Assembly: GCA_004431415.1 (NCBI GenBank)
Contig: QPMI01000139.1
Span: 13,143 to 77,142 of the forward strand
Direction: 5' to 3'
DNA from: Cyanophora paradoxa CCMP329
Taxonomy: Eukaryota > Plantae > Glaucophyta
DNA length: 64,000 nt
In this document: in pieces, positions 1-64,000 of the stretch
How the letters are laid out: each line of letters starts with the position of its first letter
Position numbering within the stretch: position 1 is the stretch's first letter
Notes under the pieces: generated by a model
Databases searched by the model: none
What the model was told of the DNA's origin: nothing
Seen by the model: the letters and a program-made list of their open reading frames with translations, nothing else
Program-made: the position numbers and the translations under genes

Positions 1-3
1 ACG

Positions 4-1367
4 ATGCAGAGTGCGCGCGCAGGCTGACGCACCCGCCTCCCGCAGCCGCGGCGGTCGTCGCACAGCAGAAGTCGCGTTTCGTCGCGGGCCAGACCGTCGG
101 CAAGCGCGCCTTCTTCGGTCGCGCGCAGCAGTTCGCCGCGCCCGTGGCTGGCCCGTCCACCCAGGCCGTCAAGCCGATTTCGATGGCGGCGGTGCGCGAG
201 GGCGGCGGGGAGCGGGGCGGGCGGGGCTGAGGGGCGGGGCGCAGTCGATCGAGGAGCTGAAGAAGCTGGCGGCGGAGAAGGCGGTGGACATGTACTTCAA
301 GGACGACATGGTGGTGGGCCTGGGCACCGGCTCCACGGCGGCCTACGCCGTCGCCCACGTCGGCAAGCGCCTCAAGGAGGGCTCCCTCAAGAACATCGTC
401 GCCATCCCCACCTCCGAGCGCACCTACGAGCAGGCCAAGAGGTCCCCGCCCCGCCCCGCCCGCCGGCCGCCCCAGCTCACGCCGGCGCAGCCTCGGCATC
501 CCGCTCTCGACGCTGGACATCCACCCCAAGATCGCCGTCACCATCGACGGCGCCGATGAGGCCCGCCCGCCCGCCCGCCGGCCGGCGCCGCCCCGGCCTC
601 GCTGAGGGCGGGGGCAGGTGTGCCCGAAGCTGGACCTGGTGAAGGGCCGCGGCGGGGCGCTGCTGCGCGAGAAGATGGTGGAGCTGGCGTCGGAGAAGTT
701 CATCGTCATCGTCGACGACACCAAGCTCGTCCCCGGCCTCGGCGTCTCCGGCGCCATGCCCGTCGGTCCGCCCGCCCCGCGCCCCGCCCCGCCCCGCCCG
801 AGCGCCCCCCGGAGCCGGCCGACGCCCCCGCGCAGAGGTCGTGAAGTTCTGCTGGGACTTCAACGCGCAGCGCATCCGCGAGGCGCTCGGCTGCCAGTCG
901 CAGCTCCGCGACACCGGCAACCGCGACGTCCGCCCCGCCCCCCGTCCCCCGCGCCGCGCGCCGGCGCCAACGGAGAGGGCGCAGGAGTACACCGTGTACG
1001 AGACGGACAACAGCAACTACATCGTGGACCTCTACTTCGACAAGCCCATCCCGGACTCCAAGAAGGCCGCCCAGATCCTCGACGTTCGCCCCGCCCCGCC
1101 CCGCACCGCCCCGCCCCTCGCCGACGCGGGGCTCGCGCAGAGCTACGTCGGCGTCGTCGAGCACGGCCTCTTCCTCGACATGGTGCGCGGCCCCGCCCCG
1201 GCCGCCCCGGCCCCGCCCCGGCCGCCCCCGCCCCGCCCCGCCGCCCTGCCGACGCGCGGGGCCGGCAGGCCACCTCGGTGATCGTCGCGGCGTCGGAGGG
1301 CGTGTACGAGCTCAAGCACAAGGACCCGAGCAACCGCAACTCCGAGGTCGTCAAGACCATGCTGTGA
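4..1367 (+). CDS. rpiA: Ribose-5-phosphate isomerase A, probably plastid-targeted, multi-exon
   Basis: Spliced reading gives [16 protein letters not shown] (joined across GC-AG intron 561-617), [20 protein letters not shown] and GVVEHGLF. Ala/Gln/Arg-rich N-terminal extension. The start may be the ATG at 4 or lie upstream of the window. Confidence 0.95.
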
Positions 1368-1803
1368 GCGCCGCCCCGCGGCCGCCCCCGCCGGCCATGG
1401 GCCCGCGCCCTCGCGCACCCCGGCCGGTCCCCCTTTGTAGTAATTTAATGAAGGCTTCTTGAACGCGTTCAATGCGCAAGCACTGCGGCGGGGGTCCGGT
1501 AGGCGTTAAGGAAAAGCGAGCGCATGAGCGGCGGGCCGGGGCCGCGCCGCGCGCGTGCATCGGCGCTTCATGAACCCGCAAGCGCACAAAAGAATTCATA
1601 TTGAAGCGGAACGTGATCTGGCTAGCGCTGGATCTGCCGTCAAGCGAGGCGAGTAGACGTCGGGACGCTCTACCCCTCCACCGGCGGGACCAGTTCAGCC
1701 GCCGAGCGTGCCGTAGGTTCGCCCCCGCGTTCATTTGGCCCACCGATATCGCACAGGTTGAATCCCCCCGCCCTTGCGGCGCCGCTGACCAACCGCCGCA
1801 GCC

Positions 1804-3107
1804 ATGGTCGTGGCTCTCTCAGCGAGACAGCGCGCAGAAAACCTCTTAGTGCTGCGTAGATTTGAAGAGGCGATTAAGATATCTTCCGACGCGCTCTGGG
1901 GTGCGCACGCGTCTCCCCAGCGTCGCCCGCCACTTCCGCGCCGCCGTGCTCACGCGCACACGTAGAGCGCAAGAACTTGCATGAGGCAGAGGAGACAACG
2001 GCATCGGCAACCCGCCGCCGGCGCTGCCCGCACTGCCATCTAAACTACGACGACGATGAAGTTCTCGACGGGGCTAGCGGCTGTGGCTGCGTTCCCTTCG
2101 TCTCCGTCGTACTGCAGAGCATGTTTGAGCTCGGGCGCGCGGCGGAGGTGACAGACTTCCTCGACGCGATCTACGGGCCGGGGGCGCTGCACAAGGGCGT
2201 GCTCCCCTTCCCCATCTTCGCCATGACGTGCGCCCCGCGGGCGCCGCGCACCTGCCGCGCGATTGGTTTCTCTTTCTTTTCCTGATCCTCTTTTATGGCG
2301 CAGGCTGTCGCTGATGGGCAGCAGCGGGCAGTACGAGGAGGCGGCGGCGGTCGGCGTCGCCGAGCTGGAGATGCTGCAGAGCTGCCAGTTCGAGCGCTCG
2401 GCGGCCGGCACGTTCCAGACGCGGCGGGTGCGGGCGCGCAACTGCGCGGCCAAGTTCGACACGCTGCTGGAGGTGCTGGTCAGCGGCGTGCTGCTGCCCA
2501 ACGGGCGCCTCCTGCAGGCGGAGCAGATCGTGCGCAACCAGGTCCAGGCCTCTCCCGAGGTCAAGCACGTGCGCCCCGCGCCCGCCCACGCGCCCGCCGG
2601 CGCGCCGGCGCCGCCGCCGCCGATGCGGGCGGCAGGCGCTGGAGGAGGCGATTGAGGAGGCGAAGCGGGGCCTCGGGGCGGCGCGGCGGGCCCCAGCGAG
2701 GCCGCCGGCGGGGCCGCCCCGGCGGGCCCGCTCGTGCGCGTCCGCAAGCGCCCCGAGGGCGCCCCGCTCCTCGAGGCGGCCGCCGCGCCGGCCCCTCCCC
2801 GGCCCCCTCCTCCTCGAGCCGGGGGCGGGGCGGGCGGGGCGGGGCCGGGGCGGGGCCGGGGGCGGGGCGTGTGCGCGGGGGCCTGGGGCGGCTGCTGGCG
2901 GTGCCGCGCTGGCTCCTCTCGTGGAGGTGCGCGGCGGGGGTCCTCTTCCTCGCCCTCGCCGCCCTCCTCCTCTGGCACCGCGCCCGCCGCGGCGCCCTCG
3001 CCCGCCGCGCCGCCCTCCGCTCCCTCCAGTCCCGCAACGCCACCGCCGCCGCCTCCTCGCCCTTCGGAGACTTCGTCAAGATGATGTTCAGCACCCTCTA
3101 CCTCTAG
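1804..3107 (+). CDS. PEX26/APEM9-like tail-anchored peroxin, multi-exon
   Basis: AENLLVLRRFEEAI, VLQSMFELGRAAEV, VLPFPIF and LLEVLVSGVLLPNGRLLQAEQIV parallel PEX26 as recalled (VQRVLLPLGCLSEAEELV). Single C-terminal hydrophobic helix AAGVLFLALAALLLW followed by basic residues. Confidence 0.6.
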
Positions 3108-3294
3108 ATCCCGCCCTGTACACCCTGTAAGTAGTCCCGCAGATCGGACAAGCCCTAGAGACCTCTTTTTGAAGGCTTCAGCGTAGTCAACTGGCGCGCG
3201 GCCCGCCCCCGCCCACAGCACGCGCGCGCACCAGAGCACCGCGCGCTCTCTGCTAGCTCTGCACACAAGCGCGGCTGGGAGGCGGGGCGGGGGC

Positions 3295-6200
3295 CTAGAG
3301 GGGGGTGCCGTCCTCGCGGATGGCGCCGGCGGCGACGGTGAGGAGGGCGTCGGGATCGACGCGGGCGCGGATGGCCTCGTTGACGCGCTCCAGCGGCAGC
3401 GCCGCCAGCAGCCCGGCGTACTCGTCCAGGTACGACACCGCCCGCCCCCGGTCCGCGTTCGCCAGGATCGCCCCCGCCAGGCCCCGCGTCGACGCCAGGC
3501 CGACCTTGTAGCCGCCCTGCGGGGAGGAAAGGGGGTGCTCAGCGTGGAGGCGGGGTGGCGGGGCAGGCGGGGGGTCGGGGCGGGGCTACCTGGAGGGTCT
3601 CGACGCGGGCGCGGAGCTCCTCCTCGGTGATGCCCTCCCGCGCCCACCGCCGCACCTCCTCCTCGATCGCCTCCCTGCCCCGCCCCGCCCCGCCACCTCA
3701 GGCACGAGCGACGCGTCGGGGGCGTGGGGGGCCGGGGGGCAGAGACCGGCCGGGGAGGACGTTGGCGGGGGCGAAGGAGGCGGCGACGCGGAGGTAGGCG
3801 TCGGCGCCGTCGTCGGCGGCCTCGAGGCCGGCGCGGATGCTGTACGTGAGGCCCCGCTCGTCCCGCACCCGCTGCACCAGCCGCGACGAGAAGTTGCCCC
3901 CCAGCGCGTACGCCCCGACCATCAGCGGCAGGTAGTCGGCGTGGGCGCGGTCGACGCCAACGGGGACGGCGAGGAGCGTCTCGCAGCTCGGGCGGTCCGG
4001 GATGGAGATGAAGGAGGCGGCGCGGGGGGCGCGGAGAGCGCGGGCGCCCTCCGGGTGGCGCACGGCGAGGGGCGAGGCGCGCCAGCCGCCGAAGTGCCGC
4101 GCCACGAGCTCGCTGACCTCCTCCGAGTCGACGTCGCCGACGGCCACGAGGTGCAGCGGGCCGAGGCCGTAGCTGGCGGCGTGGAAGGCCCGCAGGTCGG
4201 CCGCCGTCGTCGCCCGCGTCGCCTCCACCATCTCCTCGATCGACGCGCTGTGCGTCGGGTGCTGCCGCCCCGCCCCTGCGTCGGCGGAGGGAGGGCGCGG
4301 GGAGGGCGGGGGGGCGGACGTTCTCGGGGTAGAGGCGGCGGAGGAGGTCGATGGAGGCGCGGGCGCCCGGGGCGAGGCGGGAGCGCTCGAGGTCGGAGAG
4401 GGTGCGGGCGCGCAGCGTCTCGAGCTCGGCCTCGGGGAAGGCCGGCTCCCGCAGCTGCTCGGCGAGGAGCTCGAGGACGAGCGGCAGGTCTTCCCGCAGG
4501 CACCGCCCCGAGAAGGCGACGCGGTAGCCCCCGTCGTCGCCCAGCGAGAGCGAGGCGCCGCGGTCCTCCAGCAGCGCCCCCACCTCCAGCTTGCTCCGCC
4601 GCGCCGTGCCCCCCTCCAGCAGCTTCCCCGCCAGGTTCGCCTGCCCCCGGCCCAGCCCAGCCGGCGTCGGCGGGGCGCGGGAGAGGGGCGCGCGCGCGGG
4701 GGGCGCGGGGCCCGCACGAGCATAACGTTGGAGGCGGAGGAGAACTGGGTGCCCCCGAGGATCGAGCCGGCGATCGTCACGACGCCCTCCACGGGGGTAC
4801 GCATCGCGAAGACGCGCGCCCCCGGCACCGGCTCCGTCACCGCCACCTGCTCCGCGATCCCCTTCCCCGCCCCCGCCCGCTTCGGCGCCCTCGCCGCCGC
4901 CGGCGCCGCGCCGTTCGCCGCCGCCGCGCGGGCCGCCGAGGAGGAGGATGCGGCGGGCGGGGCGGGCTGGGGCGGTGCGGGGGCGACGGGGACGAAGAAG
5001 CCGGTGGTCATGATGTCCTCGTCGAAGACGAGGCGCGCCGCCGCCTGCACCTCCTCCCGCGTCACCGCCGCGATCTTGTCCTCGTACTCCGCCTGCCCCC
5101 CGCGAGCATGAGCGCGGGGCGGGGCGGGGGCGGGGCGGGGCGGGGCGGGGCGCGCGTAGAACTCCCAGCCGCCGACGGCGATGGCCTCGTTGAGGCCGCC
5201 GGCGACGGAGAAGGCGCCGTCCCGCGCGAAGGCCGTCGCCGCCCGCACCGCCGCCTTGGCCCGCGCCAGCTCCGCCTCCGTGACCCCCTCCGCCACCAGC
5301 CGCGCCTGCTCCGCCGCGATCGCCGCCTGCACCTCCTCGTGCGTCCGCCCCGGGGCCACGAAGGCGTAGGTGCGGAAGAGGCCGTTCTCGCGGAGGGGCG
5401 GGCAGGAGACGAAGAGGCGCGTGGCGATGCCCGTGTCCACGAGCGCCCGGTACAGCCGCGACGTCTTCCCCGAGCCCAGCACCTGCCGCCGCCCCGCTGA
5501 GACGGGGAGGAGGGGGAGGGCGGGGGCGGGGGGGCGGGGCGCACCTGGGCGAGGACCTGGATGGCGTGGGTGCTCTTGTCGAGGGCCGGCGGCGTCTTGA
5601 AGGCCTGCGCCACGATCCCGCTCTGCCCGACGCGCTTGACGACGACGTGCCGCGGGCCCGTCTGCTTCTCCTCCTCCGTGTAGGGGCGGGGGATGGGGTG
5701 CGGGGCCGGCCCGTGCTCCTTGAAGTGCTTCGCCACCAGCGCGAGGGCCGCCGCCGGCGTCACGTCCCCGACGACCGTGCAGCAGGCGTTGTTCGGGTGG
5801 TAGTACGTGTCGTAGAACTCCCGCAGGCGCTCCGTCGAGACGTTCTCGATGTCGGAGCGCCAGCCGATGGTGGAGTGGTGGTACCCGTGGGCCATGTAGG
5901 CGGCGGCCCACACGTGCTTGTCGAGAACCTGCAGCGGGCTGCCCCGGGGCGGTGTCGGCCGGGGCGGGGCGGGGCGGCGCGGGGCGGGGCGGACTCGTTG
6001 TCGCCGCGGTCGTACTCCTGGCGGACGACGCTCATCTCGGGACGGCGGTCCTCGTCGCGCAGGAAGGCGTGCCGCATGCGGTCCGCCTCCACCGCCACCA
6101 CCTTCTCCAGGTGCTCCACCGGCACCACCGCGTAGTAGTTCGTCCGGTCTGCAGCCGCGGACGCCACCGTCAGCCGCCGCCGGCGTGTCGCGCGAGGCAT

Positions 6201-7167
6201 CATGCGAGCGCAAGGACTCTGCGCTCACCGAGCCAGGTCGTCTGCGCGCGGGCGCCGCTCGGGTCGGTCGGGGCGGGGGGCCAGCGCGTGGGCACGGGCG
6301 GCGCATGCGCACGGCGTTCATCTGGGCGCCGATGTTCTGGAGGACGGTCCACACGCTCGTCCCCTTCTCCTTGTTGAAGTTGCGGCTCCCCTTGAACCTG
6401 CCGCGCCCCCGAGGCCCCGAGGCGACCCGCTAAGCCCGCGAGCCACGAAGCCGGCCCCGGGCTGGCGCGCGGGCGCACATCAGGTGCTCGAGGAGGTGCG
6501 TCGCGCCGGTGTGGCCCTGCGCCTCGTACCGGCTCCCGACCTCGTAGCTGCGCGCGGATCAAATCGAACAACGGGGGCCGGCTGGCGGCACGCACGTGAC
6601 CATGAAGAGGCCGACGGGGGCCGAGTGGTCGGAGAGCACGAGGACCCGCATTCCATTCGACTTCTGCCCGCGGCGCGTGAGCGCCCGGCGGCCCGGCGCC
6701 CAACGCGCTAGCGCTGTCATGTGCAGCTCGATGCGCACCATCAGGAATTCCTTGATACCCTTCAACTCCTTGACGAATTCGAAGTCGTCGGGGATGGCTG
6801 AGCGGGGCGCACGTGCAAGGTCATCATAAGACGCGACGTTAGGCGGCAGCCGGGGCGAAAGGAATCTACCTTCGGACGTCGACGCTTCGGCAGGAGCGGC
6901 GGGAGACGGAGCCTGCAGCTCACTCCTCGGCGCGCTCGTGCTTTTGCCGCTTCGGGTCGAGAAAACGGCAGCTGGCCGCAGGAGAGCTGGACCGGCTGAG
7001 CTGTAGAAGAGCGACTGACGAGAAGCGAGCCTGGCTGGACGATGCGCCCGGCGCGTGCTGAGCTGAGCAGGCCGCACGAGCCGCGCCGGCGCCTGTGCGA
7101 CGGCAACCCGTGCAACAGGGAGGCTCCGGACGGCCATCGCCGTAGCCGGTGTCAGAAACGCGTCCAT
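3295..7167 (-). CDS. M16 family zinc peptidase (single-chain, two-half bacterial type) with plastid transit peptide
   Basis: HxxEH motif GHTGATHLLEHLMFKGS, NATTWLDRTNYY, YYHPNNA, VRDERGLTYSI. N-terminus MDAFLTP... is Ser/Arg/Ala-rich. Many short introns; stop TAG at 3295-3297. Confidence 0.9.
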
Positions 7168-7363
7168 AGAGTGCTAGCTACAGGTCTGTGTGAGACTGTC
7201 GGCGTGCGCTCAATGTTTCACGTACTCCTGTCTTGTCCCCCCCTACTCCTGCTTAGCTGGCGACCTGCTTAAGCTTGCGAGCCCGAGGAAACCGAGGAAC
7301 CAGCACGCAAGAGTCTGCGCGGTTGAGCCTGCACGTCTGGCTGGGCCCCTGGAATCAAGCGTC

Positions 7364-9288
7364 ATGTCCGCCGAGCCAGCGGAGGGTAGGCCCGCCCAGA
7401 GCGAGCCAGCGGAGGGTAGCGGCGTGATACCTGAGAGCTCTGGCAACGCGGACGCGTCGAAGCCTGTTGCCTTTCCGTCGTCTTTCATCGCCTCGATGGC
7501 CGCCGACCTACCCAGCGATCAGGCGATGGCCGAGTGTGACAGACTCTTCGCTCATGGTACGTGCAAGCGCTACCGTAGTTGCCTGGAGCGTCGCTCAGGC
7601 GCCGTCCACGCAGGGGAAAGGTTGTACGCAAGCGGGGCGCAGAAGGACTACGAAGAAGCGAGAACCGTGTACCTCGTCCGCACCTTTGCAGAGCTCTGAT
7701 CCGCGGAGCCGCTTCGTTGACCTCTTTGCGGCGCAGAGCGCGGTGGCGCTGGCCCGCAGCAAGGAGCTAGTGTGGCCTCTGCTGCCGCGGGCGATCTCGC
7801 GATTGGCGCGCGTATGCATGCACCTGGGGCGCTATGAGGAGGGCATGAAGTTTCTGCAGACGGAGAAGTTCATGCTGGACGCGCTCCTCGTGCGGGCAGT
7901 CGAGCAGCGCTCCAACCCGGCGCCCGGCTCCCCGCGCTCCCCCTCGGGCAGCTTCCGCGCCGCCGGCTCGCCGCGCTCGCGGGGGGCGGAGGGCGAGGGC
8001 GGGCCGCTGAGCCCGCATCGGCTGAAGAGCGGGAGCTTCGGGGCGCCGTACCGGGTGCCCCGGCTCGCGGACGACCAGGAGGCCTCGGGCGGCTCCCCCG
8101 CGAGCGCCTCGCCGAGGGCCTCCTCCCAGCCCGCCTCCCCGGGGCGCGCCCCCGCACCGGCGCCCTCCGTGGCCGTCACAGCCGCCGAGGGCGACGAGGC
8201 GGGGGAGGCGGTGGAGGCGGGCGCGGCCGGGGAGCAGGAGGAGGAGCAGGGGGCGGGGGTGACGCTGGCGCTGCCGCCGCGGCGGGGCAAGATGTCGGCG
8301 GCCTCGTCGCTGGTGGACGGGGCGAGCTCGCACACGGACCTCACCAGCGAGGTCAGCGAGGCCGGCAGCGAGGTCCCCAGCGAGGGCACGGGTCCGCCCC
8401 GCCCGCCCCGCCCCGCCCTTCCGGGCCGTCGCGCGGGGTGCGAGGGCGGGGCGGGGCGACGGCAGAGTACGTGACTGCGATGGAGGAGAAGGCGGGGGCG
8501 TACGACAAGCTGGCGGAGATGTTCCTCTCGGACCGGCAGCACCAGCTCGCGTGGGAGTACGCGCAGAAGGCGATGCGCATCCGCGAGGAGATCTGCCGCC
8601 ACCCCGCCTGGCGCGGCGGCGAGGAGAAGGTCGAGACCATCGCCAAGGTCTACTTCGGCATCGGTACCCCCGCCCGCCCCGCCCCGGCCCCGGCCTGGCG
8701 CCCGGCGCGAGGCGGGGGGGTCGCAGGGGTGCAGAAGTACCAGGCAGCACTGCAGCGGTACCGCCGCTCGCGGTCGCAGATGGCGCGCCGTGCGCCGCCC
8801 GACGGCTCCCTCCCCGAGGGCGCCGACGGCGAGGAGGAGGAGGCCGCAGCCGAGGCCAGCTCCTACGCGCCCGAGGGCGAGGGCGACGGGGGGGCCGGGG
8901 AGGGCGGGGCCGGGGGGGAGGGCGGCGTGCGGCGGCGCGCGCGGGTCGCCTTCGCGAAGGGCGCGGAGGAGGAGGAGGAGGAGGAGGAGGAGGATGCGGG
9001 GCCGGAGGGGGCGGGGCGGCGCGGGAGCATGGAGAGCACGGGGGAGGAGGAGGAGGAGGAGGAGGCCGCCGAGGAGCGCCGCCGCGCCTCCATCCGCCGC
9101 TACCTCATCGTGCGCCCGTCCCCCGCCCGCCGCCCCCCCCGGCCTCGCGAGGGCGTGCGCTGAGGGGCGCGGGGCGGGCGCAGTGGGCGCTGGCGGCGGT
9201 CGTGGTGGGGACGGCCCTCGCCGTCTACCTCGCCTACAAGAAGACCCTCCGCCTCGTCGAAATCCACGGCGTACCCCTCCGCCCCTAG
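7364..9288 (+). CDS. TPR-like protein with acidic linker, RVxF motif and C-terminal TM helix (consortin-like)
   Basis: LLPRAISRLARVCMHLGRYEEGMKFLQTEK and YDKLAEMFLSDRQHQLAWEYAQKAMRIR helical repeats; RARVAF; terminal WALAAVVVGTALAVYLAY. Confidence 0.55.
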
Positions 9289-9422
9289 CGCTAGCCCGCC
9301 CCCGCGCGCACCCGCCCCGCCCCCCCACGCCCCCGTCCCGTCTCCAAGCGCGCGGCACGCTCGATTAGAAGAGAGAGGTTGGGGTCGGGGTGCGGGGGTG
9401 CGGGGCGGGGGCGGGGGCGGGC

Positions 9423-11149
9423 CTAGGTGCGGGGCGGGGGCAGGAGGCACATGGCGTCGCCGAAGGAGTAGAAGCGGTAGCGCTGCTCGAGGGCCTCCGC
9501 GTAGGTCGCGAGCAGCGCGCGGCGCCCCATCAGCGCCGACACCATCATCATCAGCGAGCTCTTCGGCAGGTGGAAGTTCGTCACTGCGCGCCGGTCGCTC
9601 ACCGGGCGCCGGCGCGGGGCGGTCGGGGCGGTGGGGCGGGGCGGACCCATGCCCTGGACGACGCGCCACTGGTAGCCCGGGTAGATGAAAATGGAGGTGC
9701 GCCCGAAGAAGGGCGCCAGCGGGGCGCTCCCCGCCACCCCCGCGCTCCCCGCCCGCGCCTCCGCCGCCTGCGCGGCGCCCTCGAGCGCCCGCGCCGCCGT
9801 CGTGCCCACCGCGATCACCCGCCCGCCCCGCGCCCGGCACGCCTCGATCGCCTCCACCGTCTGCGACGGCACGTGCACCCTGCGGCGAGGCGCGTGAGCG
9901 GGGCGGGGCGGGGGCGGGGCGGGGCGCGGGGCGCGCCGCTCGTCGTGCATGGCGTGCTGGGCGATGTGGGCCGCCTCGACGGGGCGGAAGGTGCCGAGGC
10001 CGACGTGGAGGGTGACGAAGGCGCGGGCGACGCCGGCGGCCTCCAGGCGCGCGAGCAGCTCCTCCGTGAAGTGCAGGCCCGCCGTCGGCGCCGCCGCCGA
10101 CCCCGCCTCCTTCCCGTACACCGTCTGGTACTGCTCCTGCGCCCCAGCGCCTCGCCCCCGCCCCGCGAGCGGCGGCGGGGCGGGGACGGGGGCGGCGGAC
10201 CCCGGCGGCGGTGCTCTGGGTGATGTACGGGGGCAGGGGCACCTTGCCGAGGCGCTCGAGGAGAGGCAGGAAGGGCTGCCCGGGGGGCAGCAGGAAGCGC
10301 AGCATGCGCCCGCCCGACGCCTCGTCCACCGACTCGATCTCCGCCGTCAGCGCCGGCTCCCCCGCACCCTCCGACTCTGCCCGTCCCGCCCCGTGTCGGG
10401 ACCCCGGCCGGGGCGGGGCGGGGGGCGCACCGAAGAAGCCGACGCGGGCGCCGGGGCGGAGCCTGCGGCCGGGGCGGACGAGGGCGAGCCAGAGGTTCTT
10501 CTCGCGCTCCTCCAGCAGCAGCACCTCGCAGTGCGCCCCCTCCGCCGCTACCGCCCCGCCCCCTCGCCACAGCGCCCCGCGACCCTCGCGGCGCGCGCAC
10601 CGGGGTCGGTCCTGCGGGCGGGCTGGGAGCCCGGGGCCGGGGGCAGCTTGCGGCCGTAGAGGCGGGCGGGGACGACGCGGGTGTCGTTCATGACGAGGAG
10701 GTCGCCGGGGCGGAGCAGCTCGGGCAGCTCGCGGAAGACGCGGTGCGCGAAGTGCGCCTCGCCGCCCCCGCCCCGCAGCGCCCCGTCCCGCCGCACGGCC
10801 CCCAGGTCGATCGCGAAGAGCCGCGAGGTGTCCCGCGGCACCGCCGGGTTCTGCGCGATCCGCTCCTCCGGCAAGACGTAGTCGTAGCTCGACAGGTGCA
10901 TATCCTCCTCCTCCTGCCGCACCGGCGGCGCCCCCAGCGGCGCCGCGCTCGACATGCGCGCAGCGCCCGGGCGATCAAGCGCCGCGGGCCTCCTCGCCGG
11001 CCTGCTCGCCGCCGCCTCGGATCTCGACGCGATCAGCGCTGAGCTGGCGCTGCCGGCGGCGAACGGTCGGGTCAGGCGGCGCGCGCCGGCCGCCGCTCCG
11101 TCGCTCGTAGTGGGAGGTAGCGCGTTCGACAGGAGGAAGGCGGCCGCAT
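9423..11149 (-). CDS. queA: S-adenosylmethionine:tRNA ribosyltransferase-isomerase QueA, intron-containing, probable transit peptide
   Basis: [84 protein letters not shown]. First in-frame Met at 10955; the upstream AAAFLLSN extension would start at ATG 11149 if one G is missing. Confidence 0.93.
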
Positions 11150-11570
11150 CGGTCCCGTCGCGCGTTCCGCCCAGCGCTGCACTGCACGGTGAGCGGGGGC
11201 GAGCTCGGCGGCGGCGGCGCGAATCCCGAACCTCGAGCCGAGCGAGAGAGAGCCGAACCACCGCGCAGCCCGATCCGCGCGCCGGCCAGCATCGCGGACA
11301 CAATACGGCTGTGGTCGGCGGTCAAGCCCTCGTGCAAACCTCCTTATCTCAGCGAAGCCGTAAGACGGTGTACGCAGCGTGGCGAAGTGCGGTCTCGGGA
11401 AGCCGCGCTCAAAGGGGGTACGCAGATCCCCCTTCGTTCAAACCCGAACGTCGCTACCGTTCGATCCCTTCGGCCAGCAGCCGCGCCACGCCCCTACGCG
11501 AGCTGCCAAAGCTGGAAGTTCTCGCAACAAGCGTTCTGGAGCTGGCAGCCAGCAGATACTAGTTGGCGCG

Positions 11571-12800
11571 ATGGAGGGTCTAGCAGGAACTTCGGCAGCC
11601 TCGGCCTCAGCGTGCCAGCCTCAGCATCAGCATTCGTGCGATGTTCTGGCTCGCCTGCGCTCATTGCCGCCCATGCCTCCTCAGCCAAACTCTGTCGCAA
11701 TGGCGCGACTGGTCGAGCCCGCCGCGAGGGCCTTCGTCAGCGACGTAGTTCGACGGCGCTGCAGTGCTCTTAAGCTCTGCGATGGAGAAGACTGCGAACT
11801 GGACCTGGCTGTCATCGGAAGGAGTTCTCCGGGTCTGGCGGGGTGGTCGTACCTGAACTGCTATCTGAAGCGTACCATTCGGTGCCCCGTTCACAGTACA
11901 AAGCTGCTTCACTTCAGGTAAGCGCTCGCGCGCTTTTCCGCTGCTCCGGACCCCCGTGACGCGAACCGTCGCTAACTTGCATCTCACCAGCCTGCAAGCT
12001 TCTGGCGAAGTCATCCTTAAGTGCACGGAGTCGACCCGGTGCGCATGGCAGAGCTTTGCGAATTCCGCACCGGCCCCGCTGACCACGTCGCGGCCTCGCG
12101 CAGCCGCCACTGCCTGTTCGCCGATCGGTTCAACGAGGACGAGGTGCTCCTCGCGAGCATCCTCTTCGAGTTCGGGTCCCTGGAGGACGTCACGCTCGAG
12201 ACTCTGCTCGGCGAGGAGGCCGCCGACTCGGTCGCCTCCGTCTCCCCGGCGCCGCTGCCGGCCGAGGCTGGGCGGGGCGCGGCGGGGGCGCGCGGGGCCT
12301 TCGCCTGCCTGGAGAGCGACGACGCGGTGTCGATCTGCTCGTCGTCCCTCGCCCCGACGCCCCTCTCGACCACCTCGAGCTGCGTCTCCGCCTTTGACTT
12401 CCCCACCCCGCGCGGGGACGCCCCCTCGCCCTCCTCCCCCCTCCAGCGCACCGCCTCCGCCGCCGCCTGCGCCGCGCTCCCGCCGGCCTCTCCCGCGCTC
12501 TCCATCCCCTTGGACGAGCTTCTCTGCCCCACGCCGGACGTCTCCGGCCGCCCCTCCAAGCGCCTGCGCTCGGGGGAGACCCCCGCGCCGGCCTCCGCCT
12601 CGCTCTCGCGCCACCTCGAGCTCTCCCCGCCCTCCCCCTTCGTCACCGCGCCCCTCTTCGATCGAGGTGCCTCGCACCCGCGCGCCCCCTCGCCCCACCC
12701 TCCTCCCCGCTCACGCCCGCCGCCCCGCAGAGGCCGACCCTTTCACAGTTCTCCCCTTCGAGCTATCCTTCTGAAGCCTGCCCGACATACGCAATTTTGA
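11571..12800 (+). CDS. Hypothetical protein with a Cys/His cluster and Ser/Pro-rich tail
   Basis: ATG 11571; GT-AG intron at ~11918-11990 joins RCPVHSTKLLHF-SLQASGEVILKC; an apparent frameshift leads into the downstream acidic frame (FNEDEVLLASILFEF). Confidence 0.45.
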
Positions 12801-13279
12801 CATCTCTCTCTCTCTTGCTTTGTGCCCTAGTGAACCTCGCCTTGCGCTCTTCGCCTGTCCAAACCTCGCCTCGCGCTCTTCACAAATGGGGGCAAAGGGA
12901 CAAAGGGGGTCGTCTAGGCTGGCGTAGCTCCTCGGGGTGTATTAACAGCATGCTAATGTCTGATTCTTCGGGTGGCCAGTGGCCACACCCGCATCAGTTT
13001 TCAAATCGCGGCAGTAACGTTCAGCTCCGTTTTTAACCGCCGCACCGATCGAGGTCGGAGTACTACGGTACAGCATTCGGCCTGGCGCCGTGCTGTCAAG
13101 CACGCAACATTAAGCTTGTTTGTATTCAGCTGCACATGTTGCTAGCATGAGGTAGCCGTGGGATCGTCCAGCGCGTGGAGCCAGCGCCAGGCAAGCGCGT
13201 GGTCGCCAGCGCCAGCGCGTGCGCTTGCGCCCCTTTGTGAGGGAGAACTGCCGCAGTGCCGCAGTGCGATGAAGGACAA

Positions 13280-16200
13280 ATGGGAGTGAGCTCCCAGAGC
13301 GATGCCCTGACGGGCATGAATGCAAGCGAGCCTCGGAGCCTCCCGCTCCAAACGTGCCGCTGAGCGCTGCTAAGCGGTGCTAAGCGGTGCACGTACGCGG
13401 TTGCTTCGCTGCGACGCTCGCATGCATGCGTGCGCCTGACTGCAGCAGCGCAGGTGCCGCACTGCTGGTCTGCCGGTGACACGGCCATAACCGTCGTCCG
13501 ATCCACCATGAAGCAGCTCGCGCTCGCGCCGGGCAGCGTTCTGCAGTTCACGCCCCTGACTTGGGAGGAGCTCGCGTGTTACATGGAGCACCGGCGGCTG
13601 CCGCCCAGCGCCGACAGGGCGCCCCCGCGCATGTACTTCCGCATCCCCCGCGGAGCCTGCCCCCTCGTGGAGGCGACCCTGATGCGCAACGGCTTCCGGA
13701 TGCTCGCGCCCGGCGAGCGGGGCAGCGCGGACCTCACGTGGAGCGGCGGCGGCGCGCGCTCGACGCAGATCTCCGCCCTCGCCCCGTGAGCGAATCCCCG
13801 CGGGGCGGGGCGAGGCGGGAGCCTCGGAGGGGCCTGAGGCGCGGGCGGGGGCAGGAGCGCGAAGTGGAACCACTTCCCGCGGAGCAGCGAGCTGACGCGG
13901 AAGGACCGGCTGTACACGAACTTCGCGCGCATGCGGGAGCTCTTCGGCTCCCGCCACTTCGACTTCGTGCCCCTCACCTTTATCCTGCCCCACGACGCCC
14001 CGCTCCTCGCCGCCGAGCACTCCCGCCTCCGCTTCCACGCCCGCCCCGCCCCGCCCCGCCCCGCTCCCCGCACGCCCCGGAACCAACCGCCCGTCCGCGT
14101 AGGAGGGAGCCCGGGCCATCTGGATCTGCAAGCCCAGCAACCTCTCCCGCGGCCGCGGCGGTGTGCCGTCTCGCAGGCCCCGCGCAGCCCCGCCGGCTGA
14201 CGCCGGGGGCAGTGTTCCTGGCGGCGTCCCCCGCGGAGATCCGAACCGACGTCGCCTGCGTCGTCCAGAGGCGCGCGCCCCCTCTCCCCGCCTCGCCCCC
14301 CGTCGCCCCCGAGGCCGCACCGCAGGTACATCCACAGGCCCCTCCTCGTCGACGGCCGCAAGTTCGGTGCCCCTCCCGCCGGCACGCCGCGCCCCCGCGA
14401 GCCGCCCTCACGCGCCGCGCCGCAGACCTCCGGATCTACGTGGTGCGATGCGAGGCGCCCGCGGGGGCCTCGAACACGCGAAGGCGCGAGCGTGCGGGGC
14501 GGGCGCAGGCGGTGACGTCGTTCGACCCGCTGCGGGCGTACCTCTACGGCGAGGGCCTCGCCCGCTTCGCCTCCGAGCCCTTCGACCTCTCCAACCCCTC
14601 CAACCCCTTCGTGCCGCCCCCGAGCCCGCCCCGCCGCCCCCCGGGGCCCGCCGGGGCCGACGCGGGAGGGGCGGCAGGTGCACCTGACGAACTACTCGAT
14701 CAACAAGCGGCGGGCGGCCTCGCGGGCCTCCGCCGGGGGCGCCTGCGCCGAGGACCCCGAGGCCTGGCTCTACGGCGACGTCGAGCCCGAGCCCGACGCC
14801 CCCGAGGAGGGCGCGGAGGGCGGCGAGGGGCCCGCCCCGCCCCCGCACCCCGAGCCCGCCGACGCCGAGCGGCGGCCCGACGCGCCCCCGCCGGTGCGCG
14901 CGCGCGGGGCCGGCGGGGGACGGGGTGCGGGGCGGCTGCGACGGGGCAGCAGATCAAGACGCGACTGACGGCGCTGCTGAGGCGGCTGGAGGCGGGCGGG
15001 GTGGACGTGCAGGGGCCGGAGGGCCTGATGGCGCGCATCCGGGCCCTCGTCGTGAAGACGCTGCTGAGCGGGGAGAGCGCGATCCATGCCGCCTGCAAGA
15101 TGTCCGTCCCCTTCCGCGGCAACTGCTTCGAGGCGCGCCACGCATCCCCGCCCCGCCGCCCCGCCGGCAGCGCGCCGCGGGCTGAGGGGGCGCGGGGGCA
15201 GCTCTTCGGGTTCGACGTGCTCATCGACGAGACCCTGCGCCCCTGGCTCCTCGAGGCCCGCCCTCCCCGCCCCTGCCCGCCAGTCCCGGGGCGGCCCGTG
15301 ACGGGGCGCGGGGCGGGGTGCAGGTGAACCTGAGCCCGAGCCTGGCGTGCGACGCCCCCGTGGACCTCGCGGTGAAGGGCCCCATGCTCGCCGACCTCTT
15401 TACCCTCGTCGGCTTCCGGCCCCCCGCCTCCGTCTCCGCACCGCCCTCCCCCCACCGCCACCGCCCCGCGTGCGCCCCGCCCCTCGCCACAGCGCCCCGG
15501 CGCCCCGGCGCTCTCCCGCCGCCGAGCTTGGCACGCAGGCCGCCGCAGGCCCCGCCGCGCTCGCCCCAGGGCGGGCCGCAGGTGGGCGCCCGGCGGACGG
15601 TGAGCGCGGGCGGGGGCACGGCGGGGGCCCTCTCGAGGGAGCAGGGGTGGGACGGGAGGCCGGGGCCGGCGGGGGCGCGCGGGGCGGGGGCGGGGGCAAC
15701 GGGGACGGCCCCGCGAGCCTCGCCGCCCTCTACTCGCCCTTCCGCGGCGACGGCGGCCTCTTCCGCGGCGACCGCGCCCTCGGCCGCTCCGAGGGCGCCC
15801 CCTACAGCCCCCGCGTGTACCCCCCGCCGCCTGGGGGTGCGCGCGCCGGCGCTGCGCTCTGGGCGTGGCGGGGGCGGTGAGGGCGGGGCGCAGGCAGCTG
15901 GCGCCGGAGCAGCGGCAGGTGCTGCGGGAGACGGAGGACGAGCTCGCCCGCGCCGGCGCCTGGAGCCGCGTCTTCCCCCGGCCCCTCCCAGCCGGCCCCG
16001 CCCCGGCCCCTCCCGCCCGCACTCCCCGCCGGGGCGCCCCGGGGCGCCGGGCGGGGCGTGCGGGGGGAGCGGAGCCTTCCCGAGGGGCGCGACCTGCTCG
16101 GTGCGCGCGCGCGGCCCCGCTCCCCTCCCGCGCATGCTCGAGGCGACGGGGCGCAGGGCTCTACGAGCGCATGTTCGAGGGCCCGCGGCCCAGCGTCGCG

Positions 16201-16528
16201 CTCCTCGCCCTCCAGTACCGCCACCAGCAGGCCCTCGCCGCCCCCGCCCTCGCCCCGGGCCCCCGCCCGCACCCCTTCCCAGGCCCCGCCGGCGACCCCG
16301 CCCCGCGCCCGCCCAGCATCGCGCGCCCGCCCTCCCCGATCCGCTCCCTCCCGCTCCCTCCTCGCCGCCCCGGGCCGCACGGTCGCCTCCCCTCGACGCC
16401 GCCGCCGCTGCGGCCGGCGAGGTGCGCGCCGCCTCGGCGCGGCCCGTGCGGCGGGCACGCTGACGGCCGGCAGCGACTTTGCGGCGCGGGCGCGGGCGCT
16501 CCAGGAGAGCCTCCGCCCCAGCGCGTGA
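13280..16528 (+). CDS. Tubulin polyglutamylase, TTLL family (TTLL4/5-like)
   Basis: [84 protein letters not shown]. Start and end are approximate. Confidence 0.9.
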
Positions 16529-16658
16529 TCCCCCCTCGCCCCCCGCGCAGCGCTCTGCTCTTTCTCTCCGAGGCTCGCTTTTTTCGCTTTTTTTTTCGAA
16601 TGTGGGATGATGAAGCGGAGGGGGCCGGCGGGGAGGGGGCGGGGCCGGGGCCGGGGCG

Positions 16659-18532
16659 TCAGCGGGAGGGGAAGGCGGCGTCGAGGGCGGCCTCGGCCTC
16701 CTCCCCCGCCCGCTCCAGCACCCGCACCTCCACCCGCCCGCCCCGCCCCCACCGCCCCGCCAGCCCCGCCACCCGGCCCGCCCCGCCCCCATCCCGCCCC
16801 GCGGCCGGGGCCGGGCCCCGCGGGGGCGGCGGGGCGTGAAGGGCCGGGGTGAGGGTGAGGCGGGCGGCGCGGGGGGCGAGGGCGAGGATGCGGAGGAGGG
16901 AGGCGGGGCGGAGGGCGAAGGCGGGGCCCCGGGCGGCGCTGCACTCGGCGCACTCCCGCACGACGAGCTCGCGCAGGGCGGGGGCCGGCCCCGCCGCCGC
17001 CCCCGCCGCGAGCGCCGACGCGGCGTCCTCTACGGCGCACTCCGAGGTGACGAGGAGGGCGAGGGCCGGCAGCCGCCCCAGAGAGAGCAGCGCGCCGGCC
17101 CCGCACCGCGCCAGCCCCGCCGCCCGCAGGCAGGGGGCCCGGGGAGGGCCTCGGGCCCGGCGGCGGGGCGGGCTGGGGCTCGAGGGCCGCGCAGGGGGCC
17201 GGGGCGAGGGCGAGGAGGCGGAGGCGGGGCAGGGCAGAGAGGGCCGCCGCCGCGCACTCCTCCGCAGCGTCCCCGTCCTGCGCCCCCGCGCCCGCTCGCC
17301 GCGCGAGGCCTGCCGGCGCGCGGGGGGCTGGGCGCATGCGCACACGGGGAGCATGAGGTGCGTGAGGCCGGGGCAGAGGCTGCGGGGGTGAGATGGCGGG
17401 CAGGGCAGCGCGCGCGGGGTGGGGCGGGCGTGCCGGGCGAGGGCGCGGAGGGTCGGGGGTGGACGGGGGTGCAGGAGGCGGCGTGGAGCTCGGCGAGGCG
17501 CGGGGCGAGGGGCGCCACGGCCGCCACCAGCGCGTCCAGCCCCGCCGCCTCCGAGACCCACAGCGCCCGCAGCGGCAGGGGCGCGGGGGCGCCCCCGGGG
17601 GCCTCGAGGAGGGAGCGGGCCCAGCGCCAGCGGACGAGGAGGCAGCTCTCCACCTTGAGGAGCTCCAGGGCGGGGCAGCCGCGCAGCAGCGCCTCCACAC
17701 CCTCGTCCGTCACCCGGTTGCTGCCCCCGCACCCCTCAACCCCCGCGGCGAGGCGGAGCGCCGGCTGGGACCGGCGGCAAGGGGGCGCGCCAGAGGCGGA
17801 GGCGGGCGTCGCGAAGGCGGCGGTGGGCGGAGGCGGCGCGCAGGCAGTCGTCCGTGGCCGGCCAGCGCTCGAGGTGCAGCGCCTCCAGCAGCGCCGCCCC
17901 CGCCAGCAGCGCCCGCAGCTCCTCCGAGGCCCGCCCCTCCAGGCGCGCCCCGCCCGTGTAGGCGAGGCGGAGGCGGCGCAGGCGAGGCGCGAGCGCCTGC
18001 ATGCCGAGGAGCGTGTCCCGGCCCGCCGGCACAGCGAGCGCGACCGAGCTCAGGCACGGGAGCGCCGCCCCGAGGCCCCGCATGAGCGCAGCGTCCACCT
18101 GTCGAGCCCGCCCGTCGGCGGCGCGCGGCACGCTCGCGGCGCGGCCGAGCTTAGGCCCACCATCTCGGGGACGGCGCGCAGGTCGAGGTGCGCGAGGAGC
18201 GCGAAGCGCCGCTGGCAGAGGAGGCGCTCCAGCGAGAAGCTCGGCCCGGCCGCGGAGAGGAACGGCACCGCGCAGTTGCCCGAGCCGATTCCTCCCACGC
18301 GTTCGCCTCCCTTGAGCCGCGGAACGACCAGCTCGGTCCAGAAGCGCGCGTCCTGCGGGGCGGGCGGTTCACGTGCGCTGCGAACCGCGGCTGGAGCGCC
18401 GGCGCCGGCACGCACGTCGACGATAGCGCGCCAGCGCTTGCAGACGCGCGCCAGGAGCGCGACTGAGGTGACGTTCGCGTCCCGCACGCGCGTCAGGATG
18501 AGGCTCAGGAGCGCGTCGTCCAGGTCCTCCAT
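16659..18532 (-). CDS. F-box / leucine-rich-repeat protein
   Basis: MEDLDDALLSLIL...LARVCKRWRAIV F-box; RI-type LRRs such as VTDEGVEALLRGCPALELLKVESC. Confidence 0.75.
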
Positions 18533-19154
18533 CGCAGCCCGCCGCGCAGCACTGCACAGCGCCGCGAGGCTGCAGCGGGTTTGAAGAACAAGAAACAGCC
18601 GGCCCCTGCTAACTGGCTCACTGTGCCGGTCGCGCTAGCCGGGGTATTCGAAACGTTAACTGCCCCGCGCGCGCGCCATGGCCAGCTGCATGCGCAGCTC
18701 CATCTGCAGTCATGTGTACGTAAAAGTCTTGACTGAGTGCTAGATTTGTATGGTCGCAGCGCTAACTTCAGTGCGCGCTTGGCGCCGGCAGTGCCCAGAG
18801 AACATCTTGAGCGCACGTCAATCCGCATCCCAGGACTGCCAGCCCCCAACGCGTACGGAGGAAAGCTGTGGAATTCGGCGGAGTGTCCGAGCAACTGCGT
18901 TCATTGACTTGAACAGAAAAAGATAGAAGTGCTGCGTGAAAGAACGAGGGAACAGACTTCCTCTTAAGAGGGCCGCGACCCGCGGATCGAAGGGGCCGGG
19001 CCCCGGAGGTCATCCTGGAGCTCTACCGTGGGGATGAGATGTGGTCGAACCTATCTACGAGGGAAGGAGTAGGCTTCGACGGGCTTGGGACGTGGAGGGC
19101 CAAAGAAAGGGGAGGCAGGGAGGAAGAAAAAGCGGAGCCGAAGGGAGGATTGGA

Positions 19155-19943
19155 TCAGACGACGGGGGCGGCGGGGGCGAAGGCGGGCCGCGACTGCTTC
19201 TTGGGGGCCGGCGTCTCGTCCGACTCGCTGTAGGAAAGGCGGCGGCGGCGGCCGCCGGTCTCCACGAACGGGCTCGGTGTGAGCAGGTTCAGCTCCTGGT
19301 GGCTCTGCAGCACGGCGCGCTGGCCGCGGCTCTTCGGCTTGGCGCTGGCGGCCGGCGCGGGCGTCGCCGGGATGGACTTGTTGGAAGGGGCGGGCTTCAA
19401 AGGCGCGGGAGGGTTGGCGTCGTTCGCGGCGGAGGCTTCCGCGTCGGGGCCGGACGACTTCGCCTCCCCGGCCGAGGGCACTTTCGGCGCCAGGTCGGGC
19501 AAGTCGAATTCACGCGTGTACCGCCTCTTGGCGACGAAGGCCTGGAGCGAACGCGGCGCCGCATAGCGAGGAATCTCCTGCTTAATGACGACGGAGGAGT
19601 ATGCCTCCTTCTTCTCGGCCGGGGCCTTCGCGCTGGTGCTGAGGCCGACTAGGGGCGAGGGCTTGCTGGGCACGACCGACAGCACCGAATCCTGAGAAGA
19701 TGAGTCCTTGATGGGCGAGACGCTCTGCTTCGGCGAGTCGCCGGCAACAGCGTCGCTGCGCGTGGCGGGAGTTAGGTTTCCGACCACGCGGCGGAGCGCC
19801 CTGGGGCGCGTGTTATCGCAATCGGAGACGGGATCGCACAATTTCAAGGAGCCCTTCGGCGGTGAGGCGAGGGCGGCGCGGCCCAAGTCGGAGATGCTCG
19901 GATCGAGCTCCAGGCTCACCGACGAACGGCTGGTTGCAGGCAT
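19155..19943 (-). CDS. Hypothetical Ser/Pro/Lys-rich disordered protein
   Basis: Uninterrupted frame with host-like codon use (MPATSRSS...); many SP/TP sites and RRRLSY. Confidence 0.55.
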   Translation of the reverse strand: MPATSRSSVSLELDPSISDLGRAALASPPKGSLKLCDPVSDCDNTRPRALRRVVGNLTPATRSDAVAGDSPKQSVSPIKDSSSQDSVLSVVPSKPSPLVGLSTSAKAPAEKKEAYSSVVIKQEIPRYAAPRSLQAFVAKRRYTREFDLPDLAPKVPSAGEAKSSGPDAEASAANDANPPAPLKPAPSNKSIPATPAPAASAKPKSRGQRAVLQSHQELNLLTPSPFVETGGRRRRLSYSESDETPAPKKQSRPAFAPAAPVV

Positions 19944-20100
19944 TGCAGTATGTGATTTGGTCGACTGCTTGCGCGTGCTGGCGCGTCCCGGCGGGCTGCT
20001 GTCGCTCTGGGGAGAGTTGGCGCCCTTTTCGCGCGGGTTTCGAACTTTTCGTTGCAACTAGTCTTCCGGCGTACCCGTCGTTTCTCCCCCCTCTCGCAAA

Positions 20101-21425
20101 ATGACCTCGCGCGGTGGCAAGGCCGGTGGCGGCGCAGCGCCCCGCTTCCTTAGCCGCGACCAGCTACAGTCGCGCCTCGTGGCATTTAAGAGGAACGGCA
20201 ACGCGTCCGATATCTCATTTCCGCCGTCGCTGACGAACGTAGAGCGGAGGAACAGTGAGCGCGTACGCGGCAGTTCAGTTCTGCATTGCTGACACTGCGC
20301 AGTTCACGAGATATGCGAAGCGCTGGGCCTCGGGCATCAGAGCGTCGATGCGGACGGCGGCCGCTTCATCCGCGTGTACAAGCTGGACGCCGCGCCGGCG
20401 CCTGCGGCAGGCGCGAGCGGCGCGGCTCCAGCGGCCGCCGACGAGGAGCCGAGCGCGGGTCCGTCGAGGCACAGCGTGCAGCGCAATGCCTTCGACGTGG
20501 TCCGCCTCCGCCGCTTCTCGCGGTTGGGTCCCGGCCGCGAGGGCGCTGACGGCGGTCCAGCTGGCGCAGCTGCAGCTCGCGGATGCGGAGGGCGCCGAGG
20601 CTGGGGAGGGCGCGGCAGGCGGCTCCGAGCCGGATGAGGAGGGGAGCGAGCGCGAGGGGGCGGAGGGCGGGCCGGAGCCAGCGGCGGGGGCACCCGGCGC
20701 GGCGGCGGCCGCCAAGCGGAAGAAGAAGAAGACGAAGAAGAAGACGGCGGAGGCGGGGGCGGAGGGGGCGGGGGCGGGGCCGCAGGCCCCCCCCGGGGAT
20801 GCTGCTGCTGGGGAGGAGGACCCCGACATGGCCTTCCTCCGCTCCATCGACCAGTGCGGCCCCGTCCCGCCCCCCGCCGAGCCGGCCGGCAGCTGACGGC
20901 GGGGCGGCGGGGCGGTGCGGCAGCTCGAAGTGCGGGCAGCGGCTGGCCTCGGGGAAGGTGTGCGGGGCCTCGGTGGCGACCATCGGGCGCCTCTGCGCCT
21001 TCTGCAAGCTCAAGTTCTGCCTCGAGCACAGCCTCCCCGAGGCCCGCCCCACCCCTCGGGGCCGCCTGCGGCTTGTCCCTCGCTGCGGCGTCGACGGGGC
21101 CGGCAGGTGCACGGGTGCGGGGAGGACGCAAAGCGGAAGGCGCGTGGGGATTGGCTGGCGGCGCACGACAAGCGGGAGCCCTGGACGGCGGAGAAGAAGA
21201 CCCCGGAATGGCAGCGCGACTACCTCGCCCGGAAGCTCGAGCAGCGGGCCCGCCCCGCCCCCGCGCCCCGTCCTCCCGCCCCCGCCCCGCTCTCTCGAGC
21301 CGCCCCCGCCGCAGATCGGCGCGGCGCAGGAGCAGCGCGCGGCACAGCGGAAGCCCAGCGGCGCTGGCGGAACCTCGGGAGCTGGCGCAGGGGCGAAGGG
21401 CGGGGGGCGCGGGGGCAAGACGTGA
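20101..21425 (+). CDS. R3H domain plus AN1-type zinc-finger protein
   Basis: Spliced ISFPPSLTNVERRNIHEICEALGLGHQS (R3H) and [21 protein letters not shown] (AN1), as in the IGHMBP2 C-terminus. Confidence 0.8.
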
Positions 21426-21711
21426 GACCTTGGGGACGCTGGGGCTCTCTGCCCCAGCCTCTCGCCTTCTCGAATCCGCCTCGGTCGGCCTGTCAAGCCT
21501 GCTGCTCGGTTCGTCCGGCGGCCCCTGCCGGGCGCCTCGTCCGGATGAGACGCCCCGAGTGCCCGTGGGCCCCACGAGCGTCCCTTGTCCCCCGTGCACG
21601 GCTACGATGGCGGCCGATCGGCGCAATAACGCGTTCTGCTCATGCTCGGTGCTGCGCAGCCGCTGCTGCAGTGGGAAGGGGGGGGGGCGGGGAGGGTCAC
21701 AGGGGCGGCGG

Positions 21712-24700
21712 TCAGGAGCCGGGGGGCCGGCGCCAGGCGGCGACGGGGTTGCCGTTCTCGGGGAGGGCCTCCCGCCCCCGCTCCCCGGCGCTGTGCGACT
21801 GCCGCGGCGGCGCCGGCACCGGCGGCTGCTGCGCGGGGGGCGCCTGCACGGGCGCCGCGGGGCGGGAGGCCTGGACGGGGAGGTGGTGGACAGGGGCGCC
21901 CGGGGGCGTGGGGGCTTGGCGGGGGGCGGGCCCCCTGGGCGGCGGCGAGCTCGGCGCGGAGGCGGACGATCTCGCGCTGGTAGCGGGTGGTGGCGTCGGC
22001 GAGGTAGGCCTGCAGCTCGCGGAGCTGCTCCTCGGCGACGAGGCAGCGCGTGCGCAGCTCCGCCCGCTCCTTCTCGAGCTCCGCCTGCGCGTTCGCCGTC
22101 CACTCCCGCAGCTGCACCCGCACGGCGTCCGGCGCCGGGCCCCCCGCCGCCCCGCCCCGCCCGGGCGCGCCCCGGGGGCCCCCTCGAGGTCCCGCACGCG
22201 CTGCTGGAGCTGCACGACCTGCGCCGCCAGCTTCGCCGCCGTGCCCCCGCCGTCGCTCCCCAGCAGCTTCACCTGCGCGGCACTCGGCGCCCGCCCCCCA
22301 GAGGCGGCGGGGGGCGGACCTGGGCGCGCAGGTCGACGATCTCGCGCCTGCAGGCCTCAAGCTCCCGCCGCGCCGCCTCCAGCTCCCGCCCCTGGCTGCG
22401 GCCGGCCTCGACCCGGGGCCCGCCGGCATGCGGGCCGGCCGGCGGGCGGGGCGCACATGGCGGAGGCGGTGTGGCGGGTGGCGGCGACCTCGGGGGGCGT
22501 CCGCGCGGGGTTCTCCCCGAGCCCCGCCCGCATCGCCTCCCGCCGCTCCCGCTTCTGCCGGATGCTCTGCGCCCCGCTCAGCGGCGCCGAAGACGGCGGG
22601 GAGGCGGGAGCAGCAGGGGCGGACCGCCTTGACCTCCTCGGAGACGCGCTGGAGCTTGCGGGCGCCCGCCAGCGGGCCCAGCACCGCCGTCGTCCCCTCC
22701 CTGCCCCCCCGCCGCGTCGCCCCGGGTCCCCGCGCGGGGCTCCGGCGGGGCGGGGCGGACGGGAGGAGGTCGGAGAGGAGGCGCTGGTAGGCGTCGACGG
22801 TGCGGAGGGCCATGTCGCTCTGCTGGACGAGCTCGCTCTCGAGCTCGCCGAGGCGGTGCCGCAGCGACTCGCACTCCCGCTCCAGCTCCGCCTCGCGGTC
22901 CGAGACCTGCTCGCCCAGCTGCCCCCGCAGCTGCTCCTCCGAGAGCACCTGCCGCCCCGCCCCCGCCCTCGGCGCCGGCACACCCGGGCAGGGCGGGCGG
23001 GGCGGGCGGGCCTCGGGGAGGGGCTGGCCCGGGGGCGTGGCGTCGGCGAGGGCGTTGCGGGCGGTGCGGTAGGCCTGGAGGAGGACGCGATTGCGGAGGA
23101 GAAGCTCCCGCGCCTGCTTCCGCAGCGCCGCCGCCTCCGCGACGACGCGGCCCTCCTTCTCGCTGTAGCTCTCCACCAGCTCCTGCGTCAGCTCCTGCGT
23201 CGCCGCCTGCATCTGCATCCGCGCCTCCGCCTCCTGCGCCCGCTCCAGCGGGCCCTGGCCCCGCGCCAGCACCCGGCTCAGGTCCGCGATCCGCCGCAGG
23301 TCTGCGCCCCGCCCGCCCCCCTCGGCGCCCCTCCGGCCTGGCCTGGGCGGGGCGGGGCGGGGGCGGACAGGTCTGGAGGGTCTCGCGGTACTTGCGGTTG
23401 TCCTCCTCGGCCTTGCGGATGGCGGCCTCGCGGTCGGCGTGGAGGACGACCTCGCGCCGCGTCCGCTCCGCCTGGTCCCCCTCGAGGTCCCCCACGCGCC
23501 GCGCCAGCTGCTTCCCCTGCACCCGCTCCCGCGACAGGCCCGCCACCGCCTCCGCCAGCTGCCGCTTCACCCCCGACAGCTCCTCCTCGTACTTCCGCTG
23601 CAGGTCCGTCTGCCGCCGCCGCCCCTCTGTGAGCGGGTGGAGGCCCGGCGGGGGCGCGGGGCGCGCACGAGGGCCCGCTCCAGCGCCGCCTTCGCCGCCT
23701 CGCCCTGCGCACGCCCCGTGAGGAGGCCCCCCGGGCAGCGCCGCGGGGCGGGGCGGGGCGGGGCGGGCCTGCACGACGGCCTTCTCGAGCTCGAGCTTGG
23801 CGCGCATCGCCTCCGCCTTGAGCTCCTCGTTCGCCGACTTCAGCGCCGCCGCCTGCTCCTCCAGGCTCCGGCTCGCCGCCGCCACGCTCGTCCCCGCCGC
23901 GTCCTTGTCCTCCACCCTGGCCCCAGAGTCAGCGCCCCGCCGCCCAAGGCCGCCGGCGCGGCGCTGCGGGTGCGCACAGGCGCATGAGGCGGCCGCGCTC
24001 GCCGCGCATCTCCTCGCGCTCCTTCAGGAGGGCGTCCCGCGCGTTCACCAGGTTCACGATCTCCAGGCTGCGCCCCGCCCTCAGCGCCGCCGGCCCCCGC
24101 CAGCGCCTCGGGCCGGCGGGCGGCGCGCCTCATCTCCTCGACCTTCTTGCGCTCCGCCTCGAGCAGCCGCGCCAGCTCGTCGCTCCGCCCCTTCAGCGCC
24201 ACGTAGTCCACCCGCAGCTCCTCCTGCGCCCGCCCCACGCTCGCCCCGCCCCGCAGCGCCTGCCGCGGCCACGCCGCGGAACGCACGCGCTGCCCGTTCG
24301 TCTCGGCGAGCTGCCGCGTGAGCTCCTCGATCTGGGGCGGGCCGGCTCAGCGGGGCGGCGGAGGAAAGAAGGGGCGGGGCCGGGGCGGGCCTTCTTGTCG
24401 CGCTCCTGGAGACGCATCTCGGCCTCGAGAAGCTCGTTCTCCGTGGAGAGGAGCTTGTTGACCACCTCGTACTTCTCCGCCTCCGCCTTCTCCGCCAGCG
24501 TGTTGTTCTCGATCTGCGCCCGCCCCCCGGCACTCGGCCCCCCCGCGGCCCCCGGCGCCGGGCGGGGCGGGGCGGGGCGGGGCGGGCCTGGAGGTCGACC
24601 AGGGCGCGGGAGACGGTGAGGCGCTCCTCCTCGGAGGCGATGAGCTCGCCCTGCACCGCCGCCTTCTCCGTGACGAGCTGCTCCAGCTTGCTCCGCAGCT

Positions 24701-26677
24701 CCCCGAGCTTCCCGTTCAGGCGCTCCTTGTCCTCCTGCAGGCGCACGACGTCGTGGCGGGCGGCGAGGAGCTCCCCCTCCGCCTCGTGCGCCTTCATCCG
24801 CGCAGCGCGCATCTCCTGCTCCTCGGGGAGCCCGCGCCCGCCGGCCGCCTCCAGCTTCACCGCCTCCAGCTCCATGCGCGCCTGCATGATGTCCAGCTGC
24901 CCGCCCCTCAGCGCCCGCCCCGCCCAGGGGCGGGCGGCGCGGGGTGCGCACGCGGCGCTTGGTGAGGAGGCCGTGGACGCGGTCGTCGTTGATGACGGGG
25001 TAGTTCTGCACGCGCCCCGCCGCCGCGGCGACCTGCATGGTGACAGAGGAGGCCTCGTAGCTGCCGGGCTTGAGGGCGGCGATGAGGAGGGTGACGGCGT
25101 TGCCCCCGATCTGCTCCTGCAGCATGGCCGTGACCTTGGAGTCGCGGTAGCTCACGTACTCGACCTCCTTCTGGCCCCCGAGCGTCCGCAGCAGGCTGCT
25201 CAGCGCGAAGACCGCCCGGTTCAGCGTCGGCCCTGCCGCCCCGTCGGCGCGCGCGGAGGGCCGGCGGGGCGGCGCGGGGACCCTCGCGGAGGCGCGTGTT
25301 CGCGGCGTCCGAGGCGAGCTTCTCGGAGCCCGGGCAGTCCACGAACGTCAGGCGCGACACCAGCTGCGCTCCGGCCCCATCAGGCACAGCTCGCGGCGCG
25401 CCCCGGCGGGGCGGAGCGGGGCGGGCGCACCACCTGAGGGGCCTGCCCCGCCTGTCCCGGGTCGTACGTCTGCGCCGGGGGAGGAGGGGCTCGTGCGGGG
25501 GCGGGCGGGGCGGGGGAGGGGCGGGGGGCGGGGCCGGGGCGGGTTTGCGGGCCTGGACGACGTCGACGAAGGCGATGCCGGTGGCGCGCTCGGCGGCCGG
25601 CCCGAAGTCCGTCGCCGCGCTCGTCCGCGCGATCCGCCCCTGGTTGTACAGCTCCAGCAGGTCCTCCGCGTCGTGCACCTGCCCACCGTCACGCCCCGCG
25701 CGACCGGAGCCGGGCGGGGCGGGGCGGGGCGGACGGGGGCGGCGACGAGGGCGCCGCAGACGGTGCCGAGCTCGGGGTCGTCCTCGAGCGGCAGGTCCCG
25801 GTTCTGCGGCTGCAGCAGGTCCTGCACCCGCTCGTCGTACACCTCCGCGTATCTGGCCCCCGCGCACCGCCCCGCTCGCCCCGGCCCCGCCCCGCCCCGG
25901 CGCCGCCCCGCTCACGCACTGGAAGCGGACGCGGTAGTTGAACTCGGGGCCGCGCCCGCGGCGCAGGCCGACCTGCCCGGCGCTCGCGGTCGCGGCGACG
26001 TTGTTCTGCTTGTCCCGCAGCAGCTGCATCAGCGCCCCAACCGCGAGGGGCACCACGCCTGCCGCCCCCGCTCGCGCCCGCCGCCAGCCGGGGGAGTGCG
26101 GGCGGACTCGCCCTGGCCCGCGGCGCCCCGCACGCCGTCCATCGTGAAGGTCTTGCCGCTCCCCGTCTGGCCGAAGGCGATGATGCAGCCCGAGACGCCT
26201 GCGCGCGGGGCTCACGCGAGGGCGCACTCCCGCCGCGGTCGGAGCGCCGGGTCACCGTCGAGTACGCCCTGGATGATGGGCATCACGGACTGGTCGAAGA
26301 GCTCCTGCGGCGCGCGGAGGCTCAGCGGCGCCCTCCCCTCTCGCAGCGGGGTGGCGCTGGCTCGCCTTCGTCGACGCCTCCGGCCCGTACACGGCGTCGA
26401 GCACGAACTCGTCGCTGGCGCTCCTGCGCCGCAAGCTGTGGGCAACGGGAGGCGAGGGGCCGGGAGCCCAAAGCCCAGCGCACCCCTCGCGCCGTCCGGG
26501 CGGAACGAGCATGAGCTTCCGGCCCGTGACCTGGATGTTGCCGGCGGGCGCGGGCTCCGTACGTAGCACTGGGCGCACTCTTGCAATGACCTGGATGGGC
26601 AGGCCGACAGGGCTCTTGGATAGCTTGGCGCGATAAGCCGAGCGCCCGTGCGGCGCTACTCCAGAGAAGTCCGCCAT
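21712..26677 (-). CDS. Kinesin-like motor domain fused to CCDC78-like coiled coil
   Basis: IQVIARVRP, AFGQTGSGKTFTM, FVDCPGSE, VSYRDSKVT; SEEERLTVSRALVDLQIENN and QAELEKERAELRTRCLVAEEQLRELQAY match the recalled CCDC78 conserved blocks. 3' end approximate. Confidence 0.85.
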
Positions 26678-26905
26678 GTCAGCTATCTAGGTTGCGTGGG
26701 CAATCTCTCTTCTTTCTTGCGCCTCCGCTGCAGCAGCCGCACCCGCTCCGGAGAGCTGGCTAGCCGAGAGGCACTGCTCGGGGGCTGCAACCCCGGCGCG
26801 CGCCGCGCCTATCGAATGCACAACGACTGCTCAACTTTCAGCTGCAGGCTGCACCAGCAACTTCGCCTTTCGATTCGAGATTTTGCGTACCCCGCGTAAA
26901 CCTTT

Positions 26906-27029
26906 TTGATAGTAAAGTAGTTTACTTAGGTCAACCCGCGAGTAGACGTAGAGCAGCTGTACCCGAGGCACGACTGCCCGCCCCTCTTCAGTTGTTGTAC
27001 CCCGAGTGCGCCGTCGCGCCTCGAGCTCT
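26906..27029 (+). repeat. Split direct repeat A1
   Basis: TTGATAGTAAAGTAG...TCGAGCTCT is near-identical to 32720-32842. Confidence 0.95.
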
Positions 27030-27054
27030 GCAGAGCGTTCCGGCCGTACGCAAC

Positions 27055-29048
27055 ATGGTTGTCGAGACCCGTGGCCGCACGGCCACTCGCGCAGCCTCGG
27101 AGGCGGGACCATCGCGGTTCCAGAGTGCACCTCCCGACCCGCGCCAACCGGAGGCGCCAGCAGCTACACCGGTAGCTACAGCGGTAGGAGATGCGGGCTC
27201 GCAGCTGCAGACGACCTCAGATCTGCAGCCGCCCGTCGGGATCGCCCCTGCGCCAGGGCTCGCCTCGCACTCCGCGCAGGCCGAGCAGCAGCATCCCGGC
27301 GGCCCCGCCGCTCCTCCTGCGTCGACAGCGAGGCTGCTGCAGCAGACTTCGCACGCGGCTGCCGCCCCCCCCGCACCCGCGGGCGGGGGTTCCGCGGCCG
27401 CGCCGTCGACCCCGGCATCCGGATCCGCGCCGCCTCAGCCCGCCCCCGTGCTCGCACCTCGCATGCCGGAGGCCCGAGCTTCGCGCGCGCCGCCGGCGGG
27501 ACCCCTCGCAGTCCTGCCCGGCCCCGGATCGCCGGCCCCCGTGGTGGATCTGTCACAGCTCGGCCCGATGCTGACCCAGCAGCTCGCGGCGAGCGTGCAG
27601 CAGGCGACCGCCTCAGCGGTCGCGGCAGCGGTTGCTCCCCTGACGCGCGACCTCAGCGCCCTCGTGAGCGCCGTCGACCAGCAGCGCATGGTGCTGGCGC
27701 AGCACCAGAGCCTGCTCGAGCACGCGCAGCGGCCCGCCCCAGCCCAGGTCACGCACCTGCCGCTCGAGGCCCCTGCCCGCTGCCGGCCCCGGCACCCCCG
27801 CCGGCGCGGCCCTGTCCCACCACGTCCCCACGGCGACCGCCGCCGTCCCTGGTGCTGTATTCGTCCCGCGGAGCGCACCGTCCCGCCCCTTCGTGCACGG
27901 CGCCGCCGCCGACCCGCCGCCCACATCGCAGACCGATGTCGATATCTCTCAGGCGGTGTCGCAGGCACTGGCGCGCGCCCTGCCGGCGGCGCTCGCAGGG
28001 GCCGGCTTCGCGTTCGGGGTGCCGGCGCTGCGCCCCCTCGACCGACGGGAGCGCTCGCGTCAGCACCCTTCCCGCGCGCATCTTCACAGGCCCGGCCGGT
28101 GAGCGCCTCGTAGCGGCGATTCGGGCGGGGGGGCCTTTCGAGCTCCGTAGGCTCTTTCTAGACCCCGTCTTCTCCCCCTCCGCCACCCAGTCGGGCCTCG
28201 CGTCCTCCGCCGCGGACGCCATCGCGGTGTCCCTCGACCCCGTCTCGGGCCGGCTGGTCCTCCAGGCGCACTCCGCCTCGTCCAGCACCGGCACACAGCG
28301 CGAGCAGCTCGCCTTCCCCGACCTCCTCCTGTGCCTTCAGCTCCTCGCCTTCCAGATCTCCACGGACACCATGCTGCCGGCGGAGGAGCGCTGCCGCCGC
28401 CTCGAGGCCCTGTCCCGGCTGCAGTACGAGATCATCGTCCTTGCCCGCACGCTTCCGTGGGAGCGGGTCTTCCCGTGGGTGCAGCATCACCTTGCTGACG
28501 CCCTCGCCTGCGCCGAGGACGCCGACGGCCGGTACCGCGCCCTTGGCCACCACAGCATGGCTCTCCTCGCGCGCAGCCTGCCCGAGGGGGGGCTCGGGCT
28601 CGGGGGCCCCCTCCCCTTTCACGCCGGCAGCATCGTGGCCTCGGCCGCCGCCGTCGATGCAGCCGCCCGTCCGGCCGGCGGCGGCCGGGCGTCGCGCTCC
28701 AGCGCCGCGGCGCGCCCCGCCGCGGCCTCGGCGGTCGCCGCGCTCGCGTCCCCGCCCGGCACCGCGCCCAGCGGCGACACTCGGGCCGCCTCCGGCTCCG
28801 GCCGCTCGCGGTCCCGGGCCGTGCAGGATGCCCTCGACCGTGGCGCCGTCTGGCACACCGAGGACCCGCGCTACTTCGGCGTCAGCCCAGCCATCTGTTG
28901 GTGCTTCAACCAGGGCATCTGCAAGAACGCCGTCAGCGACGGCGTCTGCTTCTTCGGGCGCCACATCTGTGCCCAGTGCCACAGCCGGGACCACCCCGAC
29001 TGCGCGCGCCGTACCGCCACCGGCGCCGGCGCCGTCGGCCCTTCCTGA
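27055..29048 (+). CDS. Gag-like ORF1 of the retrotransposon (frameshifted)
   Basis: C-terminal CWCFNQGIC...CFFGRHICAQCHSRDHPDC Cys/His fingers; frame breaks between the N- and C-terminal parts. Confidence 0.75.
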
Positions 29049-29762
29049 GCACCCCCCGCAGGCGGCCGCAGTTCCCGCTCCCTGCGGCGCGCCAGACGCG
29101 GAGCATCATAGGAGCCCTCCGGAGGCGGTGGCGCCCCCTCTGGCGGCAGCGGTGCGCCCATCGCCGCCGTCCCCGCCTCCGCCCCCTTCGGTCTCGGTCG
29201 CGGCCCTCCCGCGGCTAAGTCCGATCGCCCCCCCCTCGGCATCTTCCCCCCGGGCTTCGCCCGTCCAGGCACCCGGTTTTGTACCGGCGTCCGCTGTCCC
29301 GGGCCGTTGCGTCCGGCGGCCTAGCGGACAGGACGTCGTGTCTGTTGTCTCCGAGACCCGCAGTTCGAGTCCGACCGGGTCCACTTCCGCCGCTTCGATT
29401 CCGGAGAGGCGCGCTTCCACGGCGACCGCCGTCGACCCCCCCCACGACCCGCGCTCGATTCCCGCCGGGTCCTCTTTCGCTGCTTCGGCTCCGGAGCGGC
29501 CCGTTTCCACAGCGACCGCCGGCGCCGCCGCCCACGCTCCCGACCCGCGCTCGATTCCCGCCGGGTCCTCTTTCGCCTCTTCGACTCCGGAGCGGCCCAC
29601 TTCCGCAGTCGCTGACGCCGCCGCGCCCGCGGGCACGCGCGCCCGCGCGCACACGCGCATCCGCAAGCAACCGCTGGCCCCCCTTTCGACACGACTGTCC
29701 CGACCTACCCCACGAGTGCTGTCGGCGGCGCCCCGCTCCCGTCGGGACTGGCGCCCACGCCG

Positions 29763-31390
29763 GTGCACCTCCCCAACCTTCTGGCCGCGCTGGCCGACCA
29801 TCCAGACCCCACGCTCGCTACCCGCCTGGCCCAGGGCTTCACCCGCGGCTTCCCTCTGCTCTACCGCGGGCCGCCTTACTCGGCGGTCCACAGGCCCCAT
29901 CCCACGGCGCTGGAACATCTCGACGCCGTGCGGGCGGACGTCGCCAAGGAGCGGGCGGCGGGACGCATGGCCGGCCCTTTCCCGCATCCGCCCTTCGCCC
30001 CCTTCGTCGCCTCGCCACTCGGCGCCGTGCCGAAGAAGCGCTCCAACCCACCCAAGTGGCGGCGCATCACAGACCTATCCTATCCCCGGTTTCGCGGCTT
30101 CAGCGTCAACCGCGGCATCGACAATGCTCCCCTTCACTACACCTCCCCTTCGGTGGCAGACGCGATCGAGCTCATCATCTCCCTGGGCCGGCTCACGCAG
30201 CTGGGCAAGGCCGACGTGCGGGACGCCTTCCGCCTCCTGCCGGTCCGCCCGGAGGACTACTGGCTGCTGGGTGCCGCCTCCCCTCCGAGGATCCCGCCCG
30301 CCCCGGCGCGTACGACTTCTACTACGACATGGCTCTCCATTCGGTGGCCGCTCCTCCCGCGCACGTTCGAGGACCTCGGTCAGGCCCTCGACCACGCCCT
30401 CCGTCGGGGGGGCGTCCTCTTCCTGCGCTACGTCGATGACATCCTCGTGCTCGGGCGCCCCGGCACTGCCGAGTGTGCACGGTCGATGGAGGCCCTCCAG
30501 GCCATCTGCTCCCACCTGGGCATCCCGCTGGCTGCGGAGAAGCTGGAGGGGCCCGCCTTCCGCCTCGTCTTCCTCGGCATCGAGCTCGACACCGACGCGA
30601 TGGAGGCGCGCCTCTCGGCCGGCCGCTACGAGGACCTCGTCTCGCTCCTCGGCAGCTGGGAGGGAAAGCGGCACGCCACCCGGCATGACCTCCAGTCCCT
30701 CGCCGGTCTCCTCACCTCCGCCACCGCCGTCATTCCCCCCGGCCGCTTCTTCCTCCAGCGCGTGCTGAGTCTCATCTCTGCCCTGCGCGAGGACCACCAC
30801 CGTGCCACGCTCCACCCCGGCTTCCACGCAGACCTCCGTTGGTGGCGCTTCCTGCTTGCCGAGCGGCACGGCGTCCGCCTCCTCCCGCCTCAGCCCGCTG
30901 GGCCGACTCGCGGGAGCTACGCCTGGAGACTGATGCCAGCGGCGTGGGCTTTGGCGCCGTCTTTGGCGACGCCTGGCTCTTCGGCGCCTGGGCCGACCAC
31001 CCCGACATCCCTGCCAGCATGCCCTGGCGCGAGCTCATGGCGATCGTCATCGCCGCCGCCACGTGGGGCCCCCAGTGGCACCGCCGGCGGATTAACTTCC
31101 ACACTGACTGCGAGCCGGTTGCCCTTGCCATTGCCAACGGCTACTCCCCCCGCCCCGGCTTCGCCACCCTCCTCCGCACCCTCTATGCCCTTTCCGTCCT
31201 CCACTCTTTCGAGTTTCGCGCCACGCACATCGCTGGCCTGTCTAACGTCCTGGCCGACCCCCTCTCCCGCCTCCAGATCGAGCAGTTCCGCCGACTGCAC
31301 CGGTCAGCGGATTCTTTGCCGACCCCCGCCTGCTGGCCGTCGATCGACCCCTTGCCGCCCTCGCCACGCACCTCTACATGTCCGGCTTAG
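29763..31390 (+). CDS. Reverse transcriptase / RNase H (frameshifted)
   Basis: PLGAVPKK..WRRITDLS, KADVRDAFRLLPV, YVDDIL, FLGIELDT; RNase H ETDASGVGFGA, WRELMAI, TDC, NVLADPLSR. Confidence 0.92.
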
Positions 31391-32360
31391 CGGCCAGCAC
31401 CCGCAGGAGCTACTCGTACCCGCAGCGCGAGTTCATCGAGTTCTGCCTCCAGCGGGGTCTGCACGACAGGCAGGGCTCGGTCCTGCCGGCGTCGGAGGCT
31501 ACACTCTGCTTCTTCGCGGCGCACCTCTTCCGCCGTGGCGGCGTCGCCCCGCCATCCATCCGCACGTACATCACGGCCGTGCAGTCGCTGCACGTCGACT
31601 CCGGCTTCAGCACTTTCTGGGGCTCCATGCCGCGCCTCGCCCGGCTCCTCGAGGGCATCGCCCGCGTGGCCGACCCTCGCCCCAAACTCTGCCGCGACCC
31701 GATCACGCGCGGACAGCTCAGTGACCTCGCCCAGTATGCAGCCGCCCACCCGTCACCTGAGACGCGGCTCCTCTGGGCCGCCTTTTCCACCGCCTTCTTC
31801 GGCTTCTTCCGCTGCAGCGAGGTCTGTGCTGTCCGCCTCCCTGTGCCCGACCCGGCCCGGCTCTTCCAGCGCCGCGACCTCCGCTTCTTCACGGACGAGG
31901 GCGAGAGCTTCGCCGCCTCCGCCTGAAGAAGTCGAAGACCGATCAGCGAGGCCAGGGCTGTGACGTCGACATTCCCCATGTCGGCGGCCTGGAGTGCGCT
32001 CACTGCGCCCTCGAGGCCCTCGCCCTCTCCTGGACGGGCCCCGCCCGCCCTGACGCCTACATCTTCGCACATGCCGCCACCGGCCAGCGCTGACCCGTTC
32101 GGAGCTGCATGCCGCCCTCCGCAACTGGCTCCACGCCTCGGCTACGCAGCCGACCCCTGCTGCCGCACAGCTTCCGCATCGGCGCCGCCACCGCGGCGTT
32201 CGAGGCCGGCCTCCCTGACTACGCTATCCAGCTCCTCGGCCGCTGGCGGTCCGACGCTTTCCAGCTGTACATCCGTGCGCGCCCCGAGCTCGTCCGCCGC
32301 CAGCGGGGCCTCCTCCTCGCCAGCAGCCACGCGCCCCCAGCCGCAGTGCCCTCCAGCTGA
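31378..32360 (+). CDS. Tyrosine recombinase (frameshifted)
   Basis: AFFGFFRCSE (R), LKKSKTDQ, HSFRIGAAT (HxxR), LGRWRSDAFQLYIR (W, Y). Confidence 0.92.
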
Positions 32361-32430
32361 CCTTCATTCATCACACACCTCTCTCCATGGGTGCCAGCGC
32401 GCGGCGCCCACTTCGCAGCCGCCGCCGCCT

Positions 32431-33162
32431 CGGCGCCTTGGTCCTGCCTCTCCCCTGCTTCGCGTACCCTAGGCCAGACTGCCGTACCCAGGACAGGTGT
32501 TGCGAACTAGCCTAGTTCACGTACCCCTCTGCCTGCTACGGACTCTAGCCAGTTTCACGCTCAGGATTTTCACAGGCCCGAGGCAGTCCCCTTCTTGGCA
32601 CCCATTTCGAGTTGTGTATGCATATACTAGATTAGCATATGACCATGCTAGCGACGCAGAGCTCACAGCACTGCGGGGAGTGTACCCTCTATTGCTAAGA
32701 GTAAACTCGCTAGGGTTGATTGATAGTAAAGTAGTTTACTTAGGTCAACCCGCGAGTAGACGTAGAGCAGCTGTACCCGAGGCACGACTGCCCGCCCCTC
32801 TTCAGTTGTTGTACCCGAGTGCGCCGTCGCGCCTCGAGCTCTCCCACCCGACCCTACCCTATGTATACGGCGCCTTGGTCCTGCCTCTCCCCTGCTTCGC
32901 GTACCCTAGGCCAGACTGCCGTACCCAGGACAGGTGTTGCGAACTAGCCCTAGTTCACGTACCCCTCTGCCTGCTACGGACTCTAGCCCAGTTTCACGCT
33001 CAGGATTTTCACAGGCCCGAGGCAGTCCCCTTCTTGGCACCCATTTCGAGTTGTGTATGCATATACTAGATTAGCATATGACCATGCTAGCGACGCAGAG
33101 CTCACAGCACTGCGGGGAGTGTACCCCTCTATTGCTAAGAGTAAACTCGCTAGGGTTGATTG
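32431..33162 (+). repeat. Terminal B1 (32431-32722), A2 (32720-32842) and B2 (32868-33162) repeats
   Basis: CGGCGCCTTGGTCC...CTAGGGTTGATTG occurs twice, separated by A2 and a 25-nt spacer. Confidence 0.95.
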
Positions 33163-33180
33163 CGCCAGCCGAACGAGGCA

Positions 33181-35729
33181 ATGCAGCGGCCCTCCTCGCG
33201 CGGTGGGCAGATGCCAACGGGCTCCATCCCCGGCGGAGGTGCCATGGCCCGCCCATCGAGCCGCGGCGGCTACGGCGGAGTCATGGGCGCGCCACTCGGG
33301 CCCTCCGGCTTCATACCTGCCCAGGTGCGTCCCAGATGGATGCTTTGCGTTTAGCTAGAGGCGTGTGGGGCCTCCGGGCCGTTCGCTTGCTGCCCGGCTC
33401 CCGCTCACTTTTGAGCAGGGTGGCATGGCTCCTGGGCAGGGTGGCCCGCTGCGACCAGTCACAGGAGCGATGCCGCCTGGCACAGCTATGCGCGGTGGAG
33501 TCCCCGGAACAGCTCAGCGGCCTGGCACTCGCGGCGGCGGCGGTGGTTCGTTGCCGCGCAGGCCGCCACGTACCACCGCTGAGCGCCGCGCAGGCGGCAT
33601 CGGGTTGAACACGAATGTACAGATCTCGGAGCGACCAGTCACACAGCAGGGCATGATGGGTGCGCGCTGTGCGGGTGGCGTGTCGGAAGCACCTGGCGCC
33701 TTCCAGGCTGAGTGGCGGCCCTCCACGGGCGCAGGCATGAAGGGCGCGGCGGCTGGACCGGGCAGGCAAGTGCAGGACAAGTCCTTCTTCATGGGCGAGC
33801 TGCGGGCGAAGATCTCCGAGCTGAAGAGCGAAATCGACGCGCTGACCAACGAGCGCGACAAGCGGCAGAACGATACAAGCACGATGTCGCAGCTTGCGCG
33901 CGCGTACGACGACGCGCAAAGGAAGATCAAGACGCTGCAGGCGGAGCTCGCCGTGTACAACCTCATGCTCGACAAGGTGCGCGGGGCGCCCCCCCGCGCC
34001 GGCAGGGCGAGCAGGGCCGAGCGCCGGGGCAGGTGAGGGTCGGCGCCGAAATGGATGCCGTCCGCAACGAGTACACGGACGTGAAGGCACGGAACGACAA
34101 CGAGAAGCGGCGGGCAGACCAGATCTTCCAGGAGCGATCCAGGCACGTCCGCTCGCCTTGGCGCGCCGCGCGCCGCGGGGCCGGGGGGCGAGCGCGGGGC
34201 GCAGCAAAGAGGCGCACACGCGGGAGATCGAGGCGCAGATCAACGCGGTGATGCACCAGCTGGAGAGCCGCCTGAGCGAGCTGGCGCCGGGGGAGCGGGA
34301 GCGCTACCGCCAGCTGCAGGAGCAGAACCGGCAGGCGAACGACGCGGCCGTGCGCCTGACGGCGGACCTGGAGGACAAGACGCGGGAGATCCAGCGGCTG
34401 GAGGAGGAGCTGCGGGCGGACACGCTGCGGCAGCGAGCGGTGGCGCTGGAGGAGCAGAAGCGGGAGGCGGAGCAGCGGCTGGCGGAGCTGCAGGCCGACT
34501 CCGCCAACGAGAACCTGCCCTTCCCGGAGGCCCGCGACCGCCTCCTCAACCAGGCCCGCCCAGCCCCGCCCCGCCCCGCCCCGCCCCGCCCCCGCGCCGG
34601 TGGCGGGGCCGGCGCTGAGGGCGGGGGCAGGTGCGGAAGGACAACATGGAGATCGCGGACGCGGAGCGGCAGATCCGGGCCCTCGAGAAGGAGAACGGGC
34701 AGCTGCGCGAGCAGGTCGACGCCATGGGCGCCGACATGGACGAGACGCGGGGTGGGCGGGGCGGGGCGGGGCGGGGCGGGGCGGGGGCGTGACGGGGGCG
34801 GGCAGGGGAGAAGGCGGACAAGTACGCGGAGCTGCTGGCGAAGGACCAGGAGATGCAGGCGTTCATCGAGCGCTTCGACGAGAACAAGCGGGCCACCGCC
34901 GAGGCCATCCAGAAGCACGAGCTCATGATCTGCGCCCTCCTCCAGCACATCTCCCAGGCCCGCCCCCCGCCCCGCCCCCGCCCCGCCCCCGCCCCCGCCC
35001 GAGCCCCCGCGGCAGGGCCTGGACCGGCAGCACGCGATGCCGACGGCGGAGCGGCTGAAGGAGCTGCAGGAGGAGGTGCGCGGGGGGCGCGGGGCGCGGG
35101 GCGCGGGGCGCGGGGCGGGGGGCGGGCCCGACGGGGCGGGCGGCAGGTGGAGTACAAGCGGACGCAGCTGGAGAACTCGCAGACGACGGCGGAGCGGCTG
35201 AAGCAGGAGCTGCAGCTCCGCGAGATGGAGCTCGAGAAGATCAAGACGCTCGACCAGAAGATCGGGGTCGAGCTGGAGTCGCTCAAGGGCAAGTCGCAGC
35301 AGATGCGGGAGGAGATGGGCACCTTCTCGCAGATCGAGCAGCTCAAGGAGGCCCACGAGGCCCGCAAGCGCGCGCTCGTCGCCGAGCGGCAGCGCCTCGG
35401 GAAGCGGAAGGAGATGCTGAAGCAGCAGACGGCGCTGCTGCAGGCCAAGTACGACACGAAGAAGATGCAGCTCTCCGAGAACGACGTCTACACGCAGCTC
35501 GACTCCCTCGAGCAGAAGCTGCGCGCCCAGGAGCAGAACAACTTCCACCTCCGCGAGTGTCCGCACCGCCCCGCCCGCCCCGCCGCGCCGCGCCGCCCCC
35601 CTCACGCGCCGCCAGTCATCGAGACGAAGGAGCGAGAGAGCAATTACGTGCCCCTGAAGAAGGAGTGCCTCACCATGGTCGACGAGCTAAACCAGCTCGT
35701 CATCAAGGCCCAGGCGTGCCCCGCCCCCG

Positions 35730-35760
<31 letters not shown>

Positions 35761-35803
35761 AGCTCTGACAGCGTTTTGCCCGCAGACCGGCGCCAAGTTC
35801 TGA
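33181..35803 (+). CDS. IFT74: Intraflagellar transport protein 74
   Basis: MQRPSSRG, PPGTAMR, ERPVTQQGM, GPGRQVQDKSFF, ELAVYNLMLDK, LEQKLRAQEQNNFHL, KERESNY. Confidence 0.93.
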
Positions 35804-35992
35804 GCTGTTTCGCCATCGTACCCCCTCACCAGCCCCCTGCCCCTCGCGCTGCGCCCCTCCCGCATCTCTTGCCTCGTATCCCTCAATATCACGGACCGAC
35901 CCCGTCAACGAAAGCGCGACTAAGCGAGGCGTGGCATGCATACACAAATACCTGAAATACTGTAACCCATAAGCGAGGGGCCCGGCGGGGCC

Positions 35993-38900
35993 TCACTCTG
36001 TGATGACGCGGAGGAGGGTGTGGCGGGAGGGGGAGTTCTTTCGGGGATCGCCGGGCGGGGCCGGGGCCGCGTCGACGAGGAGGGGCGGCTCCTGCGACTG
36101 CGGCTCCTGCAGCGCCTCCGCGTCGTGCCCGCAGAGCGTGTGCCGCCGCCGCCGCGCGAGGAGGCCCGGCGACTCCGCCCCGCTCCCCGCCGGCGAGGGC
36201 GTCTGGTCGGCGGGGTGGGCGCGGCGGGGCGTGCGGGGAGCGCGCGGGGGCGGTCGAGGGAGTCGAGGAAGGCGCGGGCGTCGTCCCGCGAGGCCGGCGC
36301 GCAGAAGGGCCCCGGCCCCGCAGCACGCACGCCGGCGAGGCCCGGCCGACCCCGACCCGGCGGCGGCGGCCCCGCGCAGCGCCGGCGAGCCCGGAAGCGG
36401 GCCCGAAGAGGGGCGCCTCGTCGCGGGGCCGAGGGGCGCGGCGAGAGGGAGCGGTTGCGGGGGAGGGCCGGGGCGGGGCGAGGCGGCCGCGCTCCTGGGC
36501 GAGGCGGCCGACGACGTCGATGCGGTGCCGCAGCTGTCCAGTCGCGACTCCAGCAGCAGCTCCGCCGCCGTCGGGCTCGTCCCGCCCCGCGGCGCCGCCC
36601 CAGCGGCGCCGGCGCCGCCAGGTGCGTGTGCGCGGGCTGGGCACGTGCTCGGGGGCGGTGCGGGCGGAGCCCGGGGCGGAGGAGGGGAGATGGAGAGGGC
36701 GGGGTGGTGGCGGGGGAGGCGGCGGGGCTGGGGGCGGGGCGGTGCGGGGCGAGGGAGTGGGGCGCGAGGAGGCCGGCGAGGGCGAGGGCGGGGGCGAGCC
36801 GCGGCGCGCCGCCTCCTCGAGCTCCCGCTCCCGCTCCTCCTCGGGGGTCGGGCTCCCCTCCGAGGCCACCGAGATCACCGGCGCCGGCCCCGCCCCGCGC
36901 CCCGAGGGCGGCGAGAGGGCGCCCTGGGCCCCGGAAGAGGGCGAGGGGGTGCCGGGGGGCGGCTGGGCGGCGAGGAGGGCGGGGGGCACGGGGGAGGAGG
37001 CGCGGAGGGCGTCGGCGCCGGCGCGCTCCTTCATCTCGATGATCTCGACCCAGCGGCCGCGGTTCTCGAGGAGCTGGCGGTAGCAGCGGCGGACCTCCGG
37101 GAGGAAGTTTTCGAGGGCCGTGAACAGCGGCGCCGCCACGAAGTCGATGAAGTTGAGCGTCACCCGCGCCTCGCACGCCGTCCGCCGGTCCACTGCGCCC
37201 CCCGCTCAGGCGCGCGCGCGCCGGGGGGAGGGGGGGCGGGGGGCGGGGGGCGGGCGGGGACGGGGCGCACTGAAGGGGGTGACGGGGAGGCCGCGCCGCC
37301 GCTCCTCGTCGCCCTGCTCGAAGAACTCGTCCATGACGAGGAGGCTCCAGCGCTTCGAGAGGCTCCACGGCTTGATCGGGTTCGAGATGTCCGCCGCGTG
37401 CAGCAGCGTGTTGATCAGCGCCCGCCGGTGCTTCTTGTTCGCCCCGTCGAAGCTGGCTCTGCCCATCAGCGGCGTCCGCCGCGCCGCCGTGCGGGCGGGC
37501 GGGGCGCACCCGGCGTGGGTGATCTCCGTGAAGCTCGCCACCTCGTCGAGGTGCTGCGCCATGTCCGTCGCCCTGCGCGCGCGCCAGCGGCCCCCGACCC
37601 GCGTCGGCCCCCGCGGTGCGGGGCGGGCGGGGCGGGGCGGGGCGGGGCGGACAGGATGGCGCCGATGACGATGGAGCGGATCTCCTTGGCGGCCTCCTCC
37701 TCCACGTCCTCCAGGAAGTTGCACCGCTCGTCTGCGCCCCCCGCCCCCGCTCGCCCGCCGCCCCGCCCCGCCCCGCCCCGCCTGCGCGCACCGCGGAGGG
37801 TGACGAAGATCTCGGCGGCGTGCATGTTCTCCAGAACGCTCTGCGCCCTCGTCGGTCCCGGCGGCGGAGGCGGGGGCGCGGGGGGCGGCCTGGGGGGCCG
37901 GGGCGGGGCACCTGGTCGTTGTAGCGGATGGCGAGCTCGTGGCCCGTTGCGACGAGGAAGCCGTTGCTGAGGCCCGGGTGGCCCACCTGGCGGGGCGCCT
38001 CGGAGGGGGCGGGGGGGCGGGGCGGAGGGGCGGGGCGGGGGCGGACGTCGTGGCCGATGGCGGCGAGGTAGAGGGCGAGGAGCTCGCGCTCGGAGAGGAC
38101 CTCGGCGACGCGGCGGCAGCCGGCGAAGACCGCCACCGTCCGCAGCACGTCGAACGCGTGCCGGAAGCAGTGGTACGGGTTGTGGTGGTACTTGCGAGCG
38201 AGGACGCGGAGGAAGCGGCGGAGGCGGCGGCGGCGGAGCTTCAGGCGGCGGACGAGGTCCCGGGCCTCGAAGAGGAGCACGGCGAGCTCCACCAGCTCCT
38301 CCTCCGTCCGCCCGAACACGTCGAAGCTCCACTCGTTCAGCCCCTCCGCCTCCGCCTTCTCCTCCGCCGCCGCGCACCCCAGGCCCTCTTCCTCCGGCCC
38401 CTCCTCCTCGCTGCCGGCCGTCAGCGCGCCGCCTCCGGGCGGTGGCGGGGGCGGGGCGGGGGCGGGCGCGCTCGGAGGAGTGTATGATGTCGCGGTCGGC
38501 CTGGGCGCGGGGCGACGTGTTGAGCGGCGAGCGGTGCGGCGACGCCGGCCGGCTCCGCAGGATCGGCTCGCAGCCGCCGCTGCCCGTCTTTCCCAGCGCG
38601 GTCGCTAGCAGAGCCTCCCGCCTCCCGAATATCCTGCCCCGCCCCCCCGTCAGTGGTGCTCTCGAGGGGGCTCGCACGCCAGGGGCAGCGCACAGATCTG
38701 CAGAGTGCGCAGCCGCCACGTCAGGAGCGGGGCAGCGCGGAGCGGGGAGCTTCGACGGCGGCGGCGCACCGGCGATGGAGCTCCCGCGACGGCGCATGCG
38801 GGCGGGGACGGACGCGTTCGGGTCCAGCACAGAGATGAGAAAAGCCGCCGTGTCGGGGTCGTCCGCAGTGACGCTCTGGCGCGCGCACGCCCGGGGTCAG

Positions 38901-40054
38901 TGGGGTCACGCTTTAGAAAGCGCGCAGAAAAGCTGACGCGCTAGCGCGCGCGGGGGGGTGGGGGGGGTGGGGGGGGGGGGGTGGGGGGGGGTGGGGGGGG
39001 GAAGAGAAGAGAAAGGGGGGGACGTCGGGGGGCAGGGGGCGGCGGGGAGGGTCACCTTCATCAGAGCGTCGAGGAGTGCGGGGCCGAGACGGGTCTCGCT
39101 GGACGCCCGAGCCGCGGCAGCGCACAGCTCTTCAAGGAGCTTAATCCTCCCGTGCACGAACTGCAGCTCCCTGCGCTCCCTCCTCTCAAAAAAAGGAACG
39201 AAACGCGCAATAACCAAAAGAGACAGGATGGGCCGGGCGCTGCCGCACCGCATGAGGAGGGGCCCGTCGCTCTTCTGGAGGCATCCTTGCTTGCGCCTGA
39301 GCTCTCTCCTCCGCGCGGCAGTCTCTATCTTTTCCTCCAGCTCCTCGTCCGCGAAGGGGACGCCAAGGACGTCGTCGCTTCCCGCGTCCAGCAAAGACAG
39401 CGCGGCTTGCGCTCCGCTAGCGTTAATCGAGTAGCGCAGAGTTGGGGACGTAGAGGCCGCTGAGCCGGTGCACCGTCTGAACTCGTCCGGAGCACGGCGA
39501 GGATACAGATGAAGGCGGCGGAGTCCGCAGAACGGAGCGCTCGAATGTGCGACAGAGCATCGCTTATCGATATCTCGTCATCCTCGTTAGGGAGGAGCAC
39601 GTAGACGAAGATTGCCTGGAAGCTTTTCCCCTCCTTCAGCAGTTCGCGTAGGGAAAGGATATCCTTCGACCAGGAAACTGTGCACATAGGCGGTGAGCCG
39701 GGGCCTCACAGAAGGGAAGGGCAGGCTAGAGGAAGGCTGAAGGGCAGCAACGAGACACGGAGAAGGGTGCCATGCCGAGGCCAGACACCTCGGGGCCGGG
39801 GCTCGGGGTTCTAGCTAGATTTCTGCGGTGTAGCTAACGTTCAGAGCGGGGTCGTTGATCCGCTCACCGTTCTGGCTGCGAAAGCTCGGCAGGCGAAGCA
39901 GCGACTCCAGTAACCCATAAGAACAGGCAACCGCGACCGTCAAACGGTCAGAGGACGAAGCTTCGTTTACGTCTGCAGCTCGCGGAGCTGCTGCGGCCGC
40001 CGCGATATCGGGCTGGGCGAGGGGGTTCCCGGGCCCGGGGGCCGATGGGCTCAT
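35993..40054 (-). CDS. Class I cyclic-nucleotide phosphodiesterase with N-terminal pseudo-receiver domain
   Basis: NPYHCFRHAFDV, GHDVGHPGLSN, YNDQSVLENMH, TDMAQH, HAADISNP, EFFEQGDEE. The 5' exons include LDAGSDDVLGVPFADEEL. The link between the 5' exons and the PDE exons is inferred. Confidence 0.85.
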
Positions 40055-41256
40055 CGCCTCGCCAGGGCCGGGGACCTCGGGCCGTTTTTCAAGCAGCTAG
40101 GTGCTTGCTGGGCGGCGGCAGTAGTGCAGTAGGTCGGTGTGGAGCTTCGTCCGCTCGGAGCTTTCGCCGCAGCGTATGGGTACCACTTGATCGGGCTTGC
40201 TGCGGATTACGTATACGCAAGACCTAGCAGCGGCGGCGCTACCTGCGAGGCGAGAAGCTGCGTACGACGCAGCAGTAGGGCCCTCTGGAGGAAGGCGCGC
40301 GATCCCCTTCGGTCCGCGTCCTGCACAGCTATCGCATTAGCGCCGGCACTCCCGCACACTAGCGCCGGCTCTCTACAGCTGGTCCAGACGGATGTCGTCG
40401 ACGCCGAGGTACGCTTCGCGCCTCTCATCGCCGCGTGCGTGACGTGGCGCATGTCAGGTGGCGGGCGCGCTCTATCGTCGGGAATACGAATAGGAAGCAG
40501 AGCACCAAGCCCGCCCAGCCTTTGCCTTGGGCGGAGCGCCTGCTGGATTCTGCCGACGAGGACTCGTTGGCGCTCAGCCGCAGGAGCTCCCATCTCATCA
40601 GCGCGGACGAGGCCACCAACGAGGAGTCCATCGTTCTGGATACGCAGCGCACTGCGCGACCACCGTCGACGCTTGTTCGTGGACACTCGGTACGCGCGCA
40701 CGGTGCGTTGCGCGCCGCTGCAACTGCGTGTTGATCGCCGCACGCGCGTCTAGGCAAGACCTCGGATCGCGCTACCAGTATCTGGCGGCATCACACCTTC
40801 GTCTTGGGTGCCGATGCCTCCTTCGATTTCGCCCCGAGATGAGAGGAGAGAGCAAGCAGACTGGGCGCTCTGGCAAAGCCGAAGTAGGAGGGACTCACCT
40901 TCGGGCCCCGGGTTCCCCTGCGTGCACATGCCTACAGCACCGCGATCGAGGCCCGCGACAGCGCCGCCCGTGCGTCTCCGATTGTATTTCCTCACTTTCT
41001 GAGGCCGCCGGGCGATGGAAGGCTAATTTATCGAGGGATCGGCGCAGGTTTCGCGCGCGTCGATTCCCGTCATCGAGATAAGACTGCTTGCGGACCCAGA
41101 GTGGCCTAGGGCGCAACCGCACACGCGCTTTCCCCCCGCGGCCCGCACAGCACGCGATCTGCCAACCCACGAGAGATTGTTTGGCGCTTTAGCACCAATG
41201 ACGAGAGAGATCTAGCTACCTAATGTCACTGAGCTAGCAGCTAGCAGGCAGGCTCT

Positions 41257-43140
41257 CTAGTCGGTGAACGTAATGGGGCGGGGGCCGCTGGAGGAGGGGG
41301 GGCTTGCGGGCCTAGAGGAGGGCGTCTGCGCGGCGAAGTCGCTGAAGAGGGTGGCGCCGAGGGCGCGGACCACGGAGGGCGGGGCGGAGATGAGGGCGGG
41401 CCGCTCCGCCTCCTCGTGGCAGGTGGCCTCGCCGAAGGCGGGGGGCGGCTGCGAGAAGGCGACGACGGCGTGCGGCTCGTGCGTCGGCGTCTGCGTGCCC
41501 CGCGAGACCCGCTCCACGCTCCGCACGGGCGTCGAGGGCCCGTCCGGCGTGTACGGCACCGGAGCGCTCGTCGGGAGGGACGCCGCCACGTGCTGCGACG
41601 GGTCCGACGCCGCCGTCGGCGAGAGCGGCGGCGGTGGCGGCGAGACCGCCACGTCGCCGCCTGCCGCGGCCGCCGGCGGCGTGCTGGGCCTGGACCCCGA
41701 GCCGCCGTGGCCGTGTGCGTGGCCGTGCGCGTGGCCGTGCCCTGCGCGCCGCTCGGGACGGCAGGCGGGGGGCGCGCCGGCGGGGCGCACCGTGGTGCCC
41801 GTGGCCGTGCCCGTGCCCGTGGTGCCCGTGCCCTGCGAGCCGCTCCGGTCGCCGCGAGGTGCACTGCGCTGCGACGGGACGCACCGTGGTGGTGGCCGTG
41901 CGTGGCGGGGTGCTGCGGGGGGGAGTGCGAGCGCGGCGGGGGCGGGTGCAGGAGCTTGTGGGCCTCCTTCAGCACGTAGTCCCACTGGAAGGCCGGGCCC
42001 GGGTCGTTCTTCTCCGCCTGGATGTGGTAGTGGCCCAGCACGCCCTTGAACGCCGCGAGCTCGGCGTCGGGAAGCTTCCGCGGGAGCGGCTTCCCGCTCG
42101 CGGCGTCGCGCGGGCACTCTAGCCGGATCTGAGGCAGGATCGCCGAGAGCGCCGCCGTGAGCCGGATGAGCGCGTTGTACTGCGCGCAGGGCCCGGCGGT
42201 GAGATGCGGCGCAATCGCCGGGAAAATGCAGCGACGGCGAGGACCTGCTGCTGCGTGTAATCGTACTGCCGGTACTTGCGCCCCTGCAGTTCGTCCACGA
42301 TCATGTGCGGTCGCACGGGATGCCCGATGAAGTTCTTCGTCTTGATGCCCCCGCCCCGCGCCTCGGGCGGCACCACGATCCGCGTCCGGCTTCCCTCGCG
42401 CTTGTACCAGCGATCGAACTTGTCCTTCTCGTCCTCTAAGTACGCTGACGAAAACGAAGAGGGCAGATTAGTGGGTAGTCTGTAAAGCGACAGCAGGTGA
42501 GGGCTGTGGGCGCACCTCCGACGTTGGCAATCTCGATTCCGACGGATCGATCGTTGGAGATGGTAGCATGCCAGCCGCGCTCCTTCAGATCTAACGTCTG
42601 ATAGATGGTGCCATCAAGATCCAATAGGAAGTGGCAGCTCAACCCTCGCCGGTCCTGCAGGACCTGCAGGCGAATTGGATCGGCCGCGAGCAGGCAGCGA
42701 GCGGCGGAGACCGCGGGGAACCTCGAAGCAGCGCTGGCTGAGGCCACAAGCGTCGCAGTGAATGACGAACTGATCCACGACGCGCCGCAGCTGCTCCAAG
42801 GTCCAGCCCCCGCCGCGAACCTGTTCGACCTCGGCGGCCGAAAGCTTGGGGCTGCGGCGCATGCCGTAACGGTTCGGAGTTTTAAGCTCCCGCGATATAC
42901 TGTCCCACTCCGAGCTCTCCAGCGGCCCGAAGCTGAGATGAGGGCGCTCAGGGCGCTTTCGAGCGCGCGAGATGCGGTCCACTGGGGGTCGCACCGGCGC
43001 TCCACGCGATATGCATCGTAGCCGCCCGGATCCATGAAGGTGTAGACGCGCACGCCCCCGCCCAAGCGGAAGAGCTGGCCGCACACAACGATCTCATCGC
43101 CGTGCCTCGGCACCGGCTGCCCAGGACGATCGTCCGCCAT
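41257..43140 (-). CDS. N-acetylmuramoyl-L-alanine amidase (Amidase_2/AmpD-like) with His/Pro-rich tail
   Basis: FVIHCD, LSCHFLLDLDGTIYQ, GWHA, NDRSVGIEIAN, QQQYNAL, VLGHYHI, KNDPGPAFQW; spliceosomal introns. Confidence 0.9.
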
Positions 43141-43701
43141 CTAGTCCCGCACTCGCACGCGGACTCGGCACACACCCCGGCGACTCCGACTTAGTAATCT
43201 CAGGGTCTGTACCCAGGCATGCGCAATTTGATCCAGAATAAAGACCCTTCCGAAGTTCGCCTGAGCCCCGAGAGGCTGATTCCAGTCCACCGATTCCACG
43301 CGGCCGCGCCGAGACACTGTGACAGGAGCCAGTGCTCGCCTAACTGCTGCGCTATGGCAACCATGCAGGCCACACGTTTTCATGATCACCTCTTCTGCAT
43401 ATGCATACGCATGCGCGACAGGAACGGTGGCGCAGTGGATCCGAATCAGCGCGCCCGCCCTTCTCTCCCTGCCCGATCGTTATCCTCGCCGGCCCAGGAC
43501 TGCCGACCCTGACGCCCTCGGCTCCCACGCAGCTGGGCACGCTCAAAGGACACGGGGAATTGTGCTGAACATCAAGCGCGAGGGCTCTCAGCAGCCACGT
43601 CAACGGCTGAGCAGTGCAAACGGCACCCTGCTCATGGGTATCAGTTCCGCAAACACGCCTAAACGCGATCGGCGCACGTTTTCTTCAGAGAAGAATTGAG
43701 C

Positions 43702-44608
43702 TTAGAAGCCCTGGAAGGCCTTCTTCGCCTGGCCGCCAGTCGAGCCCGCCTTCGGGATGACCTTCAGGACATTGAAGCGGACGGTCTTCGACAGGGGCCG
43801 GCACTGGCCGACGATCACGGTGTCACCGGGGCTGCGAAAGACATAAAGGTTACTTCCTTTCGACGGTCATCCAGTAGGGCAAGGGCGGGTCGCGGGCTAG
43901 ACGGAGCAGGTAGGAGTGCGCGGCAGGCGAAACGCAGAGCATGCGGGCGCACTTGACGATGAACGCCGGAGAGCAGTGCGCGGGGAAGTTCTTGTGGCGC
44001 TTCTCATAACGGTTGTACTTCGGGATGAAGTGCATGTAGTCGCGGCGCACGACCAGGGTGCGCTTCATCTTGGTCGACTGCACGACGCCCTGGAGGATAC
44101 GGCCGCGGATGCTGACATTGCCAGTGAACGGGCACTTCTTGTCGATGTAAGAGCCTGCGCACACAAGCCCGCAGGTCAGCGGAAGCTTCTTAGGTCGGCG
44201 ATCGATGGCTCTGTTGCGCTGGTAAGACGGCATCGCTGCTCGGGCGAGCGGAGGGGCGAGCCGCATAGAAGAGCTTCGACCGCAAACTAGACTGGAGCTG
44301 CACCCGATGGCGCCTTCTGTTCGCCGGCGGCTACCTCGCCCGCTGCTGGCTCGAGCGCGAGCGGCCGCCGGCTCCCGCAGACGCGTCCGCTCCGCGATCG
44401 CGCCGTCCGGTCTAGCTTCTAAGCTACTGCGAAGCGCACCCTCGATCGCCTCGCGCGGAGTCTTGAAGCCGAGGCCGATGTTGCGGTAGTAGCGCGGGAC
44501 CTTGCCGCTCGGGCCGCCCTTCTTGGCCAGAAGGCGCTTGGAGCCAATGAAGATGGCGTCCTGCTTCTGGAAGGCCCTCTCGACCTGCTGGACTTCGGCC
44601 GTCGACAT
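43702..44608 (-). CDS. RPS11: 40S ribosomal protein S11 (uS17)
   Basis: [65 protein letters not shown]; two introns. Confidence 0.97.
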
Positions 44609-44792
44609 TTTCCCCTGCGCAGCCGCAAGCGGCGCCAAAAGGTGCACAATGAGCACAAAATCTCGAGTCCCAAAGCGGGAAGCGCCTCTGGTGGCTATAT
44701 CGGCTGGCGTTCTTTGGCGGACGGACCTGTGTTACTGCCGGGTCCCGACCGCGTACGGGTACCGCTGTTCAAAAAAACTCGAACTTCGCATC

Positions 44793-45652
44793 GAACTACA
44801 TCAAGCTCGGGCGCGCGCTTCCCCAGCGCAGGGAGGAGGCACTAGCTGCGCGCCTTCCCCGGCCTCCTTGCTCGCTCGCCCCCGCCCCGCAGCAACTCGT
44901 TCGACGAGCGTGTTGTTTTCCATGAGCTTTGCATGAGGGCGGCAAGAGGTGCGCTAATTAGCTTTAGTTAGCGATGCTGTGTGCTAAACTGGCTGTCTCA
45001 ACGTTCCCGCAGCTGGCGCCGGCCTTGCCTGACCGCTCGACCGATGATCAACAGCTCGCCGGTACTCGCCTACCTTCCAAGCGTGAGCTCTAGCTCTCGT
45101 GAGCATGAACTTAGCATTGAACTACATCAAGCTCGGGCGCGCGCTTCCCCACCACAGGGAGGAGGCACTAGCTGCGCGCCTTCGAATTCCCCCGGGGCAT
45201 CGCGTCTTGCCTGCTCCCGGCCTCCCTGCTCGCTCGCCCCCGCCCGGCAGCAACTCGTCCGACGAGCGTGTTGTTCTCCATGAGCTTTGCATGAAAGCGG
45301 CAAGAGGTGCGCTAATTAGCTTTAGTTAGCGATGCTGTGTGCTAAACTGGCTGTCTCAACGTTCCCGCAGCTGGCGCCGGCCTTGCCTGACCGCTCGACC
45401 GATGACTAACAGCTCGCCGGTACTCGCCTACCTTCCAAGCGTGAGCTCTAGCTCTCGTGAGCATGAACTTAGCATTGAATTACATCAAGCTCGGGCGCGC
45501 ACTTCCCCACCACAGGGAGGAGGCACTAGCTGCGCGCCTTCGAATTCCCCCGGGGCATCGCGTCTTGCCTGCTCCCGGCCTCCCTGCTCGCTCGCCCCCG
45601 CCCGGCAGCAACTCGTCCGACGAGCTTATAGCTTATTGTTCTCCATGAGCTT
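44793..45652. repeat. Tandem repeat, 358-bp unit, about 2.5 copies
   Basis: ACTACATCAAGCTCGGGCGCGC starts at ~44796, ~45121 and (as ATTAC...) ~45479; near-identical ORFs at 44981 and 45339. Confidence 0.92.
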
Positions 45653-46173
45653 TAGGAGTGGGCGCACCATTGGGCGCTCGCGCACGGCGCGGGCAATGTC
45701 CTGCAGATCTCTCGGAGCTAGCGCTGGAGGCGAACAAGCGGGAACATGAGCTCGAGGAGCGGGAGGCGAAGACACGCAAGCTGGCCCAGTGGCGCCGTAC
45801 GTGAGCGGGAGGTGAAGACACGCAAGCTGGCGCCGTACGCGTCGCCTGCCTTCCTAGCGTTAGCTCTAGGGCCTAGCGCTAGCTCCAGGGCCGATATCAT
45901 TATATAATTAATTTAAGTTTACTGTACATATGCATGTGCATGTAACTGTTTTACGCAGCCCATGTGTACGCAGCTCTCCGATGGTCACCGCGCGCGGCCG
46001 TCGTCTTGCAGTTGTCTTGTCGACTTCGATATCATGAAGCTTATATAGGAGGGCCATCAATGGGCCAAACGCGAAAAGGCAACTCCGAGAGCTCGAGACT
46101 CGGAAGTGACGCTTGGATTGCGGAGGTTCTTATAACCGCCGCAACAGCTGTGGGGGTACCCCCTCCGAGGCTG

Positions 46174-46283
46174 GCGATCGCGGCGATCGCGACCCGATCG
46201 CGACCCTGGTGATCGCGACTTTCTCCCGATCGCGACCCTTTTCGATCGCGATTTCGAGATCGGGGGCATTTCTGCGATCGCGA
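46174..46283. repeat. Cluster of seven GATCGCG motifs
   Basis: GATCGCG at 46176, 46185, 46196, 46211, 46228, 46244 and 46276. Confidence 0.85.
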
Positions 46284-46410
46284 GAAAGGAAAAATCGGAA
46301 AAGGCCGAAAAGTGCGTTTTTCACGCGTGAAATCGACCGAAAACGAGGGTTCGAATCCCGGGCCCGGATTTGGACTTGGGCAAAATCTCGGACTGAAATG
46401 GGAGAAAAAT

Positions 46411-46469
46411 GGGACCTGGGACTTGGGACTTGGGACTTGGGACTTGGGACTTGGGACTTGGGAAGAGTT
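46411..46469 (+). repeat. (GGGACTT)n array 1 followed by GGGAAGAGTT
   Basis: One variant plus six perfect heptamers. Confidence 0.95.
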
Positions 46470-46518
46470 GGAATCAGAGTCTGGACTCAAAACGGGGAAA
46501 TTTTCGGAGGGGAGAAAA

Positions 46519-46989
46519 ATGTCAGGCAATCTCTATTACGATTTCCCCTTTGAGTTGCATATGGCATTCGAGAGGCTGCGCGAGTTCTGGCGTTGGCACC
46601 TCACAGGACATGACATTCCCGACATAACACCAGAGCCCAACACACAGGGCGTGCTTGAAGTCATCCGTCAATATCCGCGTCGATTCAATGAATGGATCGA
46701 GTTCCACGCAACGAACCGTTTCCAGAGTCTCCCCGAGGCCATACGCGAAAATTTCGTGAGGCTGGTGGGACCAGGCTACGACAACCCTAACAATCATAGA
46801 CCACGCCCAGCTGGCGTGACGCGCGAAGCTCGAGAAGACCGTAGACTTTTCCGCAGGGAATTGAGAGAGGATAGACGGAGGCTTTCAATGGGGCTCCCGC
46901 AGATTGTGAGGGGGTACAGCCCGGATTACGAGACTTACCAAGAATTGTACGGCTTCGAAAATCCCTTTGAGAGGGTACTACCAGGGTGA
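46519..46989 (+). CDS. Viral hypothetical protein
   Basis: Intact ORF MSGNLYYDFPF..., preceded by AAATTTTCG-N12-ATG. Confidence 0.7.
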   Translation: MSGNLYYDFPFELHMAFERLREFWRWHLTGHDIPDITPEPNTQGVLEVIRQYPRRFNEWIEFHATNRFQSLPEAIRENFVRLVGPGYDNPNNHRPRPAGVTREAREDRRLFRRELREDRRRLSMGLPQIVRGYSPDYETYQELYGFENPFERVLPG

Positions 46990-47327
46990 GGGGCCAGGGG
47001 GGGCCCCTGAGGGTGTACCCCCCATCCGAGACTCGACCTTCGGCGGACGCACTCGGGCAATTTCCGTCAGGCCGGCTCCTTTTTCTGTCTTCGGTCCAAC
47101 GCTAAATTTGGCTTTTTCAGGCCAGTTGGCAACGTTTTCCGTTGCGAACTAGCCCAGGAAAAAATTCGCCCACAAAACCGCGGTCCGCCGCCATTTTGCC
47201 TCACTCTTGAAACGGGTTCGCCGCCTTCTCTCAGCCCAAGGAAACCCTGCCTCTCCGAATTTTCACAAGTCCGCCCTCACAGTCACCTCACGTTTTGCCT
47301 TTGCTGATTTCTTTTCCCTTTGCGCAG

Positions 47328-48394
47328 ATGTCGATTCCCGCTGAGCTTGCCGAGGACTTCGCCTTTGTCCAAGCAACGTGGGCTAACTCCGGTGGCACTC
47401 AAGGGGCTACCCCTGAGATGGAGCAGCGCGCCGACGCTCTGGGGTACATCTACAATTATGCCATCTTACGCGCCACTGGCCCCGAAGTGCAACTTCTCCC
47501 CAAGTCCGCCTTCACGTCCAAGGCCAAGAAATCCAAGTCCAAGCAACCCAAGCCCGAGCCCCCGTCGACGTGCCCCCGTCCCCGGCTGGGTCAAGACCGC
47601 CAACGGCTGGGGCGACCCCAAGCTTTTCGCCGAGTCTGCTGCCGAGACGCTCGCCTGGGCCTACCCCCTCAAGTCTTCACGAATTACCCCCTCCGTCATC
47701 GTCGTCATCTGCCCCTCAGCCCGTCGCCGAGCCCGCCCCCGAGCCCGCCGATGACGCCAAGTCCGAGGCCTCTGACGTCGAGTCTGACATCAACGACTTC
47801 ATCGACTTTGACGTGCCGATTCCATACGACTCTGAGTCGTCTTCTGACTCTGAAGGCGACAACGAAAACCCGACTCGCAAGCGCCGCATTATCAAGACCA
47901 AGTCAATCGTCAAGAAGAAGTTCATGGAGACTACGTCATTCACCGACAACTCCGAGCGCGTCAAGGACCCCGCCAAGGCACACGAGAAGGACTTGAAGCT
48001 CGGCGCCGGCATTGCCCGTTCTCGCGTGACGTCACACTACAGCGAGCGCCTGACTCAGCACGTCAAGACCATTGAGAAGCGCGTCCTCTGCAACGAGCTC
48101 CGCAAGGAGTTGGAGCGCAAGCGGCGCCACGAGCGCCTTGTCCAGTACCAGATCAACAAGGCGCGGATCGCCGAGCGCAAGCAGAAGGAGGCGGCCGAGC
48201 TCAAGGCGCGCATCGAGGCTCAGCAGCAGCGCGAGGCAGAGGCGGCAGCGGCCTTGGCGGCGCAGCGCGAGCGCGAGCGGCAGGACTTGGTGCAGGCAGC
48301 GCAGTCCCTTCCCCGCATTCCCCTTAAGTCGGCGCCCGAGGGCCTCATTGAGTTGGTTTCCGATGACGATGACTCTGACTTTGAGATGCTGTAA
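47328..48394 (+). CDS. Hypothetical acidic/basic coiled-coil protein (frameshifted) with a putative 5'-UTR intron
   Basis: MSIPAELAEDF... continues via two frame breaks into ...RKRRIIK...LIELVSDDDDSDFEML. A pyrimidine tract and CAG directly precede the ATG. Confidence 0.65.
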
Positions 48395-48468
48395 ATAGTA
48401 TTGCGTCATTCCATTGTACATACTTGTAAAAATTGGCCGACTATTCAGTTACGACTTGGCGCGATCCT

Positions 48469-48526
48469 GGGACTTGGGACTTGGACTTGGGACTTGGGAC
48501 TTGGGACTTGGGACTTGGGAAGAGTT
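48469..48526 (+). repeat. (GGGACTT)n array 2 followed by GGGAAGAGTT
   Basis: Seven units, one of them GGACTT. Confidence 0.95.
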
Positions 48527-48807
48527 AGACTCAGGGTCTGGGCCCAGAATCTCTCTGGATCTGAGAGTTTGCCGCGCCAAGTCCCTAACCACCGGGCAGA
48601 CATGTAGAGGGGTACGGAAATCTGCATATGACGTTTCTGGTGACATTCCAGGTGAGATTTCAAGCGAGGTAGAGTCTGAACTGGTGTACGACTTGTAGCA
48701 TGATACTGGACATGAAAGCTCACGAGAGTATGCAACCGAAAACGGATGTGAAGAGGGGTAGGAGTTTTCGTGTGAGATGTCGAGAGAAGGAGGGTACGAG
48801 ATGGGAT

Positions 48808-48880
48808 ACGAGTAAAAAGACTACGAGTAAAAAAGACTACGAGTAAAAAAGAGTATGAGGAGTGGTAGGAGTAAAAAAGT
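48808..48880 (+). repeat. Short direct repeats ACGAGTAAAAAAGACT (about 3 copies plus a degenerate one)
   Basis: acgagtaaaaagact-acgagtaaaaaagact-acgagtaaaaaagagt...gagtaaaaaagt. Confidence 0.85.
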
Positions 48881-48954
48881 CGGTAGAAAAACTCACCTGA
48901 CTTGTCTGACAAATTTCTGATCCTGGAGAAAGTCTGGGCCGGGACCTGGGTTTC

Positions 48955-49031
48955 AACTCTTCCCAAGTCCCAAGTCCCAAGTCCAAGTCCCAAGTCCCAA
49001 GTCCCAAGTCCCAAGTCCAAGTCCAAGTCCC
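48955..49031 (-). repeat. (GGGACTT)n array 3, inverted
   Basis: AACTCTTCCC followed by about 10 AAGTCC(C) units. Confidence 0.95.
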
Positions 49032-49055
49032 AGGTTTTTCTGAACCTAGGGCAAA

Positions 49056-49372
49056 ATGGCCCTGCTCCGGTGCACCGACTCGCAAGACGTCGCCTACAAC
49101 GTCCTGGTCAACTCGGACGTACCCCGAGTGCCTTGGAGTTTCCCTGGAGAGTGGACAGGGACAGGGTGAGCAAGACGTTTGGAGGGCGCAAGCACTACCT
49201 CTCCCAGCTGATCCTCGGGAAGTCGCCACGTGGACGCTACGTGGAACACATCAACGGCAACCCGCTGGACTACAGGAGGGAGAACCTGCGCTGGGCATCA
49301 ATGTCGGAGATTCGCAAGAAGAGGAGGGGTACGCCAATTTACAGGAGAAGAGCGAGGAGATTCGGGAGATGA
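49056..49372 (+). CDS. HNH-type endonuclease-like protein (one frameshift, degenerate motif)
   Basis: YLSQLILG...YVEHINGNPLDYRRENLRWASMSE matches the phage HNH pattern VDHINGxxLDNRxENLRW. Confidence 0.75.
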
Positions 49373-49408
49373 TGGAGGCGACACAGGTGCTAATGCAGCT
49401 TAGCCAGT

Positions 49409-50221
49409 CTAGACGCTAGTGGTGTGAATCTTGGTGTCGTACTCGCGACCGACCGTTTCCCAGGCCACGTAAACTTCGGCTCCGGCGCCTGGCGCTGTCG
49501 AGTTGGTAGTCGCAGTCGTGTAGTCCGCCTCTGCCTCAATTAGTTCGGCCATGAGGGTAGAGCCCACGACCATTCCAGAGGTAGGCATTCCGGCGATGTT
49601 GTTGTACAATTTGAAAGTGAATTTCGTGAAGAGGAGCCGGGGCCAGACCTGGGTACGGGGATTCGAGGCGCCGTATGAATAATCGGTACCCGAGGCGCCG
49701 CCCGTGGTGGCATTCGTCATCATCTCCTTTGCGGTCATCTTCCAGAGGTTGTACATCTCAAAGGGAACGGCCTGCGTGGTCTTGTGTGTGGCATCGATGA
49801 GGGCGCCATCTAAATGCGTTTTGATGTTCGGATTCGCACCATTCCCGAATTTGCGAGTGAGGGCGGTGTTAGCGGTGAACTTGAGTTCGAGCACGCGAAT
49901 GGCGGGCCGATCAGGCACAGAGGGCTCTATCTTTTTCAGGAGGCCCGAGAGCCAGAGCGCCTCCGCCTCATCCGCGCTCACGCCCGAGTCGATGTCAAAG
50001 TACACGTACACGGAGCAGGAGGCGGGATTCTCGAAATCGTTGGAGGTGACGCGCAACATGACGGGATTCTGGACCCTCACGGTGAGCGGGGTGGCGTAGT
50101 TTCCGTCCCACTCCACCTTGTCCGTCCCTGCGTTGGCCACGTTCCCAGCGTTGCCGTAGAAATCGGGGACGATCGAGCCGGCAGACACGGTCTTCACGAT
50201 GGTGGCCGAGGTGGTCGGCAT
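49409..50221 (-). CDS. Putative virion structural protein, paralogue 1 (270 aa)
   Basis: Intact beta-rich Thr/Asn/Gly ORF; shares blocks with the adjacent ORF. Confidence 0.6.
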   Translation of the reverse strand: MPTTSATIVKTVSAGSIVPDFYGNAGNVANAGTDKVEWDGNYATPLTVRVQNPVMLRVTSNDFENPASCSVYVYFDIDSGVSADEAEALWLSGLLKKIEPSVPDRPAIRVLELKFTANTALTRKFGNGANPNIKTHLDGALIDATHKTTQAVPFEMYNLWKMTAKEMMTNATTGGASGTDYSYGASNPRTQVWPRLLFTKFTFKLYNNIAGMPTSGMVVGSTLMAELIEAEADYTTATTNSTAPGAGAEVYVAWETVGREYDTKIHTTSV

Positions 50222-50244
50222 TTTGCGACCTCAAATGAGAAAGA

Positions 50245-50924
50245 TTATCCGTGAAAGAGGGTGATGTCGCCACCGATGTTCATGACGCGGGCCCCAGGCA
50301 CAGAGTCAGCGTCGGTGCCGTACGCGTAGGAAATCGAGCACTCACGCAGCTCCGCGCAGAGGCTGGCGCCCGTGCTGAAGTGGGGCTGGTCGGCGGCGTA
50401 GGAGAGGGGGAAGACCTGGAACCTGAAAAAGGTGAAGGGGAAGCGGGGTAGAGTCGAGCCGCGTGGGTTGCCGCCCGTGTAGAGGGCCCCAGGGTCGCGG
50501 GACTTGGATTGAATTTCGTGAAGAGCACGTCGCCCTTGAGCGTACCCCTCATCTGGTAAGTTCCCGTACCCGGAAGATTCGAAGAACTGGGGTACCGGTT
50601 CACGGTGGGGCCGTACCCCGTCTCCCTGAACTTGACCTCGAGACAGCGCAAGACGTTGGCAGTGGCCGTGGCAGGTGCCACCTTTTTCACGAGTCCTGAT
50701 TCGTGCAGCAGCTCGATAACCTCTGCGCTGAGGCTCAGAGGGTCGAAGAAGAGCTGGTAGGAATAAATCTTGGGCGTGGCGTAGGCGTTCTGAACGACCT
50801 GAATCACGACGGGATTCTGCAGAAAGACGTCGACGTAACTGCCGGAGGGTATGCGTGCGAAATCCTTGGTGTTGTTGCCAACGTCAAGTGAGCCGCTGAG
50901 GGTCTGGTACCAGTTGGAAGTCAT
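50245..50924 (-). CDS. Putative virion structural protein, paralogue 2 (one frameshift)
   Basis: QNPV, SGLVKK, LEVKF, FTFFRF and GASLCAELRE align with paralogue 1. Confidence 0.6.
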
Positions 50925-50962
50925 TTACCCGGGGCAGATATTTTTTCGGATCGTAGAGGAAA

Positions 50963-53098
50963 ATGCCCCGCTTCGTATTCGTGAAAAAGCAGGTGGTGCA
51001 GGCTCCGCAGTATGGCGTGGAGCCGATCTCGCTGACTGTGGGCAGGCCCCAGGTGCGATCGGGCTCCGTGCTCAACAACGGGAACAGTACGTACGGCTTT
51101 CAGCTGAACTGGGTCGCGGTCACCAACGCCGTCAAGTACAAGGTGTACAGGGCGACCAGCATCAACGGCCCCTGGGATCTCGTGGCCACGGTGAATGCGC
51201 CAACCGTCACCTACACGGACTCTCCCTTTAGTTTGGGGGCCCAGCGACTCTACCGCGTGGCGGCGGTTCGCGAACAGGGCAGCAGCAGCACGGGCTCTGA
51301 TGGCAAAGCCCCGCCCACAACCTACGCACAGTCGCTTCTCTACACCCACGAGGGTGCCATGAGCAATTACATTCTCTTCCAAGGCATAGGCGGCTTCAGC
51401 CCGCAGATCGAAGCCTACACCACGCTCACGACCGCCACGGCCCAGACCTACGGCGATTTTATTGCCGGGGCGGCCCCGCGTCTTCGGGCTTCCCGAAACC
51501 CGCCATAGTCGTCACAATCAACTGGGTGGCCATGGAGGGCGCGGACTCGATTCGAATTTACAGGAACGGTACGCCAATCGGATTTGCGAGCAGTGCCCTG
51601 TCTACCTCGTACATTGACGATAGCACTGCTCTTACGTGGGGCACGGAATACTCTTACCAGGTGGCCGGCATCGTGGGCGGTGTCGAATACGACAAGTCCG
51701 ATCCGCTCCTGGTCTGGACTATGCCAAACGCCCCACGAACGTGACGGCATCAGCACCCAACGACCAGCAGCAGCCTGTCAGCCTCAGCTGGACTGCGTCC
51801 ACGGGAGCGACGGGATACAAGATTTACAGAGACGGGGCCTACCTCACAGACTCCGCGACCAACTCCTACAGCGACACGACCACCGTCTGGGGTACAGGGT
51901 ACGAGTACCAGATCTCCGCGACGAACACGGGAGGGGAGGGGCCGAAGAGTATTGCGGCGTACGTCACCACGGACCCGGGGGCGCCCACTGGGCTCACTGC
52001 AACCCCGCGGCGGGGGCAGCACAGCCTGTTGTGCTCGAGTGGTCGGTGCCGGTGACGGGCGTCACCGTCTCCTACAACATCTACAGGGGTGGCGTGTTCC
52101 TTGCCAGCGACACGAGCAGCCCCTTTTCGGACACAACGACCGTTTACGGAACCACTTACACTTACACCATCAAGGGCGTCAACCAGATCGGCGAGGAAGG
52201 CCCTCAGTCCTCGTCTGCCAGTGCAACAACTGCAAACGCTCCTGTTTTGGGTACATTCTCCTACACCGGGGCCGACCAGACTTTCGTAGTACCAACGGGG
52301 ACTGTGGCTGTGCGTGTCATCGTATGGGCGGCCGGGGTGGAGGCGGAGAACGCGCAGGTACGGGGGTCCGTGGAGGCGCGGGTGCTTGCGTAGTTGGTAC
52401 ATTGGCTGTGTCCTCGGGGAGACGCTCATCCTTGTTGTTGGATGCGGCGGCCCAAAGGGTGTATCGGGGACTGCCACTGCTACCGTCTACGGAGGTGGTG
52501 GAAGGGGCTGGAGCCATAGCGTCGATCCGGAGTACAAAAACGGCGCCGGTGGTGGTCGTTCTGCAATTCAGCGCGTTGCAGGGACCGACTTGGTTGTTGC
52601 AGGGGCCGGAGGTGGGGGTACATGTGATTCGAATGGCGGCGGGGGAGTAGGCGGGGGTTGACCGGTGGTGCGGCTGGGTTGGTTGGAGTAACCGGAGAGA
52701 TACCGGCTCAAGGAGGCACCCAAACCGCTGGCGGAGCCGGTGTTGTGGCCTCAGGGGCCAGGCCCAGCAACCCGGGAACTTTGCGCCAAGGTGGAGAGAC
52801 TGGGCCTGATTCAAGCGGCTACAGGTTCGGTGGTGGTGGTGGTGGTGGTTACTTCGGTGGAGGCTCTGGGTCCAGCAGGAGCGGAGTGTCAGAGAACCCA
52901 ATAGCAAGAATGTTTGGAGGTGGCGGTGGCTCGAGCTACATAGGAAACTTGACGGATGCTACGGTGTATCCTGGGTCCGGCCAGGTGGCAGGAAATAGCG
53001 GAGACGCTCACTACGCAGCAGGCATTGGTAGGGGCGGCAACGGTGGCTCGTCTTTCAGCGACGGTGGCAACGGTCGAATTGTGATACTCGCGGTGTAG
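50963..53098 (+). CDS. Fibronectin type III repeat plus glycine-rich domain fibre/adhesin (frameshifted)
   Basis: Four LxW...YxIYR...YxD...YxYxV modules, then [42 protein letters not shown] and GGNGRIVI. Confidence 0.85.
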
Positions 53099-53104
53099 TT
53101 ATTC

Positions 53105-54176
53105 CTAGTTGTTCCAGATCAGCTCGCCAGTGCCGCTACCTGGTCTTTGAGAGTTTGAACTTCTTGTGAAAGTTCCTGAATTGCCTTCAACGACAGGGAA
53201 ATGAGCCTGTCGTAGTTTACCCGAGAAATCCATCCGCGTTCTCGAAAACGAGACTCGGGAAGACGCCTTGGACTTCCTGTGCGATGAGACCGTAATCCGT
53301 TTTCGAACCCCCGAGGATGTGTTCTTCCAGGTGAACGACACGGGATTCAGCTGCAGCAGAAGAGGGAGAATGCCCGACATGCTCGCGACATTTTCTTTCA
53401 GGCGGCTATCGCTCGACGAGTTTGTCAGGTATCCTTGAGCATCCGAATAAACGGCTCGGTTTCCATCGCCCGTGAGCGTCGAGACGATGAGCCGACCCGT
53501 GATGCCAACGCCGACGGTTCCGCACAGCAGTCGTTCGGTGCCGTTGTTTCTCAAGGATAGACCAGAGCTGACGCTTCCGCTATCAACGATTGAAGTGTTT
53601 GCTATGCTTAGGCCATTAGTAGGGCCTTCGATTGCCGAGGTAAATAGAGTACCTGTAACACCAACGCCAAGAGTCCCACAGAGGAGTCTATCGTTTTCGT
53701 TGTACTTTATAGCTACGCCTGAACCACCGCCATTTATGTACGGTGACGTTCCGGTAATTTGCAGCTTATCGTCCAATGTAACGATGCCCGCCAAGTTTGA
53801 AGCCCCGCTCACCCTAAGCCCCCCACCACGTTTGCTCCGCCTCCTTGCACATACAGAGCCGCATTCCCTCCCCGTTCACAGTCCCATTAAAGGTCACCTG
53901 ATTCGTGGTGTACCCGCTCCCGTCCCAGGCCCCGTTCGTGACGGTGAGCCTCTGCGTCCTCACGCGCCCCGGCACGGCCGACCCGCCCTCCCGCGTGCGC
54001 ATCTTGTCGCAGCGCAGCTCGCCGACGCGGACGAGGTCGGCCTCGGAAAAGGGGACGGCCGTGGCGTTGTAGGGGGCCTCGGTGGCCTGGTTTCCGAGGG
54101 TGGTCTCCTTAATCGTGTGATCGCCCTTGTGATTCACGCTGGCAGCATAGGTAAATAGAGGGACAGCGACCGACAT
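53105..54176 (-). CDS. Fibre protein with C-terminal peptidase S74 intramolecular chaperone (frameshifted)
   Basis: SSDSRLKENV, LQLNPVSFTWK, GLIAQEVQ..FPSLV, VNYDRLISLSLKAIQEL across frames; internal repeat ERLLCGTxGVGxTG. Confidence 0.85.
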
Positions 54177-54200
54177 TTTTGGATTGCATCAGAAAATCGA

Positions 54201-57200
54201 TTACATAAGCAGCTTGCCGATCGCGGTCCAATGAATAAAAAGCTGGACAATTTGGGTGGGCGTGACCGTCATTCTGGGTTGGAATCTCACTTTAACTGTA
54301 AAGCCAGTGTGACTCACCGCCGTGACGTTGGCCCCGTAGAAATCGACATCCGTGCTGCCGCCGGGATTGATGTCGAACGAGGGGGTTACGTTAATAACCG
54401 GCGTTGGGTTTGCTGGGGTCCCCAGTCCGCCTCCAGTGTCGTACGCCTGTCCGAATGTAATGTTGAACGTCACCGTGTATGTTGAATTGATGTTAAACTC
54501 CGTGTACGCAGCGTAGGAGTGGAAGGACGTGCCGTGCGTTATGTACGCATCCATGTTCACGTTTCTGTGCCCGTGGCTGGTGAGCGAGTACTCTGTGTGA
54601 CTGTGCGTAGAGGGTGGGAAGGAAGTGGGTCGGTCGATGACATTATCCCAGTACACATTGTGACTGTGTGTAGAGGGGGGGAAGGTAAGTGGCTTGCCCG
54701 TTACGTTGTCCCAATCCACGGAGATGTTCGTCAAGTCCGGGGCCGTCCAGTCGCTGATCTGAGAGATGGTGTGCTGGTGGTCTGCGTGGGGATACGTACT
54801 CGGCTTCCCCGTGATGCTATCCAACGCCCACGTTGTTGGTATCACGGGTATCGTCGGCCTCCCGCTGAGATCTGCATACGCCCCGTGTGTGCCACCGTCG
54901 CCAGCTGCGGCACGGCAACGCCCACGGTGCTCACGGCCTGGCTCGCCCCCGGCGCCATGTGCCACTCGTAGTTCTGCGATGCAAACACGGGCTGGCCTGG
55001 CTCGGGCGCCCAGTACTCGATGCCTTTGGCGATCTTCTTGGTGTATGGTGCTGCAGGCCTGTCAACCAATTTATCGACGTAGGCCTTGGGTACCAGCCAG
55101 TTTGCCTTGGGGCTCTGCGAATTGATCCCGTTGTCTATGAAGGCCCGTAATTCCTGAAGGCCTCGGCCTCCCACCAATCCTGCATGCGGAAGGTCCCGGG
55201 AATCTCGAGGCGCGAGTTGGCGTCCGCCAGGCGGGCCACCTGCGCCCCTCCGTTCGACGAGACGCCCGAGTGACGGATGGCCGAGCCGAATTCGCGCCTT
55301 AGGGCTTCGATGTGATTGATCCTGTTGAGGCCCTCCTGGTAGACGGCAATTAAGACGCGCTTCCGCCCCTTGGTCTCCTCCTTTATCATCTGCTTCAGGT
55401 CGCGCATAAGTCGACTCAGGGCGAGCGAAGTCGACCCGAAGCCTCCTGCATTTTAACGGTGAGCTGGGAGAGGAAGAGCACGGTCGCGCGATCGATTTCG
55501 AGCAGGGTCTTCTGGTCCTTGGGGTACGGTAATCGTTGATGCTGTTGTCGAGCGCGCGAATGAAGGCCTGCAGCTCCTTCGGCTCCTTGATTTCGTTTAA
55601 CCGCAGCTCCTGGGCCAAGAGCGAGGCCATTTCGCGCGCCTCCGAGGGGTCGTACACACCCAAAAATCCGGAGCCCAGCTCGCCCTCCAGCCGATTAATT
55701 CGGTTGCGCAGCTGGCTCGCCTCGTCGCCCCACGTCTCGACGCCCCAGTCGTAGATCTGTTGCGAGAGCTCCGCGATGAACTGGATGGTGTCGGCCGCCC
55801 AGTCAACGGGGTACTTGAAAAAGTTCTTCACGATCTCTTCCGCGCTGCGCCCGTTGATGATGTCCACGATCACCTGCGCGATGGCGCCCGCGAGGATGGA
55901 CAGGCCAAGTCCGCCCACCGTGCCGATCCTCATTTTCGTGAGGGCGCTCAGGGCGGACGACATGCCCGTCTGCAGGCCAAGGAGCCGACCGTCATGATCA
56001 TCTGATCGCGGAACGTATCGAAGAACTCGGCCTCCCCTATCTTGCCCTGCGAGAGCGCCTGGTAGGCCGAGAGCAGGCCGCCCGCCGTCGCCAGCCCAAG
56101 GCCGCCGCCGCGCGCCGCCCGCCGCATGGCCCGCGAGCCCGTACCCCCAGCCGGCGCCCACCAAGTCGATGCCCGCCCCTGAAATAAATCGGCTGCCCCG
56201 AAAGACATGCCGTCGTTGTTCGCCGTACCCATCGCGGAGAAGAGGGTCTCTGCGCTGAAGGCCTCCTTGGCCACCCCGGGCCGCCTGGCCCTCGGGCGCC
56301 CAGGAAGGCGTCGCGCTGCTCTTTGGTGGTGAATCGCTCGAGGTCGAAATCGGCAAGGGCGTCGGCGGTGGCGCGGTTCCAGTCGCCGTAGGGCATGAGG
56401 GCGTTGCGCAGAATAACGTCCGAGTCGCCCATCACGCGCCTGTCGAGCGTCTGAAATACGCCCTCGGAGGGCAGGCGAGCCGTGCCCGGCGCATTTCCTC
56501 TACGGAAACGTCGTCCCTTTCCGCGAGGGTGATGTCGTCCGGGCTGGCCGAGCCCACGCCCGCGCCTCGTCGGCGTAGGCCCTTCCCTCCTTTTTAACAG
56601 TTGATTGGCCTCCCGTTTCAATGCTTGGTACTCTGTCTCTACCTTGGTCTTTCTTGCCTCTTCCTCTGCCGCCTTGCGCTCTGCGATCTTCCGCCTCTGC
56701 TCTTCTATCTCGGCGTTGCGTCTCGCCGCGTTCTCCTTGGCTTGCTGCTTCCGCTCTTCGATCACCCTGTTTGCGTACTCCTTGTCCGCTTGGGCCTTTC
56801 TGTAGCGCTCCTCGATCTGACTCTTGGCCTCGTCTCCTCTCTTCCTTAGATCGCCCATGAATGCCGTCGTATCTATGTGAATCTTGTATTTGGCGGGTGG
56901 TGCTCACGTTTGAAGGCCTCCAGATCGCGCACCATGGCATCGTACTGCGCGAGCCCCTCCGCTGGAATGATGGCTCTTCGCATTTCCCAAAATTTGCTCA
57001 GCTTGCCCACGTAATCGACCATGGAGAGGTACGCGCTCTGTGCGCCCGCGCTCACCGTTTTCGGATTGGCTCGCAGCTCTGCCAAAAACTCCCCTTTTGT
57101 ATCCGGTACAGTGACCATTCGAGGGCTCCCCGCCACAGGCTCGCTTCCGTCCGCAGTTCTCTGTGCATCTCCTCCACGTCGCCGTATGCTATCCAGATGG

Positions 57201-59257
57201 CATCGCTGATGGGCCTCTGAACAGCCTGACGCTCAAAGTTTTTCCACTTCTCATCGGCCATCTTTCTCCTCAGTTCTTCGGCGTCTTTCTGACCCTTCCC
57301 GTCAGCTGATCCATAACGTAGCTAAAGTCGCGCATGTTCTCTTCCATGGCGCGGAGCCTGTCCCCCGATGCATTTCCTTCTTTCAGTCTTTTGAGCTCCG
57401 AGCGGTAAAAATCCATCTGCGCCCCCCTGAACGTCTCCAGTCGTCGCTTACGCTCCGCTACCTTCGGCTCCTCCAGCCGTGCAAATTCCTCGTCTGATGC
57501 AGTTTGCATTGCCTTCAGTCGTTCCTCTTCTGTCTTGGCAGCTGCCTCCTCGTCCGCCCTGCGCCGCTGCTCTAACGCGTCGAAGAGGGCCTCTGATCCT
57601 CGAGCGTGAGGCCAATGAGCTCTTCACCTGGTCGCTCCTACCCAGCCGCGCGAAGGGCAGCCTCTCGGCGGCCGCCTTGGATCGGGCCTTGGCGTCGTCT
57701 GCGTCTCCATTGTGCCCTTGGCACAGCCGTCCCTATCTCTGCAGCTCGGCCGTCAGCGTTTTCACTTGCTGCTCTAGGTTGAATCGTATGGTGGATGCGA
57801 GCCCCTCTGCCTTCTGCCTCTCCTGTTCTCGCAGTTCGAGCTGCCTTAAATCCTCCTTTGCTTTTCTGGCTTGCTCCTCCGCTGCCTTTCGCTCATCGTC
57901 CAGCATCTTTGTGCCCTCTTCGACCTCGTTTGCTATGTTGACCTTGTTTGCTATTTCCATGTCCAGTTTCTCCAGCTCGGTCCTTGCCTGCTCCTTTGCC
58001 TCCCTTATCGCGTTTTCCACGATCCTATCGGCCTCTCTCTTCGGATCTCGGCTTTCTCCTCGGCTCCAGGGATTTCTCAATTCTATCGCTCGCCTCTTTC
58101 AAATCGTCCGCTATCTTTTCTCGGCCGCTGTCCTCATTTCGTTAAATTGCCGCTCCTTGTCTTCAGCTCCTCTGCCAGTATTCTCACCTGCTCGTCTGAG
58201 TAAACGATCGTTTTGTTATCTTTCTGCAGCTCTGCAATGTCCTTTCGTACGCCTTCCGATCCCTGTAGTACTTTGCACCGCCTGCAATCAGGGCCGCGCC
58301 GAAGATTCCCGTTGTTGTACCAAGGATCGGCACGAGCGTACCCCTCCGCCGCTCTCTCCGCCCGAGCCGCCGCACCCGAGCGCTGCTACCCCCGCCCCTC
58401 CCACGGCGTGCACTGGAGCCCCTCCGCCCCCCGTGCCTGTACCCCCACCCCGGTGCCTGTACCCCCACCCCGGTGCCTGTACCCCCACCTCCGTGCTTCC
58501 GCGCCCGTACCCCCCCGGATCGCGCCCGGCACCTTGGCCCGCCGATGATGTCGTCGTACAGGTGGCGGTGCGCCCAGTCCGTGATGTCGGCCTTCACATG
58601 CGGGTGCTTGACGAGGCGTACCTCTCGTCGTGGAAGTGGTCCTTCAGCGCCCAGTTCTGCGTCTTCGCCCAGTCTGAGCGATCGGGGAGCACGTCGGGTG
58701 CCGTTGGGATGCGGCCCCGCCCGTCGTCTCCGGCGTCTCGCCCGTCCTGTCGGCGCTCAGGGCGCGGATGTTCACCTTGAAGTGGTCGAACCACGCGAAA
58801 AACTCCTCCCTGTCGCGCTGTACTGCTCGGGCTCCATGCTCGGCAGCGCCTGGCGGCTCCAGTAGATGTGGCGCAGGGGGCCCGCGATGCGCTCGAGTGC
58901 GTTGTACCGGGCTCACGTCCCCCTCTGCGCCTTTAGAGTCAGTTTCACGAGGTTCAGGGTGGCGTCTTTCGCTGTAACGGAGTTTGCGATTTTCACGTCG
59001 GCCGCCCTCTTAATAATGTTCCAGTCACGCCGTCTCGGTCGTGACGCCCAGAGCCCTTGATAATTGCGGTGAGGTCACCGTAATCGTCCAAGGTACCGAC
59101 GGACGTCAGGAAATCGCTGTAGGTCGCGCCTTGCGCAGCCTTATCTCGTCCGCGTAAATTCCCTCACGCTCAGGCTCCCGTCTATCGCGAAGGCGCCGTT
59201 CAGCACCTCGTCCGGATTCGGGATGGCCATGCGCCAGGGGTCGTCGAGCATCGACAT
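54201..59257 (-). CDS. Very large frameshifted ORF (or ORF series): coiled-coil body, hydrophobic helices, C-terminal phage tail-fibre repeats and lectin-like tip
   Basis: ATG 59257 with the upstream motif; E/K/R-rich coils at 56.5-58.2 kb; GGLGLSILAGAIAQVIVDII; YADLSGRPTIP, WDNVTGKPLTFPPSTHSH; ends FIHWTAIGKLLM. Confidence 0.6.
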
Positions 59258-59279
59258 TTATCCGCGAGAGAGAAAAATT

Positions 59280-59752
59280 AACTAATGCTCCGCGTCCCAC
59301 GTCCACTTCAGCTTGCCGCTCACCTCGCCCGTTGTCCAACGGCCACGGGCACCTGCCAGAAAACGTCGGCGTAGGGGTAATCGGGCCTGATAGTGATCTG
59401 CTCGTCACGCAGCCAGCGGTAGGCCTCGAGGCGTCGCGTATTTTCGGCTCCCAGTATTCCCCGCCCGTGCCGTTCGGCAGCGAGTACCCCTCCCTTGCTA
59501 CCCGTACCCTGTAAACGTGCTCGCCCGTTAGCGTGTCTACCCCCCTGTACTCGAATTCTACGATTAAGGCCAAGTCCTGCCATGCGCTCTCGCCGAGACG
59601 GATGTGACTGAGCTGTGCAGCAGCCCGTATTTAATTGGACCAGAGGCGGTTACAAGATCGACTCTGTAAGTGAGGGGCGAGGGTAGCCAGGCACGCCCGT
59701 AAAGGTGCGCGTCTTGACGCCGAGCCTTTCGCGGGAATATGATCAGGCGCAT
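59280..59752 (-). CDS. Viral hypothetical protein (frameshifted)
   Basis: MRLIIFPRK...LIVEFEYRGVD...PDYPYADVFWQ; upstream ATTTTCG-N13-ATG. Confidence 0.55.
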
Positions 59753-59772
59753 TTAAGGGGGCCTGCGAAAAT

Positions 59773-60216
59773 CTATTTCGCAAAGGCCCAGAGGCCGAAG
59801 TTCTTGACGATGAAGGTTGTTCTTCTTGGTGGCGCCCGTGATGTCGTGAAGCGCACGCGCAGCTCCTGGAACTTGTCGTACGCGACGTAGTTCGGGCGCA
59901 CGGCCATGGGCACCTCGAACCAGTAGAGATGGTGTTCTCGGGCCGTCGTGGCCCCACGTCGGGATCACGACCTTGTTGATGCACGTGTTGACGTTCGAGA
60001 TGGTCGTGACGTTCAAGTCGGGCACGTCATCAGCAGAACGTTGACGGTTTTCGCGGCGGTGGGGTCCGGAATCGCGGTCGTGTCCAGCTCCAGGTAGACG
60101 CCCTTGATCTGCAGCGTGTCGATGTCGGCGGGGATCTGGTTCAGCCTGAGGCGCCAGAAGCCCTCGGAATCCTGCGTCTCTCCGTTCGACTGGACGTAGA
60201 GGTTGACGCAGGACAT
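59773..60216 (-). CDS. Putative minor capsid (penton-like single jelly-roll) protein (frameshifted)
   Basis: About 145 aa of alternating beta strands: VNLYVQS, FWRLRLNQ, LQIKGVYL, VNVLL..PDL, WFEVPMAV, QELRVRLHDITG, NFGLWAF. Confidence 0.5.
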
Positions 60217-60239
60217 TATTTAGGAAGGGGCCTGAGAAA

Positions 60240-60425
60240 TTATGCCTTCCTCAGGCCGTTGAGGAGGTAGGGCCCACGAAGTAGTAGCCCGCGAACTGCG
60301 CGGCGAGGATCCGCACGAGGTAGTAGCGCGCGGGCGACATGTAGGCGACCGCGCGAGGGTCAGCAGGCTGCCCAGGTAGCGGGAATCGCTGGTGATATCA
60401 TCGAGGCTCGGAGCATGGACGACAT
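60240..60425 (-). CDS. Small membrane protein (frameshifted)
   Basis: TLAVAYMSPARYYLVRILAAQFAGYYFVGPYLL; upstream motif present. Confidence 0.45.
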
Positions 60426-61069
60426 TGTTAAGGGCCCATTCAGAAATTTACTTGGGCATGAAGAAATTCCTGACGCGCTCTCCTCCTCGTGCAGCGCCCA
60501 CTGCAGCCGGTCGATGACGGCGGCCATCACGGCGGGCTCGCGGCGGGGTTCTTCGCGTACGCCGGGCGTCCTCTGCCATCTGGGGTGTACTGCTCGACGC
60601 GCTTGGCGTAGCTCGCGATGGCGCGGCGGGTGCACCGATCCAGGTCAGCCGCCATTTCGCCGGTGCCTTCGGCTGCTGCTGCTTCTTTCGCGCGTAAGTC
60701 CTAAGAAGCCAAGGGTAGGCGCGGTGCTGCTGCTGGAGTTGCTGGGCGCTGAGCCTCTGCGCTGGGGCTGGTGTCGCGGAGTCTCCATTCCCATGTTCTC
60801 TAGAAAAAACGGGTACGGTTTGCGTCATCTGAATGTCGACGTGGTGCGCCCTATGTTCTGCGTGCTCTCGCGCCTCTGCTGCTCGGTGGGGTTCGGGCTC
60901 GGGCTGTCGCGGCGGACGACCTAAGGGCCGCCGCTTCAGGGCGCCAGCACTGTGTTGGGCCGACGCGCTCCGTGCCGCAGCAGCTCCGAGACCAGGAAGA
61001 GCGCGCCGCAGCGACGTGATGATGTCCGAGTGGGTGCATTCCCCTGGAACATTTTCGCGGCCGTCAGAT

Positions 61070-62690
61070 TTATTATCGCTACCCCTCCCTTCCGCGCCCT
61101 TGCCTTGCGCGCCTCGGCCCTGGCCTCAGGTCGCCGATTTCCGCGGCTGCGGCGCGAAGCGGGGATCGTCCGCTGGCCGGCGTCCGCCTGGAAAATCGTG
61201 AAGAGGTACCGTCCGTGTTGTTGTCGGTGTTGTTCGTGTTTCGCGCGTGCGAGCCACTCTTTCAGTAAATGCGCCTCTGCTTGTCGGGCAGCGTCTTTGA
61301 GAGGTACTCCTGCAGCTTGCTCGCGTAATTTTCCTCTGGGATCAGCGACGCAAGGACGGTGGGCGGATCTTTCCCATGCCTATCTTCTCTCCGTCAGCAT
61401 GCGCTCGAGCTCTGCGATTTCACCATCGTATCGATGCTCGGTTGAGGCCCTGCCTCTGCCTCTTCTGGTCTACGAGGCGCTGCCCCGCCGCGTGAATTCG
61501 CGGACAGAATTTGGTGCAGCCGCTCGTACACCGTCGTGGTGCTCGGCTCTTCTCCTTCAGCAGCACCACCAGTCGTAATTCGCCCACAGCACTGCAAATT
61601 CGATATGTGATCGATCGTCACCAGCACGTGGCGTGCAGCGCGCCGTCCGTCGGCCCACCTCCACGCCCCTTGCACGCGAATTCCGATGATTGCGTTGGCG
61701 TACGTGTCGTCTTGTACTTGCCGTTCTTTCCTTCATATTGAAGCGTATGAACTTGTAGAATTCTGCATCCGAGAGCACCTCTGCGAGGCTGTCGCGCAGC
61801 GCCGCCGCTCGAATTCTCGCGCCTCTCCAGGCGTTGTGGGTGTTGAAGAGCACCCAGTAGCGCGACTGGCGGCTGTCGTATGTCGTACGCGTGCTTCGTC
61901 GGATTCTTTTGTTGAGATGAGACCGACGCCCCGTCTCGCTGATTTCCGTGATCACCTTCTCGAGCGCCTCCAGCCGTTTCCTGCGCCGCCTGCAGTCCGT
62001 TTTCGCCTTCTCTATGTTCTGCTTTACCTCTTGCGCGTCGCGAAGGTTGCCATTAAATCTTCCATGCTCGCGCACGATTTTCGCCTTCTGATTTTCGACT
62101 GCGCAGAGTTGGGCTCGATGACGGACGATCCGAAGTCAGCGGCCGTATCCTTTGCCTTTTTCGTGGTCTTTGCTTCGGCCCGCGAGCACGCTCTCGACAT
62201 GTGGTCGCGCGTCTGCTTGGAGACGTGGCCGTGTCGCCCTCTTTCGCCTCTGCAGGCCAAGATCACGAGCAGGCCTTGTTGCCGAGCAGCGTGACGCACT
62301 TCTGGCAAGCCACGAGTTTCTGGGCGACACCGTGGGCACCTGCGCGGCTTCTTGTCCTTGATGAGGGGTACGGCTCCTGGCCCTTTTTCTTCCCTTGCCG
62401 TTTTGCTTGGCCGCCACGCGTTTGCCTTCTCTATGACGCGACGTACTCTTCGTACACGCATCCTTCTCGCCTGCGCTGCTCCCTGCGGCGATTTCTCTGG
62501 CGTGTTGGCCCCTTGGCGCTCGGTCACGGGCGTGGCTTCGTACATGAGGCGAAGGCAGCGGTAGCAGAATTGGCGGCGATTTCTGCGCGCTCTGGTACGT
62601 GCGCGGTATGGCGCGCAGATCGCTCCTCGGGGAGTTTATCGTACTCGATTTCGCTGTGATGCCTCAGAGGGTCGCGGGCTCGTGGTATGA
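61070..62690 (-). CDS. Basic coiled-coil viral protein(s), heavily frameshifted
   Basis: Overlapping minus-strand fragments rich in K/R/E; limits uncertain. Confidence 0.4.
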
Positions 62691-62691
62691 T

Positions 62692-63034
62692 TTAATCGAG
62701 CAGCGATGGAGCATCTGAACTTCTTTGTGGCGAGAGCTTGATGTAACGATATGCTCTCTGCTGCTGGAATATGCCGTCCTCGCCCTGAACCAGCACGTAT
62801 CGCTTCGGAATCTCAACGACGGGCGTCTCGAGCTCGTCCACGCCGGTATCGGGCGCGTTTCCCTTTGCCTTTCCCTTTCCCTTCCCCTTGCCCTTGCCCT
62901 TCGGCTTAGGCTCCGGCTCCTCTTCTCTTCCTCCTCTTCTTCCTCCGACTCGGAGGACGGGGACGTGGGCTCCTCTTCCTCTGACTCGCTCGAGCTCTCT
63001 GGCTTCTTCTTGCGGCTCGGCGCTTCGGAGGCAT
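62692..63034 (-). CDS. Small acidic/Lys-Gly-repeat protein (MPPKRR...KGKGKGK)
   Basis: ATG 63034 with the upstream motif; NLS-like start; one or two frame breaks. Confidence 0.55.
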
Positions 63035-63055
63035 TTATTGGACACGAGAAAAAAT

Positions 63056-63886
63056 TTACACGAGCTTTACAGCGCCCGTCTCGAGGGCCTCTACCGTCTT
63101 CGTAATGTACAGCTGCAGCAGATCCTTAAGGTTGCTCTGCGGCAGCAATTTTTACGTCTACGTGCATCTGCCTGGCGGTTTCTCGCTTCCTGTAGCCCGT
63201 CTCCTTGCCCGTCCACTGCATGCCGAGGGCGTCCTTTCTCCGTATCGGCCGCACCGCCGTCTTCTGGTACTCCTCCCGAACCAGTCGTCCTTGTAGAATT
63301 CGGCAGGCCGCCCTGCCCTCCGTTTGCATGAACTTGATGAGGAAATCCGACGCCTTCTTGCCGTCGAATTGCACGCGAGTAGTGCACCAGCGTGAGCAGG
63401 ATGTGCGCGTGGAGCCGCCCGACCGCGGCCCGTACTCGATGCCGATGTTCCGTTGCCCTTCTCCACGTGCGTGTCGTACTGGTCGGACTTGAAATCGAAG
63501 CCCTTGGGTTCGCCTTGTCGGGGTACACCCCATCTTTATGCACCGCGCCAGCTGCCTGTCGTCGTAGAAGAGGGCCTCCAGCCCCCTGTGAAACGCGTCC
63601 TGCACCTTGGAGCCCTCTCCCCTGCTCCGCGGCTTGTAGTTGGTCTGGATGGTGATCATGAATTCGACTCGCGCTGCGGCCGATCCTCCGTTCAGTTTCC
63701 TCACGGGCGCCGCGTCCAGCACCTTCTGGAACCACGTCTTGTCGGGCGCCAGCACCTTGTCGTTGATGTTGCCCACCACGATGTGCGTCTCTACCCGGGA
63801 GCGGCCGGAGGCGTCCATGCGGAGGTGAGGGTTCGGTGCCCGGGCTTGCCTGTTTGCTGCCACGCCCTCGCGATGAGGTTGAGCAT
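63056..63886 (-). CDS. HUH superfamily rolling-circle replication endonuclease (frameshifted)
   Basis: Motif I FMITIQTN; motif II IEYGPRSG-RLHAHILL (HAH at 63403-63411); motif III LLQLYITK; restored with single-base corrections. Confidence 0.8.
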
Positions 63887-63955
63887 GTCAGACCAAGGCC
63901 TAGAAAATTTTCCGAGGCTGGGGTGAGCTTCCACGTGGGGCCCGGGGTACGTCCG

Positions 63956-64000
63956 CACCTCACCTGAGCATCACCTGAGCCTCACATGAATCACCTGAGC
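63956..64000 (+). repeat. TCACCTGAGC short tandem repeats, running off the window end
   Basis: tcacctgagc-a-tcacctgagc-c-tcacatgaa-tcacctgagc. Confidence 0.75.

Follow-up and report, generated by a model that had tools for sequence, protein, structure and literature searches.

A multi-copy insertion in the genome of Cyanophora paradoxa that carries a tandem HUH endonuclease gene pair, probably a mriyavirus-related provirus

The window analysed here, a 64,000-nucleotide stretch of Cyanophora paradoxa DNA, ends in 18 kb that form the left part of an insertion present in many copies. This insertion is probably a latent provirus related to the mriyaviruses and probably a sister of Gamadviridae. 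Among living lineages, mriyaviruses were proposed to stand closest to the ancestor of giant viruses. Their rolling-circle replication is a prediction, and integration genes were reported absent from them (PMC11253617; bioRxiv 2026.06.19.733378). A gamadvirus-type HUH pair, present with intact genes in dozens of recent insertions in a cultured alga, opens the mode of replication and the route of integration alike to direct tests, and public DNA, RNA and methylation data exist for C. paradoxa. The host range of mriyavirus-related viruses is thereby likely extended to glaucophytes, suggesting as well that this group may include part of the elements catalogued as PLVs or as remnants of giant viruses.

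Results

The element occupies many genomic sites

The host is C. paradoxa, and the element was found at many genomic sites as near-identical copies with conserved gene order. Read assembly of the DNA runs placed its left end at 46,042-46,051 (~46,045), with 45,671-46,040 being single-copy host DNA. The host-element junction, for which the earlier note had asked for spanning reads, proved real: its contig was recovered with 0 differences in 3/3 DNA runs (X1, X4 and X8), dated 2012 and 2024, at depths of 59.6, 6.28 and 83.9 versus host depths of 53.6, 6.81 and 70.9, respectively. The 18-kb block does adjoin RPS11/uS17, a gene with a Pfam match that is spliced in run X17, as that note had described, but it starts at ~46,045 instead of 45,900. 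It is also compositionally distinct, with a GC content of 0.595 versus 0.733 in the host part, and GC-rich CCGCCC/GGGCGG runs at 1.6/kb versus 10.5/kb.

Read depth was ~40-fold higher inside the element than outside its left end, where the AT-rich flanks of other copies differ from copy to copy in a host of 73% GC (9 contigs with loose ends shown for run X1). An AT-rich patch (45,895-45,955, 75% AT) likewise lies on the host side of the junction, whereas no 60-nt window of ≥70% AT, sampled every 10 nt, occurs in host positions 1-45,800. In the C. paradoxa assembly, 56 or more named contigs carry element genes, with HUH on 26, HUH_long on 22 and paralogue A on 37; several copies seem close to contig breaks. 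No RNA dataset is recorded as containing the sequence; six runs presumed to be RNA contain 0.29-0.40 of the words from 49-59 kb.

Gene map of the left 18 kb

The features are as follows (strand in brackets, a dot where none applies).

45671..46070 (.): host-element junction, one single-copy 400-nt contig
46042..46051 (.): left element end, marked by loose contig ends whose AT-rich flanks before 46,040-46,051 are of several kinds
46160..46300 (.): subterminal palindromic repeats, five copies of a hairpin-forming 9-nt palindrome-like word
46410..46463 (+): heptamer tandem array I, by repeat search
46519..46989 (+): ORF of 156 aa carrying the upstream motif, by ORF list and motif scan
47328..48394 (+): protein with acidic and coiled-coil parts, its frames shifted, from sequence
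48468..49032 (.): heptamer arrays II and III, forming inverted arms (88 nt, 80%) on either side of a spacer that contains a triple 16-nt repeat
49056..49400 (+): HNH endonuclease, frameshifted (Pfam HNH_3, E 2.6e-7)
49409..50221 (-): paralogue A, 270 aa, intact, by homologue search
50280..50924 (-): paralogue B, frameshifted, by comparison with paralogue A
50963..53098 (+): FN3 repeats and glycine-rich domain, frameshifted (Pfam fn3, E 1.3e-5; ALK_LTK_GRD, E 7e-4)
53105..54176 (-): fibre, S74 chaperone at its C-terminus, frameshifted (Peptidase_S74 in two frames, E 7e-6 and 3e-4)
54201..59257 (-): long coiled-coil ORF(s), at the end phage-tail repeats and an H-lectin-like domain (PHROG minor tail, E 2e-10)
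59280..60216 (-): pair of small beta-rich ORFs, including the so-called penton-like ORF from 60,216, by ORF list
60220..61052 (-): three small ORFs, by ORF list
61070..63034 (-): HUH_long, ~676 aa, from three collinear fragments and profile comparison
63056..63886 (-): HUH endonuclease of mriyavirus type, ~280 aa, by homologue, profile and structure comparison

The frames of the ORFs, described before as densely packed, are interrupted by many 1-nt deletions in this copy. These frameshifts look like assembly errors; provirus decay was rejected as their cause. The HUH and HUH_long genes, both frameshifted here, are intact in other copies.

Phage-like fibres were confirmed through the fn3, ALK/LTK glycine-rich and Peptidase_S74 domains and the phage-tail repeats, together with a weak H_lectin match (E 0.067). 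The FN3/glycine-rich gene, also matched by PHROG tail families, is likely a fibre or adhesin, and 54201..59257 may be a single gene. The HNH gene and the paired paralogues were borne out as well, A and B sharing ~30% identity (E 3e-16). Relatives of paralogue A were found in 12 host-assembly clusters and in two environmental sequences at 59-60%. Judged by eye, it is a candidate minor capsid protein; its single-sequence fold prediction (pLDDT 29) gave no usable fold, its 5-row profile no credible match in the PDB, and the gamadvirus-type minor-capsid profile no match to either paralogue. The penton-like ORF, without a match to that profile or in Pfam, PHROGs or NCBIfam, was not confirmed, and no capsid module was seen within the window. 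The 156-aa ORF fell into no family in Pfam, PHROGs and further profile searches.

A shared upstream motif, WHTTTCK, was verified at 6 of 7 independently anchored starts, compared with 8 among the 357 remaining ATGs (Fisher p 7e-9), having first been noticed by eye on starts of the same kind as those later counted; the acidic/coiled-coil protein has a splice-acceptor-like tract in its place. On gamadvirus-type contigs the motif is not general (29/191 ORFs). Three heptamer arrays, one of them inverted, are present, and arrays II/III may be origin-like. All five element copies of the 9-nt word lie at 46160..46300, versus one in 45.6 kb of host; with a DNA fold of -36 to -39 kcal/mol, a figure without shuffle control, these palindromes make a candidate nick site or origin.

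A tandem HUH pair of gamadvirus type

The HUH endonuclease named in the earlier note was upheld, its motifs II (HUH) and III (YxxK) being intact in other copies. Across 100 aligned relatives the HUH motifs show either no variation or 90% conservation. Its structure model reached pLDDT 76. Its top PDB match was SIRV1 ORF119 (2X3G, E 6e-3), the match also reported for mriyavirus HUH (PMC11253617), and its 13 best structural matches were IS200/IS605 Y1 transposases at Z 6.4-7.7, values below 8 not being specific. A sequence search of the HUH profile against the PDB gave no match. In BFVD the top match was A0A2H4YB87_2 (E 2.4e-12), probably the HUH_long of a Pleurochrysis virus.

The next gene beyond HUH, HUH_long, holds a second HUH domain that had gone unnoticed. 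It comprises an acidic N-terminus, two CxxC pairs and, at the C-terminus, an HUH domain that has both the HUH and the YxxK motif; this domain was matched by hhalign (98.5%, E 1.5e-15). The two genes are numbered consecutively on 15/15 contigs carrying both. Environmental relatives exist for paralogue A, HUH and HUH_long. In the collections searched, the nearest relatives sit on 15-48 kb contigs with HUH, a 1.5-1.9k-aa HUH_long, A32 and VLTF3; no close relatives on long contigs were found in IMG/VR or JGI.

Tandem HUH and HUH_long are a published mark of Gamadviridae (PMC11253617), and no description of the pair outside this family was found in the literature examined. In a careful tree, built without labelled Yaraviridae or Zora HUH, the host HUH_long was sister to gamadvirus-type HUH_long (98/82), and all four HUH/HUH_long groups stood apart from other HUHs (93/85). 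Both host proteins fell outside the gamadvirus-type crowns, which were supported at 100/98 and 100/99 and labelled by gene context rather than reference accessions. The data do not reject an independent HUH duplication (p-AU 0.26; a tree of 28 rows gave support 76). Both long clades of the tree are on long stems.

Beyond the pair, no capsid, A32 ATPase, VLTF2/3, RuvC, helicase or Mriya_48/50/51 was detected in the broken frames of the window. Searching it with 2,467 ORFs and 59 family profiles of 99 gamadvirus-type loci yielded only the HUH matches; PEV_8-35 proteins, among them the minor capsid PEV_22, were unmatched using the 59 gamadvirus-type profiles on the frameshifted 18 kb, and PDDEXK, Mriya_1 and SF2/SF3 helicase gave no match there to Pfam or these profiles. 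The absence of the Polinton/virophage hallmarks pPolB, rve and cysteine protease, claimed earlier, holds for the 93 of 184 frames scanned (≥60 aa, Pfam), but for that subset only, and the sensitivity of such Pfam negatives is lowered by the frameshifts.

Of the mriyavirus reading advanced before, an endogenous DNA virus whose HUH is of mriyavirus type is supported, and the second HUH strengthens it. HUH plus fibres would not suffice for a mriyavirus, because Zoravirus and VC218 also have HUH (bioRxiv 2026.06.19.733378) and PLVs commonly have phage-like fibres. The element likely belongs to a lineage related to mriyaviruses and probably sister to Gamadviridae. Counting against this placement are the reported lack of integrases in mriyaviruses and the PLV character of both the phage-like fibres and the many insertions (bioRxiv 2026.06.19.733378; PMC12220804).

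Discussion

Known viruses of the host and rival explanations

The claim of novelty was overstated, since capsids, PLVs and giant-virus-like regions of this host and a haptophyte gamadvirus were known, although no paper naming this HUH and HUH_long element family was found, and HUH is unmentioned in the main texts of PMC10120064 and PMC12220804. Reported from C. paradoxa were 366 capsid genes (PMC10120064 supplement), capsid proteins with HHpred matches to NCLDV capsids (PMC10120064 Table S2) and methylated giant-virus-like regions (PMC12344493); a gamadvirus scaffold is known from a haptophyte assembly (bioRxiv 2022.07.28.501842). The 156 glaucophyte elements reported for this host were filed as PLVs, with column totals of rve in 85/156, 71 without rve, no YR and protease in 0/156 (PMC12220804 supplement). 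The host PLV/EVE sets include HNH_3 in 40, D5_N in 40 and S74 in 37 (PMC12220804 supplement), and a gene with phage-tail repeats and H-lectin is mentioned for them (PMC10120064, PMC12220804). Matched from totals, the element family is probably among these 366 capsid matches and 156 elements.

An unlikely alternative to the provirus related to Gamadviridae is a virus of PLV size, either of Zoravirus/VC218 kind or an ungrouped PLV of Cyanophora, with a swapped-in HUH pair and rve beyond the window. AT-rich targets are atypical of rve and count against it, as do the tree, which sets HUH and HUH_long beside gamadvirus-type groups, and the tandem pair, described only for Gamadviridae in the literature examined. 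In its favour are the PLV-like fibres, the rve share of the glaucophyte elements, the absence of a second gamadvirus gene from the 18 kb searched, and the reports of HUH in about half of VC102 (Zoravirus) and 28% of VC218, of rve in 57-62% and of modules often being swapped (bioRxiv 2026.06.19.733378).

We consider a capsid-less HUH (Y1/Helitron-like) transposon with captured virus genes very unlikely: the Y1 transposase matches, the AT-rich targets and the lack of a capsid gene within the window fit it, but the structural scores are not specific, and three fibre-type genes, the common start motif, an order kept across copies and the occurrence of relatives of paralogue A and of both HUH proteins in environmental sequences oppose it. 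A giant-virus insertion fragment (GEVE), though GEVEs are reported in C. paradoxa, is highly improbable given that the same sharp end recurs at many insertion sites, that copies are near-identical and that no giant-virus core gene was seen. Scarcely credible, and refuted for the junction by its contig in all three DNA runs, is a chimeric assembly with contaminant phage or prophage, suggested by phage-like fibre domains, many indels and copies seemingly near contig breaks: all 20 datasets containing the sequence are of the same organism, prokaryote genomes give one 18-aa match only, none of 50,697 phage records matches HUH, the element is joined to algal DNA, and among 59 frames no tailed-phage (Caudoviricetes) HK97 capsid, portal or terminase was found, only fibre-type and HNH PHROG matches.

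Replication and integration

By analogy with the family, the HUH pair of the mriyavirus-related provirus would nick an origin at the subterminal palindromes or heptamer arrays, and the nick would prime rolling-circle or strand-displacement copying in the nucleus by a host polymerase, aided by a helicase from the part of the element beyond the window. An A32 ATPase would pack genomes into a double-jelly-roll capsid, both encoded beyond the window, the S74, FN3 and lectin fibres would attach to the cell surface, and host CpG methylation may hold most copies silent.

For integration, we favour, as the probable route, a conventional integrase encoded beyond the window or host repair; insertion by the HUH pair itself is possible and less favoured. 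The fuller form of the latter, a dsDNA virus without rve or tyrosine recombinase whose twin HUH both replicates and inserts it, Y1-like, at AT-rich patches, giving ~40 intact copies, is put forward tentatively and seems doubtful. Hints of it are the Y1 transposases as top structural matches and AT-rich flanks in a GC-rich host; further, the totals for the 156 elements show no YR and 71 without rve, and the ~40 with HNH, S74 and D5 match the size of the element family, as column totals rather than per element.

Comparison with known systems

The C. paradoxa PLVs/EVEs share the host of the element but are filed as PLVs. Zoravirus (VC102), VC218 and VC134 are similarly small mriyavirus-related viruses, with HUH in part and capable of integration (bioRxiv 2026.06.19.733378); compared by description only, they differ in that no tandem HUH is described for them, while Mriya48 and rve/YR are unseen in the element window. 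SIRV1 Rep ORF119 (2X3G) and IS200/IS605 TnpA share the minimal single-tyrosine HUH fold, but the element HUH is about twice as long, is paired with a second HUH and belongs to a eukaryotic element.

Mriyaviricetes genomes are 35-45 kb, versus ≥18 kb of the element with one end within the window. Gamadviridae, whose named members are the Pleurochrysis endemic viruses and Phaglo-G (PMC11253617), differ in an HUH_long of 1.5-1.9k aa versus 660-680 aa with CxxC pairs, and the element departs from them in its HUHs outside the crowns, undetected neighbouring gamadvirus genes, phage-like fibres, dozens of insertions and a glaucophyte host. Shared with them are the adjacent HUH and HUH_long with intact motifs, the HUH subfamily, the SIRV1 ORF119 match and GC richness. 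No DNA polymerase was seen in the 93/184 element frames scanned, and short tandem repeats flank the Phaglo-G genome scaffold.

Host-element junction and insertion sites

When short-read contigs from three DNA runs (one of 2012, two of 2024) were aligned to positions 44,101-46,400, the host-element junction was spanned in all three by one 400-nt contig (45,671-46,070) with 0 differences and single-copy depth, and at least nine contigs of run X1 matched the element from 46,040-46,051 on, each preceded by varied AT-rich sequence. The element thus ends at ~46,045, its join to host DNA is real and not a chimera of assembly, and many sites have received an insertion with this very end; the earlier note had rightly placed an element start here, though at 45900. 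Single contigs just inside the element had depths of 2,449 versus 59.6 at the junction in X1, 3,341 versus 83.9 in X8 and 155 versus 6.3 in X4, a ~25-40-fold step from which copy number can be judged only roughly. The host flank includes a patch of 75% AT, a richness not seen elsewhere in the host part, where all 60-nt windows sampled stay below 70% AT.

GC content is 73% over the first 44 kb (host) and 59.5% from ~46 kb (element), and GC-rich runs, typical of short host introns, drop from 10.5 to 1.6 per kb at ~46 kb. Relatives of the window proteins bear Cyanophora paradoxa EukProt accessions. The adjoining host gene is RPS11/uS17, whose 285-nt intron is skipped in read run X17, RNA-like at this gene. 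Between RPS11 and the element lies a 358-nt tandem repeat (97%; 44,858-45,625), low-copy in the reads, and at 45,641-45,709, ~340 nt off the element end, a short high-copy host repeat with loose ends (summed depth 850-1,200). Further into the host, the gene at 42,436-43,140 (-) encodes an Amidase_2 domain (peptidoglycan amidase, E 2.7e-12), as would suit a walled plastid, and frames at 29,600-32,150 (+) have motifs resembling those of reverse transcriptase, RNase H and tyrosine recombinase, a combination like that of a DIRS-type retroelement.

Copies and variants of the element

Element genes named below:
63056..63886 (-), HUH endonuclease gene
61070..63034 (-), HUH_long, with a C-terminal HUH domain
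49409..50221 (-), paralogue A, 270 aa
50280..50924 (-), paralogue B
from 60,216 (-), penton-like ORF

Named contigs numbered at least 26 for HUH, 22 for HUH_long and 37 for paralogue A, and at least 56 overall, counted over a subset of the protein clusters. Both HUH genes occurred on at least 15 contigs, with consecutive gene numbers every time, and one or other HUH gene together with paralogue A on at least 14, mostly at a distance of 8-11 gene numbers. Paralogue A came in three variants of 270, 260 and 252 aa, the last 61% identical (P0191, P0032, P0037), and HUH_long in two (66%; P0215, P0217), whereas the short HUHs were near-identical, a pattern that suggests an exchange of modules between viruses living in one host. 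Relatives from the environment (P0009, P0036, P0040, P0043, P0044, P0180), with identities of 41-71% for HUH, 59-60% for paralogue A and 28% for HUH_long, show that the lineage is present outside the Cyanophora culture; those looked up lay on contigs of only 1-8 kb.

Compared with intact copies, the window HUH had 268 matches and 12 frameshifts, with no mismatches or stops; the window HUH_long had 581 matches, 37 mismatches and ~51 frameshifts, almost all of them deletions, again with no stops; paralogue A had 0 frameshifts. Only 0.76-0.79 of the sequence words of 49-59 kb were found in the DNA runs, and CpG in the element is not depleted (1.07), although C. paradoxa methylates CpG in repeats (PMC12344493). 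These results point to long-read errors that were left unpolished within a repeat, and to a recent insertion; decay of the provirus was rejected as the cause of the frameshifts.

Gene content and a shared start signal

Pfam (93/184 frames) and PHROGs (59 frames) scans matched HNH_3, fn3, ALK/LTK glycine-rich, split Peptidase_S74 and phage tail repeats, with a weak H-lectin match; PolB, integrase, protease, capsid and ATPase were all absent from the matches in those frames. Paralogues A and B are ~30% identical, and a 5-row profile of A gave no credible match in PDB. The T-rich WHTTTCK stands 12-32 nt upstream of 6/7 anchored starts versus 8/357 other ATGs, and AA precedes the ATG at 9/14 starts versus 19/357; WHTTTCK is a real start signal common to element genes and may act as a promoter. 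The HNH gene, phage-like fibres, paired paralogues and shared upstream motif of the earlier note are thereby borne out. Its penton-like ORF was not upheld: the likeness to a single jelly roll is by eye only, and no gamadvirus-type profile, the minor-capsid one included, matched.

A splice-acceptor-like tract (47,290-47,327) directly precedes the second ORF's ATG, and other starts differ. Six runs guessed to be RNA contain 0.29-0.40 of the sequence words of 49,001-59,000, at most a lead towards expression.

The HUH proteins

Built from three close HUH sequences, a profile matched 211 proteins (E up to 0.001). Among 100 aligned members, E153, H162, H164 and H171 never vary, and conservation is 90% at Y264 and K267; the predicted model (pLDDT 76) has SIRV1 ORF119 as its best PDB match and resembles IS200/IS605 transposases (VIA Z up to 7.7, rmsd 3.3 over 120 residues). 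Residue conservation and modelled fold agree with the putative HUH endonuclease proposed before. The same profile matched three collinear fragments at 62.1-61.27 kb, revealing HUH_long, whose intact copies (628-676 aa) end in a full HUH domain. In a Dokdonella MAG (L100:2156-2209), 18 aa match the HUH motif, no more than the length of the pattern, and this is probably chance or another HUH.

Proposed mechanism and relation to known viruses

Insertion, copy spread, catalytic motifs and fibre domains were shown. HUH would nick an origin, a host polymerase would copy the element DNA in the nucleus, capsid and packaging genes would lie in the element part beyond the window, and methylation may silence copies. 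For 156 glaucophyte elements, Table S6 of PMC12220804, with columns matched by position and read as totals rather than per-element data, gives A32 139, rve 85, YR 0, pPolB 49, D5_N 40, HNH_3 40 and S74 37. The totals near 40 fit this family in size; should they stand for it, the family would encode a helicase of D5 type and might lack rve. The PMC10120064 supplement has 366 capsid matches in Cyanophora, which form two groups outside the named Polinton-like virus groups. Cyanophora is not mentioned in the main text of bioRxiv 2026.06.19.733378, whose supplements may place this family, and in the literature within reach, most subscription journals lying outside it, no paper was found that describes, for any glaucophyte, a family bearing HUH or related to mriyaviruses.

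Related HUHs retrieved 99 loci, labelled gamadvirus-type by gene context because the one examined encodes A32, VLTF3, DUF5767, HUH and a 1,857-aa ORF; profile comparison with these 99 found no gene other than HUH shared with the window. In an HUH-domain tree of 60 rows subsampled from 188 domains, host HUH_long with an environmental 613-aa relative was sister to gamadvirus-type HUH_long (support 98/82), and host short HUH fell outside both gamadvirus-type crowns, in a clade shared with proteins from the environment; a separate HUH duplication was not rejected (p-AU 0.26). Exactly this HUH and HUH_long pair is described as conserved in Gamadviridae by Yutin et al. (PMC11253617). The element represents a real and recent high-copy endogenous virus-like family, and we consider it rather probable that this family is of mriyavirus-related kind. 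Its replication module would thus work like that of Gamadviridae, but the element itself is not classed as a gamadvirus.
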